Below, one piece after another: positions 1-64,000 of a stretch of DNA of 64,000 bases (the first letter of the stretch is position 1; each line of letters begins with the position of its first letter). Under the pieces are notes generated by a model that saw only the letters and a program-made list of their open reading frames with translations, was not told where the DNA came from and searched no databases. The position numbers were made by a program, and so were the translations under genes. The DNA lies in IMG/VR virus record IMGVR_UViG_3300043410_001663, positions 4,391 to 68,390 of that record; one strand, written 5' to 3'. The stretch is from a virus.

Positions 1-228
1 ACCGCCAGAGGGGGCCGAGCCCTGAGCCACCGCGCCGTTGGTGTACACCGACACCGTAGCGTTACACGCAGTCCCCGTGGTGTTAGACGCCACAATCTGG
101 TTGATCTTGTAGACCTTGCCAGACGACGCCGCGTTGGGCAGCAACACCACAGCCGTCGTGCCAGAGGGGGTGTAATACGTCGTCGTGCCGTAGATGGCTG
201 AGACGTTGACGATGTTAGGATTTGCCAT
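1..228 (-). CDS. Virion structural protein, truncated at window edge
   Basis: ATG at 228 just after the collagen gene stop; reads MANPNIVNVSAIYGTTTYYTPSGTTAVVLLPNAASSGKVYKINQIV... and stays open to position 1. Confidence 0.75.
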   Translation of the reverse strand, partial: MANPNIVNVSAIYGTTTYYTPSGTTAVVLLPNAASSGKVYKINQIVASNTTGTACNATVSVYTNGAVAQGSAPSGG

Positions 229-231
229 ATT

Positions 232-2892
232 TTAGAACCCAAATATCATGGCCAAAGCGATGCTCTTGCCCGGGGACACAGAGTTGGTTACGCTCAGTTG
301 TTGATAGGAGATAGCCTGCACGACGTCCGTCGTCAAACACGCCGCGATGGTGAACGTCGTGCCATTGGTCGCCGTAACGTCAGCCGCGGCCAGCTTCACG
401 CCGTTCTTGAACACGTCCAGGTAGCCGACCGTGTAGACCATCGAGAACGTCGTCTGGCCCGCTGTCGGTGTGTAGTCTGTTACGGTACGCGTGGTCGACG
501 CGCCGCCCGCGCCCGTGGCGCCTGTCGGGCCTGTTGGGCCGCCAGAGCCTGATGTGCCTGTTGGGCCTGTAGGTCCGTTTGTGCCCGCCGTGCCGGTGGG
601 GCCTGTGGGCCCTAAAGCGCCCGTGGGGCCTGTCGGGCCCAGCTGTGTATACATCACCTGAGTGGCCGTAAATACCACAGACGGGATACGGGGGCTTACA
701 GGAGACGTGCCGGCGGCAATTGTTCGGAGTTCAATCTGGGTGCTGTTTGTTGACCAAACCAGCTCAATAAAATCACCGGCAGCCAAAGAAAGAACAAAGT
801 TGACGGTTCCAATGTTGGCCCCATCAACTCCTCCGTGGCTAGAGGTGATACTAAATTTGCTATCAGTATCAGGAACGTCTCCTGTACTGCCAGAATCATT
901 CTTTCTCAACCAGACGTTAGCGTCATGGATCTGAGTATCCGTGTTGATAAACTGGATTGAGAATGTCAGGCTGTAAACGCCAGCGTACGCAAAAGTTACT
1001 CGGCTTCCAGAAACAACACTAACGCCGTTGTTGGATGAATCAGCACTGTTGAGAGTGATTGAATAAGGCGTATTGATTGCTGCGGCTGTCTGGGTCGTTG
1101 TGTCCCAGAACGATCCCCAGCGTCCCAGCGCGCCACCCGCTCCGGTAGACCCTGTCGCGCCTGTCGGGCCCGTGGGGCCTGTCAGGCCGATTGAACCCGT
1201 CGGCCCAGTGGGGCCAGCAACGGTCGACGCCGCGCCTGTAGCCCCCGTTGGGCCTGTAGCGCCAGTTGGGCCAGTGGGGCCTGCAACTGTCGAGTCGGCG
1301 CCTGTAGGCCCTGTGGGGCCTTGAATGCCCTGCGCACCAGTCGGGCCTGTGGGGCCTTGAATGCCTTGAGAGCCAGTTGGGCCTGTGGGTCCGACGTCAC
1401 CTTGCGCGCCGGTCGGGCCTGTCGGGCCTTGAATGCCCTGTGCGCCTGTAGGCCCTGTGGGGCCTTGAATGCCTTGTGCGCCGGTCGGGCCGGTGGGTCC
1501 AACGTCACCCTGTGCGCCAGTCGGGCCAGTGGGCCCTGTGTTACCCTGCGCACCGGTCGGGCCTGTCGGGCCTTGAATGCCCTGTGCGCCTGTTGGTCCT
1601 GTCGGGCCGACGTCGCCCTGTGCGCCGGTTGGGCCGGTAGCACCCTGGATACCTTGCGCGCCGGTCGGGCCTGTGGGTCCAGCAACGGTCGAGTCTGCAC
1701 CTGTCGGTCCTGTGGGGCCCTGCGCACCTGTGGGGCCTGTCGGGCCGGCGACGGTTGAGTCGGCACCGGTCGGGCCTGTGGGGCCTGTGGGGCCCTGCGC
1801 ACCTGTGGGGCCTGTCGGGCCATAGGCCAGGGTCAGTGCGGAGTAGGAGACCGTCTGCACGATGTCACCGGCCGCACACGCGGAGATGGTGACCGAGGTC
1901 CCGTTGGTCGCCGTCACGTCGGCCGCGGCCAGCTTGACGCCGTTACGGTAGACGTCGACGTAGCCGACGATGTAGGACACCGAGAACGTCGTCTGTCCAT
2001 CTGTGGCCGTAAAGTCTGTCACCGTACGCGTCGTCGACGTCCCAGCGACGCCTGTCGGACCTGTCGCTCCGGTGGGGCCCGTGGCGCCTGTTGGGCCTGT
2101 GGGGCCCTGCACGGTTGAGTCGGCACCGGTCGGTCCTGTCGGACCGGTTGATCCCGTCGGGCCTGTCGGGCCCATCTCGAGCGATAGCACCGAGTACGTG
2201 ATGACCTGGACGATATCCCCCGCGCTACACGCGGAGATGGTGATCGAGGTGCCGTTGGTGGCCACCACATCAGCCTTGGCCAGCTTGACACCGTTGCGGT
2301 AGACATCGACATAGCCGGGGGTGTACGTCGTCGTGAACGACGTCTGGCCGGCTGTCGCAATGAAATCTGTGACGATACGCGTCGTGGACGGCCCCTGGAT
2401 GCCTGTCGGGCCCGTAGCCCCTTGTGGGCCTGTAGCCCCTGTTGGGCCGACCACGGTGGAGGGCGCACCTGTCGGGCCTACGTCACCCTGGGCGCCTGTC
2501 GGGCCTGTCGGACCCTTGATACCTGCGAAGCCCTGCGGACCGGTTGCGCCGGTGGGCCCTGTGGTGCCCGCGGAGCCTGTAGGCCCCGTTGCGCCAGAGG
2601 AGCCCGTGGGGCCCTTGATACCCGCGGGGCCTTGAATGCCTCGCGCACCCGTCGGGCCCGTGGGGCCCAGATCACCCTGGCTGCCGGTGGGGCCGATGTC
2701 GCCCTGGCTACCCGTGGGTCCGACTGACCCCGTAGGCCCCATAGGGCCGGTTGGACCAGGGGGACCCTGGATGCCGTTTTGAAGTAGTTGAGCCGTTACC
2801 TTCTTTGTGATGCCATTTTGAAAAATAGGCAGCACATCGTTCACTTGAACGTAGTCTGTCGGTGGCAGCTGCCCAATACTTATGTCGGCCAT
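232..2892 (-). CDS. Collagen-like (Gly-Pro-Thr) fibre protein with three repeated beta-rich globular domains
   Basis: Long G-X-Y tracts dominated by GPT; three copies of a ~65 aa STTRxVTDFxATxGQTxF...[12 protein letters not shown] domain; BclA-like domain near the C-terminus. Confidence 0.9.
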
Positions 2893-2894
2893 TT

Positions 2895-3293
2895 TTAGGT
2901 CTTCTTGAGGTCGCCAGGTGTGGGCACGGTTGTATCGTTGTCGTAAGGCGCGGGAGTCAACGCGCTGCCGGCGCCGTCGCCGATCATGTTCGGGCCCTGG
3001 TTCAGTGTGGCCACGTTCGGTGCGTTGGGGATCGGTGCGCCCTTGCCAGGGATGGCAATGGACACATCAGGCCGCGGATGACGCAGCGTGATGGTTTCGG
3101 TCTGACGTGCAGCCAGGCGCCAGGGGTCATAGACGTCCTGGTCGGCCGGGCACACCATCAGCGCCGGGGAATTGGGGTCGCGACGAAGCAAGGAATATGG
3201 TACCTTGCGACTGCAACGGTCGCAGACAGCGATCGATAAGACCGGCTGCCCGCGGGTGTCGCAATAAACGCCGCTGTAATAGGCGTTGCCCAT
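2895..3293 (-). CDS. Hypothetical late protein with CxxC motif
   Basis: CDRC plus further Cys; tightly packed in the late operon. Confidence 0.7.
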
Positions 3294-3295
3294 GT

Positions 3296-3574
3296 TTACC
3301 GAACGCCAGCCTGAATAACAGTCAGCGTGGGGTTCGTGCCGCCCGTCACACGGATGGCACGAATGGGGTCGTCCTTGATGGGGCTAGACGGAGCAGCGAC
3401 CCACACAAAGGTGGGTCCATTCGGCTCCGGATAGCCTTGCGCATCCAAGGGGAAAGGGTTGGTGTATGACACCTCGACAGTACCTGAGCCTGTTGCAACG
3501 TAAGCTACGTTGATAGGCGTCAGGTACTGGTCGATGGGAACGGGTACGTTCGCCGCTACAGTAACTTGACGCAT
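3296..3574 (-). CDS. Small virion structural protein
   Basis: Beta-rich 92 aa ORF preceded by AAGGAG RBS. Confidence 0.7.
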   Translation of the reverse strand: MRQVTVAANVPVPIDQYLTPINVAYVATGSGTVEVSYTNPFPLDAQGYPEPNGPTFVWVAAPSSPIKDDPIRAIRVTGGTNPTLTVIQAGVR

Positions 3575-3583
3575 GCTATCTCC

Positions 3584-4036
3584 TTACTCGTTGGTGTAGC
3601 CTTCACCCACGTTGGTGATCGTGCCATCGGGGTTACGTGCGGTCCACACGACAGACAAGAATCCAACGGCAGAGGCACCGGCGGTGTAGCTCAGTGTCAC
3701 GTCCTCGAGGCCCACGTTGGCCAGCTTGGCGACGGCTGCCGAGGTCGTCTCGAAAGCGGCGTCGTTGATACCAGCCACGTCAGCCAACTCAGCGACCTTG
3801 GTGGCGCCAATGTTCACGTCGGGTGTACCAGGCACGGCGGCGGCTGTCGTCAGGTACGCGGTCACGCTATGCACGATCGCGCCAGCGGGGATCACCACGG
3901 TAGCGGCGGTGCCGCCGACGATGGCCTTCTGACGGGATACCAGGGCCGCGCCGGTGTTATCCGGGGCGATCGTGCCGTCGTTGGTGGGGTTGTTGCGCTT
4001 GAAGACGCGGACGGGGGTGTTGAAAGTCACTGACAT
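3584..4036 (-). CDS. Putative capsid decoration/structural protein
   Basis: Follows the major capsid gene; strong GGAGGAG RBS; Ala/Thr/Val-rich. Confidence 0.65.
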   Translation of the reverse strand: MSVTFNTPVRVFKRNNPTNDGTIAPDNTGAALVSRQKAIVGGTAATVVIPAGAIVHSVTAYLTTAAAVPGTPDVNIGATKVAELADVAGINDAAFETTSAAVAKLANVGLEDVTLSYTAGASAVGFLSVVWTARNPDGTITNVGEGYTNE

Positions 4037-4042
4037 AGATTA

Positions 4043-4115
4043 CTCCTCCATAGGAAGTTTGATAATGCAGTCTCTATGGCGTCCATCCCGAGCCGTGGGG
4101 CGGTCTGCATTACTG
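4043..4115 (-). ncRNA. Structured 5' leader RNA downstream of the capsid gene (Mu-gpT-DE-like candidate)
   Basis: TAATGCAG/CTGCATTA closing stem; internal CCATAG complementary to CTATGG abutting the RBS. Confidence 0.45.
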
Positions 4116-4127
4116 ATAGGCTCATAA

Positions 4128-4138
4128 GAATTACCCAT
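4128..4138 (-). promoter_or_regulatory. Putative late promoter motif ATGGGTAATTC
   Basis: Same motif recurs upstream of late genes at 13504, 15861, 52427, 62465 and on the plus strand at 34089. Confidence 0.6.
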
Positions 4139-4180
4139 AAAAAGAAAGAAAAACGCCCTGCTTTTTAGGGCAGGGCGTTT
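4139..4180 (-). terminator. Rho-independent terminator after the major capsid gene
   Basis: AAACGCCCTGC/GCAGGGCGTTT hairpin followed by a T-rich tract on the minus strand. Confidence 0.8.
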
Positions 4181-4215
4181 AACTGGCTGGGATCCGCCCA
4201 GCCTCGGGGCCTCAA

Positions 4216-5133
4216 TTACAGGCCGGAGGTGCCGTACACGTTACGTGCATCGTGCCAGCCGGTAGCGTAACGCTCGGTGGCCTTGTAACGCATGGAGTCC
4301 GTCTCGAAGTCGCCTTCGGTCGAGCGCTCCAACGGACGACGCATAACCAGCATCAGACCGTTCTCGGCGTTGGTCTGAACGAACCAGGCCTTGCTGGAGC
4401 TCAAACGGGTCACCACGTGGGCGCCCTGGGGGAGCATACCAGTCGACTTGATCGGGTTCAGATCGTTGTCGGCGCCGCCGGAGCGGAGGACCGACTTCAG
4501 GATCACCTCGGCCTGGAACTCCAGGGCCGGGGGAACCACCAGCTGCTCTGCCTTCAGGCGGATACGCTTGCCGTTGTTGTCCACAGCAGAACGGATCTGG
4601 ATGAGCAACTGCTCAACAGACGTCTGGGACATAGCGGCGTCGGTCGACAGCTTGTTGCTGTACGAACGACCTTGCGAGATCGGGTGGGCGCTGTTGATCA
4701 GCGTCACGCCGTCACCGCCGACGTAGCCGGGTGTGAACGCAAAGTTCAGCAGGTTGGCACACAGTGTCTCCTTCGTCTCGATCATGGACTGAGCCAGATG
4801 CTTCGAGAAGGTAGAACCGATACGGATGTGGTCACCGTCTTCCATCAGGACCTTCGTCAGGGCATAAGCCAGGCCGTAGATCTTGTAGATGAATCGGGTG
4901 ATGTACAGCGTACCGCCCTGATCATACGAGACGGGGGTGCCGTCAGGCATCTCGGGGGCCGTGTTCATACCGAACAACATCACTTCTTCGTGATAGTTAC
5001 GCGGAATGCCGGTGATCTGGGTTACGAAACCCTTCCACTCGTCATCGCGCTGCTGGTAAACTCCGTCAAAGACTTCGTTGAGGATAGGTTCGACTACCGC
5101 ACGAAAGTCTGTACTGCGCATAGGGGTTGCCAT
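4216..5133 (-). CDS. Major capsid protein (HK97 fold, Mu gpT-like family)
   Basis: 305 aa; LVVPPALEF, AWFVQT, GDFETDSMRYKATERY motifs; position after scaffold; followed by terminator. Confidence 0.85.
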   Translation of the reverse strand: MATPMRSTDFRAVVEPILNEVFDGVYQQRDDEWKGFVTQITGIPRNYHEEVMLFGMNTAPEMPDGTPVSYDQGGTLYITRFIYKIYGLAYALTKVLMEDGDHIRIGSTFSKHLAQSMIETKETLCANLLNFAFTPGYVGGDGVTLINSAHPISQGRSYSNKLSTDAAMSQTSVEQLLIQIRSAVDNNGKRIRLKAEQLVVPPALEFQAEVILKSVLRSGGADNDLNPIKSTGMLPQGAHVVTRLSSSKAWFVQTNAENGLMLVMRRPLERSTEGDFETDSMRYKATERYATGWHDARNVYGTSGL

Positions 5134-5151
5134 GTGCTACTTCCTTTCTTG

Positions 5152-5745
5152 TTATTCGACGTTTGCGGCAGCAAACTGGGTGTTAGCAAGTTTCACTTGC
5201 ACGATGGTCTTGGCGTCGCCCCAGGCGTTCGTGATTTCGCGGCCGAGGCCAACGATGATCACTTGACCTTGGTCACCAGCGGCCACGTTGGTCGTGTCCA
5301 ACCCTGCTGTGGAGGTACCCAGGCCACCGTTACCGATGATCTGGCCAGTCGCCACATCCACAAAGTTGAACTCTTGACCGACTTGGTCGTTAGCCACGCT
5401 ACCGTCGGCCTGGATCTCGTACACGATTTCCTGGTCGTCGGTGATCCACATCACGACGTCAGTGGCGGTGCCCAGGGTCGGACCGAACCACTTACTCACG
5501 GTACGACGACCGGAAGCATCTGTGTATTCGACGCCTTGGAACACGCCCATCAGGCGAGCTGTAGACAGGGGGGTATCACCCGCCACTGTGAGGGTAGAGG
5601 CCGTGCCGGAGTTATCCAACGAAACGGGGGTGCCGCTGTAGAACGTAACGGCTTCGTCATACGCGCCGGTGTAGTTCAACGAACGGATAATCCCGCTGGG
5701 GTGGTAAACCGCCTTCAGGCCAAAAGGAGTGTAAGTTGCACTCAT
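5152..5745 (-). CDS. Capsid cement/decoration protein
   Basis: PFGLK N-terminus and GVFQGVEYTD motif; immediately upstream of the capsid gene. Confidence 0.6.
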   Translation of the reverse strand: MSATYTPFGLKAVYHPSGIIRSLNYTGAYDEAVTFYSGTPVSLDNSGTASTLTVAGDTPLSTARLMGVFQGVEYTDASGRRTVSKWFGPTLGTATDVVMWITDDQEIVYEIQADGSVANDQVGQEFNFVDVATGQIIGNGGLGTSTAGLDTTNVAAGDQGQVIIVGLGREITNAWGDAKTIVQVKLANTQFAAANVE

Positions 5746-5772
5746 TGTTTTTGGTTCCTTTTTGGTTGTTGA

Positions 5773-6321
5773 TTAGAACCGCGTCAAAGCCGCGGCCCGG
5801 TTGGCTTCTTTCTCCATCTCCAGCATGCCACCCTCAAGGATCGAACGTCCACCCTTGCCTGCTTCTGCCGCCGAGCGTACGTTGGCCGTAACATTACGCT
5901 GGTGCTCAAGCGGGTCTTCAAGGTGCAACATCCGCATGACTTCTTGATAGATGTCTTCGGGGATCTTGAAAAGAACCATCTCATTACAAGAGACACAACC
6001 TTCAAACTTGCCTGAGCTCATCTTGCCAACGTTTTCAAAGCCTTTTCCGAGTTCGGCGGCTTTAACGGGCTCATAACCCAATGCGATGCGTTTGTCGATT
6101 GAATCGTACTGGTTGGTTGTTGACAACCAGCAGAGGTGCATCCCCGGGATTACTCCGTGAGGGATGTCCGGTAGCGCGGTGTTGGCCCATTTGTCCCGAA
6201 AAGCCTCCAGCCTTTCACGCCGCACTACTTCATCAGGCGACAGGCTTGCCTGGCGCTCTTTGATTTCTTCTACTCGGTCCTGCAGACGATCGTCCAGGTC
6301 CCGTGAAATTCGTTTGTTCAT
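5773..6321 (-). CDS. Conserved head-module hypothetical protein
   Basis: Between scaffold and capsid genes; GYEPV motif. Confidence 0.7.
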   Translation of the reverse strand: MNKRISRDLDDRLQDRVEEIKERQASLSPDEVVRRERLEAFRDKWANTALPDIPHGVIPGMHLCWLSTTNQYDSIDKRIALGYEPVKAAELGKGFENVGKMSSGKFEGCVSCNEMVLFKIPEDIYQEVMRMLHLEDPLEHQRNVTANVRSAAEAGKGGRSILEGGMLEMEKEANRAAALTRF

Positions 6322-6325
6322 TTAT

Positions 6326-7318
6326 TTACCCCTTGTTTGCACGGTCAAAATCAGCATAGCGGCGGATCGCCTTGGCGCGTTTCTGCGGGTCGTCCCACAT
6401 CCCTGCGTCCTTCAATGCCTGCACTCGCTCACGACTCAGCGTGAATGTGTTCTTGGGGTTCGCACCACCACTCACATCCGCGCGGCCCGTCGAGGTGCCA
6501 CTTCGGCGGCTACGACTGTTCGTTGCCCCCGCCTTGCCCGTGTACCGATGAGGTAAACGCTCTTTCAGTCGGTTGTCCAGCTCGTCCCAGTACTCCGGGT
6601 CCGAGGGGTCCCAACCCTCGCTGGCCAGTGCGTTGTCGATGATCTTAGCGATCCGACTATCCACGTCCTCACCACTCGGGTCATACCAACTATTACTCTG
6701 CAACCAGTTCGTCGCGTTCTTCTGAACCGACGACGACACCGGGTTCGGCACGTTGTTACGGGGGCTCTTGGCCTCCTCCAACTGGCGCTGCTTAACAATC
6801 TGCGCCTGTGCCAATCGATTCTTGGACTCATGGTACTGGTCCATGAACTCCATCTGTCCGTTGATGTCGCCGGCCTGTGCCGCTTGCGTCATCTTCATCT
6901 TGGCGTACTCGACTCGAGTCGCCTCGTCTTCGATCATGCGATCGATCTGAGCGATCTGGAAGCTCGCCGCGGTGTTCTCCACCTGCGCCAGTCGCTTTGC
7001 CAACTCTTCGTTGCGTCGCTCCAGGGCACTGATCTTGTGCTTGGCGCTTGCCTCGCGCTGCTTGTTCAGTTCCTTCTTGAGCTTGCGCTCCTCGCGACGC
7101 GCGGCGCGTAGCGCCTCACGGTCCTCATCGCTGTCGTCGTCACCCTCGCCGTCGTCGCCTACCTGGCCACCCTCAGCGTGGTTCTCGACCTCTTCATCAC
7201 CCTCTTCGCCCTCTTTGAACGGATCGGGTGCGTCCTCAATGGCTGCGAGCACCGTACCGTCGGTCTGCTCTTTGATCGCCACTTCTTCTTGCTGCTCTAG
7301 CTTGTCAATAGGTTTCAT
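6326..7318 (-). CDS. Capsid scaffolding protein
   Basis: Acidic N-terminus, long coiled coil, position between portal and capsid genes. Confidence 0.7.
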   Translation of the reverse strand: MKPIDKLEQQEEVAIKEQTDGTVLAAIEDAPDPFKEGEEGDEEVENHAEGGQVGDDGEGDDDSDEDREALRAARREERKLKKELNKQREASAKHKISALERRNEELAKRLAQVENTAASFQIAQIDRMIEDEATRVEYAKMKMTQAAQAGDINGQMEFMDQYHESKNRLAQAQIVKQRQLEEAKSPRNNVPNPVSSSVQKNATNWLQSNSWYDPSGEDVDSRIAKIIDNALASEGWDPSDPEYWDELDNRLKERLPHRYTGKAGATNSRSRRSGTSTGRADVSGGANPKNTFTLSRERVQALKDAGMWDDPQKRAKAIRRYADFDRANKG

Positions 7319-7868
7319 TCAAAACCTCCACTTTATTGCCTTTTGATAAATTTGCTTTTGCTGGAAGCAATTGCAAATTCCACGGTACATGTAATCCACT
7401 TACATTGCCGCCTTGTAAAGGAACAATATGATCTACATGCATGCTCCAAGGAAAAATCTTAGACAGCATTTCTGCTGCATAGTACCAATCCTTGATTGCT
7501 CCAAGCTGCTCTTTGGAGAGCCACTTAGGAGTCCTTTTAATCCTTTCGGAACGCCTTTTAGCGGTCCCTGCCGCGACTGCGGCCGGATTATTTTTTCGCC
7601 ACTGCCTAGTCAATTGATTGGCTAATTCAGTGTTTTGCTCTCTCCAGAGATTAAACTTCTCTCGAAGCTCTTCTCTATTTTTTGTCAAGTATGAATCCCG
7701 AATATTTTTAATTTTTTCGGGGTTCTCATTGCGATAGCGTGCGCCGTTCTCCAGCTCCCGTTCTCTGTTGGCTTCGTAATACTCTTTACGCTTCGCCTTC
7801 AGTTTCTCAGCGTTCTTTTCGCGATACCTCTTTTGGGCTTCGCGTTGGCGCTGCGTTTTATCACTCAT
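7305..7868 (-). CDS. HNH homing endonuclease
   Basis: HVDHIVPLQG...GLHVPWNLQLL...NLSKGN motif; AT-rich; overlaps both neighbours. Confidence 0.85.
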   Translation of the reverse strand: MSDKTQRQREAQKRYREKNAEKLKAKRKEYYEANRERELENGARYRNENPEKIKNIRDSYLTKNREELREKFNLWREQNTELANQLTRQWRKNNPAAVAAGTAKRRSERIKRTPKWLSKEQLGAIKDWYYAAEMLSKIFPWSMHVDHIVPLQGGNVSGLHVPWNLQLLPAKANLSKGNKVEVLNETY

Positions 7869-8296
7869 TCAACAAAAGCTGGCATCATCGTGCGAGCAAC
7901 ATCAAAACTATCAATTTTGCAAATCACTTCGCGATCTTGAAGAATGATAAAAACAACTTCCCCGTCACCATGTGGCACTGCCCAACGATCCCCTCCGTAC
8001 TTGATCACACGGACCAAATCACCTGGATCAGCCCAAGCGCCTTCGGGCCAAGGCTCCAGTGTGCTCATGTCTCGATAAGCCAATGGGCCCGTCTTGATCA
8101 CCTTTGCGACTACTTCATTCCATTTTTGGGTGGCTTTGGTTTCCGAAACCAACAAAATGCCGCCCTTGCTCAGGTCTTTGGCTTTTCGCAACTGAACAAC
8201 AATTCGGTTGCCTTGGGGTTGTACGCCACAGTCGAGTTCGGGAAAAACTTCTTCTTCCGTACGACCGTCAACTTCCACTTTATGAGCAAAATCCAT
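7865..8296 (-). CDS. groES: GroES-like co-chaperonin
   Basis: PQGNRIVV...SKGGILL...GDLVRVIKYGG...ILQDREVI matches the Cpn10 pattern. Confidence 0.8.
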   Translation of the reverse strand: MDFAHKVEVDGRTEEEVFPELDCGVQPQGNRIVVQLRKAKDLSKGGILLVSETKATQKWNEVVAKVIKTGPLAYRDMSTLEPWPEGAWADPGDLVRVIKYGGDRWAVPHGDGEVVFIILQDREVICKIDSFDVARTMMPAFVE

Positions 8297-8481
8297 TACT
8301 CTTCTTCCTCGTCCTCTTGCAGGACACCGTTTATGATTTCCAGCGCCTCTCTCAGGCCCTGGCCTCTTCCGATGAGCCGGTTGTATGAGTCCCAGCTATC
8401 GGCTCCATTCAAGGCCGCGAATTCCAGTTCTTGGATCACGTCCTTGATTTTGAAGACTGTCTGATATATCGGATCTTTCAT
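8296..8481 (-). CDS. Hypothetical protein
   Basis: 61 aa ORF with RBS, coupled to groES. Confidence 0.65.
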   Translation of the reverse strand: MKDPIYQTVFKIKDVIQELEFAALNGADSWDSYNRLIGRGQGLREALEIINGVLQEDEEEE

Positions 8482-8542
8482 ACGAAAGTCCTCCTGTATA
8501 ACTATAAATACATAAGCGGGGGCCTATCCGCCCCTTTTGTAC

Positions 8543-8740
8543 TTATTTTTTCTTCGCGTCGTACAGGCCCTTGCTGTTGACGGCCGGCACCTGAGCCAGT
8601 GCGATCTTGGCGTTGTTGGCCTGCTTCGAGCCAGAGGGGCCCTTCTCAACCGCTTGGCCAGGGCCGCCGGCGTAGCCGGGCTTGCCTGTCACCTTGTAGT
8701 TTTTACGAAAGCCCATGTCGGGGATTTGACTTGCCATCAT
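8543..8740 (-). CDS. Small basic hypothetical protein
   Basis: Overlaps portal stop (ATGA); Lys/Gly-rich. Confidence 0.6.
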   Translation of the reverse strand: MMASQIPDMGFRKNYKVTGKPGYAGGPGQAVEKGPSGSKQANNAKIALAQVPAVNSKGLYDAKKK

Positions 8741-11607
8741 TGTTCTCCTGTTGGTGATGGTTGCATCTTCGCCAGTTCGGCTTGATGCTGTTGCTGTGAA
8801 CTCTGTGCCTGCTGGTCAGCGGCCTGTTGTTGTGCCGCCATGCCTGCCTGGTGCTGCTGCTGTCCGCTTTGGTTCTGCATGTCGACCAGCTGCTGCTGTG
8901 CCGCCAGCGCGCGTTGGTGTGCCTGCTCTTGGTCGCGGCGGACCTCCTCCAGGCCATGCTTGCGCAGGTCTGCATGGGCCTGCGCCTCCGCCTCGAGCGC
9001 CGTCTGGTTCTGTTGGTGCTGCTGTGTCAGCTGCAGGTTGTCGAGCTGGGCGTTGGCCGCAATGGCCGCCACGCGCTCTTTGGATGCGTTGTTGATGTCT
9101 GCCAGTGCGATCTTGGCCGCGTTGTCCGCGTTGGACAGCTCGCGGTCCAAATTCATGCGCGCCATGACCTCGGCCATCTTGGCCTCCATGTCGCGCATTT
9201 TGTCCTGCATCGCCGCCTGCATCTTGGCCTGCTCCAGCTGGAACTTGGCCTCTGCCTCCTTCATCTTGCGCTGTGTCTCGGCCTGCTGTGTCTGCATGAT
9301 GACGCCAGCCGCCGGGTCCGCGGCCAGGGCAGCCTGCTGCATCTGGGCCTGACGTGCCTGCTGCATCTGCTGCGCCAGCTGCTGGATGATCGGGTTGATC
9401 GCCTGGAACTCCTGCTGAGAGTCCTGGGCCACCAACTGGGCCGCCATCGCCAGCGCCTGTTGGGAGTCTGCGTCGAGCTTGCGCTCCTCGTGTAGCTTGA
9501 ACGCGTCCTCGCCGCCAGCCGCCTGGGAGACATAGCCACGCATCGACTGCAGGTAGTGCAGCGTCAGGTGTTGCTTCAGGTGCTCCATCATGAGCGGGAG
9601 GATGCTCGCGCCAATGAGCGGGCTGCCACCGTACGCCGGGTCCAGCATGTACGCCAGGTGGACCTTGATGTGCTCGATGTGCTCCTGGTCCGGGAAGGCA
9701 GCCGCCGGGCTGCCCATCGTCATCTGCACGTTCTCGAGCGCGGGGTTGCTCTCGTTGGCTCCCTTCGGGTCCGGCAGGATGGCCTGGATGTCGGGGACCT
9801 TCATCAATTTGAGGATGCGCAGGTTGGCCTCGCGGACGTTGTACATCTGCGGGTTGGCCTGGGCCAGCTGCAACACGGCCTGCGCCTGTGTCAGTCGCTG
9901 GGTCTCGCTGAAGATGTTGGGGTCGGAGACCAGGCTGATGTCCGAGTTTTCCTTGAAGTCCGCGACCTCGACCTTGGCACCGGACTGGTTGTCCATCTCG
10001 TCCAGGTACCAGTAGTTGATACGGGACAGGATCTGCATGCTCTTGACCTGGCTGCGGTGCAGTCGGGCGTGAATGCTCGAGAAGACCTTGCTGCCCTGCT
10101 CGATCAGCGCCTGGGTCGTTCCAACCGGGGCGTTGCTGTTCGCGTCAGCGATACGGCCCTCGCTTGTCTTCACCACGCCCTTGGCTGCGTCCGTCAGCCA
10201 CCCCAGCAGCTGGAACAGGACACTCGACGGCGGGTTGAACGGCATCGGCATCGCCAGCTTACGGATGTCGTCAACACCCGGCGCGCCCTCGATCTCAACC
10301 ACCTGCGTCGGCTCCACTCGGTCAGTCTGGCCGCCCATGCGGCTGTTCTTGAGTTTGAGGAGTGTCTGGCTGTTGTTGATGTGCGCGGCGTCCATCAGCG
10401 CGCGCAGGGATCCGGTCAATGCTGCCGTCAGTCCACCAATCAGGTGCGGCATGCCGATAGCGTATGCACCGCGCCAGGGGATGAACTTGTACTCTGTAAT
10501 CCAGTCCAGCTTACGGCGGCGCTCGTCGCCAGCATCCCAGTTCCGGTATAGCGCCACGACCTTCTCGGTCAGCTCGTCGATCGCCATGATGTACGGCGCG
10601 CGCTCGCCACCCGTCTCCGGGTCATCCTCCAAACGCAGGAAACACGTCACCTCGTACACGCGGCGCAGACCGTCCACGTTCTTGACCGGCTCAGAGACGC
10701 CCTCGATCTTGTCGTTGGCCTTCTGGGCCTGGGTCACCTTCTCAGTCGGGACCTCCTGGTCAAAGAAGTCGATGTCACGGTACTCACCCTGCTCGATGCG
10801 CTGCTCGAACATGTCGTGGGTGATGTCCTGGATCTCAGTCGCGCGCGGCGCGCTGTAGAAGTTGGTCGACCCAAAGGGGAGGATCATGTTGTCGATCGGG
10901 ATCCACTCAGGCACCGGTCGACGCAAATCGCGATCAAAGCGCCACTTCAGGTACTGAGAGCCGCCCAGCGGCAGCTGGGTAAAGAGCTGCTCCATCTCGT
11001 CGCGGTACTCTTCAACCTGGTCAGAGAGCTGCCAGTTCAAGAAGTTCGTCTTGCGGCTGGCAATCGCCTGGCGCTGCTCGTTGGCCTCGCCCTTGATGTC
11101 ACTCTTGATCAGGCCATCCGATGGCAGCAACTCTTTGGACGCGTTGGCTGCGAAGTCAACGCAGGCCTCTGCCATGATCGGATGCACCACCTTGGACGCG
11201 CCCTCAAAGTTGGCGCCACCGGGTGCATCATTACCCAGGCCGGTACGGCGCAGGCCCTCTTCGTATTGCTTGTCGCGCTCCTTGCGGGAGTCGATGTCGA
11301 TCTCAATCAGCTCGAGGTAGTCGTTCGAGAGCTTGTCCAGCACGGACTCCTCAAAGACTTCTGCCAGGTTCGCGTAGAACTCAGGCGCCTCGGCCGGCTT
11401 CTTGCTCTCGGTGTAGTTGACGACAACCGAGCCATCCTCCAGCTCGATCACCTCCTCCTCAACGTCCTCAACGTCCAGGTCGAGGGCCTCGGCGATCATC
11501 TCCGTCTCTTTTTCGACGTCGGGCTCGCCCGTTTTCTCGTTCTCTACGAACGACAAGGCAGACAAATTGCCGCCTTGTTGAAGAGGAATTAAAGGTTGTT
11601 GTGCCAT
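8737..11607 (-). CDS. Portal protein with long Gln-rich C-terminal coiled coil (P22-like barrel)
   Basis: 956 aa, downstream of terL; FEGASKVVHP, KFIPWRGAYAIG, PVGTTQALIEQG motifs. Confidence 0.85.
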   Translation of the reverse strand: MAQQPLIPLQQGGNLSALSFVENEKTGEPDVEKETEMIAEALDLDVEDVEEEVIELEDGSVVVNYTESKKPAEAPEFYANLAEVFEESVLDKLSNDYLELIEIDIDSRKERDKQYEEGLRRTGLGNDAPGGANFEGASKVVHPIMAEACVDFAANASKELLPSDGLIKSDIKGEANEQRQAIASRKTNFLNWQLSDQVEEYRDEMEQLFTQLPLGGSQYLKWRFDRDLRRPVPEWIPIDNMILPFGSTNFYSAPRATEIQDITHDMFEQRIEQGEYRDIDFFDQEVPTEKVTQAQKANDKIEGVSEPVKNVDGLRRVYEVTCFLRLEDDPETGGERAPYIMAIDELTEKVVALYRNWDAGDERRRKLDWITEYKFIPWRGAYAIGMPHLIGGLTAALTGSLRALMDAAHINNSQTLLKLKNSRMGGQTDRVEPTQVVEIEGAPGVDDIRKLAMPMPFNPPSSVLFQLLGWLTDAAKGVVKTSEGRIADANSNAPVGTTQALIEQGSKVFSSIHARLHRSQVKSMQILSRINYWYLDEMDNQSGAKVEVADFKENSDISLVSDPNIFSETQRLTQAQAVLQLAQANPQMYNVREANLRILKLMKVPDIQAILPDPKGANESNPALENVQMTMGSPAAAFPDQEHIEHIKVHLAYMLDPAYGGSPLIGASILPLMMEHLKQHLTLHYLQSMRGYVSQAAGGEDAFKLHEERKLDADSQQALAMAAQLVAQDSQQEFQAINPIIQQLAQQMQQARQAQMQQAALAADPAAGVIMQTQQAETQRKMKEAEAKFQLEQAKMQAAMQDKMRDMEAKMAEVMARMNLDRELSNADNAAKIALADINNASKERVAAIAANAQLDNLQLTQQHQQNQTALEAEAQAHADLRKHGLEEVRRDQEQAHQRALAAQQQLVDMQNQSGQQQHQAGMAAQQQAADQQAQSSQQQHQAELAKMQPSPTGEQ

Positions 11608-11620
11608 ATGAAAGAGGTCT

Positions 11621-13294
11621 TTAACGTGTTAGTGCGCGCTTGGCCATGCCACCAAAGGGCAGCATGTTCAGGGACTCCAGGGCGGCGCTCGGGTACTCTC
11701 CCTTGCCGATGTAGTGCCCAATGTTGGCCGCGGAGATGGGTCCATACGCCAGCGCGCCGGGCGCGGTCGTCATGGCCGCGACATCCATCGCGCCAAAGCC
11801 GCCGGGGATCGCGCTGGACGCGCCACCGAACGCTGTCTGTGACGCACGGCGTGCGATCGGGCGGCGGATGCCAACTCGCTCCAGGAAGTCTTGACCCGTG
11901 GCAGCCAGCCGCTCAGACGGCGACGGCTTGTACTCCTCCATGCGGGGCTGGCGCTCCATCGCGCCCATGTACGCCGCACGGTCGGCCATGGTGTTGAACT
12001 GCGGGCCGGCGGAGAACAAATCCTCCAGCTGTTGAGGGGTCGGCTGTGTTCGCCCACCATCTGCGTATCCATGCACCATCAGCTGGGCCTGCATGTCGCG
12101 GGGGCTGGGGATGAACCCGCCGGCCGCCTTCTTGACCGTACGCTTATCAGTCAGGCTTTCCAGGTCCCACCCCTGAGCGAACGGTTGGCGTGTGTCTGCC
12201 GTCGTGTCCAGCAGGTAGTCACGCTTGTGCATCGCATCCCAATCGGCTGGGTTTCTACCCCACACGCGCTCGGGCGCGCCGGCTGCTCGCATCTGAGCCT
12301 GCCAATCCAGGTACTCTTGGGTCACCTTGCCAGCCTTGGGGTCCATCATCGGGCGCTCACCGATCGGGTTAACGCCCAGGTAATTGTGTTGCGCCACGTT
12401 ACGGTCGGCCAGCACCGCGTTGATGATGTCCTCCTGGTCGGGCTCGATGCCTCGCGCCAGGAAACTCTGACGGGCGCGCTCGATCTCTGCCTTGAGCGGT
12501 CGGCTTGTCTTTTCACCTGCCTGCGGGTTCAACGCCATGACCAGCTGCTCGCGCAGGTCGCCCACCTGAGCGTTTTCGATCGGGCCCGCGGTCTCCGCAA
12601 ACGGGGCGCTGGCGCTGCGCGGGCCCTCTGCCAGGCCGTACGTCTCACCAGAGACCTTGGACAGTCCGCCGGCCACGTCGTCCGCGCCCTCGGCTGCGTG
12701 CTGCATCGCGATCAGCTCCTCGGTCGAGGGGACTACACTGCGCAAGTTGGTGCGGTTGGATGTGCGGCCGACGTTGGCCATCTGCACGAACTCATCCGGA
12801 CGTGCCACGACGTCCGGCTTGGGGTCGTACAGCTTCTTGCGCGCCTTGCGCGTCTGCGGGTTGACCTCGAACTGGTTGCCTACCGAGAACCCCTGCGCAC
12901 GCTCGGGTGTCGTCAGCTGGCCCGTCTTGGGGTCGATCATGCCAGAGTAGGCGCGGCCGAACTCGTCGACAAATTTGTTGGCGTTGGGCTCTTGCGCCGC
13001 CAGGCGGGCCATGGTCGGCTGGCGCACCGGCGTCTCCGGGACACCGGCCAATGCCGGGTTCTTACCAGCCAGGAAGTGGTCCTCCAACGACTTGACCTCG
13101 TCCGCTGTCGGGTTCTTGCCCGTCGCACGACGGTAGTTGGAAATTGCGTTCTTGATGCCCGTCTCAAACTGCTTGAGCGCCTGCGAGCGGGCCAGTCCGG
13201 TCAGCGCCGCGCCAGGTACGCCACCACCGCCCAAATGCGGCAGCCCTGCCTGCTCGAACATCATCTGCGTCGGTGTCTTGATTGGGTTAAGCAT
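11621..13294 (-). CDS. Hypothetical, probable internal virion protein
   Basis: 557 aa between terL and portal; carries KAAGG and YADGG motifs. Confidence 0.65.
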   Translation of the reverse strand: MLNPIKTPTQMMFEQAGLPHLGGGGVPGAALTGLARSQALKQFETGIKNAISNYRRATGKNPTADEVKSLEDHFLAGKNPALAGVPETPVRQPTMARLAAQEPNANKFVDEFGRAYSGMIDPKTGQLTTPERAQGFSVGNQFEVNPQTRKARKKLYDPKPDVVARPDEFVQMANVGRTSNRTNLRSVVPSTEELIAMQHAAEGADDVAGGLSKVSGETYGLAEGPRSASAPFAETAGPIENAQVGDLREQLVMALNPQAGEKTSRPLKAEIERARQSFLARGIEPDQEDIINAVLADRNVAQHNYLGVNPIGERPMMDPKAGKVTQEYLDWQAQMRAAGAPERVWGRNPADWDAMHKRDYLLDTTADTRQPFAQGWDLESLTDKRTVKKAAGGFIPSPRDMQAQLMVHGYADGGRTQPTPQQLEDLFSAGPQFNTMADRAAYMGAMERQPRMEEYKPSPSERLAATGQDFLERVGIRRPIARRASQTAFGGASSAIPGGFGAMDVAAMTTAPGALAYGPISAANIGHYIGKGEYPSAALESLNMLPFGGMAKRALTR

Positions 13295-13484
13295 CGTAGT
13301 CTCGCGTTGCTAAATTTTTGTTGTAGTTCTCTGGGTCGCCACCCTTGACGATATCGTTGAGCATGTCCCGGTAGCCCCGACGCACGCTGCCCCACTCGGA
13401 GAACGACTTGCCACGTGCCCGCATCATGCGACACATGTCGCAGCTGCACTGCCGGATCTCTTTCACGTGACTCGAAGTCTCCAC
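13287..13484 (-). CDS. Small CxCxxC protein
   Basis: AGGAGG RBS; CSCDMC; late-promoter-like motif at 13504-13514. Confidence 0.6.
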   Translation of the reverse strand: METSSHVKEIRQCSCDMCRMMRARGKSFSEWGSVRRGYRDMLNDIVKGGDPENYNKNLATRDYDA

Positions 13485-13533
13485 GATATCGTCCTCCTAT
13501 CACGAATAACCCATAATCTGAGGGGCGGACGCC

Positions 13534-14979
13534 CTACGCAGCGTATGGGTTATACGCGCGGCGTCGTGCGATGTCGTCCGAGTGCCCATAGTCACGAGAC
13601 GGCAGCGGGTCCAGCTCGAGCCAGCCTGAATCCCTGAGCACTCGCAAGGCCTGGGACAGCGCGTCCACGTAGTCATCGTGGCCCTTGGCCTCTGGAAAAG
13701 AACAGACCTGCCGAATGAAGCGCTTGGCCCAGGGGGCCACCTCTCCAGGGTTCTCGGGGTCCTCCGGGACATAAACGCGGCCCTTCGCGATGAGCGGCGC
13801 CACGATGTTCATCCGCTGGACCTTGTCCGCGCGGCCCGGGTTGTAGCTCATCACCGGCAGACCGGCCTGTTGGAGCTCCTGGAGCAACGAGATACCCGCC
13901 GATTTGTCTTCCATGAGGATCAGGTCCGTCTTTTTACCCTTCGCGAACGTGTTATCGGCGCCGTACACGACCTCCTTGTAGTCATCCGTCACTTTTCGGC
14001 GCAGTTCCGGGTAAGAGAGGTGGTTGTCCCATGAATCCATGAGCAGGGCGCACATTCCGCCGTCCATTTTCTCAAAAAGCCCCAAAACAATGCACGCCGT
14101 CGGGTCGTTATGGGTCTTTTCGCTCGTCGCGGGGTCGTATGACGCCAAAACGTACTCCAATTTCGGGGTCTCCTTCTCCGCCGGCCACATCTTGAACCAC
14201 TTCCGCTTCACGATACCCGCATTTTCGGGGTCCAGGATCTCGCCATAGATCTCCTGCTTGCCCAGATCGGTGCCTTCGTACGTCTCCAGCTGCTTGAAGA
14301 AGGTCGGGGAGAGGTTTTCCTTGTTGTCGTACGAGCTGGCGCGGCTGACGTACACGTCGCCGCCCACTTTTCCCTCGTTTAGGTCCGTAATTAGCTCGAG
14401 TGGCTTCGGAGTCGTGGTGATAATCGTCTGGACCCGCTTGATTCGGGGGTCCCTCAGACGCAAAGTGAACTGGATCTGGTCGTACGCGTCGTCAATGTAC
14501 TCAAACGCGCACAACTCGTCCATCCAGGCCCCGTGCCACTGTGTTCCCCGGAAGCGTTCCGGCTCAGATGCCGGGATTCCGCGGATCATTGAGCCGTTTT
14601 TCAGCGTCAACTCGAACAGCGACTTGTTGTAGTCCTTGATCAGCGACTGCGGGATAATGTTCAGTAAGCCTGAATCCCCCTCAAAACACGTCGCCCGGAT
14701 GTCGTTTGAGGTCGGCGCCGTCACCAACCACCGCGTGTGGTCGTAAATCGCGGCCCTCTCACCGATCCAGTTGCTCGCGGTGTGCGTCTTGCCCGATCCA
14801 CGACCAGCCAAGAGCAAGAATGTGTCATATTCCCCATCGTCCGGCTCCTTTTGGTGGGGCAGGGCGGTCATCGCCCACCTCACCCGCCACAACGCCAGGT
14901 CAAGTTGCTCCTTCGGCCAACCCTTGTTCTTCTCCGCGAACTCCTTCAAGAGCTTCGTCTGTTGCGCATTCATAGGCAT
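13534..14979 (-). CDS. terL: Terminase large subunit
   Basis: Walker A AGRGSGKT, Walker B AWMDE, TTTP coupling motif, nuclease YDPA...HDDYVDA. Confidence 0.95.
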   Translation of the reverse strand: MPMNAQQTKLLKEFAEKNKGWPKEQLDLALWRVRWAMTALPHQKEPDDGEYDTFLLLAGRGSGKTHTASNWIGERAAIYDHTRWLVTAPTSNDIRATCFEGDSGLLNIIPQSLIKDYNKSLFELTLKNGSMIRGIPASEPERFRGTQWHGAWMDELCAFEYIDDAYDQIQFTLRLRDPRIKRVQTIITTTPKPLELITDLNEGKVGGDVYVSRASSYDNKENLSPTFFKQLETYEGTDLGKQEIYGEILDPENAGIVKRKWFKMWPAEKETPKLEYVLASYDPATSEKTHNDPTACIVLGLFEKMDGGMCALLMDSWDNHLSYPELRRKVTDDYKEVVYGADNTFAKGKKTDLILMEDKSAGISLLQELQQAGLPVMSYNPGRADKVQRMNIVAPLIAKGRVYVPEDPENPGEVAPWAKRFIRQVCSFPEAKGHDDYVDALSQALRVLRDSGWLELDPLPSRDYGHSDDIARRRAYNPYAA

Positions 14980-15851
14980 ATCGGTAAATACCCCTCACTC
15001 ACTACCACCGTGTTGTTTGGGTTCTCGGTCTTGATGTAGATGCAGGGGCGTGGCTTGACCTCCTCCATCCGCTTGATGGTCCGGAACTCGTAGTAGAACT
15101 CTTTGCCGGTCGACGTCTGACCGTCAACCAGCTTCAAGAACGTCTTGAACTCAATGTGAAATTTATTTTGGCGACCGTGCTGCGTGATCTTGGTCGCGAC
15201 ACCCAGCGACTCGACCAGGTTCTGGACCTGGCGCAGGATCCCGTAGTCCCTGCTGTCAAAGAAGAACATCGCGTCCTTGGCCCGGAAGGTCCCGCGCTTG
15301 CTGAAGATGCCCCGCGCCAGTGCGAGCCTCTGCTCGAACGACCCAAAGAAGTACTCCTCGGGGATGGTCCGCGGGAGTGTCGGGTACTTCTCGATCAGCT
15401 GTCTGGTGATGTGGGTCTGCTTGTTCTGCCTGTTGCGGCTGCGCTCACAGATCCACTGGCCGAGGATGTATGGATCCACCGGCAGCTCCCTCTCCGGCAT
15501 CATGAGCGGGCGGCAGTTGATGATCCGGACCAGCTTCTCCTGTTCCATCAGCATCTCCGGGCTCATCGGTTGAGCCTCGAGCTCCTGGTGCCTGGACTTC
15601 TTGCGGGTCCACTTCCGCAAGATCTCGGTCTGCTTGTAGGTAAGAGCAGGGATTCCAGTGCGGCCGTCTACCACCAGCGTCAGGTCGTCCCTCATCCAGA
15701 GCTTGTAGCACGCCCGCGGCGTGAACTCCTGAGTTGAGACCACCTTCGTCGGTAGGCCATCGTATGAAAACACCGTATCCCCCGACTCGATAAGCGCCGC
15801 TGGTTTCCATCCGGTAACCGTAGGGACCGGGGTCCGTGCGTCGAATCCCAT
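14970..15851 (-). CDS. Free-standing intein-like (Hint + degenerate LAGLIDADG) protein lacking splicing residues
   Basis: N-terminal GFDARTPVPTVTGWK...GDTVFSYDG.PTKV, central IPEEYFFGSFEQRLALARGI, C-terminal PCIYIKTENPNNTVVVSEGYLP resemble intein blocks. Confidence 0.7.
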   Translation of the reverse strand: MGFDARTPVPTVTGWKPAALIESGDTVFSYDGLPTKVVSTQEFTPRACYKLWMRDDLTLVVDGRTGIPALTYKQTEILRKWTRKKSRHQELEAQPMSPEMLMEQEKLVRIINCRPLMMPERELPVDPYILGQWICERSRNRQNKQTHITRQLIEKYPTLPRTIPEEYFFGSFEQRLALARGIFSKRGTFRAKDAMFFFDSRDYGILRQVQNLVESLGVATKITQHGRQNKFHIEFKTFLKLVDGQTSTGKEFYYEFRTIKRMEEVKPRPCIYIKTENPNNTVVVSEGYLPICL

Positions 15852-15935
15852 GTCTGAATAGAATTACCCATTTCGGTGGCTGATTGCGCCCTTTATCCAG
15901 GGGTTTATTACAACATGCACTATAGTGCCGAGCGG

Positions 15936-16041
<106 letters not shown>

Positions 16042-16066
16042 TCACAAACAGCACTTTTTCCTTATA

Positions 16067-16079
16067 AATCAACAACTTA
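16067..16079 (+). promoter_or_regulatory. IHF binding site
   Basis: AATCAACAACTTA matches WATCAANNNNTTR exactly. Confidence 0.6.
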
Positions 16080-16264
16080 GCACGTCTCGCCTTGCTCTCC
16101 GGCCGATTCGTAAGGTAAAAGTATTACTTTTTTGCTGTGATATGCAAAAAATATATAACACAGGGGGATTTATATGAACTTGCTGTCTGTGGGGCCCCCC
16201 GCCCCGCCTCGCCGGATGGGACCCAAACTGGGGTGATGGGGGTCGTGTTGCGCAAAAACAACAA

Positions 16265-16494
16265 AGCAAGAAGCGTGCCACTTTTTCCGCAAGCAAGAAC
16301 CGTGCCAACCTGCTGACTGACCGGTCAGTCAGTAAGGCGCGGCGATCCTGGCACGAACATTGCAACGAAGCAAGAAGCGTGCCAACCCAGACTGGCACAC
16401 TGCTTGCTAATAGCAAGGACCGTGCCACCGCGGCCAAGCAAGGACCATGCCAACGTGGCGAGTGGGCGGCGCAGGCCAAGCAAGAACCATGCCA
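16265..16494. promoter_or_regulatory. Array of eight sigma54 (-24/-12) consensus sites
   Basis: TGGCAY-N5-TTGCW on minus at 16265, 16292, 16369, 16412, 16437, 16479 and on plus at 16349, 16393. Confidence 0.85.
16313..16332. promoter_or_regulatory. Perfect 20-bp palindrome (TetR-type operator-like)
   Basis: CTGACTGACCGGTCAGTCAG is its own reverse complement. Confidence 0.55.
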
Positions 16495-16558
16495 ACGTGG
16501 CCAGGGCGACCCAGTTTGGTGCGCACGCGAGGCGCCGGTGAGGGGAGGGCGCCGCATA

Positions 16559-16574
16559 CTGTACAAACGCCCAG
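16559..16574. promoter_or_regulatory. LexA SOS-box-like site
   Basis: (TA)CTGTACAAACGCCCAG vs beta/gammaproteobacterial CTGT-N8-ACAG, one mismatch. Confidence 0.45.
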
Positions 16575-16589
16575 GTCACGCGGCAAGAG

Positions 16590-16669
16590 TTATCCACAGC
16601 TTATCAACAGGCCAAGTTATCCACAGGTTGTTCACATGTTATCCACAGGTTGTTCACATGTTATCCACC
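16590..16669 (+). promoter_or_regulatory. Cluster of seven DnaA boxes
   Basis: TTATCCACA at 16590, 16617, 16639; one- or two-mismatch variants at 16601, 16628, 16650, 16661; mostly 11-bp period. Confidence 0.85.
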
Positions 16670-16739
16670 GCGCCAGGTAGCAGGCCAACCCCCACCCGAG
16701 ATGACCAGAATAGTATCAGCAACACACCAGGAGAACAGC

Positions 16740-16931
16740 ATGAAGACAACCAAGACCAGCCAAGGCGCATACAGTGTGACGGGCCACACCAAGGCCGGCG
16801 ACCTCGTCCAGTACGAGGTGGCACGCAACGGCCACGGATGGTCCGTCGATCTGGTGTATGGCAACGGCGCAGTGTTCAACATGCTGTACCCCACCAAGGC
16901 CGAGGCCATCGCGGCCATCGCCGGCCAGTGA
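16740..16931 (+). CDS. Early hypothetical protein
   Basis: ATG after repeat-borne CAGGAG; MKTTKTSQG... Confidence 0.75.
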   Translation: MKTTKTSQGAYSVTGHTKAGDLVQYEVARNGHGWSVDLVYGNGAVFNMLYPTKAEAIAAIAGQ

Positions 16932-16983
16932 ACCCCCACCCGAGATGACCAGATTAGTATCAGCAACACACCAGGAGAACGAC

Positions 16984-17223
16984 ATGATCGCAAAGAAGCA
17001 CATCAAGGCCATCAACGAACTGCTCAACAGCGAGTCCGCCGCGCAGTCCCTCATCGACCGCAGGGCCAGCGACCCAGGCATGACCCGCGAGCGCATGGCC
17101 CACTGGGTCGACCACGGCCGCCGCGCGGCCACCGAACTGATGGCCACGTACGGCATCCAGTCCAGCGCCGGTTCGATCGAGTACTGGGAGAGCATGGCGA
17201 TCCACTTCCCGCTCGCCGCCTGA
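16984..17223 (+). CDS. Early hypothetical protein
   Basis: ATG after repeat RBS; stop lies in the next repeat. Confidence 0.75.
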   Translation: MIAKKHIKAINELLNSESAAQSLIDRRASDPGMTRERMAHWVDHGRRAATELMATYGIQSSAGSIEYWESMAIHFPLAA

Positions 17224-17267
17224 ACCCCCACCCGAATTGACCAGATTAGTATCAACAGGAGAACGAC

Positions 17268-17728
17268 ATGACCACACTGACCCAAGCCACCTACGAGCGC
17301 ATGAACGACCTGCGGACCCAGGTCCGCAACGACCTGATGCGGGTCCAGCGCATGTTCAACAAGAACCCCAACGCCACCAACTGGGAGGTCTGCACCCGCG
17401 CCATGCTGGTGTTCCAGCAGGTGGACTGGGCCTGCCGCTCGAACATAGTCGACCACGTGGCGCTCCTCCTCGACCTGGACCACGCCACGGTCGGCGAGTG
17501 GGGCGACATCATCACCCGCGCCACCCTCGGGATGTCGGTCGCCAGCGCCCTCGCCTGAACCAGGGGCACGCCATGAAGACGATCACCATCCTGACCTACA
17601 CCGCCGGCCTGCTGGGCCTGACCAAGCACTGGCAACCGCTGTGCGACCTGACCTGGGACGAGTACGTGGCCCTGGCCGCCCGCCGCCCTGGTGAGGGCAC
17701 CACGTGGCGCGCGGTGTTCAAGGCCTGA
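17268..17728 (+). CDS. Two early hypothetical proteins (17268-17558, 17573-17728)
   Basis: RBS-linked ORFs with high GC3 between repeats 3 and 4. Confidence 0.7.
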
Positions 17729-17780
17729 ACCCCCACCCGAGAAGACCAGAGTAGTATCACCAACCACAACGGAGCACACC

Positions 17781-18274
17781 ATGCAGACAGCCTACATCAA
17801 CCTGATCAAGCACGCACTCAGCGAGGGCCACACCGTGTCGGTGTGGGACGGCGAGGAGTGGCAGGTCAAGCGGTCCACCAGCCTGCGCGCCATCACTGAG
17901 GCCGTGAAGTCGGTCGAGGAGGCCACGTTGCGCATCCGCAACCAGGACGGCGACGTGGTGGCCTGGGCCCTGGTCTCAGCGTACGGTCTGGCACCGGACG
18001 AGACCGTGATCGACTACGGCGACAACGACTGGACCAACGCGTGGTTCGTGAACTACAGCAAGACCCAGGAGGCCTGACCATGCGGACCAACATCAACCGG
18101 CCCTGGGTGGCCCACGTGGACGACGAGCGGGACATCGGCAACAGCGTGATCGTGACCCTGGCGCCGGGATGGTTTTTCAAGGGCACCGACGAGGGAGTGC
18201 GCGGGTACGATACCATGCGCGAGGCCAAGGCGGACACCGTGCGCGCCAACGTGGAGAACCCCCACCCGAATTGA
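17781..18274 (+). CDS. Two early hypothetical proteins (17781-18077, 18080-18274)
   Basis: RBS-linked ORFs; the second ends inside repeat 5 (...NPHPN*). Confidence 0.7.
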
Positions 18275-18309
18275 CCAGAATAGTATCAGCAACACACCAG
18301 GAGCACACC

Positions 18310-19053
18310 ATGACCAAGCCCACCGGATTCACCATCTACCAAGGTCCCAGCATGATCGACGGCACGCCCATCGTGGCCATCGCCCTCCTCGGGTCATCGA
18401 ACCGCAAGACGGGTAACATGGTCCAGACCTATATCCTGCGCCAGGACATGCGTCCCGTCCAGGCGGTCCAGACCGGCGCGGACGTGGCCATCTGTGGCGA
18501 CTGCAAGCACCGCCCGTCCAACGGTGGCGCGTGCTACGTGGTCGTGGCCCAGGGCCCGACCGTGGTGTTCAAGACCTGGGTGGCAGGCAAGTACCCCACA
18601 GCATCCGCCACTGAGGTCGGCCAGATGGTCGCAGGCCGCATGGTCCGACTGGGCACCTATGGCGACCCCGCCGCCGTGCCCGCCGATGTGTGGGAGAACC
18701 TGACGGCCCTGGCCGCAGGCCGCACCGGGTACACCCACCAGTGGCGCAACCCGGCCCTGTCGGCCGACCACCGTGCGCGCATCGTGCGCCTGTGCATGGC
18801 ATCGGTCGACAACGCACTCGAGGCCCAGGAGGCCCGCACCAGTGGCATGCGTTACTTCCGCATCCGCACCGCGGACGAGGTGGTCGGCCAGGGTGAGTTC
18901 GTGTGCCCGGCCAGCGCCGAGGGCGGCATGCGCAAGCTCTGCACCACCTGCGGCGCCTGCAACGGCACGACCAAGGCGACCGGCGCCAGCCCGGTGATCA
19001 TCGTCCACGGCAACAAGGCCAGCCGGTTCACCACCCAGCGGGCGGCGGCCTGA
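18310..19053 (+). CDS. Cys-rich early protein, possibly Fe-S/metal binding
   Basis: CGDCKH, CYV, RLGTYGDP, GYTHQW, CPA, CTTCGAC motifs. Confidence 0.75.
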   Translation: MTKPTGFTIYQGPSMIDGTPIVAIALLGSSNRKTGNMVQTYILRQDMRPVQAVQTGADVAICGDCKHRPSNGGACYVVVAQGPTVVFKTWVAGKYPTASATEVGQMVAGRMVRLGTYGDPAAVPADVWENLTALAAGRTGYTHQWRNPALSADHRARIVRLCMASVDNALEAQEARTSGMRYFRIRTADEVVGQGEFVCPASAEGGMRKLCTTCGACNGTTKATGASPVIIVHGNKASRFTTQRAAA

Positions 19054-19097
19054 ACCCCCACCCGAGATGACCAGATAGATATCAACAGGAGAACGAC

Positions 19098-22000
19098 ATG
19101 CGATACACCGAAGCCCAATACATCGACGAGGGATTCCGTCTGGGGTCTCTGACGAACCGAAGCGCCTACGCCGCCCGGTCTGATATGCTGAACATCATGC
19201 TGTCAGCAGAAGCGCTCGAGGACATGGCCCAGGCACGTGCCTGGATCCACCAGGGTCAAGTGAAGGCCATCGAGCTGAACAACGAGATGTACCTGCGCAA
19301 CCTTCAACGAGCAAAGGCCTGACCATGACACCCATCGACAACCCCAACTTCATCCGCGTCCTGCTGGACCGGTTCGGCCCGGTCCGTGTGGAGAAGGACG
19401 GCACCAAAATCATGCGCGTCCTGACCGACACCGACAAGGACATCTACTGGCTACTGGACAAAAACGAAATCGCACACATTGGAGAATGAAATGAAAATCG
19501 AGTACACCAACAACCTCATCCGATACGCCTACAACGAGAAGCACGACTGCTCGGTGATGGCACTCTCCACGGCCATCGCCATGCCGTACGACAAGGCCTG
19601 GGACCTGCTCAGGGACCACGGCCGCCGTGCCCGCAGTGGTGTCCGCCTCACGCCCCTGACCAACGCATACCGGGCGGCGATGGGCCTCGAGTACCAGCCG
19701 GTGGCCGGGCGACCGACCATCGAGCAGTTCACCCAGGACCACGACACCGGGACCTGGATCGTGCGACTGAGCAACCACGTATTCGTCCTGCGTGACGGCG
19801 TGCAGATGGACGTCCAGGTCAACAGCAAGTACCGCCACGTGCTGGGGTACTGGAGGGTCGGGGCATGAGAGACGAAATCATCAAGATGGCGCGAGAGGCT
19901 GGAATTGTGTTTGATGAGCGAGCATTCCCATTTTATGAACGCTTCTTCCACATGGCTCAAGCCGCAGAGCGTGAGGCGTGTGCGAAGCTGGTTCAAGACA
20001 ACGCAATGGCTTGCGAGCCGGGATCAATGTTGCAGGTTTATCTTGCAAGCAATGCCACCGCCATTCGAGCAAGGGGACAAACATGAACGAGCGCATCTTC
20101 CAGATGGCCAGGGAGGCCCACCTCATACCCACCACAGGGGACTGCGACCCCTGGTACATCGCCACGGTGGTGCGGTTCTACCACATGGTCCAGGCCGAGG
20201 AGCGCCGTGCCTGCGAGGCCGTATGCGATACCCTCGCCGACGAGGGCAAGACGGCATACCAATGCAGAGACGCCATCCACGCCAGGGGGCTGACATGAAC
20301 CCCCACCCGAATTGACCAGAGTGATATCATCAACAGGAGCACACAATGATCAAGGTTACATACTACACCGACCCGGGCCATGGGTGGTACGCGGTCAAGC
20401 GCGACACACTGGCCAAGCTGGGCCTGCTGTACGAAGTGAGTACTTACTCTTATCAGCGGGGCGAGACGGTCTACCTGGAGGAGGACTGCGACGCCACTAT
20501 CTTCTTCAACAGAATCAACGCGATGGGGCTCAGTGTTACACTCAAGACCAAGCACACCGACAAGCGCCACCCCATCCGGTCGTACGCCGTCTTCCACCCC
20601 CACCCGAATTGACCAGAGTATTATCAACAACAGGAGCACACCATGAACCGACCACTACACACCATCGCGGCAGAGATCAAGCTGTCCTGGCCCAAGCCCT
20701 ATTTTGGTGCGGTGCCCTATTTGCAGGCGATGGCCTGCATGGGTGACATCAACGACCGATTCGGGTATGATGACGGCCGCTCGATCGTGAATTATTTTCT
20801 GGCCAACGCCAAGACCTGGAAGGGCGACGACGCCCGCCGTGTCAAGGCAGAACTGAAGGGGATGGTATGACACCGAAACGTAAAGCAATCAACGCCCTGC
20901 GCCATGTCGCGGCGATGCACTTCAACCGCAAGATGCCCAGGTGGACCAAGGTGAGCGGGCTGTGCTGGGCCACCTCGCACGTATGTGGGGAGTGTGGGGA
21001 CCTGCAACCGTACGATGACGACCAGTATCAGATCATCAACCAGTGGTGCAAGCCCCATGCACGCACCGGCAACAACGACTTTCATCAGGACTACATCGCC
21101 CAACCGGGCAAGCACTGGGGCCAGCGTGCGATGTTCGCACTGTTACTGGCGGAGAGCAAGTCATGAGACACATCAAGGACCTACTGCAGGCGGTGATCCT
21201 GGCCGCGTTATTTGCACTCCCGTTCATCGTTTACCTGTACAATATGACGCCATGAACAACTGCGAACCCGGCGACCTCGCCATCGTCGTATCCTCACCCA
21301 TCTACCCCGAGTTCATCGGGCGCATATACAAGGTCGTCGCCTTGTTTGGGTTGCAAGAGAACGGGCGTGCCGCCTGGGCCGTGGAGGGCAACTGCAAGAC
21401 CAACGACGGAAAGAGGATACTGTATGTCGAAGACCAACTGCTCAAGCCAATCAGACCAGACGCCGGACCCTCACTGGCCGTTCCCACAACCGGGCCAGAT
21501 CAAGCGGGTCAAGGATAACCCCAACCCCTACCCATCAGACGCGGAAGAAGCCCCATTCTGAACCCCCACCCGAATTGACCAGAGTATTATCAACAACAGG
21601 AGCACACCATGAAGACAGACCTCGGAGCAGTAATCGAAGCCAGCAACGGCAAGTTCATCAGCGTGACGTTCGTCAAGAAGGACGGCTCGATCCGTGTCTT
21701 GGTCGGACGCCTGGGTGTCAAGAAGCACCTCAAGGGCGGCGAGTCGACCCTGGACGCCGACAAGTACATCACCATCTTCGACACCCAGAACGGCGGCTAC
21801 CGCGCCATCAACCGTGATACCATTCAATCTGTCCGCATCGACGGCGTGGAGTTCGCATGAAAACCAGTGAGATATTCAAGATGGCCGGCAAGATGCTGGC
21901 CTCCGAGGTTCAACCCAACTACAACCCCCACCATAAGGGCGAACAGTTTGTCTGTATCGCGTTGATGCGGCTCGCCAATCAAAAGCGTGTCAGTTTCAAT

Positions 22001-22603
22001 GACAGCGTCCGGTGCAAGCAAATCATCAGAGACCTGCTCGGCGACAGAGAGAGCCTGGAGAGCTGGCTGATGTACCGCGGTTACCTTCCGGAGGTCTTCC
22101 TGGACAACCGGGCACTGTGCCGTAAAATCATGAGGACCCGCAAGGCCTGGGTCAAGCACCTCGTCAACCACTACGCCGCACAAGGGGACTGACATGAGAG
22201 ACTACGCCCACGCCCTGAGAGGCTACACGCTGGGGTTCGGCCGGTCCGAGTTGGAGGACCAGATGCTGGCCATCATCGACTCCCCTGAGTTCCAGCGGTG
22301 GAAGCTGGACAAGCAGAACCGGGAGGTTGAGACTGGCCCCTTCCTGGACCTGGACGACCTGGAGCTGTCATGAGCGAAGGCCCAGAACAGTACGACAGCC
22401 TGACCCTTGTCGCCATCTTGCGGTCCAGGGGCTGGCTGTGTTTTCGTCCGGCGCATGGCCGCATCCTACTCCCGGAGGGCCTGATCATTGACCTGAAACA
22501 ACTAGTGAAAAACAGGCGCAATGACTCAGCGGCCAGGATGGTCCTGCACTGGATGTCCAACCGACTCAACTTGGACCTGACATGCGACCCCTCCCCGGAG
22601 TAA
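19098..22603 (+). CDS. Run of small early hypothetical ORFs (e.g. 19098-19322, 19325-19489, 19491-19868, 19865-20086, 20083-20298, 20346-20612, 20643-20870, 20867-21166, 21609-21860, 21857-22192, 22370-22603)
   Basis: Tightly packed co-directional ORFs with ATGA overlaps or repeat-borne RBS. Confidence 0.65.
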
Positions 22604-22711
22604 TACTAATGGCCTCACTGGCACTTTTTGCCGCCGGAGCCGGTCGGTTTGTGCCAGTGGTCATCGTCATCGGGTGCTTTCTTGACGAATTAGTATGAAA
22701 GTACTCATCCT

Positions 22712-22866
22712 AAATGAGAATCATTTCGATTTGTGCAGGGTAGGCTGGATGTGCAGGGTATATCTATTCTTTTTATTTTTTTTCACACACGATTAAAAAA
22801 AAATAAATAAAGTAAACATACCCTGCCTACCCTGCAAACCCTGCACAAATAGGAATTATTCTCAAC
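22712..22866. promoter_or_regulatory. Iteron-flanked AT-rich element, copy 2, bracketed by two Fur-box-like sites
   Basis: GCAGGGT and inverted ACCCTGC repeats around T/A tracts (22733-22846); AAATGAGAATCATTTCGATTT (22712) and AAATAGGAATTATTCTCAAC (22847). Confidence 0.5.
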
Positions 22867-22896
22867 AACTGGCAAATAAACGAAAGTATTCATTTC

Positions 22897-23409
22897 ATGG
22901 CACTCACACCTGATCAGGAAAAAGAGCTCGCGGCGATGGCCCAGGCCGGCGACGAGGAGGCCCTAGAATCGTTTTTTCAGGCCAACCGGGGCCTAGCCCT
23001 GTACGTGGTCCAAAAAATGCCCCAGTGGGCCGTAGAATCGGCCATGACCCGTGATGACCTGATCCAGGAGGCCTACATCGCCCTGGTCCACGCGATCCAG
23101 ACCTGGAAGCCCAAGAAGCGATTCGCGACCTATGCCCAGAAGGTGATCATGGGCCGGGTGCGGCGCGCGGTGGAGAACGGGAGCCAGATGATCAGGATCC
23201 CGGTACCGGTCCAGGAGGACATCCGCAAGATCAAGTCGGCCCAGTCCAAGTTGCACCAGCTACTGGGACGTGAGCCCTCACTGACCGAGGTGGCCCAACT
23301 ACTGGATGAGCATACAGACTGGGTGAAGGATAGAATCGTGGTAAGCCAGCGCCAGCCGGTGAGCCTGGACGCGTACAAGCGGGACAACCTATCGGAGGAG
23401 TCGGAATGA
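22897..23409 (+). CDS. Sigma70-family sigma factor, regions 1.2-3 only (no region 4)
   Basis: LTPDQEKELA..AQAGDEEA, DDLIQEAYIAL, RFATYA, IRIPV, LGREPSLTEVA, PVSLD, then stop. Confidence 0.85.
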   Translation: MALTPDQEKELAAMAQAGDEEALESFFQANRGLALYVVQKMPQWAVESAMTRDDLIQEAYIALVHAIQTWKPKKRFATYAQKVIMGRVRRAVENGSQMIRIPVPVQEDIRKIKSAQSKLHQLLGREPSLTEVAQLLDEHTDWVKDRIVVSQRQPVSLDAYKRDNLSEESE

Positions 23410-26400
23410 AGCTATATGACGTGCCGCGTAATACGCGGGTTAGGGTGGTGGAGACGGGGGAGGAGTACAACTTCGACCACATCGACGGGATGTATTCCTA
23501 CTGCACCGACGACGAGGGCAACGTGGCCCACCTAGTCGCCTGGGAAGACGTGGAGGTGGTCCATGATCGTTGAAGCCGCACGACAGGCGCTGTACTTGCT
23601 GGAAGAATTTGTTGATGACCCGAGATGCCAAGGACAAATTGATGCCACCAGCATTGCCCTACGCCAAGCCATAGAGCAGGCTGAGAAGCAGGAGCCGGTG
23701 GCGTGGTTTTCGCCCTCTGGTAATTTGTATCGCTCTCGGTATCACGCAGTCGCTAACGGAGAACAGGTTGTAACCCCACTCTACACCAACCCACCCACAG
23801 CACCTGCGCAGGAGCCGATTGCCTGGATTGAGCGAGACATGATGTGCGATGAGTTTGATCCAGCCAGCGTGACCTGTAAAAAGTCTGACACAGCAACCGA
23901 TGGATGGGAGTGGGTTCCGTTGGTTCTTGCCACAGCACCTGTGCAGGAGAAGAACAATGGATAGTTTTCTTTTGTGGGTAATCATGATCCTGCTCGCGTA
24001 TATCGGTGATACACTGCGCAACATGCACAACACGATCAAGGAGAAGTTATGAACCACGCAGACATCCAGCGCCCTATCGCAACGGGGGTCACGTCACCCC
24101 GCGAGTGGAGGGACCTCACGCAGAACCAGATCGAGTACATCCTCTCGGAGTACGACATGTTCTACCAGAACGACATCTTCGTCACCGACGTGATGGAGAT
24201 CATCGCCACCGTGCGTCAACTGTTGAAGGAAATGAACACGTGAGCATGATGGCCATCAAGGAGGTCCTCCAGCACGGGCCGCTGTCTGTCAGGGAGATGG
24301 TTGAGCTGTTGGGCCAGGCGCGCGTCGCGCTGAACAAGAGCCTGCGCCGGCTGAGAGACCGCAAGCAGGTCTACATCTGCGCCTGGGAGCGCCAACCGGA
24401 GGGCCACCAGGGTGCGTTCGTGCCGTACTACACGCTCGGCGACGAGCCCGACGCGCAACGCCCCAAGGCGCTGACGGTCTCGGAGCGCAACAAGGAATAC
24501 CGGCGGCGTCATCAAGCCGCTATCTCAGCAAGACGCTACCCTCACCTGCGCGAGACGCTGGGTGTCTGGGCAGGACTAGGAGGACGATGATGAAAGCAAT
24601 TGTCAAACGCATCAACCGCATGACGATCGAGGAGTTTGCTACCCAGCACGATCTGATACTACGGGTAACCGAGCGAGAAGCCGCGTATGCAGCTCCCGGG
24701 AAATGGTACTGCTATTTCCCAGAGATCGAGATTAAAAAAGGGGGCGTGCTCGAGAGCGGTTCAGGTGACGGTGACACAATCAATGACGCCATCTTCAACT
24801 ACTGCGAAATCCTAAGCAACAAGCGGGTGGTGTACAAAGCGTTCACGCCCAGCCGCGCGGAGTTTACAATGCCCGAGCTGACACCCATCTACACACTGGA
24901 GGAAATATGAGTCTGGACGTTTACCTCGAGCAGTCGGTGTTCACCCGCAACATGACGCACAACCTTGCAGAAATGGCTGACCACGCAGGCGTATATGATT
25001 GCATCTGGCGCCCCGATGAGAACAACATCTACGAGGCCAGCGAGCTGGTCACTCCCTTGGCCAAGGGGCTGTCGCTACTGCTGAGTGACCCCGAGATGTT
25101 CAAGCGATACAACCCCGAGAACGGGTGGGGCTCGTACGATACCCTTGTCCGTTTCGTGGCGGAGTACCTCCAGGGTTGCATCAACCACCCAGACGCACGT
25201 GTGAGGGTCAGCCGATGAAACGAGCACTCAGCGCGACATTACTGACCCTATCCCTGTACGCCAACGCGGAGTTCATGACGGGCCGCACGCTGCTGGCCAG
25301 GATGAACGGGGACGCCGCGGATCGTGCCAACGCCGTGGGCTACATAGTGGGGGTCGCAGATACACTGATGGGCGAGGTCAGCTGCCCTCCCCACGGCCTC
25401 ACATCGGGCCAGTTAGCCAGTGAGGTCCGCAAGGTCCTGGAGGAGAACCCGGACAAGCTGTCTGTCAGCGCGGACGTATTCGTGCACGCGGTTATGCTAA
25501 AATGGCCGTGCAGTAGTGGCAGAAAGGTTACCGCATGAAACGAGAAGAGTTAGAGCAGATCGCCAAGATGGCCGGGGCGCTGTTGGTGTATAATCCACAC
25601 GGCGGCCCCATCATGGCCGACAACCTCGACCTGATGAAGTTCTCAACGTACCTCGAGGGGTGCCTGAGACTGGACGTCATCAGCGAGATCATGGAGCTGG
25701 GTCCGCAGGCGAGCCTGGAAGACATTCTGGTTCACATCTCAAGGGGATAAAGATGATTTTCACAACGGGTATCGGTTTGATTTGCGCCGGCTGGTGGCTG
25801 GCGTGGTTCTTTGGCGACTGGCACAACATGGAGCGCAACTGGTGCGACAAGATTGGCGGCGCGCTGTTCGGCATTGGCCTGGGGCTGTCACTCAGCTCGA
25901 TGATCATCGCCGCGATCAAGTACATGCCATGAGCGGGAACCTGATCATATTGACGGGCGTGATCTACGCCTATGTCGCCGTTGAGCAGGGGCTCAAGGGC
26001 AACATGGGGATGCTGATCGCATACGCCGGGTACGCGTTCGCCAACGTGGGCCTCTACCTGATGGTGACGAAATGAAGTTCAGAAAGAAGCCAGTAGTTAT
26101 TGAGGCCACGCAATGGTTTAGATACGGGGATCATCCGAAGGTTAAGATTCGATATAAACACGCAGATGATGATGAGCATTGGAATCCAACCATTCCAACT
26201 GGTGAAGGCTGGATAAAAACGCTAGAAGGTGAAATGCTTGTTACCCCGGGCGATTGGATCATCACCGGCGTGAAGGGGGAGCACTACCCGTGCAAGCCCG
26301 ACATCTTTGAGGCAACCTACGAGAGGGTCGAACAATGAAGATCGAGATATGCGGCGAGTGTGCCAGCAAGCTGGTCGCGCAGGACCTCAAAGAGGTCTAT

Positions 26401-28000
26401 AAATCGATTGACAAGACCTCAATCAACATGTACTCGTTTGACAAAGAAGAAAACGACAAAGAGGTCAAGAAGTTCAAGGCCGCTTTGAAGACAGTGATTG
26501 AATTCTATGGGGGTAAACTATGATCAGCGAGATCGATATCAAGGACTGGGACACGCTCAAGATTGAGCTAGTCAAAGAGAACGAAGACGGCAGCGCGGAC
26601 TACACGATGCACGTCGGGCCCAAGTGTGCAAATTTTCTGATGTCGTATGCATTCGTTTCCGTACTTAAACAAGTTATCGCAGAGGGCAAAACCCTCACAC
26701 CTGAGAATGAATCAGCAGGAACGTGACCAATGGCACAAGGCGCGGGCGTGGCTGCCGCCTGAGCACGCCGGCCAGTGGACCGAGGAGGTCCGCGAGGTCT
26801 GGCTGCGGATGAGGAAGGCCCACAAGGCCTGGCAGATGACCAAGACGCCACCCAGCGACGCCAAGGGCTCGATCAAGGAGAACGGGCAGCGCTCGGTCAC
26901 CTGGATCCCCAACGACGAGTACATGCGGTACCAGATAGCTAAAGAGGACTGGCACGCGGTCGAGCCGGCATACATCAACCAAACGAGGGCCCGCAAGGGC
27001 GAGGAGGACGAGGAGTGATCAGCAACGTACGATTCCGCACAGAGGGCGACCTCGTGGTGCTGCAGATAGCAGAGGGGTTCGGCTCGGGCACAATTTGGTT
27101 CGATGCCAAGGTGACCGACCTCCTCGAAGTGAGTGCTTACTTCAATACACAGATGGGCACGCGCCTGGAGATGGTGGAAAACAACCTCAACGCGCTGACA
27201 GATAAGGTGTGGGACGAGGCATGAGGAGCATCTTCTACGGGGTATACCTCTTCGGGGCGGTGATGGGCTCGGTGGCGATGTGGCTGCTGGACCCGGTCAC
27301 GGCGCTCATCGCGACCATGACCATCCCCCTCGTCGTGCTGTGGGGCGCTGAGTTGTTCGGGTTCATCCACTTCCACCGCGTCGAGCTCGAGGACGACGAT
27401 GACGACCTCCTGGTCAAGATCCGTGAGGAGAACCTATCGGACAAGGAGGCGATCGACAAGTACGGCCAGCAGATCATCAACGAGGTCGACCGACGCGTTG
27501 GCATGGTCGAGGCACAGCTGGCCAACATGAAGCGCCAGCGCAACGAGATGATACGTATGATGAAGGAAGAGCGATGAAACCTACAAACAGACTGCGGTTC
27601 GTCACCCGCAAAATGGTGTTCGACGCTTTCTACATGATGACAGACGGCGGCGGTAAGACCGTCCCCGCGCAACAGACCATCCGAGTCCTACAACAGTGGT
27701 GGGAGGATAGTGTTGGCGACATTGAGCAAGGCATCACCGCATTCGGTGAGTGGCGTGACGTACCATTGGAGACTGAAGAATGAAAAACACAGGTGGAACA
27801 GCGTTTCCGTTTTTGGAACTGGATGGGTCAGGTATGGCACATCACCAGCATGAGGGCATGACCCTGCGCGACTACTTTGCGGCCAAGGCCATGCAGACTA
27901 TGTTGCATGACGCGCTCGAGTACGATACAACAGATAACGAGATCGCTATAACGGCCTACAAAATGGCAGACGAGATGCTGAAAGCGAGACAAGAATGAAA
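23406..28000 (+). CDS. Cluster of about 20 small hypothetical genes, including an HTH-like protein (24240-24590) and small membrane proteins
   Basis: Contiguous ATGA-coupled ORFs; no catalytic motifs recognised. Confidence 0.6.
26072..26338 (+). CDS. Widely conserved small phage protein (KKPVVIEA...PCKPDIF family)
   Basis: MKFRKKPVVIEATQW...PGDWIITGVKGEHYPCKPDIFEATYE. Confidence 0.75.
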   Translation: MKFRKKPVVIEATQWFRYGDHPKVKIRYKHADDDEHWNPTIPTGEGWIKTLEGEMLVTPGDWIITGVKGEHYPCKPDIFEATYERVEQ

Positions 28001-28178
28001 GTCGAAATCAGAGAGCAGATCGAAGACTACCCGCCCAGCGGCTGGGTCACGTTCGAGTCTATGCGGCAGGCCGCGGATGTGGTAGGATGCTCTGCCCGTC
28101 AACTGGGACAGCAGATGGCGGGTCACAGAGAGTTCACGAAAACCAAGCTCGGAAAAGTAATCCAAATCAGACAACACC

Positions 28179-30497
28179 ATGAACAAGCCAACAGTCCTAC
28201 CAGTCCAGTTCGAGTCGATCCCGATCGGCCTCAAGAAAATACCCCGCTGGGTTTTGTGGCGGCTAGTCGAGGTTGGGGAAGGGTCGAGCAAGCGTTGGTC
28301 AAAGTTACCTTTGCAGTCCAATGGGTCCGCAGCAAGTTCAACAAACCCCGAGACGTGGTGTGATTTTCTACACGCTCAAGAGGCTTATCAAGCGGGTCGG
28401 TTTGATGGTGTCGGCTTTGTATTTGATGGCAGTGATGGCATCGTTGGGGTCGACCTGGACGACTGCATTGACCCATCGGTGGGCGTCGATTCTCTCACCC
28501 CAGAGGCGCGCGCGATCCTCGAAGGCGTCGAAGGGTACGCCGAGGTCAGCCCATCAGGCACCGGCCTCAAGATCTTCACCCGGGCAGAGATAACCGCGGC
28601 CCACGTCGACCACGACAAGGGCCTGGAGATCTACCCCCGAGGCCGTTACTTCACGGTGACGGGGCACGTCATCGGCGGCGCGATCCCCGACGAGGTGCAG
28701 AACCTCTCAGACATCGTCCCCGAGCGCCAGAGCTACCGCTCAGGCGACGACTTCGCCGACTACAGCCCGCCCCTGGAGGGCTGGGACCTTGCGCGTGTGG
28801 AGACGGACCTCCTGGCGCACCTCGAGCCCGACTGTGGCTACGCGGACTGGCTCCAGGTGGGGATGGCCCTACAGCACCAGTTCGGCGGCGACTACGAGGC
28901 CCAGGAGCTCTGGGACCGCTGGTCGTACCAGGACGGGAAGTGCGCGTCCTACGTCGAGGGCGAGTGCGCCCGCAAGTGGAACAGCTTCAGCGGCACGAGC
29001 GGGACGACCCTGCGGACGTTGGTGTTCAAGGTCAACCGCATGAAGGAGGCCGAGGTCATCGCCAACGGCGAGAAGGTCTTGACGGGTGGCCCATTGAACC
29101 ACGCCCGGGAGTTCTTGAGCAGCACCTTCTCGTGCGAGGAGGGGACCACCTTGTCGACCTACGGCGGTGACATGTTCCAGTTCAAGGGGACACACTACGA
29201 GGACATCGAGGAGGCGACCGTGCGCGCGCACCTCTACACCTTCCTGGACAAGTGCAAGAAGTACGACAAGAAGATGAACCTGATCCCGTTCAACCCGGGC
29301 CCGTCTGTCGTCTCTGGCGTCCTGGACGCGGTGCAGGCACTGACCCACCTCCCCAACAAGGCCAACACCCGGCCGCCGGTGTGGTTGGACGGGTACGGTG
29401 CCGACAAGCCCGAGCCGGCGAAACTGGTCTCGTTGCAGAACGGGCTATTCCACACCGAGCAGAACGTGCTGATCCCCCACAGCCTGGGCTTCTTCACGCT
29501 CAACAGTTTGCCGTTCGAGTACGACCCGCTCGCCGAGTGCCCGACCTGGACGGCGTTCTTGAACGATCTGTGGAGTGACGACCCCGAGAGCATCACCTGC
29601 CTCCAGGAGATGTTCGGCTACATCCTGAGCGGGGACTCGAGCCAGCAGAAGTTCTTCAACATCATCGGCCCGCGCCGCTCAGGCAAGGGGACCATCAACA
29701 AGGTGCTCGTGTCCCTGCTGGGCCAGCACAACACAGTGGCGCCCCAGTTGGAGGAGCTCTGTGACACATTCGGGTTGCAGCCATGGCTAGGAAAATTACT
29801 TGCATCCTTCACGGATGCCCGAGCACCGGAAAGAAATCGGGGGGCTGTAGTGAGTCAACTGCTCCGGATTGTTGGTGGCGACACCGTGACCGTGAACCGG
29901 AAGAACAAAGAAGCCTGGAGCGGCTATTTGCCGACGCGTATCGTGATCTACTCGAACGAGGCGCTGCAGTTGACGGAAAACTCCAACGCTTTGACGGGCC
30001 GGATGATCGTCCTCAAGATGTCCAACAGTTTCTATGGTCGGGAAGACGTGTCGTTGTCCGACAAGCTGGCCAAGGAGCTCCCGGGGATCTTCAACTGGGC
30101 GATCGAGGGCCAGCAGAGACGGATGGCCAGGAACGGCCAGAGGTTCAACCAGCCGAAGACGGGCCGGGAGCTACTGGAGCTGATGGAGGAGCTGAGTAAC
30201 CCGATCGGTTCGTTCGTGCAGGACGCGCTGGTGTACGAGCCGATGGGGCACGTCAACAAGGACGACGTGTTCACGTGCTGGAAGAAGTGGGCCTTGGCGA
30301 AAAACATCCCACCAGGGACCGACCTCGCATTCAAGCGCCGGTTCCTGGCCGCGACCCAGGACCACCGTGTCGTGGCGGACCGCATCCGCGTCGACGGCGA
30401 GCAGCACAACGTCTACCGCGGCGTCGTGCTCAACGCCAAGGCCCGCAAGTATGTCGACAGCATCAGCAACTTCGAGCGTGAGGAGATATTCGCATGA
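28179..30497 (+). CDS. Primase-polymerase fused to SF3 (D5/P4 alpha-like) helicase
   Basis: AEP motifs GVDLDDC, EVSPSGTG, EIY...RYFTVTG; PriCT-like WLQVGMAL; Walker A GPRRSGKGT. Confidence 0.9.
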   Translation: MNKPTVLPVQFESIPIGLKKIPRWVLWRLVEVGEGSSKRWSKLPLQSNGSAASSTNPETWCDFLHAQEAYQAGRFDGVGFVFDGSDGIVGVDLDDCIDPSVGVDSLTPEARAILEGVEGYAEVSPSGTGLKIFTRAEITAAHVDHDKGLEIYPRGRYFTVTGHVIGGAIPDEVQNLSDIVPERQSYRSGDDFADYSPPLEGWDLARVETDLLAHLEPDCGYADWLQVGMALQHQFGGDYEAQELWDRWSYQDGKCASYVEGECARKWNSFSGTSGTTLRTLVFKVNRMKEAEVIANGEKVLTGGPLNHAREFLSSTFSCEEGTTLSTYGGDMFQFKGTHYEDIEEATVRAHLYTFLDKCKKYDKKMNLIPFNPGPSVVSGVLDAVQALTHLPNKANTRPPVWLDGYGADKPEPAKLVSLQNGLFHTEQNVLIPHSLGFFTLNSLPFEYDPLAECPTWTAFLNDLWSDDPESITCLQEMFGYILSGDSSQQKFFNIIGPRRSGKGTINKVLVSLLGQHNTVAPQLEELCDTFGLQPWLGKLLASFTDARAPERNRGAVVSQLLRIVGGDTVTVNRKNKEAWSGYLPTRIVIYSNEALQLTENSNALTGRMIVLKMSNSFYGREDVSLSDKLAKELPGIFNWAIEGQQRRMARNGQRFNQPKTGRELLELMEELSNPIGSFVQDALVYEPMGHVNKDDVFTCWKKWALAKNIPPGTDLAFKRRFLAATQDHRVVADRIRVDGEQHNVYRGVVLNAKARKYVDSISNFEREEIFA

Positions 30498-30951
30498 ACA
30501 GGGATGACATCATCCGCATGTACGAGAAGGCAAATGGCTGGAGTCCAAAAGGGTTTGAGAATACGATTGATGACCTTGAACGCTTTGCCGCCCTAGTCGC
30601 CGCCGCAGAGCGTGAGGAGTGTGCGAAGGTGGCGCAGTCATTTGATCCGCACATGCGCTGGAGCAACTACGGCCGGGTCATCGCCAACAAGATCAGAGAA
30701 CGGGGGCAGTAATGAGAGACGAAATCATCAAGATGGCGCGAAATTGCGGAGCAGAAGACTTCTCCAATGAGGTCTGGCTTTTGTCTTTTGAAAACCTTGA
30801 ACGCTTCTTCCACATGGCCCAAGCCGCGGCGCTCGAGAAGGTGAAGACGCTGACCAACGAGCAGATTGAGAAGGTCATCAAGGACAACATGATGTTCTCG
30901 ATGAACCTCGCCGGCATGCGCGTTGACCTGGTGGAGCTCATTGAGTCATGA
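30494..30951 (+). CDS. Two small paralogous proteins (30494-30712, 30712-30951)
   Basis: MRDEIIKMA...ERF...AAERE.CA family also seen at 19865 and 20083. Confidence 0.65.
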
Positions 30952-31595
30952 CCAAACGCTACCAGTACTATTCGGTCGACGTGGGATTCTTCCCGCTGCC
31001 GGTCGCGATGTGCTTCAACGCCAAGGTCTTCAAGCAGATCCTGAAGGACTACAACGTCAAGGTCCACGAGGACCCCCAGGCGTTCGAGCTCGGCATGGCC
31101 GAGACGCACTCATTCTCGACGGCCAAGGAGTCGGTCGTCATCGTCGGCTTTGACCTCAAAGCGATCGGTGACAACCCGGCGCGCCTGGCGGGGACAATAG
31201 CCCACGAGGCGTCGCACGTCATCACGCGCCTCCTGGAGCACATCGGCGAGGACGTGGACGACTTTGGCGAGGAGACGCGCGCATACCTCATGCAGCACCT
31301 CGTCGAGCAGATGTTTGCTGGCTGCATTTTGGAGATCGCGAAAGATGCTAAGAGAGAAGAACGTCGAGCAAAGGCTCGTCAAAAAGGTGAAGGAGAAGGG
31401 CGGCCTGTGCCTGAAGTGGACAAGCCCAGGGACGACGGGGGTACCGGACAGGCTAGTCTTTTTCCAGGGGAAGACCACCCCGGTGGAGCTCAAGTCCCCA
31501 ACGGGGTCGCTATCTCCGCGACAGGTCCTGATGATATCGACATTGCGTTTGTGTGGGATCGAGACAAGGGTGCTTTCGTCGTATCAGGAGGTTGA
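30948..31595 (+). CDS. HExxH metallopeptidase-like protein
   Basis: TIAHEASH...EETRAY; C-terminal tail overlaps the VRR-NUC gene. Confidence 0.6.
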   Translation: MTKRYQYYSVDVGFFPLPVAMCFNAKVFKQILKDYNVKVHEDPQAFELGMAETHSFSTAKESVVIVGFDLKAIGDNPARLAGTIAHEASHVITRLLEHIGEDVDDFGEETRAYLMQHLVEQMFAGCILEIAKDAKREERRAKARQKGEGEGRPVPEVDKPRDDGGTGQASLFPGEDHPGGAQVPNGVAISATGPDDIDIAFVWDRDKGAFVVSGG

Positions 31596-31617
31596 CGAGT
31601 TCGTTGACAGCTTATGA
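31345..31617 (+). CDS. VRR-NUC nuclease
   Basis: MLREKNVEQRLV...SPGTTGVPDRLV...VELKSPTGSLSPRQ. Confidence 0.85.
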   Translation: MLREKNVEQRLVKKVKEKGGLCLKWTSPGTTGVPDRLVFFQGKTTPVELKSPTGSLSPRQVLMISTLRLCGIETRVLSSYQEVDEFVDSL

Positions 31618-32093
31618 ACCCAGATAACGATCGCGTCAAGCGCAAGTACCTCTACAAGACCCTCTACAAGGCGAAACGTCGCGCGGAGGCGAAGGGGATC
31701 CCCTTCGACCTCGACCTGGAGTTTTTATGCTCCATCGCGCCAGACATCTGCCCCGTGTTTGGCTTTGACCTGCTGTGGGCCCCGGGCTCCAAGGCCCGCG
31801 TGGGCAAGCCCGAGGACCAGTCCCCCAGCCTGGACCGCATCAACGCAGAGAGCGGCTACACCAAGGACAACGTGGCCATCATCAGCAACAAGGCAAACCA
31901 GATCAAGTCCAACGCCAAGCTGCGAGAGCTGTACGCGGTGGCCGACTGGCTGCACGACAAACTCAAAGAGATTGAAAAGTATGGAAGTGTTCGACCCACC
32001 CCCTTTCGCGACCCTGCAAGTTCCTACATCCAGCGTCCCACGAATCCTCGAGTTACTAACAACGATGCAGCGCGCAAGCGCGGAAGCTACTGA
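31614..32093 (+). CDS. HNH-like endonuclease
   Basis: CPVFG...SPSLDRIN...GYTKDNVAIISNKANQIK. Confidence 0.75.
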   Translation: MNPDNDRVKRKYLYKTLYKAKRRAEAKGIPFDLDLEFLCSIAPDICPVFGFDLLWAPGSKARVGKPEDQSPSLDRINAESGYTKDNVAIISNKANQIKSNAKLRELYAVADWLHDKLKEIEKYGSVRPTPFRDPASSYIQRPTNPRVTNNDAARKRGSY

Positions 32094-33427
32094 TGTTAAC
32101 TTTAGAGAACCTACACGAGTACCAGCGCAGGCTGGTGAAACAGAGCCACGAAACGCCCAACATGGGCCTGCTCATGGAGATGGGCCTGGGCAAGACGATC
32201 ACGGCGCTGACAATCATCAAGGACCTACCGGGCAAGACGCTGATCATCGGCCCGAAGGCGGTAATCACTAACGTATGGCGGCAGGAGGCAGCAAATTGGC
32301 AACACACAAAACAACTCAAGTTCGCGCTCATGGTGGGGACGCCCCAGGAGCGGCTGGCGGCGATGAGGTCTACAGCGGATGTGTATTTGATAAATTGCGA
32401 GAACGTCTCGTGGCTATTCGAGCAGAGATTGACTCCATCCTGGAGCAACTTGGTAGTCGACGAGTCCTCCAGATTCAAGAACCCCTCTTCCAAGAGGTGG
32501 AAGTCGCTGAAGTCAGAGCTCCCGAAGTTCAAGCGCAGGTTCATCTTAACCGGTACGCCGACCCCCAAGTCATACCTCGACCTGTGGTGCCAGGTAGGCA
32601 TTCTGGACCTGGGCCAGCGACTCGGGAGATCGATGACTACTTTCAAGGACAAGTTCTTCCTGCCCGACGCGAGGGATCGTCGCACCGGAGTAGTATGGAG
32701 CTGGAAATTGAAGCCCGGCGCGAAAGAACAAATCGACGCGCTGATCGGTGACATCTGCGTCTCCCTGCGCGCCGAGGACTACCTCAAGATGCCAAAGCGC
32801 CAGGACATCTACTGCAGCATCGAGTGGGAGAGGGTCGCGAAAACGGTCTACGAAAAAATGAAAAAAGATATGGTGGCCGAGGTGGACGACGAGACCCTGA
32901 CCGCGGCATCGGCGGGCGTCCTGACCGGCAAGCTGCTGCAGCTGACCTCGGGGACCATCTACAACGAGCAGAAGTCCACGATACACGTCCACGACGGCAA
33001 GCTGGACTACCTGGAGGACGTCCTGGACGAGACACCCACGATCGTCTTCTACAACTTCAAGCACTCCCTGAGCCGGCTCCAGGAGCGTTTCCCCAAGGCG
33101 GTGGTCCTGAACCCCGACGACGCGGATACGATCGTCAAGTGGCGCAAAGGTGAAATCGATCTTCTACTGTGCCACCCCAAGAGTGTAGGCATTGGTTTGA
33201 ACTTACAATGTAACGTAGGCGAGACGGCGCAGATCGTATGGTTTGACCTGCCGTGGAGCTCTGAGGACTACCTGCAGGCCAACGCGCGCCTGTTCCGCCA
33301 GGGGCAGGAGAAGCCGGTGATCGTTCGCCACCTACAGATGGCCAACAGCATCGACAAGCAGGTCGTTGACGTCCTGCAGGGGAAGATTGACATTCAGGCC
33401 GCATTGATGGAGGCAATTAAACTTTGA
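32093..33427 (+). CDS. SNF2-family SF2 helicase
   Basis: MGLGKT, VVDESS, LTGTP, GIGLNLQ, QANARLFRQGQ. Confidence 0.92.
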   Translation: MLTLENLHEYQRRLVKQSHETPNMGLLMEMGLGKTITALTIIKDLPGKTLIIGPKAVITNVWRQEAANWQHTKQLKFALMVGTPQERLAAMRSTADVYLINCENVSWLFEQRLTPSWSNLVVDESSRFKNPSSKRWKSLKSELPKFKRRFILTGTPTPKSYLDLWCQVGILDLGQRLGRSMTTFKDKFFLPDARDRRTGVVWSWKLKPGAKEQIDALIGDICVSLRAEDYLKMPKRQDIYCSIEWERVAKTVYEKMKKDMVAEVDDETLTAASAGVLTGKLLQLTSGTIYNEQKSTIHVHDGKLDYLEDVLDETPTIVFYNFKHSLSRLQERFPKAVVLNPDDADTIVKWRKGEIDLLLCHPKSVGIGLNLQCNVGETAQIVWFDLPWSSEDYLQANARLFRQGQEKPVIVRHLQMANSIDKQVVDVLQGKIDIQAALMEAIKL

Positions 33428-33720
33428 AACACGTGGTAAACGCGACAATCCGACGCCTATCTGACGAGGAGCCGGATCCGATCGAGAACGATGACGCAAG
33501 CGTAGAGTCCGGCAACGCGGCGGGGTGGGCCTCATGGGGCCCGGAGACGATAAGGGACATCCAGCACGTCATCGAAAACAAACTGACCCCGCAGCAGCGT
33601 GAGATCATCGAGGCCCTACTGGCAGGCTACACGTACAAGGACCTAGCGGTCAGCGAGAAGTACTGGCGCCACCACATGGGGCAGGCCATCAAGCGAATCA
33701 AGAAGGAGCTAGGCGTATGA
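33424..33720 (+). CDS. Stand-alone sigma region-4-like HTH protein
   Basis: KLTPQQREIIEALLAGYTYKDLA...QAIKRIKKELG resembles sigma70 region 4. Confidence 0.6.
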   Translation: MKHVVNATIRRLSDEEPDPIENDDASVESGNAAGWASWGPETIRDIQHVIENKLTPQQREIIEALLAGYTYKDLAVSEKYWRHHMGQAIKRIKKELGV

Positions 33721-34096
33721 GGGGATTCATTGTCGAGTACGCCGTCGAGGGGTTCCCCCACATCGACGTGCAGGTTGACGCAAGGGACCCGGTGTTTGAT
33801 AAAACCAAGGAGGTTTTATCAATCTGGGAGTTTGAGAACGCAGACGAGTGTGACGCCATCCTGGCCGACCTGCGTAGTTTTAGAGACCAACAACGAAAGG
33901 GTAAAGCATGAACGAGGCACAGAAGCTCCAGCAGACGCTGGGCGTCCAGAGTAAAGAAAAGCGTATCCAGGAGATGGCCGGCGCCGTGACGCGCCTGGTC
34001 ATCAACGAGGCCATCAAGGAGGCCAAGGAGCGGGCCAAGGTCCGGGATGCAACGCTGAACCCGCAGCCGGGCGACTCCACCCCGAAAAATGGATAG
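33717..34096 (+). CDS. Two hypothetical proteins (33717-33911, 33908-34096)
   Basis: ATGA-coupled ORFs. Confidence 0.6.
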
Positions 34097-34108
34097 TTCT
34101 ATATAGGA

Positions 34109-34183
34109 GCCCCATTAGCACGAAGGTCGTTGCAGACGCCTTGTAAGCGTCAGGCGGGGGTTCGATTCCCTCATGGGGCACCA
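34109..34183 (+). tRNA. tRNA-Thr(UGU)
   Basis: Acceptor GCCCCAT/ATGGGGC+ACCA; anticodon arm GACGC-CTTGTAA-GCGTC; T loop TTCGATT. Confidence 0.9.
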
Positions 34184-34188
34184 AAATA

Positions 34189-34569
34189 ATGGCAACTAAA
34201 TACACCTACGATCCGAAAATGTGCGACGAGCTGGTAGAGCTCGGGAAGACTGGCGCGAGCCAGAAGATGATGTTTGCCGCGTTGGGCATTAGCTCGACGG
34301 CGGCCCAGACCATGCGCAAGAACCACCCTGAGTTCGCCGACGCGCTGGACCTGGCCATCACACACGCACAGGCCTACTGGGAGCAGCAGATGTTGGAGAA
34401 CGTCGGCAACAAGGCATTCAACTCCCGCATCGCCGAGATCGCACTGCGCGGCCAGTTCCCTGGGGACTACCGCGAGGAGCGCATCAAGGCCGAGGTCAAG
34501 GCGGACGTCACGGTGGACTTTGGTTCCGCGGTCAACGACCTGATCAACTCGCTCAAAAAAGCAATCTGA
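34189..34569 (+). CDS. terS: Putative terminase small subunit
   Basis: YDPKMCDELVELG..G.S...FAALGIS...W/M...HPEFADAL...AQAYWE pattern typical of HTH-type small terminases. Confidence 0.6.
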   Translation: MATKYTYDPKMCDELVELGKTGASQKMMFAALGISSTAAQTMRKNHPEFADALDLAITHAQAYWEQQMLENVGNKAFNSRIAEIALRGQFPGDYREERIKAEVKADVTVDFGSAVNDLINSLKKAI

Positions 34570-34576
34570 CGATTCC

Positions 34577-34610
34577 GTCGGTAGTTGCCAACAACTACCG
34601 ACATTTTCTT
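34577..34610 (+). terminator. Rho-independent terminator after putative terS
   Basis: GTCGGTAGTTG/CAACTACCGAC hairpin followed by ATTTTCTT. Confidence 0.7.
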
Positions 34611-34686
34611 CGCGGGAAAAGGGTAGCTCCCCTGCCAGTGCTCCACCACTGGATACCGCACCAACTAGCCGTGGAAGGGCACAGCA

Positions 34687-35109
34687 ATGCAAATCTGCAC
34701 TAAATGTGGCGTAGAACAGCCACTATCGGGGTTTCACAAAGACAGAACAAGACCAAACGGTTATCGAAGCATGTGTAAAACATGTTTTTCAGCTTTTCAT
34801 GCGCAGTATTATGCGGAGAACACTGAAAAAGTCAAACTGAAAAACCGTAAACTCTGGGTTGAAAGGATGTTCGGAGTTTCGTTAGACGAAATTGAAAAAA
34901 TTAAAACCGAGCAAAAAGGATTGTGTGCCATATGTGAGGATAAATTGCAAGACCGGCATTTAGTTCACATAGACCACGATCACAAAACAGGGCAAATAAG
35001 GGGAATCCTGTGTCGGTGGTGTAACACCGGGCTAGGACAGTTCAAAGACTCTGAAGAGAGATTAACAAAAGCAATTCAGTATTTGAATCGCGATAAAGGA
35101 ACAAAATAA
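34687..35109 (+). CDS. Endonuclease VII-like (HNH) homing endonuclease
   Basis: CTKC, CKTC, CAIC...HIDHDHKTGQIRGILCRWCNTGLG; AT-rich. Confidence 0.85.
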   Translation: MQICTKCGVEQPLSGFHKDRTRPNGYRSMCKTCFSAFHAQYYAENTEKVKLKNRKLWVERMFGVSLDEIEKIKTEQKGLCAICEDKLQDRHLVHIDHDHKTGQIRGILCRWCNTGLGQFKDSEERLTKAIQYLNRDKGTK

Positions 35110-36230
35110 TGGCCGCACATGCTCTTTTAAGCGCCTCGGGATCCAAAAGATGGATGAGTTGCGCGCCTAGTGCCAGGCTCGAAGCACTACTTCCCGAACC
35201 CAAACGAAAATCCGGCGCATTTAATTTCAGCGAGGAGGGCACGACCGCCCACACCCTGGCTGAGGCGAAGCTGCGCCGTCACTACGGCCAGATCACCGCC
35301 AAGGAGTACATCGCCGAGGTGGAGGCCGTGAAGGCGACGCCCTACTTTGACGAGGAGTTCGAGAAGTACGTCGACAACTACGTCCTCTACGTGCGGTCCC
35401 AGATCGGGGAGGGCGACACCCCCTACTTCGAGCAGCGCGTGGACTTCAGCGAGTGGGTCCCTGACGGGTTCGGCACGGCTGACGTCGTGATCCTGTCTGA
35501 GAACAAGGTCCGCGTGATCGATTTGAAGTTTGGGCGTGGTGTGCCGGTGGACGCCGCGGACAACCCCCAGCTGCGCCTGTACGCCCTGGGCGGTTGGTAC
35601 AAGTACAAGGAGGCCCACCCCAACATCACCGAGGTCGAGTACACGATCCACCAGCCGCGCCTGGACAGCATCACGTCAGAGACGGCGACCCTGGACTCCA
35701 TCCTCGACTGGGCCGAGCACGTCGTCAAGCCCAAGGCCAAGAAGGCCTGGGCCGGCTCGGGCGACTTTGTGGCGGGTGATCACTGTGGATTCTGCAAGGC
35801 CAAGGCACAGTGCCGCGCGCGCTCGGAGTTCAACAACATGTCCGCCGCGATGGACTTCCGGGAGCCGGCGTTACTTTCTGAAGCCGAGTTGTCGAAGGTT
35901 TTGACCAACGCAAAACGCACCCGCTCCTGGCTCAAAGACGTCGAGGATTTCCTGCTCGAGCGGGCTGAGACTGATGGCATTACGCCACAGGGGTACCAGC
36001 TCGGGTTCACAAATACGAAAAGAGTTATTGACGACTGCGAAAAAGCTGCGGTAAAATTGCGCCACTACGGAGAAGACATCTTCGAGCCGAAGACGTTGAA
36101 GTCTGTAGCGCAACTTGAGAAGATTGTTGGCAAGGACGAGTTGGGGCATCTACTGGGGGAGCTTATAATCAAGCCCGTTGGTGAGCCGAAGCTGGTCCCA
36201 GTCAAGAAGGCTACCGAGTTTGAGGGTTAA
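35109..36230 (+). CDS. Cas4-like PD-(D/E)xK exonuclease (DUF2800 family)
   Basis: HALLSAS..RW..C, GFGTAD, IDLKFGRG, QLRLYALG, HCGFCKAKAQC. Confidence 0.85.
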   Translation: MAAHALLSASGSKRWMSCAPSARLEALLPEPKRKSGAFNFSEEGTTAHTLAEAKLRRHYGQITAKEYIAEVEAVKATPYFDEEFEKYVDNYVLYVRSQIGEGDTPYFEQRVDFSEWVPDGFGTADVVILSENKVRVIDLKFGRGVPVDAADNPQLRLYALGGWYKYKEAHPNITEVEYTIHQPRLDSITSETATLDSILDWAEHVVKPKAKKAWAGSGDFVAGDHCGFCKAKAQCRARSEFNNMSAAMDFREPALLSEAELSKVLTNAKRTRSWLKDVEDFLLERAETDGITPQGYQLGFTNTKRVIDDCEKAAVKLRHYGEDIFEPKTLKSVAQLEKIVGKDELGHLLGELIIKPVGEPKLVPVKKATEFEG

Positions 36231-36279
36231 GGCGGGCACCCATTCAAGCCCCGTCGGTTCTGTAAAAAAGGAGGCCAAG

Positions 36280-36795
36280 ATGGCCAAAGTCAGCGAAAAA
36301 GTGGTTACCGGTAAAGTTCGTTTCTCTTACGCGAACGTCTTCACACCGAAGGCAAGCGAAGAGGGCAAGGAGCCGAAGTACTCCGTGTCGATCATCATCG
36401 ACAAGAACGACAAGGAGACCATCGCGAAGATCAACGCCGCGGTTGAGAAGGTCAAGCAGGGTAGCGCCGCCGTGTTCGGTGGGTCAATCCCCAAGGCCCT
36501 CAAGGGCGGCCTGCGCGACGGTGACGCAGAGAAGGATGACGCTGCCTACCAGGGCGCGTTCTTCATCAACGCCAACTCGTCGATGAAGCCCCAGATCGTA
36601 GACGTCAACCTGGACCAGATCATGGACCAGAGCGAGTTCTACAGCGGTTGCTACGGCCGCGCCTCGTTGACGTTCTACGCGTACAACCAGGCAGGTTCCA
36701 AGGGCATCGCCTGCGGTTTGAACAACCTACAGAAGCTGGAAGACGGCGAGAAGCTGGGCGGCGGTACCACCGCGGCACAAGACTTCGCGGTCTGA
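36280..36795 (+). CDS. ssb: Single-stranded DNA-binding protein (DUF2815 family)
   Basis: VRFSYANVF, KYSVSIII, LRDGD, YSGCYGRAS, GIACGLNNLQKLEDGE; AGGAGG RBS. Confidence 0.85.
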   Translation: MAKVSEKVVTGKVRFSYANVFTPKASEEGKEPKYSVSIIIDKNDKETIAKINAAVEKVKQGSAAVFGGSIPKALKGGLRDGDAEKDDAAYQGAFFINANSSMKPQIVDVNLDQIMDQSEFYSGCYGRASLTFYAYNQAGSKGIACGLNNLQKLEDGEKLGGGTTAAQDFAV

Positions 36796-36799
36796 TAGA

Positions 36800-37470
36800 T
36801 GAGTCCGGGGTCGCGCCCCGGATAGGTCAGCCCGGCCGAGTAGAAGGGACAACCCGGTGGGAAGCTCGGGGCCAATAAGTTTGGGGATCGCGCAACGGGT
36901 TAGCGCCGTTGCAGTTCTTTGATCCTTTCTTCAAAACACTGCTTTATGTGGGCGGTCTCCAAACTTGTTGGTAAAAGGGCCTAGTCAGCCCAACCTTTGC
37001 CGCGTGGTTAACGCGGAAAGCGGACAGGTAAATCCCACTGACAATGGGCAAGCCGGAAAAGTGTTCGCAAGCTGGGAGGTTACCCTACGACCCAGCACCA
37101 ACGTGAGTGAGGATTGAACGTACCAGCCACCCCTGAAAGGTGGGGCTCTGGTGGAAAGCGTTACCTGGTAACCAATGCCAGCAGTCCTCACCCATGTTGG
37201 TGTATGAGGTTCTAGTCAAACCGCGGTACTGATCACCGTAGCCTAATTCAGTTAAGGGCCACGCAACCGATGACAACGGTTCGCCAACAACCAACAAAGA
37301 AGGTGTTTAGCCAAGGCGCAGTCCCGTGAGCGGGGACTGAATCAATGCTGAGGTCGGGCGTGCGTCACCACGCCGGGGGCTATATCCTGTAGACACTTTC
37401 TTTGTTGGTGGTTAAGCGTGTTGACGCATGGCCCATAGCCATGAAGGTCGGCGCCCACCAACAACATTAT
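36800..37470 (+). ncRNA. Non-coding tract of multiple structured RNA elements
   Basis: About 20-bp closing stems at 36872/36971 and 37096/37202, 9-bp stem at 37403/37463, many hairpins, no convincing ORF. Confidence 0.55.
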
Positions 37471-37485
37471 CAACTGGAGATTCGT

Positions 37486-37785
37486 ATGAATTTTGGACAC
37501 GCAATTGAGGCCCTGAAAGCGGGCAAACGAGTGACGCGCGCAGGCTGGAACGGCCGAGGCATGTTCCTGATCCTGGCCGGTGGCTACAAGGTCCCCAAAA
37601 GCGCACTGCGCGCGGGAGGCCCCATCACCGCTGAGTTCCTGGAATCACGCGACCTGGAAGAGATGGAGATCCTTCCGCACATCGACATGTGGACCGTCAA
37701 CGCGCAGGGGCGTCAAGCGTATTTGCCTGGGTGGCTTGCCAGCCAGACCGACATGCTGTCTGACGACTGGGAAACCTTGGAGTAA
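37486..37785 (+). CDS. DUF2829 / Tad2-like anti-defence nucleotide sponge
   Basis: MNFGHAIEALKAGKRVTRAGWNGRGMF...WLASQTDMLSDDW. Confidence 0.8.
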   Translation: MNFGHAIEALKAGKRVTRAGWNGRGMFLILAGGYKVPKSALRAGGPITAEFLESRDLEEMEILPHIDMWTVNAQGRQAYLPGWLASQTDMLSDDWETLE

Positions 37786-37787
37786 TC

Positions 37788-37961
37788 ATGATCACACTGA
37801 AATTCACCGTCGAAGAAGTCAACTTCATCCTGAGCCTGCTGGGGCGCCTGCCCTTCGCTGAGGTTCACACCACCATTCGTGCAATCGCGGAACAGGGTCA
37901 GCCCCAGGCTGAGGCCCTGATGGAACAAGAAAAGGAGGAAGCACCCCAGCAGCCCGCCTAA
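37788..37961 (+). CDS. Small hypothetical protein (57 aa)
   Basis: MITLKFTVEEVNFILSLLGRLPFAEV...; GGAG RBS. Confidence 0.7.
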   Translation: MITLKFTVEEVNFILSLLGRLPFAEVHTTIRAIAEQGQPQAEALMEQEKEEAPQQPA

Positions 37962-37988
37962 CACAGCCCACATAAACTTAACATAATC

Positions 37989-38016
37989 AGCCTGGCGCAC
38001 GCGCCGGGCTTTTTTC
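37989..38016 (+). terminator. Rho-independent terminator
   Basis: AGCCTGGCGC/GCGCCGGGCT hairpin followed by a T run. Confidence 0.7.
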
Positions 38017-38029
38017 TCACCACACCAAA

Positions 38030-39898
38030 ATGAATCAATACCAGCAATATATCCACAAGTCGCGCTACGCCAAGTACCTCCCCGACCAGGGCCGTCGAGA
38101 GGACTGGAACGAGACAGTGCAGCGATACGTGGACTATATCTTCGAGCGCAACCCCAAGCTGAACCCGACCATCAAGCAGGACATCTACAACGCGATCCAT
38201 GGCCAGCACATCATGCCCTCCATGCGCGCCATGATGACCTCCGGCAAGGCAGCAGACCGCGACAACACCTGCATCTACAACTGCTCTTATCTCCCCGTGG
38301 ACGACGTGAAGTCGTTCGACGAGGCGATGTTCATCCTGCTGTGCGGGACCGGCGTCGGGTTCTCGGTGGAGTCCAAGTACACCAGCAAGCTCCCGGACGT
38401 CCCCGAGCGCCTGTTTGAGTCCGAGCACCTGATCACCGTCGCGGACAGCAAAGAGGGCTGGGCCAAGGCCTACCGCCTGATGATCGCGAGCCTCTACGCC
38501 GGCGAGATCCCGAAGTGGGACGTGAGCAAGGTCCGCGCCGCTGGAACGCCCCTGAAGACGTTTGGTGGCCGCGCGTCAGGCCCCGAGCCCCTGGTCGACC
38601 TCTTCCAGTTCACCATCAAGACCTTCAAGGGCGCGCAGGGCCGCAAGCTCAACACCCTCGAGTGCCACGACCTGATGTGCAAGATCGGGGAGGTGGTGGT
38701 TGTGGGCGGCGTGCGCCGCTCGGCCATGATCAGCCTCTCTGACCTGAACGACGAGCGCATCCGCCACTGCAAGTCGGGCAACTGGTGGGACACCCACCCC
38801 CACCGCGCGCTGGCCAACAACAGCGCCGTGTACGAGAGCAAGCCCACCGTGGGGACCTTCCTGGAGGAGTGGACCTCGCTGTACAACAGCCACAGCGGCG
38901 AGCGCGGCATCTTCAACCGCGAGGCGGCCAAGAAGATCGTCACCAAGTTCGGCAAGCGTGACCCGAATTACGAATTTGGTACTAACCCCTGTAGTGAAAT
39001 CGTGTTGCGTCCGTACCAGTTCTGCAACCTAACGGAGGTGATGGTGCGCCCGGACGACACCCTGGAGAGCCTCAAGCAGAAGGTCCGCATGGCGGCCATC
39101 CTGGGGACGATCCAGGCGACGTTCACGCACTTCCCCTACCTGCGCAAGGTCTGGCAGCGCAACACCGAGGAGGAGCGTCTGCTGGGCGTCTCGCTCACCG
39201 GCATCTACGACCACGAGATCATGGGTAGCAGCAAATCGGCGCCGCTGTGGCTGGACCAGCTGCGTGAGGTCGCCAACGAGGCCAACGCCGAGTTCGCCGA
39301 CATCCTGGGCATCCCGCGCTCGACGGCGATCACCGCTGTCAAGCCGAGCGGCACCGTGAGCCAGCTGACCGACACCGCGAGCGGGATCCACCCCCGTCAC
39401 GCGCCGTTCTACATCCGCCGCGTGCGTGGCGACAACAAGGACCCCCTGACGCTGTTCCTGATCAGCCAGGGCATCCCTGCCGAGCCGTGCGTGATGAAGC
39501 CGGCCACGACGACCGTGTTCAGCTTCCCTCAGCGTGCCCCCGAGGGGCTGGTGACGCGCGACGACGTCGACGCCGTCAAGCACCTGGGTCTGTGGCTGAC
39601 GTACCAGCGCCACTGGTGCGAACACAAGCCCTCTGTCACCATCTCCGTGACCGAGAACGAGTGGCCGACGGTCGGCGCGTTCGTGTGGGACCACTTCGAC
39701 GAGATGTCCGGCGTGTCGTTCCTGCCCCACGACGGGGGCACGTATCGCCAGGCGCCGTATGAGACCTGCACGGAGGCGGAGTACAATACGCTCCTGGCGC
39801 AGATGCCCGCCATTGACTGGCACGCGTTCTCTGAGAACCGTGACAACGTGGAGGGTGCCCAGCTCTTGGCTTGTACTGCTGGTGTGTGTGAACTTTAA
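38030..39898 (+). CDS. nrdJ: Class II (B12-dependent) ribonucleotide reductase
   Basis: YNCSY, GTGVGFSV, GGVRRSA, TNPCSE, AVKPSGTVSQL, C-terminal CTAGVCEL; no beta-subunit gene. Confidence 0.9.
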   Translation: MNQYQQYIHKSRYAKYLPDQGRREDWNETVQRYVDYIFERNPKLNPTIKQDIYNAIHGQHIMPSMRAMMTSGKAADRDNTCIYNCSYLPVDDVKSFDEAMFILLCGTGVGFSVESKYTSKLPDVPERLFESEHLITVADSKEGWAKAYRLMIASLYAGEIPKWDVSKVRAAGTPLKTFGGRASGPEPLVDLFQFTIKTFKGAQGRKLNTLECHDLMCKIGEVVVVGGVRRSAMISLSDLNDERIRHCKSGNWWDTHPHRALANNSAVYESKPTVGTFLEEWTSLYNSHSGERGIFNREAAKKIVTKFGKRDPNYEFGTNPCSEIVLRPYQFCNLTEVMVRPDDTLESLKQKVRMAAILGTIQATFTHFPYLRKVWQRNTEEERLLGVSLTGIYDHEIMGSSKSAPLWLDQLREVANEANAEFADILGIPRSTAITAVKPSGTVSQLTDTASGIHPRHAPFYIRRVRGDNKDPLTLFLISQGIPAEPCVMKPATTTVFSFPQRAPEGLVTRDDVDAVKHLGLWLTYQRHWCEHKPSVTISVTENEWPTVGAFVWDHFDEMSGVSFLPHDGGTYRQAPYETCTEAEYNTLLAQMPAIDWHAFSENRDNVEGAQLLACTAGVCEL

Positions 39899-39913
39899 CT
39901 AAAGGAGAGTGAT

Positions 39914-40543
39914 ATGAGGATTTCAGCATTGCTTCTGTCGCTGGTGCTAGTAGTAGCGGCCGGTGTGGCGGATGCGCGTGGTGGATCCTCTAGCGGCGGT
40001 GGCCGCGGAGGGTTTTCTGGAGGGGGTGGCGCCAGGCCGGCGCCTGCGGCCCCCGCACGACCGGCAGCGGCCCCGGCGCCCGCACCTGCACGCACGACAA
40101 CGACCACGACGTCAACCACGACCACCCGCACCGCGGGCGGCGGCATGGTTGGCGGGCCGGTGATGTACGGCGGGTTCGGTATGGGCTATGGCTACACCAA
40201 CGGCCTGCTGACGGGCATGATCATCGGCAACATGATGCACCCCCACAACACGGTGGTGTACACGGGAGGTGGCACGTACAACAACAACGCGCTGCTATAC
40301 CCGGACGGTCGCGTGGTGTCCCAGTCGGGCCAGTTGGTGGGTACGTACCAGAACGGTACGTTCACCGCCATCTCGAACGGCCCGATTGTCGCCCAGGCCG
40401 CCCCTGCGGACGCCGTGCAGCACGCCCCCGCGCAGCCGGTGGTCATCAAGCAGGAGACCAACGCCGGTGAAATCATCGCCATGGTTCTCTTGGCTGTTGT
40501 GATTGTGTTCTTGATTATTATCCTGATTGGAGTGATTGTATGA
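39914..40543 (+). CDS. Gly/Pro/Thr-rich membrane-anchored exported protein
   Basis: Signal peptide ending ADA, low-complexity linker, C-terminal hydrophobic helix. Confidence 0.7.
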   Translation: MRISALLLSLVLVVAAGVADARGGSSSGGGRGGFSGGGGARPAPAAPARPAAAPAPAPARTTTTTTSTTTTRTAGGGMVGGPVMYGGFGMGYGYTNGLLTGMIIGNMMHPHNTVVYTGGGTYNNNALLYPDGRVVSQSGQLVGTYQNGTFTAISNGPIVAQAAPADAVQHAPAQPVVIKQETNAGEIIAMVLLAVVIVFLIIILIGVIV

Positions 40544-40845
40544 TGACAACCCTTCTCACCATTTTCCTCGTTCTTTTCTTCAGCATTTTGATCATCGCCA
40601 TGATTCGTTCAACCTTCTATTATTCCGACTTCGACGATGAGGTCACGACAACCACAACCACGACGACCACAACGACGTACGATGAGCCAGCACAGCCCGC
40701 AGTGCACATCGTTGGCTCATTGACGCGCGAGTTCGAGGGCACGCAGGTGTTCGTGATCGACCCCGTGGACAAGATGAAGATCTGGCTGAATTCCTCCGAC
40801 GACATGTACGAGGACGCAGCTGGCAAGATCTGGACCCTGCGCTGA
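40540..40845 (+). CDS. Membrane protein with poly-Thr linker
   Basis: N-terminal TM helix then a Thr run. Confidence 0.65.
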   Translation: MMTTLLTIFLVLFFSILIIAMIRSTFYYSDFDDEVTTTTTTTTTTTYDEPAQPAVHIVGSLTREFEGTQVFVIDPVDKMKIWLNSSDDMYEDAAGKIWTLR

Positions 40846-41129
40846 TGGACGGCGTTAAGTACGACACCGAGAAGCTGCGATGGTCTCTTCTACCGCTCGA
40901 GGCGGTGGAGGAGATCGTCAAGGTCCTCGAGTACGGCGCGCAGAAGTACGCCCCCGACAACTGGATGAAGGTCCCGGGGGCCGAGGCGCGATACTGGGAC
41001 GCCGCAATGCGGCACCTGATCGCGTGGAAGAAGGATGGAAAGCTGGACGACGAGACGGGGCAGTCACACCTTGCCCATGCAGCTTGTTGTCTGCTGTTTA
41101 TGCTCTGGTTTGAGCAACAAGATCGGTAA
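40845..41129 (+). CDS. dATP/dGTP diphosphohydrolase-like protein (DUF5664)
   Basis: KYDTEKLRWSLLP...GAQKYAPDNW...AAMRHL...DETGQSHLAHAACCLLF. Confidence 0.8.
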   Translation: MDGVKYDTEKLRWSLLPLEAVEEIVKVLEYGAQKYAPDNWMKVPGAEARYWDAAMRHLIAWKKDGKLDDETGQSHLAHAACCLLFMLWFEQQDR

Positions 41130-41154
41130 TTGGTGTGCCCCCTTGTGGGGTTTT

Positions 41155-41190
41155 GGGGAACAGTGATACAATCACTGTTCCCCCTTTTTT
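41155..41190 (+). terminator. Rho-independent terminator
   Basis: GGGGAACAGTGAT/ATCACTGTTCCCC 13-bp stem followed by T7. Confidence 0.75.
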
Positions 41191-41223
41191 CCGGATTCGT
41201 CCGATAGCCTTTAGGAGCACGAA

Positions 41224-43185
41224 ATGATTCTCTCGATTGACTTTGAAACACGCAGCCGCATCGACCTCAAAGACCGCGGCCTTGACGTTTACTCCAGCGA
41301 CTCAAGCACAGAGATCCTCTGCCTCGCTGCTGGATTCACCCCCGACAAAGTAGAAGTGTGGCGCGCAGATGAGGTCCCGCAGTGGGTCTTCGATCACGTG
41401 CTGGACTGGGGCCCTGTCTCCGCGTGGAACGCGGCGTTCGAGTACCACATCTGGAACCGGGTAGGCACCAAGCTCGGTTGGCCCGCGCTGAAGTGGGAGC
41501 AGCTAGTTGACTCGATGGCCATCGCGGCCGCCAACAACATCCCCCAGGACCTGGACACGGCCGGCGAGGTGATGGGCTCAGAGTTCCAGAAAGACAAGCG
41601 CGGCAAGAAGCTGATCCAGCTGTTGTGCAAGCCTAAGAAGGCTAAAAAGGTCGGCGAGCTTCCTGAGTTCAACGAGGACCCAGAGCTGATGCAGGAGCTC
41701 TTGGACTACTGCAAACGAGACGTACAGACCGAGATGTCGATCGTCTCCAAGCTGCGCCCGCTCAACGCCAACGAGCGCAAGATCTGGAACCTGACCCAGC
41801 AGATCAACGACCGTGGGGTGCCGGTGGACCCACGCGAGCTGGACAACGTGATCGGCGTAGTCAATGCGGAGCTTGAGTTAATTAACTCAGAGATCACGTC
41901 ATTGACTGGGGGGATTGAGGTCACAAAACGTGATCAGCTGATGAAGTGGTTTAACGACCGCGGGATGGGGCTGACTGACATGCAGGCCGAGACCCTGGAG
42001 AAGGCGCGAGCTAACACAAAACTCGACGCTAACAGTGACGTTGTTAGAGTCCTCGATTTACGGTTAGAAGGCTCCAAGACATCCGTCACCAAGTTCAACA
42101 AGATGGCCGAGGTCCACGTGGGCGGCCGCATCCGTAACGGCCTCGTGTATCACGGCGCCTCGACGGGGCGATGGGCGTCCAGGGGGATCAACCTCCAGAA
42201 CATCGCACGCCCAGCGTTGTGGATGAAAGATGAGCACATCAACAAGGCGGTCCAGTTGGCGCTGGAGTACGGCGACTACGACCTTATGAAGGTAGCCTTC
42301 GAGGACCAGGCAATGGACGCCTGCTCGTCGATCGTGCGCAACGCCATTAAGGCCCCGGAGGGCTACACGTTCGTCGACGCCGACCTGAGCTCGATCGAGA
42401 ACCGGGTATCTGCCTGGATGGCCGGCCAGAACGACAAGCTGGAGCTGTTCCGCGACGGCATGGACGAGTACAAGATGTTTGCCACCATCCTCTACAGCGT
42501 GTTGTATGAGGAGGTCACCAAGGACATGCGGCAGGTCAGCAAGTCGGCGGTGCTGGGGTGTATGTTCGGCCAGGGGGCCAAGGGGCTCGTGGCTTACGCT
42601 GAGACGATGGGGGTTAAGCTGACCTTGGAACAGGCTGAGACGATGGTGAACGCGTACCGCGCGGCGTACGCCAAGGTGAAGAACTGCTGGTACGCGATGG
42701 GGCAGGCGGCGGTTGACGCCATCAAGAGCCCGGGGACGGCGTTTGCGGCCGGGAAAGTGAAGCTGAAGGTTGCGCGTGGCGCGCTGTGGATGCAGCTACC
42801 GAGTGGGCGGCTTATCTGCTGGCAGCGCCCGGAGGTGGTTCAGGAGCTTACCCCATGGGGCAAGATGGCCGACGTCATTTACGTCCTCAGCCAGAACACC
42901 TACACTCGGAAGTGGGGCCGCAACAAGCTCATCGGATCCAGCATTTTTCAGAGTTCCGTCCAGGGCACTGCACGAGATTTCCTTGCCGAATCTGCGCGGA
43001 CGCTGAATGATAAAGGCGTGGATGTGATCAACCTTATCCATGACGAGATCCTTTCACTCTGTCGCATCGATGACGCGAAAGAGGTAGAGAAGTTGATGAT
43101 GACCGCTCTCACCACCCCGCCAATTTGGGCGCCCAACTTCCCTCTCGCCGCGGAGTCGTGGATCGATACTCGCTATCGAAAATGA
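41224..43185 (+). CDS. polA: DNA polymerase family A with 3'-5' exonuclease
   Basis: IDFET, AWNAAFE, YCKRDV, TGRW, DLSSIENRV, RQVSKSAVLGCMFG, IHDE. Confidence 0.93.
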   Translation: MILSIDFETRSRIDLKDRGLDVYSSDSSTEILCLAAGFTPDKVEVWRADEVPQWVFDHVLDWGPVSAWNAAFEYHIWNRVGTKLGWPALKWEQLVDSMAIAAANNIPQDLDTAGEVMGSEFQKDKRGKKLIQLLCKPKKAKKVGELPEFNEDPELMQELLDYCKRDVQTEMSIVSKLRPLNANERKIWNLTQQINDRGVPVDPRELDNVIGVVNAELELINSEITSLTGGIEVTKRDQLMKWFNDRGMGLTDMQAETLEKARANTKLDANSDVVRVLDLRLEGSKTSVTKFNKMAEVHVGGRIRNGLVYHGASTGRWASRGINLQNIARPALWMKDEHINKAVQLALEYGDYDLMKVAFEDQAMDACSSIVRNAIKAPEGYTFVDADLSSIENRVSAWMAGQNDKLELFRDGMDEYKMFATILYSVLYEEVTKDMRQVSKSAVLGCMFGQGAKGLVAYAETMGVKLTLEQAETMVNAYRAAYAKVKNCWYAMGQAAVDAIKSPGTAFAAGKVKLKVARGALWMQLPSGRLICWQRPEVVQELTPWGKMADVIYVLSQNTYTRKWGRNKLIGSSIFQSSVQGTARDFLAESARTLNDKGVDVINLIHDEILSLCRIDDAKEVEKLMMTALTTPPIWAPNFPLAAESWIDTRYRK

Positions 43186-43224
43186 TGGTGGGCGCGGCTT
43201 CTCCGTCCGCTTTGCCCGAATGGA

Positions 43225-45792
43225 TTACAGCCCGGTGAGGCCGCCGCGGGCCTTCTCTTCCATCTGAGAGGCCCCCAGGCCGACACCGGCCGCGCCGCCA
43301 TACAACGGTGACGTCCGCTGGACCAGGCTACGCTCAACGACCTGCTCTGGGGTCATGCCTGTCACGCGCGAGGTCCGCTCAATCGCCTCGTTGACGTGCT
43401 GGATCATCGGCTTGCCCTTGGTACCCTTGGCGCCGGCCCATGCGACTTCTTGGAAGTTGACCGGGGACACGCCATGCTGGCGCGCGACGTCGTTCAGGAC
43501 CTGCTCGGTGATGCCATAGGAGTCGCCAGGGGGGACGACCATACCAGGCTTGTACAGGCCGCTCATCTGCTCATCGATGGTGGGTCGGTCCATGTGGCCC
43601 ATGAAGTCCGCGGCGAAGTTGAACCGCTTAGGTGTCGCCGGCGTCAGTCCTGCGCCCTGGTTCATCACCTTGTCATACATCGCCATGTTGCCGCTGGCGT
43701 ACCGGCCGCCGATCGGGTAGGGCATCTCGTACGCCGCTGCAGGCATCGGCATACCCTGCTTTTTCAGGTAGTTGCCGTAGTAGCTCATCAGCAGGTTGGA
43801 CGTCGGGTCGGCGCCGCCGGTGGTAGCGGCCATTGGCTCCGCGAAGGACTCACGGAACGCCTTGCGGCCGGCCTCCGGGCCGAGTCGCTTGACGTACTCG
43901 TTCTCCAGCTGCCCCATGGCGTACCAGTTCCAGGTCAGGGGGTCGCCCTTGGCCTTGTTGAAGGCCTCACTCAGTCGACCATGCACCTCGGGGGTATCAA
44001 ACTCAGCACGCCATTTGTCGATCGTGGCCTGCTTCTTGGGCATCGCCTGGGTGATCGTCGACCCCTGGAGGGGGTAGTTCGCCGGATCAACATGGAACCG
44101 CTTGGACACGTCAAAAAACGGCGTGTAGTTGCCTTTGTCGATATCCTTCTGCGCCTGCTTGCGGATGGCCTCGACCATCATTGCCTCGGGAGAGTTCTGT
44201 TTTTGTAGAAACTCTTTGCCCGTCTTTTTGTCAATCGCAAGCGCAGGCGGCGCGGTGAGCGGGTAACGGTTGGCCATGATGGACCCGGCACCGCTGGGCG
44301 CCCGACCAATCAGGTCCTCGACCTTCTTGATGCCCTCACCAACCAGCTGCCCTTTAGGGTTGCGGCCGGCGTACTTTGGTAGATCAGTAAGACCTCCGGC
44401 GGCCTTGTGAGTGACCTCTTTGTCTGCCTCCTGTTGAGCACGCATGCTCTTGATGTAGTTATCAATGGGCGGGATACCGGTGTCACCGGTCAGGTTGCTG
44501 GCGCCCTCACGGAGGTAGTCATACAGCTGTTGCGCGCCTGCTGTCGCGGCGCCAAACAAACCGGACGCCATCGCGGCCTTGGGGTTACGCAGTTGCGTAC
44601 CAGCGCCACCGAGGGCGCTGGCCCCGCCAAGGGTCGCACCAATGACATCACCCTCCTCAGCGCGACGGATCGCGTTAGATCCTTGCAACGCAGCGAGGCC
44701 GGTCCCGAAACCGGTTCCAATCCGACCCTTATGAGAACCCATGTAGGGCTCCTTCACCGGCGCGGGGGGCACTGTCTCCAACACCGGACGCTTTGGCATC
44801 GGGAAATGAGACTCCACGGGCGGGGGCGGCGTGCTCATCGGTGTCCCAAACGGCAACGACAGACCCGTGCGCGGGTCGATGTTGGTAGCCATCGGGTCCA
44901 GCGTTGAGGCGCGTTGCAGGTTGCTCTGAACCTTTGGCACCTCACCTTGAGCCCCGGTTTGGGTTACGATCAACGGGTTAGACGTGATGACGTTCGAGCT
45001 GCCCGGCTTGAGCATCTTGTTGGTGTACTGATCAAGCGAGTGGGGCGCCTGCTGTTCTGTCGCCGCCTGGATTGCCTTATTGCGAAGCTCCATGGCGTCG
45101 TTGTATTTAGCCTCCTCCGCGCGGAATTCTCGTTCCCGCATCTTGTTGGTGGCGTCGATCTCACCTTGCTTTTGTCCTTGCAAACGAAGCTGGTTTGCTA
45201 CAGACGCCGCCGAGCGCGGCGAATGCGACGAGAAAAGAGTGCCGCCAATAGTACCAGCGGTACCAGCGAGGACGTCGCCAATGTCATACATTGACCCGGT
45301 GCCAGCGGAGTCAGCCTCTGCTGCATTTGCTCTTTTAATTGCTGGAAGAGAACTCCCAGTTGTGGCCACCGTCGACGGAACTGTTCCGCCAAATTGTGGT
45401 ATATAGCCAAAGACTTTACCCACATGCTCGGTTGCCTCGGGAGACGCATTCCCTTTTTTGAATGTGCCAGGGCCGTCGTGGTAGTCAATAATCGCCGCGT
45501 GGACGTTGCCTTTGTTTCTATCCAGGTTCTGCTTGTAGTAACGAGCCATCGCGATGATGTTCTGGTCTTCGTTATACCGATCTTTGATCCCTGCATCGAT
45601 CGCAGCCTTAGCACCAATCTGACCAACACCAACAGGACCTGTTTTTGAAATTTTGTTTTGATCGAACCCACTCTCTTGCATGGCCATGGCCAATAGCACG
45701 TGAGGGTCAACGCCAACCTCTTTCGCGGCCCGTTTGATTTTTTGGGCTACGCGAAGTTGTTTAGCGTTCAGGCTGTCATAGATGTCTGCCAT
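43225..45792 (-). CDS. Internal virion/ejection protein with N-terminal lytic transglycosylase domain
   Basis: AMAMQES, GPVGVGQI, AIIDYHDG resemble SLT motifs; last gene of the late operon. Confidence 0.75.
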   Translation of the reverse strand: MADIYDSLNAKQLRVAQKIKRAAKEVGVDPHVLLAMAMQESGFDQNKISKTGPVGVGQIGAKAAIDAGIKDRYNEDQNIIAMARYYKQNLDRNKGNVHAAIIDYHDGPGTFKKGNASPEATEHVGKVFGYIPQFGGTVPSTVATTGSSLPAIKRANAAEADSAGTGSMYDIGDVLAGTAGTIGGTLFSSHSPRSAASVANQLRLQGQKQGEIDATNKMREREFRAEEAKYNDAMELRNKAIQAATEQQAPHSLDQYTNKMLKPGSSNVITSNPLIVTQTGAQGEVPKVQSNLQRASTLDPMATNIDPRTGLSLPFGTPMSTPPPPVESHFPMPKRPVLETVPPAPVKEPYMGSHKGRIGTGFGTGLAALQGSNAIRRAEEGDVIGATLGGASALGGAGTQLRNPKAAMASGLFGAATAGAQQLYDYLREGASNLTGDTGIPPIDNYIKSMRAQQEADKEVTHKAAGGLTDLPKYAGRNPKGQLVGEGIKKVEDLIGRAPSGAGSIMANRYPLTAPPALAIDKKTGKEFLQKQNSPEAMMVEAIRKQAQKDIDKGNYTPFFDVSKRFHVDPANYPLQGSTITQAMPKKQATIDKWRAEFDTPEVHGRLSEAFNKAKGDPLTWNWYAMGQLENEYVKRLGPEAGRKAFRESFAEPMAATTGGADPTSNLLMSYYGNYLKKQGMPMPAAAYEMPYPIGGRYASGNMAMYDKVMNQGAGLTPATPKRFNFAADFMGHMDRPTIDEQMSGLYKPGMVVPPGDSYGITEQVLNDVARQHGVSPVNFQEVAWAGAKGTKGKPMIQHVNEAIERTSRVTGMTPEQVVERSLVQRTSPLYGGAAGVGLGASQMEEKARGGLTGL

Positions 45793-47633
45793 TATTGTCC
45801 TCTCAGTTCACGACGCAGCGCTGCTGCCTCGTCTTCTTCACCCGCACCGTCACGCACAAACTTGGGGTTCTTAACACCAAGCGCTTTTGCGGACTCATAA
45901 TACTGACGCTCTTGCATTTGCTGATACGCCGGAGACGCCTTGAAGCGTTGGAGACTACGCTCGCCACCACGTTGAGCTGTATTCCAGGCTTCGTTTGCCT
46001 CTCTTGTGTGTTGGTAGTTGAGGCGTGCGACCAGGATGCGTTTCTTCAACCCCTCGGCATCAATCCGGGATGCGTCACCCACAGAGTCACGATACATCTG
46101 ACGCTCAGAGTTAGACACCTGGCCCTGGCCTTCGTTCGCAATAGCCGTGTAGTCGGCCAGCACCTTGTTCATGGCGCCAGCGACGTCGTACCAAGCGGTG
46201 ATGGCCTTGGGATCTTTGCGTGCGACAGGATCCAACTGAATGGAGTACTCGTTGACGCCGGGGAACCCGATATTGCCGAGGCGGCCGGCCGACACACCCT
46301 GCGAGAGCGCATTGAGCACGGTAGAGGTCAGCGTCGGCTTCATCAGCCGACCGAACATGGACGGGTAGCTATCCAGTGCCTCCAACGCCCTGTCCAACTC
46401 TGGGACTCGGTTTTTGGCTTGATCAGACACGATGGACATCCGCGAGATCTCTTTCGCATCGCCTTCGCCCACGTTCTTGGCTGCTGACTCCTCGACGTTG
46501 ATGTTAGCCTTGCCGCGAGCCTCTTCAAACTGAGCCCAGCGCGGGTCTGTGCGAGGATACGGGTTGGGCGTAGTAACAGCGCTGCCTGCGGGGCCTGCTG
46601 CAACCGGTGCAGCTGGGGCTGCGGCCGGTGTTGCAGGCGCTGCTGCGGCGCCACCAGGTGCTGGCATGGCAACAGAACCCGTGGGCGCTGAGACGCCGCC
46701 AGCCGGAGCTCCAGGTGCGCGCGGCGAAATGCCGTACAGCTCTCGTTGCAGTTGTGTGCGCGGCACGCGCATTTCAAAACCGGGGTTGTTCGGATCCGGC
46801 ACCGTGACGTATTCTGCCGAGGATCCAGCGTGCTTGGCCAGGGCGGCAGTCTGATATGCCTCCGGAGTCAAGAACGACAGCTCGCGCTGCAAGTCTGTCG
46901 GCTTCGTCAGGCTGATCAACTGCTCCGAGAACTTTGTCGGGTTGTTGTATTGCAAGTCCATCAACGCAAACTTCTGCGCCGGCGGCAACGACTGGAGCGT
47001 GGTGTCCATCTGTTGTTGCGGAGACGGCGCGGGTGTGAACGCCGTCTGCGGGCGGACCGCGGAAAGCCCTCCAGCGGGTTGCCCCTCGGTGCCGGGACCT
47101 TGTGGTCGTTGGGCGTTGATGCCGAGTCCACCTGTAGAAGGCGCGTTGCTGGTCATTGTGTTCGCAGCGTCAGCGGTAGATAGACCGCCACCAGTTGCGC
47201 CAGGCATCTGCGTAGCAGGCGCGCCATCCAATCCAAAGCGTTGAGCCCACTGTGCTCGCTCCTGAGCCAGCCGCTTGACTCGGGCCTCTTCACTGGCCAA
47301 CTGTGCGACACCCATGCGCATCTGCAATAGGTCCTGCTCACGTTGACGGTTGCGAGTCATGTGCTCGCCGTAGTTGCGCGTGAACTCACCCGGGGCGCTG
47401 CCAGCCAGGGCCAGGTGCTCCATGGCGCCCTGCATTGACTTACCGTAACCTTCACGCTCTGCGATCATCTGCATCAGCCGTTCGCGGATATCAGAGCTTT
47501 GGGGTGCCTCCAACGAGACGCCCTTGAGTCCGGCCACAGAGACATTACCCTTTGTGCCTGGGCGCAGTACGGCTTCGGTTTCTTCAGTTGTCGCGGGCAG
47601 ACCGCCAATTTGATCGTTAGGGGTCATATTCAC
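45792..47633 (-). CDS. Putative ejection protein
   Basis: 613 aa, helical with Pro/Ala linkers; podovirus ejection-module position. Confidence 0.6.
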   Translation of the reverse strand: MNMTPNDQIGGLPATTEETEAVLRPGTKGNVSVAGLKGVSLEAPQSSDIRERLMQMIAEREGYGKSMQGAMEHLALAGSAPGEFTRNYGEHMTRNRQREQDLLQMRMGVAQLASEEARVKRLAQERAQWAQRFGLDGAPATQMPGATGGGLSTADAANTMTSNAPSTGGLGINAQRPQGPGTEGQPAGGLSAVRPQTAFTPAPSPQQQMDTTLQSLPPAQKFALMDLQYNNPTKFSEQLISLTKPTDLQRELSFLTPEAYQTAALAKHAGSSAEYVTVPDPNNPGFEMRVPRTQLQRELYGISPRAPGAPAGGVSAPTGSVAMPAPGGAAAAPATPAAAPAAPVAAGPAGSAVTTPNPYPRTDPRWAQFEEARGKANINVEESAAKNVGEGDAKEISRMSIVSDQAKNRVPELDRALEALDSYPSMFGRLMKPTLTSTVLNALSQGVSAGRLGNIGFPGVNEYSIQLDPVARKDPKAITAWYDVAGAMNKVLADYTAIANEGQGQVSNSERQMYRDSVGDASRIDAEGLKKRILVARLNYQHTREANEAWNTAQRGGERSLQRFKASPAYQQMQERQYYESAKALGVKNPKFVRDGAGEEDEAAALRRELRGQ

Positions 47634-48538
47634 TCTTCGGTTGTGTCTGTGGTAAACCCAGCAGCCAGGTCGGCGTCAGAGATAGGTCCAGTGTACAGCG
47701 TGCCGTCGGGGTTCAGTCCTGACGTCGTGTTATTGAAGTCGGCGCTGCTGACGGCACCACCATCGCCAACTGTCGACTGGTTACCCTTCAACCAGTTATC
47801 CAACCAACCAATCCCCGTGGTGCCTGCACGAATATTGTCGATCGTCTTACCGGCGCCGATTGCCATCTGCAGGCCCTTGCTGATGTTCTCCGCGGTGCTG
47901 CCCTTGTTGATCTCTTCGACCGTCTTGGGTGCATAGGCGCCCATGTTGTTGACGATGTCGCTGTACTTGGCCAGAGACGGCAATCCACCCAGCATCTGGG
48001 TGTTGGCGAGGTTGATGCCCGTCGTGCCATACTGGGAGCCGATGTTACCGATACCCTGCAGTGCCTGGATGCCTTGTGTCTGTGCGTTGAGTAGCGCCTG
48101 ATTTTGCTGTTCTGTCAGGGTCGTCAGAGCGCCGGCGCGTGCGGCGGCGTTGGCCGTTTGTCCGCGCAGGGAGTTGAAGTTGCCAGAGCCAATGCCAGCC
48201 GCGCCCTCTTTGGCCGTGATCTGGGGTAGGATCTGGTCGAGCTTGGCGTACTGGGACGCGAACAAAGATCCAAGGGGGCTGGCGGGATTCGGCTGCCCGC
48301 TGGCATCAAACGGTGTGCTGATGCCCTGATACACATCCTGCAGGCCGCCCATCGCCGTCGTGAACGGGTTCTGGGCCGTGTTGAACGTCTCACCTACACC
48401 CTTGAGTGCGGTCTCTCCAGGGGCCGGCGTGGCGCCGTACACGGTGCCCGCGGTGCCCGCGATATTCTGCTGCGCGTTGGTGAACCACGACGGTAGCGCC
48501 GTGGACGTTGTTTTGGAGGTATCAAAGATTCCGGCCAT
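47630..48538 (-). CDS. Putative DNA transfer/pilot protein
   Basis: Gly/Gln/Ala-rich; LPSW, GNFNSLRG motifs; ejection-module position. Confidence 0.6.
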   Translation of the reverse strand: MAGIFDTSKTTSTALPSWFTNAQQNIAGTAGTVYGATPAPGETALKGVGETFNTAQNPFTTAMGGLQDVYQGISTPFDASGQPNPASPLGSLFASQYAKLDQILPQITAKEGAAGIGSGNFNSLRGQTANAAARAGALTTLTEQQNQALLNAQTQGIQALQGIGNIGSQYGTTGINLANTQMLGGLPSLAKYSDIVNNMGAYAPKTVEEINKGSTAENISKGLQMAIGAGKTIDNIRAGTTGIGWLDNWLKGNQSTVGDGGAVSSADFNNTTSGLNPDGTLYTGPISDADLAAGFTTDTTEE

Positions 48539-57718: not shown

Positions 57719-58843
57719 CTATGCTACCGCCCCGTACAATGTTCCAGACCCACTGATCACAACTGTGTTTCCATTTAACGCCACGGCTTTTCCTCCCGCG
57801 CCCCCCGTTGTAATTACATCCGTATATAAAATGTAAGAAGAACCCCCCGCGGCGCCCCAACCGCCACCCCCCGCACCCGGCAGATAAACGCCTGCATATG
57901 TGCCACCAACACCCGGATTGTTGCCGGCGCCTCCGTTGTACCCATTAAAACCGCCGGATATTCCACTCAAAAACATACCCCCTCCGCCTCCACCAGCGCC
58001 GCCGCCAAAACCACCGTTTTGTTGCAGTGTGTAATCTATTGAAGGGTTTACTATTCCTCCTGAGCCGCCTGAGCCCGGAATTTGTCTGCCTCCGCCGCCG
58101 CCGGCACCGTAGTTTTCAAGAGACCCTTCCCATTCTTGGGGAATAGAGCCGCCTTTGACTCCCGTGCCATTCAAAGTTCCACCGGCGCCTCCTAAAGCCG
58201 TTCCGGTGCCCGCGCCTAAAAAATATGTGCTGTAGTCCCCGCCGGCGCCTCCACCGGCGCCACCACCACCAGCAGCAAACTCCCCCATTCCTCCGCCGCC
58301 ACCGCCGCCGCAAATGTATCCATTGTTTACTATGTTGCAGTTAGCCCCCGCTGACACTGCAGGCCCCCCGGCTTGCGCAGGAACGGGGGTATAGTAGATT
58401 GGTTCTGGGTCTCCTGGTTTTTTTGATCCTCCACCTTTACCGCCCTTACCAAGGATATACCCTTTGTTTACGATCGTTAAACCCCCAGGCCATGCTCCCC
58501 CTATGATTAAGCCTGCAACAGTTACATCATCGCTCCAAATGTAAACTCCTGTATCTATTGTTACTGTTACGGCTAAAGTGCCATTCCAACCGTTTGCTAA
58601 AACCCACGCACGTAGGTCCAGCTGTTTTTGATTTGTTGTGATTGTAAAACTTGCCCCCGTAGACTTACCCCAGAACCCACCAGGCATACTCAACGATGTG
58701 CCTGCTGTCGTGCCTGTCAACGTGCGCACATTGGCGTCGTTGAAGGAGATGGTAGTCGTAGCCGACTGGCCAAGCTCTAGGTTGACAGATTGCCCCACAG
58801 TGGAACCGCCGAGGCTGATTGGTCCTGAAGCGTTGAGGGCCAT
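57719..58843 (-). CDS. Glycine-rich receptor-binding adhesin (T-even gp38-like)
   Basis: NNGYICGGGGGGG and other polyglycine motifs, GGAGGKAV C-terminus; lower GC. Confidence 0.75.
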   Translation of the reverse strand: MALNASGPISLGGSTVGQSVNLELGQSATTTISFNDANVRTLTGTTAGTSLSMPGGFWGKSTGASFTITTNQKQLDLRAWVLANGWNGTLAVTVTIDTGVYIWSDDVTVAGLIIGGAWPGGLTIVNKGYILGKGGKGGGSKKPGDPEPIYYTPVPAQAGGPAVSAGANCNIVNNGYICGGGGGGGMGEFAAGGGGAGGGAGGDYSTYFLGAGTGTALGGAGGTLNGTGVKGGSIPQEWEGSLENYGAGGGGGRQIPGSGGSGGIVNPSIDYTLQQNGGFGGGAGGGGGGMFLSGISGGFNGYNGGAGNNPGVGGTYAGVYLPGAGGGGWGAAGGSSYILYTDVITTGGAGGKAVALNGNTVVISGSGTLYGAVA

Positions 58844-58844
58844 G

Positions 58845-60311
58845 TTACGGACCACCAAGAAGCAAAGTTGACGCGGTTGTTGTGTACGCCGTTGTGTAGA
58901 AAGTTATTACATACGGGTAGTACGAGCTGGTAGCAATTGTTGCGGACCCCGCTGTGTCTGATAACGCGGTGGCGTCGCTAATCGACGCAGTAACAGCGAG
59001 ATAACTGAAGCTGATTCCCGCCAAGCTATAGCTCCCTTGATCGGTGCCCGTGGTCGGCAAGATGGCCATAAAATCAAAATACTGGCCTGTGGACGGTTTG
59101 GGTATGTTACTACACACCCACAAATTACCATCGGGGCCTATCTGCGTCAGGCCCCAACAGCCTGAAGCTGAAGCGACGGGGGCCGTGGTTTTAACTTCAT
59201 TCAACCAGCGCAGCGTACCGGACGAGGTTACGCTTCCAAAAAATTGAGTTTTAGGTCCGCCTGTATATGGCCCAGGCACACCAAAATACACATTGTTTGA
59301 CGAGTCAACAGATATGCTGATAGCCGGCGTCACATTGTTGGATGTAAAGGTTGCCGTTGTAGGTGTGATTACTTTTTTCCATTGAAGCGTGCCGCTGCTG
59401 TTGTATTTAACCAGCAACGCGCTGCCATTAACATACGTAGAAGAGGCAAACATATACACATTCGACGAAGAGTCAAACGCAATATCCCAACCATCCACAG
59501 AATCTGTGGCATGGGTTAAATTGCGTTGCCACAATATGTTTGCGTTGCTATCCAGTTTCATCACCGCCGCGACAGCGCCCGCAGTCCCAGATAGATACAA
59601 ATTATTCGACGCATCTATCTTGGCATAACTCAACGAGCTCATCGCCAAAGTAATCGTCTTTTGAAATATCGTCGTTCCAGAGCTATCCAGTTTGGTTATT
59701 GTTGGATAGTTTGTGCCTGATTGAAGTACATTCGACAACCAGTAAACATTGCCCGTGCTATCCAAGAGGACTTGGCTATACTTTTCCGTGACCCCGGTTC
59801 CAATAAGGTATGCTATTTTCCACAGTATGACGCCTGACGAATCTAATTTTAGGATGACGTCATAGTTGTTTGTGCCGGAGCCGTATGAGCCTGTCAGATA
59901 CACATTCCCACTAGCGTCTACGTTAATACCGAAAAAACTGAGCCTGTAATCTACCGGCCCGGTTTTGTAAATGTTATACCCCCAGACAAAAGTTCCGTGG
60001 GTGTCAAACTTAACCACATAACCATAATCAGACGCAAGATATGTGTTGCCGGAAGAATCGACAAACATATTGTTGGGGCTGATCGTTGTCGCAGAGGTAT
60101 TGAAAAATGTAAACCGATAAGGTGCCGTGGACTTGCCCCAGAACCCACCGGGCATGCTCAATGTCGATCCTGCTGTCGTGCCCGTCAATGTTCGCACCGC
60201 GGCGTCGTTGAACGAAATGGTGGCCGTAGCCGACTGACCAAGCTCCAGGTTGACAGACTCGCCCACGGTAGATCCGCCGAGGCTGATTGGTCCCGAAGCG
60301 TTGAGGGTCAT
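58845..60311 (-). CDS. Beta-propeller adhesin sharing its N-terminal domain with the gp38-like protein
   Basis: Repeats VDSSGNVY...K.DSSG...W; first ~62 aa nearly identical to the neighbour. Confidence 0.75.
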   Translation of the reverse strand: MTLNASGPISLGGSTVGESVNLELGQSATATISFNDAAVRTLTGTTAGSTLSMPGGFWGKSTAPYRFTFFNTSATTISPNNMFVDSSGNTYLASDYGYVVKFDTHGTFVWGYNIYKTGPVDYRLSFFGINVDASGNVYLTGSYGSGTNNYDVILKLDSSGVILWKIAYLIGTGVTEKYSQVLLDSTGNVYWLSNVLQSGTNYPTITKLDSSGTTIFQKTITLAMSSLSYAKIDASNNLYLSGTAGAVAAVMKLDSNANILWQRNLTHATDSVDGWDIAFDSSSNVYMFASSTYVNGSALLVKYNSSGTLQWKKVITPTTATFTSNNVTPAISISVDSSNNVYFGVPGPYTGGPKTQFFGSVTSSGTLRWLNEVKTTAPVASASGCWGLTQIGPDGNLWVCSNIPKPSTGQYFDFMAILPTTGTDQGSYSLAGISFSYLAVTASISDATALSDTAGSATIATSSYYPYVITFYTTAYTTTASTLLLGGP

Positions 60312-61096
60312 TACGGCGTCCCGTAGCCGGTCACGTTGCCGATGACGATAAAGTTGCCGGACGAGTCCAATGAGCCAATCGTCGTCGTGCCATACTTGAA
60401 CACCAGCTTGCCGCTGGACTGCTCAATCGTGAAGTTGGTCGTAACGACCGAGCCAGCGCTGCCTGTCGTGTTCTGGTTCAGCGTCGGTACATCCGCGGCC
60501 TGGATGGCCGACATAACGACGTCGGTACCGTCACCGCGCAGGTAGTGCCCTAATGTCACGGCGTTGGCCAATGCGTTGATCGCTCCCTGACGCGTAATGG
60601 CGTTGGTGCCTCCGTTCGCGAACGGCAACGTGCCCGTCACCTGTGTCGTAAGGTCGACACCGCTCAGTGTGCCGCCCAGGGTAAGGTCGCCGTATCCGTT
60701 GACGGTGCCGGAGAGTGTGATCCCGTTGACTGAGCCGACGCCGTTGACCTCGGTCACCGTGCCGCCGGAGTAGCCCTCCACCGGGTTCCACGTGGGCGCC
60801 GCGCCAGCGCCGTTGGTCTGCAACACATAACCGGCAGCACCAGGGGCCAAGAACACAGTGTCGTCAAGCGCGTTCTGGTACGGGATGGATCCCTTGGCGC
60901 CACCCGTCAGGTTGTTGGCGAGGTTGACGGCGCCGGCCTGGGCCAGCAAGAATACATCGGTGCCATCAAACGCGTACAGCGTCTTGTCTGTTACGTTGAG
61001 CGCGAGCTCGCCCACCACCATGTTGGAGCCGCTGGGTGTCGCGGCCGCCGTTGTGGAGTGATACAGTTGAATTGGTGTGTAGCCAGCTTGTGACAT
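60311..61096 (-). CDS. Tail fibre protein
   Basis: GELALNVTDKTLY, VTGTLPFANGGT, C-terminal DSSGNF...GNVTGY. Confidence 0.7.
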   Translation of the reverse strand: MSQAGYTPIQLYHSTTAAATPSGSNMVVGELALNVTDKTLYAFDGTDVFLLAQAGAVNLANNLTGGAKGSIPYQNALDDTVFLAPGAAGYVLQTNGAGAAPTWNPVEGYSGGTVTEVNGVGSVNGITLSGTVNGYGDLTLGGTLSGVDLTTQVTGTLPFANGGTNAITRQGAINALANAVTLGHYLRGDGTDVVMSAIQAADVPTLNQNTTGSAGSVVTTNFTIEQSSGKLVFKYGTTTIGSLDSSGNFIVIGNVTGYGTP

Positions 61097-61106
61097 CTAT
61101 GTGTCC

Positions 61107-62150
61107 TTATCGGGTGTAGTAGCTGATGTTTGGTGTGATGTACTGCGGCGACTTGTCGCGGTCTTCGTTCTCCGCCGTGATCGTCGCCTCAATCGCGTCG
61201 TTCTTCAGCATCGTGATGCGGTTGATGTCGACACCCGGCAGCAGCTTGGCCACACGGTGAGACAGCTGGGCCTGCATCGCCGGCATCCAGCGGTCAGGGA
61301 CAGCGATCTCATTTGTCAGCTTGCCCACGTCCTGGGGCTGCATCTCGATCAGGATCATGAACGCCTGGAACGGGTCCTGCGGCACCGGCCACACGTTCAT
61401 GATGGGCGTCACCTGGCGATCGAACCAATACTGGAGCGAACGCTCGCCCAGGAAGTCCTTGTTCGGCAGGTTGAAGTAGCTGTCACGGTTGAGTCGCGCC
61501 AGGGGGATATCCTGCTGGACCGAGGCCAGCGACAGCGCGCGGATGTTGATCGTGGCCGCCGAGGTGTTACGGAACCGCCACCACTTGGCCATCGGGGAGC
61601 CGTCGATCTGGGTGTAGCCCCAGTCGTTGATCACGGCGTTGGTCACGGTGCAGATGTTGCCCCAGGTAATGCCGTCGTAGCTGTACTCGACGGTCAGAGT
61701 AACGCCCTGCTCTTTGCTGTAGAAGCCGGCGCTCAGGAACCGGTAGCCGTCCTCATAGAAGGCCTCCGCCGACTCACCGGGCAGGATGGGGTAGTCAACG
61801 TCAACCGAGGACGTGTTGAACGCGCCAAAGACGTTGTCCGTCGTCGTGCTGGGGCGGGTCATCAGGCGGTAGTTAGCCTCGCGGATGTCCACGGTGCCGA
61901 CCGGCATCTTGTACTGACGGGTCTGGGTCTCTGCGCCCATGACCAGGTAGTCCAGCAGCCAGAGGTTCACGCCACGATTGGAGAGGTTGATGAGGATGTA
62001 CCAGAGCGCCTGGCGCGCACGGTTGACGTTCTCGGGCGTCATCTCCTCCGGCAAACGACCCGCCTCGCTGAAGGCGAAGTTGATCATCTGGTCAACCGTG
62101 ATGACCGTCTGCGCCGTCGTGTTCGAGGTGTTGTCGTAGTTGCTTGCCAT
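61107..62150 (-). CDS. Structural protein (adaptor-like)
   Basis: ARQALW..L..LSNRGVNLW, Y.NLPNK, WPVP motifs. Confidence 0.65.
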   Translation of the reverse strand: MASNYDNTSNTTAQTVITVDQMINFAFSEAGRLPEEMTPENVNRARQALWYILINLSNRGVNLWLLDYLVMGAETQTRQYKMPVGTVDIREANYRLMTRPSTTTDNVFGAFNTSSVDVDYPILPGESAEAFYEDGYRFLSAGFYSKEQGVTLTVEYSYDGITWGNICTVTNAVINDWGYTQIDGSPMAKWWRFRNTSAATINIRALSLASVQQDIPLARLNRDSYFNLPNKDFLGERSLQYWFDRQVTPIMNVWPVPQDPFQAFMILIEMQPQDVGKLTNEIAVPDRWMPAMQAQLSHRVAKLLPGVDINRITMLKNDAIEATITAENEDRDKSPQYITPNISYYTR

Positions 62151-62311
62151 TATTTTTTCTTCTTGACCCGCTCGGGGAGGCTCTTCTTGGCCGGGCCGGC
62201 CTTGACGAACTCTTTGCCCACGGAGGGCTTGATCCCGACCTTCTTGGCGAACTCGGGGCTATGGGCCACGCCCTGCATCAGCCGCTCTTGGGCTTTGGAC
62301 TTTATCGGCAT
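62150..62311 (-). CDS. Small basic protein (53 aa)
   Basis: MPIKSKAQERLMQGVAHSPEFAKKVGIKPSVGKEFVKA...; read manually, absent from the ORF track. Confidence 0.7.
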   Translation of the reverse strand: MPIKSKAQERLMQGVAHSPEFAKKVGIKPSVGKEFVKAGPAKKSLPERVKKKK

Positions 62312-62445
62312 TTGCCGCCCTTTTTGAGCTTGCTCAGGTCCGTCTTGCCTTCGTGCTTTTGAGCATCGTGCAGCTTGAAAGCCTTCTTGACCAGCTTCTT
62401 GTCCTCGGCTAGGTCAGAGTGCATCTTCTTGGGTTTGGTTGCCAT
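62302..62445 (-). CDS. Small basic protein (47 aa)
   Basis: MATKPKKMHSDLAEDKKLVKKAF...LKKGGKCR; AGGAG RBS; late motif at 62465. Confidence 0.7.
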   Translation of the reverse strand: MATKPKKMHSDLAEDKKLVKKAFKLHDAQKHEGKTDLSKLKKGGKCR

Positions 62446-62485
62446 TTTGTGAATCTCCTATAGGTAATTACGCATGAAAAAGGGC

Positions 62486-62731
62486 TTATTCGCCCTTGTC
62501 CATCTTGCTGTCCAGCTTGTCAAAGATCTTGCCTAGCATGTCCTTGATGTCCTTCACGGCGTCCTTGAAGTCGTCCTTTCGGACGAAGTCCTGGTTGACC
62601 TCACGGTTGAGCTCCTTGACGTCCCTCTTGATCTCCTTGATGGCGTCCCAGATCGTCTTCAGGATCCACCCTCCCAGGGCACCACAGAGTGTGATGATCG
62701 TGTTGAAAAAGTGTTGCCCGTCGAAGTCCAT
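62486..62731 (-). CDS. Membrane/coiled-coil protein
   Basis: MDFDGQHFFNTIITLCGALGGWILKTIWDAIK...; coupled to glycosyltransferase stop. Confidence 0.65.
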   Translation of the reverse strand: MDFDGQHFFNTIITLCGALGGWILKTIWDAIKEIKRDVKELNREVNQDFVRKDDFKDAVKDIKDMLGKIFDKLDSKMDKGE

Positions 62732-63783
62732 CACGCCGTCTCCATAGATGCTAGGTTTGCAATTAGCCTGGTGTCTGTCGGGTTGAACTCGAGCGCCTTC
62801 TTGCACAGCTCAACCGCCTTCTCTTTGAGGCCCAGGTGCCACGCCGCGATGCTGGCGAGGTCGTAGGGCTTCTCGGTCCACACAGAGGGGTCCATCGTGT
62901 AGACCTCTTCTTTGTGTTTGATGTCGATCGCCGACATGGCGGCTGAGAAGCTCTCGGCCCACATCGACTGCCGGTAGGTCAGCATGGAGAGCTCGACCCA
63001 GGGCTCGCGCGTCCCGGGGGCCTCCGCGACGGCCAGGCGGGCCCACTTGAGGGCCTCCCAGACGTTGCCGAGCTCTGCGTGGCTCTTGCTGATGAGGCGC
63101 ATGGCGTAGCACCGCTCGTTGGGCCAGGTGGCCTCGGGCATCGCCAGGTAACGGTGGAGGGCCTCCAGGGCCTCCTCCCACTTGCTGTAGAAGGTCAGCT
63201 CGCGGGCGTAGTAGAAAGCATTACGCGGGCAGCGGGGGTCCTCGGTGACGGCTACCTTAAGAAGATCCAGGTATTGACCGCGGGACTTGGTCGGGTCAGG
63301 CTTGTGTACCACAAGGAGCATGTCTGTATGGGCCCAGACCTCCTGGGTTCGAGCGTCAGGCACAGGGTATTCATGGCAAGGATGGTGCCAATGATAACCA
63401 TGGCGATGGTGAATCTTTTCATAGAAAAAGGCGATCCCCGCGCCCCAGTCGAACTTGTAGCGTAGACGTGTCGTATCGTCTTTCCAGACCCGCTCGATCT
63501 CCTCGCGCCAGCCAGGTTGCAGGACCTCGTCCAGGTCGAGGGAGATGCACACATCAATGTCGCGCGGGATGAGTGCCAGGGCCGCGTCCCGGGCCTTGTC
63601 AAAGCGCCAGGGGGCGATGCAGATGTCATGCACCACGGCGCCGTTTTGTCGAGCTACTTCGACAGTTTTGTCCGTCGAACCGGTGTCGGCGATCAGGATC
63701 AGGTCGGAGTCCTTGGCGGATTCGCAGAACCGCTCGACGAACATTTCCTCATTCTTACTGATCGCGTATACAGCTATCTTCAT
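62731..63783 (-). CDS. Glycosyltransferase family 2 with TPR domain
   Basis: YAISKNEE, ADTGSTD, RFDKARD, SLDLDE (DxD), HE, then TPR-like helices. Confidence 0.88.
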   Translation of the reverse strand: MKIAVYAISKNEEMFVERFCESAKDSDLILIADTGSTDKTVEVARQNGAVVHDICIAPWRFDKARDAALALIPRDIDVCISLDLDEVLQPGWREEIERVWKDDTTRLRYKFDWGAGIAFFYEKIHHRHGYHWHHPCHEYPVPDARTQEVWAHTDMLLVVHKPDPTKSRGQYLDLLKVAVTEDPRCPRNAFYYARELTFYSKWEEALEALHRYLAMPEATWPNERCYAMRLISKSHAELGNVWEALKWARLAVAEAPGTREPWVELSMLTYRQSMWAESFSAAMSAIDIKHKEEVYTMDPSVWTEKPYDLASIAAWHLGLKEKAVELCKKALEFNPTDTRLIANLASMETA

Positions 63784-63998
63784 TGTTTCCCCTCAGAAAA
63801 GACGTTGACAAATATTGTACCGTCTTCTAAGGCCTCGATCTCGTGCCACTCACCCGCCACCAAATTGATCGGTTGTGTGTCTTTGGTCATGATCAGCTCT
63901 TTGCCTTCCTTACGGATGGCGCAGCTGCCGGCGTGGCACATCGTAAGGTGTGCATAGACGTGGTCATGGCGCGGCAGCCCCTCGCCTTTATTGGCGTG
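63780..63998 (-). CDS. Cupin-fold protein (5' truncated)
   Basis: GEGLPRHDHVYAHLT...AGEWHEIEALEDGTIFVNVF. Confidence 0.75.
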   Translation of the reverse strand, partial: HANKGEGLPRHDHVYAHLTMCHAGSCAIRKEGKELIMTKDTQPINLVAGEWHEIEALEDGTIFVNVFSEGKQ

Positions 63999-64000
63999 AT

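Follow-up and report, generated by a model that had tools for sequence, protein, structure and literature searches.

A non-coding control region with clustered putative sigma54, DnaA and IHF sites at the early/late divergence of a freshwater phage

Layout of the control region

The region analysed here, positions 16060-16670, is non-coding and separates the early genes from the late ones in a freshwater phage whose 68-kb genome was assembled as a circle; coordinates refer to the window, the whole 64-kb stretch of DNA that was analysed. It is part of a control region of about 900 bp (15852-16740) bordered by leftward packaging and structural genes on one side and by rightward early genes on the other, the right border being the first of three early cassettes (copies start at 16687, 16931 and 17223). 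An earlier note, made from the letters of the sequence, had described a non-coding array of predicted host-protein sites at this early/late divergence. This description was largely borne out, and each motif that it listed was found where it had been placed (Table 1). Its statement that there is no credible gene also holds: a minus-strand frame of 165 codons is open, but in close relatives, whose TerL proteins are 96-97% identical, the encoded protein is less conserved (58-60% identity) than the DNA (73-77%), with 44-74 gap positions, and the frame was rejected as a gene. An Rfam scan gave nothing close to any gathering score, and a scan of the region for sigma70-type promoters returned two matches, neither convincing, against 0.9 expected. 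Since no sigma70-type promoter stands out, the early promoters that the region is supposed below to gate remain putative.

The replication genes of the phage are T7-like (a gp2.5-type SSB, PolA, a primase-helicase and an exonuclease), and no lysogeny genes were found in the searches made of the genome. Dozens of small early proteins belong to no known family. The first early protein (18169-19053), which is conserved, has no relative in the PDB, and the Atlas links it to DUF7227/GP88-like viral clusters of unassigned function. The primase-helicase (28179-30497; PriCT_2, D5_N, DUF5906) is a candidate for the initiator that would act on origin repeats.

Table 1. Features of the control region and its borders, in window coordinates.
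Feature	Position	Strand	Sequence	Remarks
Dyad-symmetric A/T tract	15952..16021			arms 15952-15978 and 15995-16021; 29-nt A-run 15981-16009
IHF consensus	16067..16079	+	AATCAACAACTTA	one of 3 WATCARNNNNTTR matches in 64 kb
Palindrome	16117..16131		AAAAGTATTACTTTT	kept in close relatives L003 and L006
Element C	16165..16245	+		invariant TGTGGGGCCCC (16188), variable G+C-rich stretch, GGGACCC (16218), GGGG (16230)
TGTTG-N8-CAACA dyad (TGT-N12-ACA)	16246..16263		...AAAAACAACA	kept in relatives
Sigma54 site 1	16265..16280	-	TGGCACGCTTCTTGCT	consensus match
Sigma54 site 2	16292..16307	-	TGGCACGGTTCTTGCT	consensus match
Perfect 20-bp palindrome	16313..16332		CTGACTGACCGGTCAGTCAG	inside sigma54 array
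Sigma54 site 3	16349..16364	+	TGGCACGAACATTGCA	consensus match; face-to-face with site 4
Sigma54 site 4	16369..16384	-	TGGCACGCTTCTTGCT	consensus match; faces site 3
Sigma54 site 5	16393..16408	+	TGGCACACTGCTTGCT	consensus match; face-to-face with site 6
Sigma54 site 6	16412..16427	-	TGGCACGGTCCTTGCT	consensus match; faces site 5
Sigma54 site 7	16437..16452	-	TGGCATGGTCCTTGCT	consensus match
Sigma54 site 8	16479..16494	-	TGGCATGGTTCTTGCT	consensus match
Conserved motif	16521..16532	+	GCGCACGCGAGG	right of array; variants at same place in relatives
LexA-like CTGT-N8-CCAG	16559..16574	+	CTGTACAAACGCCCAG	one mismatch; chance level
Seven DnaA-type 9-mers	16590..16669	+		all in the same direction, most at 11-bp intervals; in part a recent tandem duplication of 22 bp
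First early cassette	16687..16754	+		conserved upstream block, ribosome-binding site, ATG at 16740

The A/T tract, just left of 16060-16670, is 94% A+T over 15959-16020, and its A-run is the only homopolymer of 10 nt or more in 64 kb. Inverted arms of 27-75 nt, of lineage-specific sequence, surround the tract in 7/7 loci examined, the counterparts of the A-run in relatives measure 10-43 nt, and in one lineage (L036) the arms consist of DnaA-box-like TATCCACA repeats. The tract is a candidate for an unwinding element or a back-to-back promoter core. With its flanking repeats and adjacent IHF site it has the layout of an iteron-type origin, the DnaA boxes lying about 580 bp off, and on this architecture the control region probably includes the origin. 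Element C, aligned across 13 diverse loci, was rejected as a structured RNA (RNAalifold -1.9 kcal/mol, no covarying pair, no consensus fold), as was a 20-codon open frame within it as a gene, which is not conserved.

Motif statistics and conservation in relatives

The array contains eight consensus sigma54 (RpoN) -24/-12 sites, six on the minus and two on the plus strand. All 8 matches to TGGCAYGNNNNTTGCW in the 64-kb window (at most one mismatch) fall within 16265-16494, against 1.6 expected, and 0/100 shuffled sequences reach eight; in the whole 68-kb genome the array holds 8 of 9 core matches, and a reversed-pattern control gave 0. Among 113 unique sites from the window and its relatives, C or T precedes TGG in 81%, G follows TGGCAC/T in 84%, TT is favoured as the third and fourth bases of the spacer, and 95% have A or T two bases past TTGC. 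These flanking and spacer preferences fit the RpoN-holoenzyme motif TGGCACnnTTnTTGC (as given in PMC8743547). Spacing is strict, too: five-nucleotide spacers (N5) gave 90 hits in the zone of the relatives defined below and each of N2-N4 and N6-N8 gave 0-1.

Measured against shuffles or expectation, the motifs of the earlier note fared unevenly: density is above expectation for the sigma54 sites and the DnaA boxes, but at chance for the LexA-like box. Three DnaA boxes are perfect (TTATCCACA at 16590, 16617 and 16639), and the others carry one or two mismatches (TTATCAACA at 16601, TTGTTCACA at 16628 and 16650, TTATCCACC at 16661). Five of the six gaps are 11 bp, giving helical phasing, and window-wide there are 19 matches (at most one mismatch) against 8.0 expected, 5/19 of them inside this 80-bp cluster. 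An exact CTGT-N8-ACAG does not occur in the 64-kb window, one-mismatch matches number 21 against 23.7 expected, and the box at 16559, missing from the two closest relatives, was dropped from the element.

Conservation was assessed in a zone of 1.6 kb upstream of TerL in the 35 relatives with enough upstream DNA (30 after dereplication). Sigma54 sites are concentrated there (91 in the zone, 1.67 per kb, vs 7 elsewhere, 0.025 per kb), with at least two exact sites in 22/35 loci, and so is the IHF consensus (41, 0.75 per kb, vs 19, 0.068 per kb); the WATCARNNNNTTR site keeps its place and orientation in relatives, including L003 and L006. Even the closest relatives share only 73-77% DNA identity overall, and the check proposed with the first description, whether relatives keep the motif classes while the intervening DNA diverges, came out in its favour. 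The 20-bp palindrome CTGACTGACCGGTCAGTCAG is identical in L003 and L006 and occurs nowhere else in the viral contigs searched; in its role relatives have a different palindrome class, AGTRAGYRCTYACT (90 in the zone vs 2 elsewhere). The DnaA boxes are lineage-specific and the least conserved motif class of the control region: they are enriched 3.4-fold per kb in the zones of the 35 relatives, and of the close relatives L006 has two and L003 none. Also seen were Fur-box-like 19-mers (4 in the zone vs 2 elsewhere, too few for a claim), which recur next to the IHF site in L266, L268 and L309, and ATACCC-N4-GGGTAT arrays in L014.

A second class of regulator site was found in the same place. All 35 matches in relatives to TGCACC-N5-GGTGCA (at most one mismatch), the NtrC consensus (PMC4987338, Table 1; PMC8743547), lie within the zone and 0 outside. 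The 30 dereplicated zones divide into 20 with sigma54 sites only, 7 with NtrC-type sites only, 3 with neither and 0 with both, and the TerL tree requires at least two changes between the classes. This indicates that in sister lineages the putative sigma54 class is replaced by NtrC-type sites. Exceptions carrying both are one relative (L027) and 7/62 viral loci with NtrC tandems; in such mixed relatives the NtrC-type sites stand 2-11 bp downstream of the -12 element. In 7/9 loci there are no GG-N10-GC candidates within 1.8 kb of the NtrC-type arrays. Through both swaps the array stays in place, with element C on one side and the early genes on the other, and its sites alternate with other palindromes in fixed units. 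Mean G+C is 45% in NtrC-type and 54% in sigma54-type loci.

By protein, the closest named relatives are Caudoviricetes sp. MW202545.1 (TerL 53%) and Caulobacter phage RW and its kin (about 41%), in which the control-region architecture was not found; a nucleotide search of named phages with the region and two other viral arrays gave no matches. The face-to-face sigma54 pair occurs in at least 120 viral contigs, forming 83 sequence clusters, but at only 39 places in 596 Gb of bacterial genomes. In one of these other loci (L165) the array lies near terminase genes, as in the present phage; several viral arrays are at contig ends, and one contig (L161/L170) has an array at both ends.

Array geometry and candidate functions

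The sites have the -24/-12 elements, invariant spacing and flanking preferences of sigma54 promoters, but neither an upstream enhancer with its activator nor a downstream transcription unit in the right orientation. Facing neighbours stand 18-23 bp apart start to start in 44/45 pairs, which leaves 3-8 bp between face-to-face sites. Of 90 sites, 59 point toward the A/T tract and TerL and 31 toward the early genes; the site closest to the early genes points away from them in 17/21 arrays, and the one closest to TerL points toward TerL in 16/21. Profile searches of the phage genome gave no match to Sigma54_activat or Sigma54_DBD. The NtrC enhancer TGCACC-N5-GGTGCA is absent from the control region, its sole match in the window (at most two mismatches) being at 10432, and the 20-bp palindrome, which precedes the two sigma54 sites of the plus strand by about 50-100 bp, could be an activator site. 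This is not an ordinary promoter layout.

We favour, at a probability of about 0.4, the reading that the region is a cis-acting control hub, probably with an origin, that would load host sigma54 polymerase, DnaA and IHF and work by occupancy. From the observed sites, their conservation, their odd geometry, the NtrC-type swap and the wide viral occurrence we infer which proteins bind and what their binding does. The parts of the hub would be eight putative high-affinity sigma54-polymerase sites, seven phased DnaA boxes, one IHF site and the A/T tract, the likely place of DNA opening. After entry of the phage DNA, host sigma54 polymerase would settle on the array as silent closed complexes, DnaA would fill the phased boxes, and IHF would bend the DNA beside the A/T tract. 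The occupied array could then shape or gate events at the neighbouring putative early promoters and at the A/T tract, and could tie both to the nitrogen-stress system of the host, since sigma54 complexes are naturally remodelled by NtrC-phosphate; in sister lineages the NtrC-type sites would stand in for the sigma54 array.

Occupancy rather than firing is suggested by the tight spacing of facing pairs (18-23 bp start to start), by the lack of Sigma54_activat and Sigma54_DBD matches in the phage, by the site closest to the early genes, which points away from them (17/21 arrays), and by the NtrC-type loci, 7/9 of which have no GG-N10-GC, with NtrC sites 2-11 bp past the -12 element where the two classes meet. 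Action in cis is suggested by the constant place of the array through both swaps and by its fixed interleaving with other palindromes, and an origin-like neighbour by the arms of the A/T tract (7/7 loci) and the adjacent conserved IHF site. Moreover, the Fur-like and IHF sites of the hub are single and could not soak up proteins that are abundant, so the hub would act in cis at least in part. Against the hub, sigma54 and NtrC-type sites co-occur in a few relatives, DnaA boxes are found only in some lineages, and the 59:31 orientation bias fits real promoters better than mere occupancy, though tandem duplication could also produce such a bias.

The mutual exclusivity of the two site classes is explained at least as simply by a decoy acting in trans. 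Eight sites per genome copy would soak up scarce sigma54, the sites of sister lineages NtrC and the boxes DnaA, so that the host nitrogen-stress/sigma54 programme and replication initiation would be turned off and genome position would be irrelevant. Both sigma54 and NtrC are low-copy proteins, the sites are near-consensus and in many copies, their geometry is of no use to transcription, an activator gene is missing from the phage, most NtrC arrays (7/9 loci) have no sigma54 promoter, and exclusivity is what two routes against one pathway would give. A pure sponge would need neither the fixed place nor the ordered interleaving with other motifs; it leaves the 59:31 bias unaccounted for, and what a phage would gain from silencing an activator-dependent regulon is unclear. 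We consider this decoy possible but rather doubtful. The occurrence of the face-to-face pair in viruses (at least 120 contigs in 83 clusters vs 39 places in 596 Gb of bacteria) also speaks for it, and might be read as a widespread virus-specific sponge for sigma54, alone or together with core polymerase, or for NtrC in those lineages that swapped target. Such a sponge, an unlikely proposition at present, would disable the nitrogen-stress/sigma54 programme by mass action as phage DNA replicates, and lineages would retarget within one pathway, possibly with a change of host (45% vs 54% G+C). Titration of regulators by decoy sites is on record in bacteria (PMC8599769 and PMC7826281). Alternatively, the sites might be poised real sigma54 promoters, mainly leftward, fired by NtrC-phosphate or by an unrecognised phage activator, whose transcripts would cross element C into the A/T tract and open or prime the origin, or start late transcription. 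The primary origin of T7 combines tandem promoters with an A/T-rich region, and the replication genes of this phage are T7-like; the match to the full promoter consensus, the leftward bias (59/90 overall, and the TerL-nearest site in 16/21 arrays), the nearby IHF site and the sigma54-type promoter recorded for phage YuA (PMC10914365) point the same way. However, two polymerases cannot sit on facing sites that are 3-8 bp apart, the phage lacks an activator gene and its control region an NtrC-type site, 7/9 NtrC-type loci have no promoter candidate, mixed arrays place NtrC sites over the would-be start sites, and leftward transcripts would have to traverse the 29-nt A:T run, all of which makes this reading distinctly unlikely in our view.

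That the arrays are operators or iterons for phage proteins (an initiator, a repressor or the small terminase subunit) and merely resemble host-factor sites is very unlikely. The hub does contain lineage-specific repeats (the A/T arms, the AGTRAGYRCTYACT palindromes, the ATACCC-N4-GGGTAT arrays of L014), dozens of small early proteins without known family could supply binders, and arrays lie near terminase genes here and in L165. But two independent resemblances to one host pathway (sigma54 and NtrC) are improbable by chance, and the sigma54-type motif is constant across 83 unrelated viral clusters, whereas phage-specific sites change by lineage. N5 is strict while the distance from one 15-mer to the next varies, a combination that speaks for a monomeric reader in two parts like sigma54, and the phage has no sigma54-like DNA-binding domain of its own. 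Still less credit can be given to the idea of the earlier note that the array marks the first-injected genome end, at which bound DnaA or polymerase would stop, ratchet or shield the entering DNA, as proposed for the DnaA boxes of T5; it is highly improbable. The precedent is the T5 injection-stop region, described for T5-like phages (10.1101/866236, abstract) as a non-coding part of the first-injected repeat, with 8 DnaA boxes, repeats and palindromes, and the array does adjoin the early genes near the terminase gene, with several viral arrays at contig ends, including both ends of the L161/L170 contig. On the other hand, what the record gives as a "terminal repeat" is an assembler overlap of 127 bp, the contigs of near-full-length relatives begin and end arbitrarily and have the array in their middle, and the contig ends of relatives, rejected as termini, cluster at the homopolymer and within repeat arrays in the manner of assembly breaks. 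The contigs of the sequencing runs, none of them listed as RNA, also break at the A-run and in the repeats. Furthermore, the DnaA boxes are not conserved across the family, and a terminus near the A/T tract would put the array before the early genes, where T5 has its region after them. Nothing was found on the genome ends of Caulobacter phage RW in the passages of PMC11053796.

Relation to known systems and meaning

The parallel with the T5 injection-stop (iss) region, drawn when the array was first described, stands only for the DnaA boxes. Both regions are long and non-coding, lie close to the genes expressed first and contain a series of about 8 DnaA boxes together with repeats, inverted repeats and palindromes, and host DnaA is the binder proposed for T5 (10.1101/866236, abstract). 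The T5 region sits within a terminal repeat that has been mapped, whereas here the apparent repeat is the assembler overlap; the DnaA boxes here are lineage-specific and the sigma54/NtrC classes are conserved, and the latter do not appear in the T5 abstract (10.1101/866236). Pseudomonas phage YuA is a proteobacterial phage with a host sigma54-type promoter, according to passages in PMC10914365 (citing Ceyssens 2008), but what is described there is a single promoter with a mapped start, whereas the present arrays comprise 4-12 consensus sites that are oriented both ways and often face each other. Activator sites are missing here, and most of the sites have no gene downstream.

The arrays of this phage and its relatives share with the glnAp2-type combination of NtrC enhancer and sigma54 promoter in enteric bacteria the motifs TGGCAC-N5-TTGC and TGCACC-N5-GGTGCA and a nearby IHF site. 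In contrast to it, the phage lineages mostly carry either motif but not both, and where the two occur together, the NtrC sites stand shortly past the -12 element, not about 100 bp ahead of the promoter. Iteron origins and DnaA-titrating loci (plasmid oriV/oriR types, E. coli datA) also combine an A/T tract and repeated sites with IHF and DnaA boxes, and have a second, distant site array as well; here, however, the second array would bind a sigma factor or else an enhancer-binding protein instead of the initiator. Cyanophage genomes carry sites for the host nitrogen regulator NtcA, another case of phage-borne sites for a host nitrogen-stress regulator, but those are described as single promoter-associated sites for a sigma70-type activator, whereas here dense arrays occur without promoters.

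To our knowledge, no bacterial sigma factor other than sigma54 binds its promoters tightly and still remains silent until fired by an ATPase. Many sigma54 sites in a geometry unfit for normal transcription would point to a use of sigma54 binding that was not found in the literature searched. At least two NtrC swaps, 83 viral clusters and the near-absence from 596 Gb of bacterial genomes make this more than the curiosity of one genome. If the sponge were true, it would be the first natural case of viral decoy DNA sites directed against a sigma factor. The control hub that we favour may offer a route to understanding how phages of nutrient-poor lakes read or disable the nitrogen-stress system of their hosts, and in uncultured phages the face-to-face pair may serve as a simple signature by which to find the control or origin region.

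Setting of the array between divergent gene blocks

The genome (68,390 bp, rated complete; the window covers bases 4391-68390) assembled as a circle, for what the record labels a 'direct terminal repeat' is an overlap of 127 bp between the two contig ends, the size of an assembler word. Three gene blocks were assigned from PHROG and Pfam matches, and the array lies in the ~900-bp gap separating two divergent ones. The rightward block encodes a sigma70-family factor, primase-helicase, helicase, exonuclease, gp2.5-type SSB, ribonucleotide reductase and PolA. That the stretch is non-coding, as the earlier note held, agrees with its longest open frame, which is conserved less as protein (58-60%) than as DNA (73-77%, many gaps) in relatives with TerL 96-97% identical.

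Features of the genome and its control region (window positions)
Feature	Position	Direction	Remarks
Virion and packaging genes	232-15851	leftward	tail fibre, capsid/protease, portal, TerL
Portal	8737-11607	leftward
TerL	13534-14979	leftward
293-aa ORF	14970-15851	-	directly upstream of TerL, 10-nt overlap with its start; weak LAGLIDADG_3 match
A-run	15981-16009		29 nt; sole homopolymer ≥10 in 64 kb
IHF consensus	16067		one of three in the window
Element C	16165-16245		between IHF site and array; G+C-rich; invariant TGTGGGGCCCC ... GGGACCC ... GGGG
TGGCAYGNNNNTTGCW matches	16265-16494		8 of 8 in the 64-kb window (≤1 mismatch); 1.6 expected
~50-nt block, three copies	16687-17290		AACCCCCACCCGAG...TAGTATCAGCAAC...AGGAGAAC; each precedes a small ORF
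Early and replication genes	~16740 to 43185	rightward	many small proteins without assigned function
Sigma70-family factor	22897-23409	+	regions 1.2, 2 and 3 matched; no region 4 match
Small protein	25215-25538	+	Rap1a match (E 1e-13); this family comprises immunity proteins of type VI secretion
Second virion block		leftward

The A/T tract immediately left of the stretch is 94% A+T and enclosed by inverted arms, which were found in all seven loci examined, vary in sequence by lineage and consist in one lineage of TATCCACA repeats. Its homopolymer measures 10-43 nt in relatives; public contigs and unitigs break exactly at the A-run. Element C is conserved in 13 diverse relatives, and neither a consensus RNA fold, an Rfam match nor a conserved ORF was found for it; it would be a DNA site, possibly one for packaging. 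Right of the DnaA boxes start three repeated early cassettes, and in the probable source sample two strains differ exactly there, a contig linking 16743 to 17218 through 734 other letters. Identity of the 293-aa ORF among relatives reaches only 68-69%, against 96-97% for their TerL, and tblastn matches it to functionally unrelated proteins (terminases, DnaB, Cas4/RecB nucleases), a pattern that an intein-derived homing-endonuclease-like gene would give.

Identity and geometry of the sigma54-type sites

All motifs that the earlier note had listed were found where it had placed them, and the comparison with shuffled sequence that it proposed set the sigma54 sites above background: none of 100 shuffles reached eight TGGCAYGNNNNTTGCW matches. 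Across the whole genome, eight of nine sigma54 core matches fall within the stretch and the reversed pattern has none. Seven DnaA-type 9-mers, three of them perfect, share one orientation and lie mostly 11 bp apart, the row being in part a recent 22-bp tandem duplication. The LexA-like box proved to be at chance level (21 one-mismatch matches, 23.7 expected) and is missing in close relatives.

In a logo of 113 unique sites, agreement with the promoter consensus extends past the letters used in the search: C or T precedes TGG, G follows TGGCAC/T in 84%, spacer positions 3-4 favour TT, and the second base after TTGC is A or T in 95%. These features were read against the extended sigma54 consensus. 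The spacer preference also matches the TGGCACnnTTnTTGC motif obtained in vitro for the E. coli RpoN holoenzyme (PMC8743547, section 20). When the spacing was varied, N5 gave 90 matches and every other spacing tried 0-1. Neighbouring 15-mers stand at variable mutual distance, which would fit one two-part reader per 15-mer rather than a palindrome-spanning dimer.

Several features speak against ordinary promoters. The sites alternate in direction, and in 44 of 45 facing pairs the starts are separated by 18-23 bp, which leaves 3-8 bp between the two -12 elements. In 17 of 21 arrays, the site closest to the early genes is directed away from these genes. No activator domain or sigma54-like domain was found in the phage genome, and no NtrC-type site in the window. 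Where a relative combines the two motifs, its NtrC-type sites follow a -12 element at 2-11 bp downstream and thus cover the would-be start.

Conserved position, exchange of site type and wider occurrence

A search with the gene adjoining the stretch (14970-15851) returned four viral contigs, and one with TerL 76 metagenome loci (73-96% identity), of which 64 with a TerL start, and later 35 with ~2.1 kb or more upstream, were compared. The order A/T tract with homopolymer, IHF site, element C, array recurs in these relatives; it is absent from MW202545.1 and Caulobacter phage RW, which are named but distant relatives. In the 35 loci, the 1.6-kb zone upstream of TerL holds 91 sigma54 cores (1.67/kb) against 7 elsewhere (0.025/kb), 41 IHF consensus sites against 19, 39 DnaA boxes with ≤1 mismatch (0.71/kb) against 58 (0.21/kb), and 90 AGTRAGYRCTYACT palindromes against 2. 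The last form a third array class (e.g. L043:1200-1540, L076:3000-3300, L036:2700-2950), interleaved with sites of the sigma54 or NtrC type; a single 20-bp palindrome takes their place in the window. Fur-box-like 19-mers adjoin the IHF site in lower-G+C relatives (L027, L036, L266, L268, L309), with 4 in the zone and 2 elsewhere, too few for statistics.

Relatives without a sigma54 array carry at the same position arrays of TGCACC-N5-GGTGCA, the NtrC consensus (PMC4987338, Table 1; PMC8743547). With ≤1 mismatch, all 35 matches in relatives lie inside the zone, and N5 is the sole spacing; in seven of nine NtrC-type loci, 1.8 kb yielded no GG-N10-GC candidate, low-scoring ones included. Among 30 dereplicated zones, 20 are sigma54-only, seven NtrC-only, three neither and none both. 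A TerL tree of 29 rows (excluding near-duplicates L037, L039, L054, L060 and L075, and also L059 and L073) places the NtrC type in two separate, well-supported positions and therefore implies at least two changes. Mean G+C is 45% in eight NtrC-type loci against 54% in 20 sigma54-type loci, so which array a lineage carries may depend on its host.

Two collections were searched for the face-to-face pair, written as TGGCAC-N5-TTGC-N3-8-GCAA-N5-GTGCCA. Bacterial and archaeal genomes gave 39 stretches in 596 billion bases (~3 expected by chance, by arithmetic), 36 without an array and three with real arrays of 4-5 sites. One of the three is at the end of a 200-kb contig binned as Methylovulum, with a PHROG-family ORF beside it (L103), and two resemble the window's family (L127, L131); all are probably viral DNA stray in genome bins. 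In 2.9 million viral contigs there are at least 120 stretches; the matches listed form 83 sequence clusters, with at least three sites in 51 and at least four in 34, and sequence similarity to the window's family is confined to five of the listed loci. One array lies between divergent consensus sigma70-type promoters (L139), another just upstream of one such promoter that precedes a small-terminase gene (L165). A 36.5-kb viral contig (L161 and L170) has a sigma54-pair array at both ends, reflecting either a terminal repeat containing the array or an assembly break within it. For perfect NtrC-type sites in tandem, the viral contigs gave 62 stretches (48 clusters). No description of sigma54 or NtrC site arrays in phage genomes was found in the texts of open-access papers and preprints; the nearest case is the single sigma54-type promoter of phage YuA (PMC10914365).

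Possible roles of the array

The analysis shows the sites and how they are conserved, arranged and distributed, while what binds them, and to what effect, is inferred. Sites for two partners of one host pathway, found at a single phage position, would be difficult to account for if the readers were not host proteins, and operators for phage proteins appear improbable; one relative (L014:1-110, TerL 88%) has ATACCC-N4-GGGTAT repeats at the array position, the same words flanking the window's A/T tract, and a phage-specific site class can therefore fill the position too. Poised promoters firing toward the A/T tract are a somewhat better but still doubtful explanation: 59 of the 90 sites are oriented to the tract and TerL, a bias that could also come from tandem duplication.

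A trans-acting decoy for host regulators, part of the earlier note's proposal, is unlikely, even if we rank it above poised promoters, phage operators and, last, the first-injected end. For this end the note had drawn a parallel to T5, which holds for the DnaA boxes (abstract of 10.1101/866236) but leaves out what is conserved in the element; the genome is seen here as a circular assembly, and we consider an injected end very improbable. Background to these comparisons includes the copy numbers of sigma54 and NtrC, datA, the primary origin of T7, the P2-type TGT-N12-ACA site and the NtcA sites of cyanophages.

We tentatively prefer, at a probability of about 0.4, a cis-acting hub on which host sigma54 polymerase, DnaA and IHF would load and which would act by occupancy. 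Such a hub would adjoin a probable origin, formed by the A/T dyad with its lineage-specific arms and IHF, and would be tied to the nitrogen-stress system of the host.

Follow-up and report, generated by a model that had tools for sequence, protein, structure and literature searches.

Clustered sigma-54-like sites in the divergent control region of a freshwater phage and their occurrence in other viral DNA

We found that the intergenic region from which the early and late operons of a freshwater phage diverge contains eight near-identical sites that satisfy the sequence definition of sigma-54 promoters, and that this signal, in the form of dense arrays and face-to-face pairs, is far more common in viral than in bacterial DNA. 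The factor that binds these sites is most likely, to judge from their sequence and distribution, the host sigma-54 RNA polymerase holoenzyme and not a lineage-specific phage protein; we describe them here as sigma-54-like sites and do not file them as proven promoters.

The array and its surroundings

The window, i.e. the whole stretch of DNA that was analysed, comprises 64,000 bases of an IMG/VR virus record that is complete at 68,390 bases, and its genes are those expected for a lytic tailed phage. The late block lies on the minus strand, starting at 15851 with the terminase genes, which are followed by those for portal, capsid and tail fibre, and it continues round the end of the record to the lysis and further virion genes (63941-43225). 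The early/replication block occupies the plus strand from 16740 to 43185 and includes genes for a sigma-70-family factor, a primase/D5-type helicase, an SNF2 helicase, an exonuclease, a gp2.5-like SSB, a ribonucleotide reductase and a DNA polymerase. The sigma factor has regions 1.2-3 and lacks region 4, and the N-terminal primase region of the primase/D5-type helicase matches the PDB primase chain 7OLA, a SaPI primase-helicase that recognises its origin. Since 15852-16739 is the sole divergent intergenic region of the phage genome, the control of both early and late genes must be located there. The host is probably a member of the freshwater Burkholderiales, a guess based on two faint hints, namely a 75-bp match to a Burkholderia phage and one early protein with its best named homologues in Burkholderia and Variovorax.

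The 64-kb window contained eight exact matches to TGGCAY-N5-TTGCW, all within 16265-16494 (Table 1); the six minus-strand matches point to the late operon and the two plus-strand ones to the early operon. The sites, their number and their strands are as the original prediction had stated. In shuffled sequence the mean was 0.26 matches and the maximum 2, with eight reached in none of 100 shuffles, and the whole 68,390-bp record contained neither a copy outside the array nor a match to the same pattern read backwards. With up to two mismatches to the extended pattern, 28 matches were found against 31.4 expected, and at zero or one mismatch the eight sites of the array were the only ones recovered. 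All eight have the -24 GG and the -12 GC at the fixed spacing of the consensus TGGCAC-N5-TTGCW and agree with the secondary positions of the sigma-54 consensus, i.e. a purine, mostly G, at -20 (G in seven of the eight, A in one), W at -11 and Y at -27. Both plus-strand sites face a minus-strand site at the distances of 4 and 3 bp that had been predicted. The accompanying claim that the two members of a pair are not both productive at once is reasonable, and the face-to-face pair turned out to be the typical unit in the relatives of this phage; pair B, for example, is conserved in L009 and L012. The direct spacing of sites 1 and 2 belongs to a range, 25-29 bp, that was found again in unrelated phages. 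Transcription from site 1 is predicted to start at about 16254, some 400 nt ahead of the ATG at 15851.

Table 1. Features in and around the array of sigma-54-like sites (positions in the window)
Feature	Position	Strand	Remark
N-terminal terminase-like ORF, first gene of the late block	14970-15851	-	faced by the six minus-strand sites
T-rich / A40 tract	15960-16010		between terminase gene and array
Conserved non-coding element	16160-16262	-	between A/T tract and array; alignment of 19 sources
GTTCATATAAAT	16168-16179	-	within conserved element; candidate -10-only late promoter
Inverted repeat (10 bp), left arm, CCAAACTGGG	16223-16232		
Sigma-54-like site 1, TGGCACGCTTCTTGCT	16265-16280	-	faces late (terminase) operon
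Sigma-54-like site 2	16292-16307	-	27 bp from site 1, direct orientation
Perfect 20-bp palindrome, CTGACTGACCGGTCAGTCAG	16311-16330		inside array
Face-to-face pair A	16349-16364 / 16369-16384	+ / -	4 bp between
Face-to-face pair B	16393-16408 / 16412-16427	+ / -	3 bp between
Sigma-54-like site 7, TGGCATGGTCCTTGCT	16437-16452	-	
Sigma-54-like site 8, TGGCATGGTTCTTGCT	16479-16494	-	
Inverted repeat (10 bp), right arm, CCCAGTTTGG	16510-16519		
DnaA-box array	16590-16669	+	early side of sigma-54-like array
First early ORF, 63 aa	16740-16931	+	preceded by GGAGAA; faced by the two plus-strand sites

From the late to the early side, the region consists of the terminase start, the A40 tract, a conserved leader, the array, a group of DnaA boxes and the first early ORF. 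The original prediction had mentioned neither the DnaA boxes nor the conserved leader, nor that the motif is widely distributed. The conserved element in the leader comprises a GC-rich run and CACCCCAnTTnGGGTCCC, and also contains a candidate late promoter of the -10-only type, which may suit the sigma factor without region 4 that the phage itself encodes. On the other side, three perfect copies of TTATCCACA and two boxes with one mismatch (five in the scan in total), plus two copies of TTGTTCACA, share one orientation with a period of mostly 11 bp. DnaA boxes and an A/T-rich tract are both present, as in iteron-type origins, and the region may well hold a replication origin even if the 16-mers are not iterons; the clearest case of DnaA boxes beside A/T-rich DNA is the relative L090. 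The palindrome inside the array may serve as a site for an activator or enhancer; outside the window, its sequence turned up solely in contigs of the two closest relatives. A search of 15700-16900 against Rfam gave only sub-threshold matches, on the A/T hairpin. No RNA data set was listed for 15000-18000 of the window, and contigs of four sequencing runs showed no usable starts or ends; in a run labelled metatranscriptomic and marked as probably DNA, a low-depth contig ends at 15855.

Two elements of the original prediction need revision. The 10-bp inverted repeat said to bracket the array is present at the positions given (Table 1), but its arms are not jointly conserved; the right arm is absent from the two closest relatives and the left arm is part of the separately conserved element, so the bracketing is probably incidental. 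A roadblock between early and late transcription, which had been offered as one possible function, does not fit because the two operons diverge from the region and neither transcribes across the array.

Conservation within the phage group

Using the 481-aa terminase as the query, we collected 191 relatives from IMG/VR and kept 80 loci, with identities of 74-97%. Upstream DNA of at least 2500 nt was available for 28 loci, of which 25 had three or more sites (at most one mismatch) within 300 bp and the other three had one or two sigma-54-like sites; most of the 52 loci with shorter flanks stop short of the region. The commonest layout in the relatives was not a row of promoters but strictly alternating orientation (+-+-+-), in which successive starts are about 20 and 23 bp apart and the repeated unit is a 35-bp face-to-face pair, TGGCAYG-N4-TTGCT-N3-AGCAA-N4-CRTGCCA, with a period of 43 bp. 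Among 163 distinct sites of the group (at most one mismatch), mismatches fell at T(-26) 24 times and at T(-15) 11 times, the GG and GC were invariant or nearly so (162-163 of 163), the base after TGGCAY, for which no selection had been made, was G in 146, and the spacers between the blocks varied freely. A mismatch profile of this kind has the shape of the sigma-54 promoter logo.

These data bear on whether the array might be a repeat of recent duplication that has no function and resembles the sigma-54 consensus only by chance. The copies share bases beyond the consensus (CTTGCTT and GCCACGT flanks), as recent duplicates would, their number differs between co-occurring strains, and some chance look-alikes are to be expected of a finding picked from a very large scan. 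However, the core has been kept while the spacers diverged across relatives with 74-97% terminase identity, and the motif is massively enriched over control patterns in unrelated viral contigs, leaving this explanation highly improbable.

The more distant sister clade, with terminase identities of 75-77%, had one to three exact sites per locus, all directed toward the late genes (L079 and L086-L091), and in the rest of the region a different palindrome, GTTAGTGAGCGCTCACTAAC, was repeated four to five times at intervals of 39-42 bp. Palindromes of this alternative type were found together with sigma-54-like sites in L055, L090 and L091 and are therefore not allelic replacements of them. One relative with a full flank, L080, had no sigma-54-like site in the region. 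Other modules were variable, including DnaA boxes (in the window, L012, L069 and L090) and Fur-box-like sequences (in L022, L028, L040, L080 and L091). Palindromes that change beside a constant sigma-54 module look like exchangeable enhancers.

Outside the group, no nucleotide match to the region was found in the cultured phage collection. The nearest cultured terminase relatives, which are Caulobacter phages with 40-42% identity, and a contig from Manatee Spring (terminase 53%) have another layout with no array upstream of the terminase, and for two further array-bearing loci no cultured relative with an array was found. A DUF7227/GP88-like early protein was considered as a partner of the array, since its gene is next to the array in the closest relatives and close to a pair in two contigs of unrelated phages, but was set aside; it belongs to a very large family with 5217 matches and is absent from the flanks of those sister-clade loci that have 4.5 kb upstream.

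Distribution in viral and bacterial DNA and the likely binding factor

Scanning for the face-to-face pair (TGGCAY-N5-TTGCW, 2-5 bases, WGCAA-N5-RTGCCA) revealed at least 123 stretches in IMG/VR, with GC contents of 29-65% and many of them unrelated to this phage, and the reversed pair pattern, used as a control, gave none. Tandem sites 20-50 bp apart were present in at least 124 stretches, compared with 5 for the complemented control. Among the pair-bearing contigs listed were some of jumbo size (128-480 kb), as well as a distinct group in which three pairs follow each other at a 47-bp period. In contrast, a bacterial genome collection of 596 Gb, about eight times larger than the viral one, yielded only 32 stretches with the pair, and 8 of the 31 distinct bacterial pairs, including all four from actinobacteria, were plain hairpins with complementary spacers. 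The density of the pair is at least 30-fold higher in viral than in bacterial DNA. In the 147 distinct viral pairs, complementarity between the N5 spacers was at chance level (26, 59, 46, 13, 3 and 0 pairs with 0, 1, 2, 3, 4 and 5 complementary positions, respectively), indicating that the viral pairs are not hairpins but sets of four short contact blocks, and only the -24 and -12 blocks were conserved. Five large array-bearing contigs had 9-19 exact sites each, with none for the reversed control, mostly in one or a few 2-5 kb stretches rich in small ORFs. Among the arrays, dense spacings of 25-29 bp and of 19-21 bp were observed.

The free base following TGGCAY in the viral pairs (n=294) was G in 177, A in 109, C in 5 and T in 3, i.e. 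60% G and 37% A. This purine preference at -20 equals that of Salmonella sites defined by ChIP, since a by-eye count of the 29 intergenic ChIP-chip sites listed in that report (PMC3844500) gave G in 19 and A in 10. By the same by-eye count, 10 of those 29 listed sites conform to the strict pattern TGGCAY-N5-TTGCW, compared with all eight of the array (PMC3844500), and the array sites are therefore predicted to be very strong binders.

The phage itself appears to supply neither the binder nor its activator. Searches for a sigma-54 DNA-binding or core-binding domain encoded by the phage found none, so the candidate binder is a host factor. The original prediction had recognised no enhancer-binding ATPase in the window, and a search of the whole phage genome bore this out, with no match to the Sigma54_activat domain (PF00158) at E<=1. 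PF00158 and PF04552 were likewise absent from all five of the large array-bearing contigs.

A different protein might nevertheless bind the 16-mers, for instance a replication initiator for which they are iterons, a small terminase using them as a pac or cos site, or a repressor on 35-bp palindromic operators. Dimeric DNA-binding proteins typically have sites like these, palindromes of 35 bp repeated at a regular 43-bp period, and 43-bp units are likewise found in F sopC. The surrounding region resembles an origin, with its DnaA boxes, A/T tract and GC-rich element; the phage encodes the primase/D5-type helicase with similarity to 7OLA; the array is directly upstream of the terminase genes; in the sister clade GTTAGTGAGCGCTCACTAAC takes most of the array positions at its own 39-42 bp spacing; and the dense spacings of 25-29 and 19-21 bp would suit something smaller than RNA polymerase. 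Against this, the same blocks with free spacers recur in unrelated phages over the whole GC range and in several clusters per genome in jumbo contigs, and the -20 purine preference is that of real sigma-54 sites in the Salmonella data (PMC3844500). A tblastn comparison of the 232 ORFs of the window with 283 array-bearing loci detected shared proteins almost only within the phage's own group. The alternative palindromes, moreover, coexist with sigma-54-like sites, and the ends of the relatives' contigs are scattered over the homopolymer tract and repeats with no common terminus. We consider binding by another protein unlikely.

Two special cases are each at odds with part of the observations. 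For iteron-type origin repeats, the motif is common to unrelated contigs of 29-65% GC, its copies have mixed orientation and a 43-bp period, and shared proteins were detected almost only within the phage group. A terminase recognition site (pac/cosB) would adjoin the terminase genes, as the array does, but the contig ends scatter, and other phages have several clusters of sites per genome.

One motif that is spread across unrelated phages differing so widely in GC content, often at several loci per genome, cannot be explained by a lineage-specific initiator, terminase or repressor. To our knowledge, sigma-54 with core RNA polymerase is the only factor with such a bipartite specificity across most bacterial phyla. 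The recurrence in unrelated contigs against controls, together with the -20 preference, suggests that these are genuine-looking sigma-54 sites and not iterons of a phage protein, in agreement with the original prediction.

Possible functions and comparison with known systems

Sigma-54 promoters are normally single, occur in bacteria and have a dedicated activator. The array shares with bacterial sigma-54 (RpoN) promoters of the glnAp2, pspA and Pu type the -24 GG and -12 GC at exact spacing, and it matches TGGCAYG/A-N4-TTGCW, including the purine at -20 and W at -11, as do sites in the Salmonella study (PMC3844500). It differs from them in having eight copies in 230 bp, many of them face-to-face or 25-27 bp apart, in lying in a phage without an activator gene or recognisable enhancer, in its predicted leaders of 320-400 nt, and in the face-to-face layout, which is rare in bacterial genomes (the 32 stretches in 596 Gb).

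The leading reading, which we hold tentatively, is that the sites are enhancer-dependent, partly bidirectional promoters or sites of holoenzyme capture. The eight sites would provide high-affinity docking points for the host sigma-54 holoenzyme between the early and late operons, of which six would drive the late (terminase, structural and lysis) block and two the early block. A face-to-face pair would form a compact bidirectional unit, in which each start, about 12 nt past the GC, would fall inside the partner site and run outward, the two predicted starts being about 18 bp apart. Lacking an activator ATPase of its own, the phage would need an enhancer-binding protein of the host, or an unrecognised phage factor, for opening, and reliance on a host activator would couple phage transcription to a host physiological signal. 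Clustered copies with perfect consensus would help to compete for scarce holoenzyme, and the idea that extra sigma-54 sites aid holoenzyme capture has also been raised in the Salmonella report (PMC3844500). That the holoenzyme binds, that transcription starts at the sites and what acts as the activator are all inferred.

Several observations argue for promoters or capture sites. Both diverging operons have the array on their upstream side, the sister clade's exact sites uniformly face the late genes, and in 8 of 12 unrelated loci inspected, all of which had been chosen for their arrays, the ORFs flank the array divergently, where promoters would be expected. Other observations argue against it. 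Neither the phage nor any of the other five large array-bearing contigs has a PF00158 domain; no enhancer site was recognised in the region, although candidate palindromes are present; pair members 3-4 bp apart should exclude each other, and two polymerases would have little room at direct spacings of 25-29 bp; the leaders would be long, with about 400 nt ahead of the terminase ORF and some 320 nt ahead of the first early one, and would cross the conserved GC-rich element and the T40 run; a separate candidate late promoter, GTTCATATAAAT, exists alongside a phage sigma factor without region 4; and L080 has no sigma-54-like site in the region. Orientation in unrelated phages, a weak test, showed no promoter-like bias: for tandem clusters and naively called ORFs, 25 of 51 clusters had their nearest downstream ORF on the same strand, 20 on the opposite strand and 6 had none, and in a stricter version, also weak, 7 of 48 clusters agreed in strand, 7 disagreed and 34 were undecided. 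In one jumbo contig, tandem triplets appear to oppose the flanking ORFs.

The face-to-face pair may be compared with the bidirectional sigma-70 promoters that Warman et al. reportedly described in 2021, in which symmetric -10 elements give outward starts about 18 bp apart. The distance between outward starts, predicted in the case of the pair, is alike in both, whereas the sigma-70 type has one shared symmetric element and the pair consists of two full 16-bp sites head to head for the other sigma family.

Non-productive docking, in which the array would bind sigma-54 holoenzyme or free sigma-54 without firing, is a live but less probable alternative. In one form, the sink of the original prediction, hundreds of genome copies with eight sites each would soak up scarce holoenzyme and thereby damp the pili, flagella, nitrogen and stress operons of the host; in the other, the bound complexes would be architectural in a control or origin region. 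Sigma-54 holoenzyme is known to bind DNA in an inactive state, according to two reports (PMC4591121; PMC3844500), and the array sites are all at the extreme of the consensus, compared with only 10 of the 29 listed intergenic Salmonella sites, counted by eye (PMC3844500). Further points in favour of docking are the presence of sites in both orientations, the absence of an activator gene from the phage and the five other contigs, the lack of a promoter-like orientation bias in unrelated phages (in the weak test above), the triplets opposing their flanking ORFs, and the at least 30-fold denser pairs in viral DNA, which argue that this is not an ordinary host promoter layout. Relatives also cluster sites for other host factors in the same region, i.e. 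the DnaA boxes and Fur-like boxes. However, pairs with sites only 2-5 bp apart cannot be occupied at both members, so no capacity is gained from them; tandem sites set well apart would make a better sponge, and pairs fit a bidirectional promoter better. The position of the arrays between divergent ORFs and the orientation of the distant clade's few exact sites toward late genes also count against docking.

The most far-reaching version is a phage-specific DNA device spread over the phages of many bacterial phyla, in which clustered, mutually exclusive pairs would trap scarce sigma-54 polymerase on replicating DNA and so rewire the host pili, flagella, nitrogen and stress regulons without a phage protein; we regard it as unlikely. 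The host-encoded 6S RNA, which traps sigma-70 holoenzyme, would be a counterpart. If the sink were true, both would be nucleic-acid mimics sequestering an RNA polymerase holoenzyme, 6S RNA being a host RNA acting on sigma-70 and the array double-stranded phage DNA acting on sigma-54 holoenzyme.

Arrays of repeats are also known from iteron and centromere regions (lambda ori, RK2 oriV and F sopC), which likewise have repeats of 16-35 bp with a regular period, DnaA boxes and an A/T-rich stretch; iteron sequences, however, are lineage-specific, whereas the motif of the array is common to unrelated phages and equals a host promoter consensus. Non-promoter and intragenic sigma-54 sites of Salmonella and E. 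coli resemble the array in that they may bind without obviously serving a gene, and interference, antisense RNA and a faster promoter search are among the roles proposed for them in the Salmonella work; as described in these reports (PMC3844500; PMC4591121), they are single, often degenerate and intragenic, whereas the sites in the phage are clustered, of perfect consensus and intergenic.

A precedent among phages is the lytic Pseudomonas siphophage YuA, which is reported to have a sigma-54-like promoter with partial dependence on host sigma-54; the passage on it describes one such promoter region (P015) with no mention of an array or face-to-face pairs (PMC10914365). No sequence relationship of YuA to this phage was found in the phage collection. 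The phage phi1422 is mentioned as carrying a gene for a sigma-54-type regulator (PMC3391216). In the full-text literature searched, no description of tandem or face-to-face arrays of sigma-54 sites in phages was found.

Taken together, the data point to a widespread and undescribed way for phages to engage the host sigma-54 polymerase, and none of the six genomes checked, this phage and the five large contigs, encodes an activator. If the sites are promoters, many uncultured phages would tie their central control region to the enhancer-dependent polymerase and so to host physiology, for example nitrogen or envelope stress; if they form a sink, phages would carry DNA decoys for the enhancer-dependent polymerase. 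Either would be new, and the array provides a simple sequence signature for locating control regions in the genomes of uncultured phages.

Sequence variation within and in place of the array

We found that the content of the sigma-54-like array differed among the window and its two closest relatives, L009 and L012. In addition, contigs of two runs had the 27 bases between the first two repeats exchanged for 61 different letters, and therefore the array content also differs among co-occurring strains. Other sequences occur at or beside the array position in further terminase-relative loci. Specifically, AATGATAATCATTCTCATT and similar sequences, resembling the Fur box consensus, were located in L091 and L080 and beside the arrays of L022, L028 and L040; in several relatives such Fur-box-like sequences lie at the edge of the array that faces the early genes, and none was found in the window. 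A second repeat family, with 4-5 copies of a palindrome spaced at 39-42 bp, takes the array position in the sister clade (terminase identities of 75-77%) and co-occurs with sigma-54-like sites, and this family could be an enhancer for an activator.

Exact sigma-54-like sites were also present in large unrelated viral contigs (9-19 each in G001, locus L219; G002, L220; G004, L222; and G005, L221 and L224), mostly clustered in non-coding gaps separating small ORFs. In G005, they included three tandem triplets, apparently directed against the flanking ORFs.

Features near the array and elsewhere in the window and its relatives (window coordinates unless a locus is named)
Feature	Position	Strand	Description
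Large terminase	13534-15851	minus	in two ORFs
A/T tract	15960-16010		T-rich stretch, then about 40 consecutive A; between array and terminase gene
Conserved non-coding stretch	16160-16262	minus	GGGGGGCCCC run, CACCCCAnTTnGGGTCCC, then CAGCAAGTT
Candidate -10-only promoter	16168-16179	minus	GTTCATATAAAT
Strain exchange in array	16264-16290
DnaA-box run	16590-16669		single orientation, mostly 11-bp period; directly upstream of first early gene
DUF7227/GP88-like protein	18310-19050	plus	Cys-rich early protein, 247 aa
Sigma-70-family protein	22897-23409	plus	170 aa; regions 1.2, 2 and 3 present, without region 4
Rap1a-like domain protein	25125-25538	plus	early gene
Tad2-like domain protein	37402-37785	plus	early gene
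Fur-box-like sequences	L091 2577-2600; L080 2561-2591, 2724-2754
Second repeat family	L086 2565-2795; L090 2665-2845; also L021, L055		palindrome GTTAGTGAGCGCTCACTAAC and variants

Conserved leader, A/T tract and terminase

Arrays excepted, the conserved stretch listed in the table is the best conserved non-coding part of the aligned region, being alignable in most of the 19 aligned sources. It contains a sequence that looks like a -10-only promoter, exact copies of which were confined to the window, L009 and L012. The sigma-70-family protein of the phage probably serves middle or late promoters lacking a -35 element. The length class of the A/T tract is kept throughout the phage group, and about 15 of the 53 contig ends from relatives lie in or at its equivalent, indicating that this tract breaks assemblies. 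The terminase is divided into a 293-aa N-terminal terminase-like piece, with a weak, sub-threshold match to LAGLIDADG_3, and a 481-aa ORF, which overlaps the first by 10 nt and has complete Terminase_6N and 6C domains; a similar split appears in the annotation of Caulobacter phage RW.

Early genes and DnaA boxes

The DUF7227/GP88-like protein has 5217 homologues, and in L009 and L012 its gene is the first early gene adjoining the array. Two unrelated low-GC contigs (L144 and L136) also carry a homologue, 0.7-1.2 kb from a face-to-face pair of sigma-54-like sites. The early genes further include one for a protein with a Tad2-like domain (Thoeris anti-defence) and another whose product has a Rap1a-like immunity-protein domain.

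Scanning the window for DnaA boxes revealed three perfect copies of TTATCCACA, all inside the run upstream of the early genes, which holds two further copies with one mismatch and, additionally, two TTGTTCACA. Relatives L012, L069 and L090 had two to three boxes each at varying positions, those of L090 following an A/T-rich stretch, as in the oriC layout. The DnaA-box region may contain the replication origin or a DnaA-regulated promoter.
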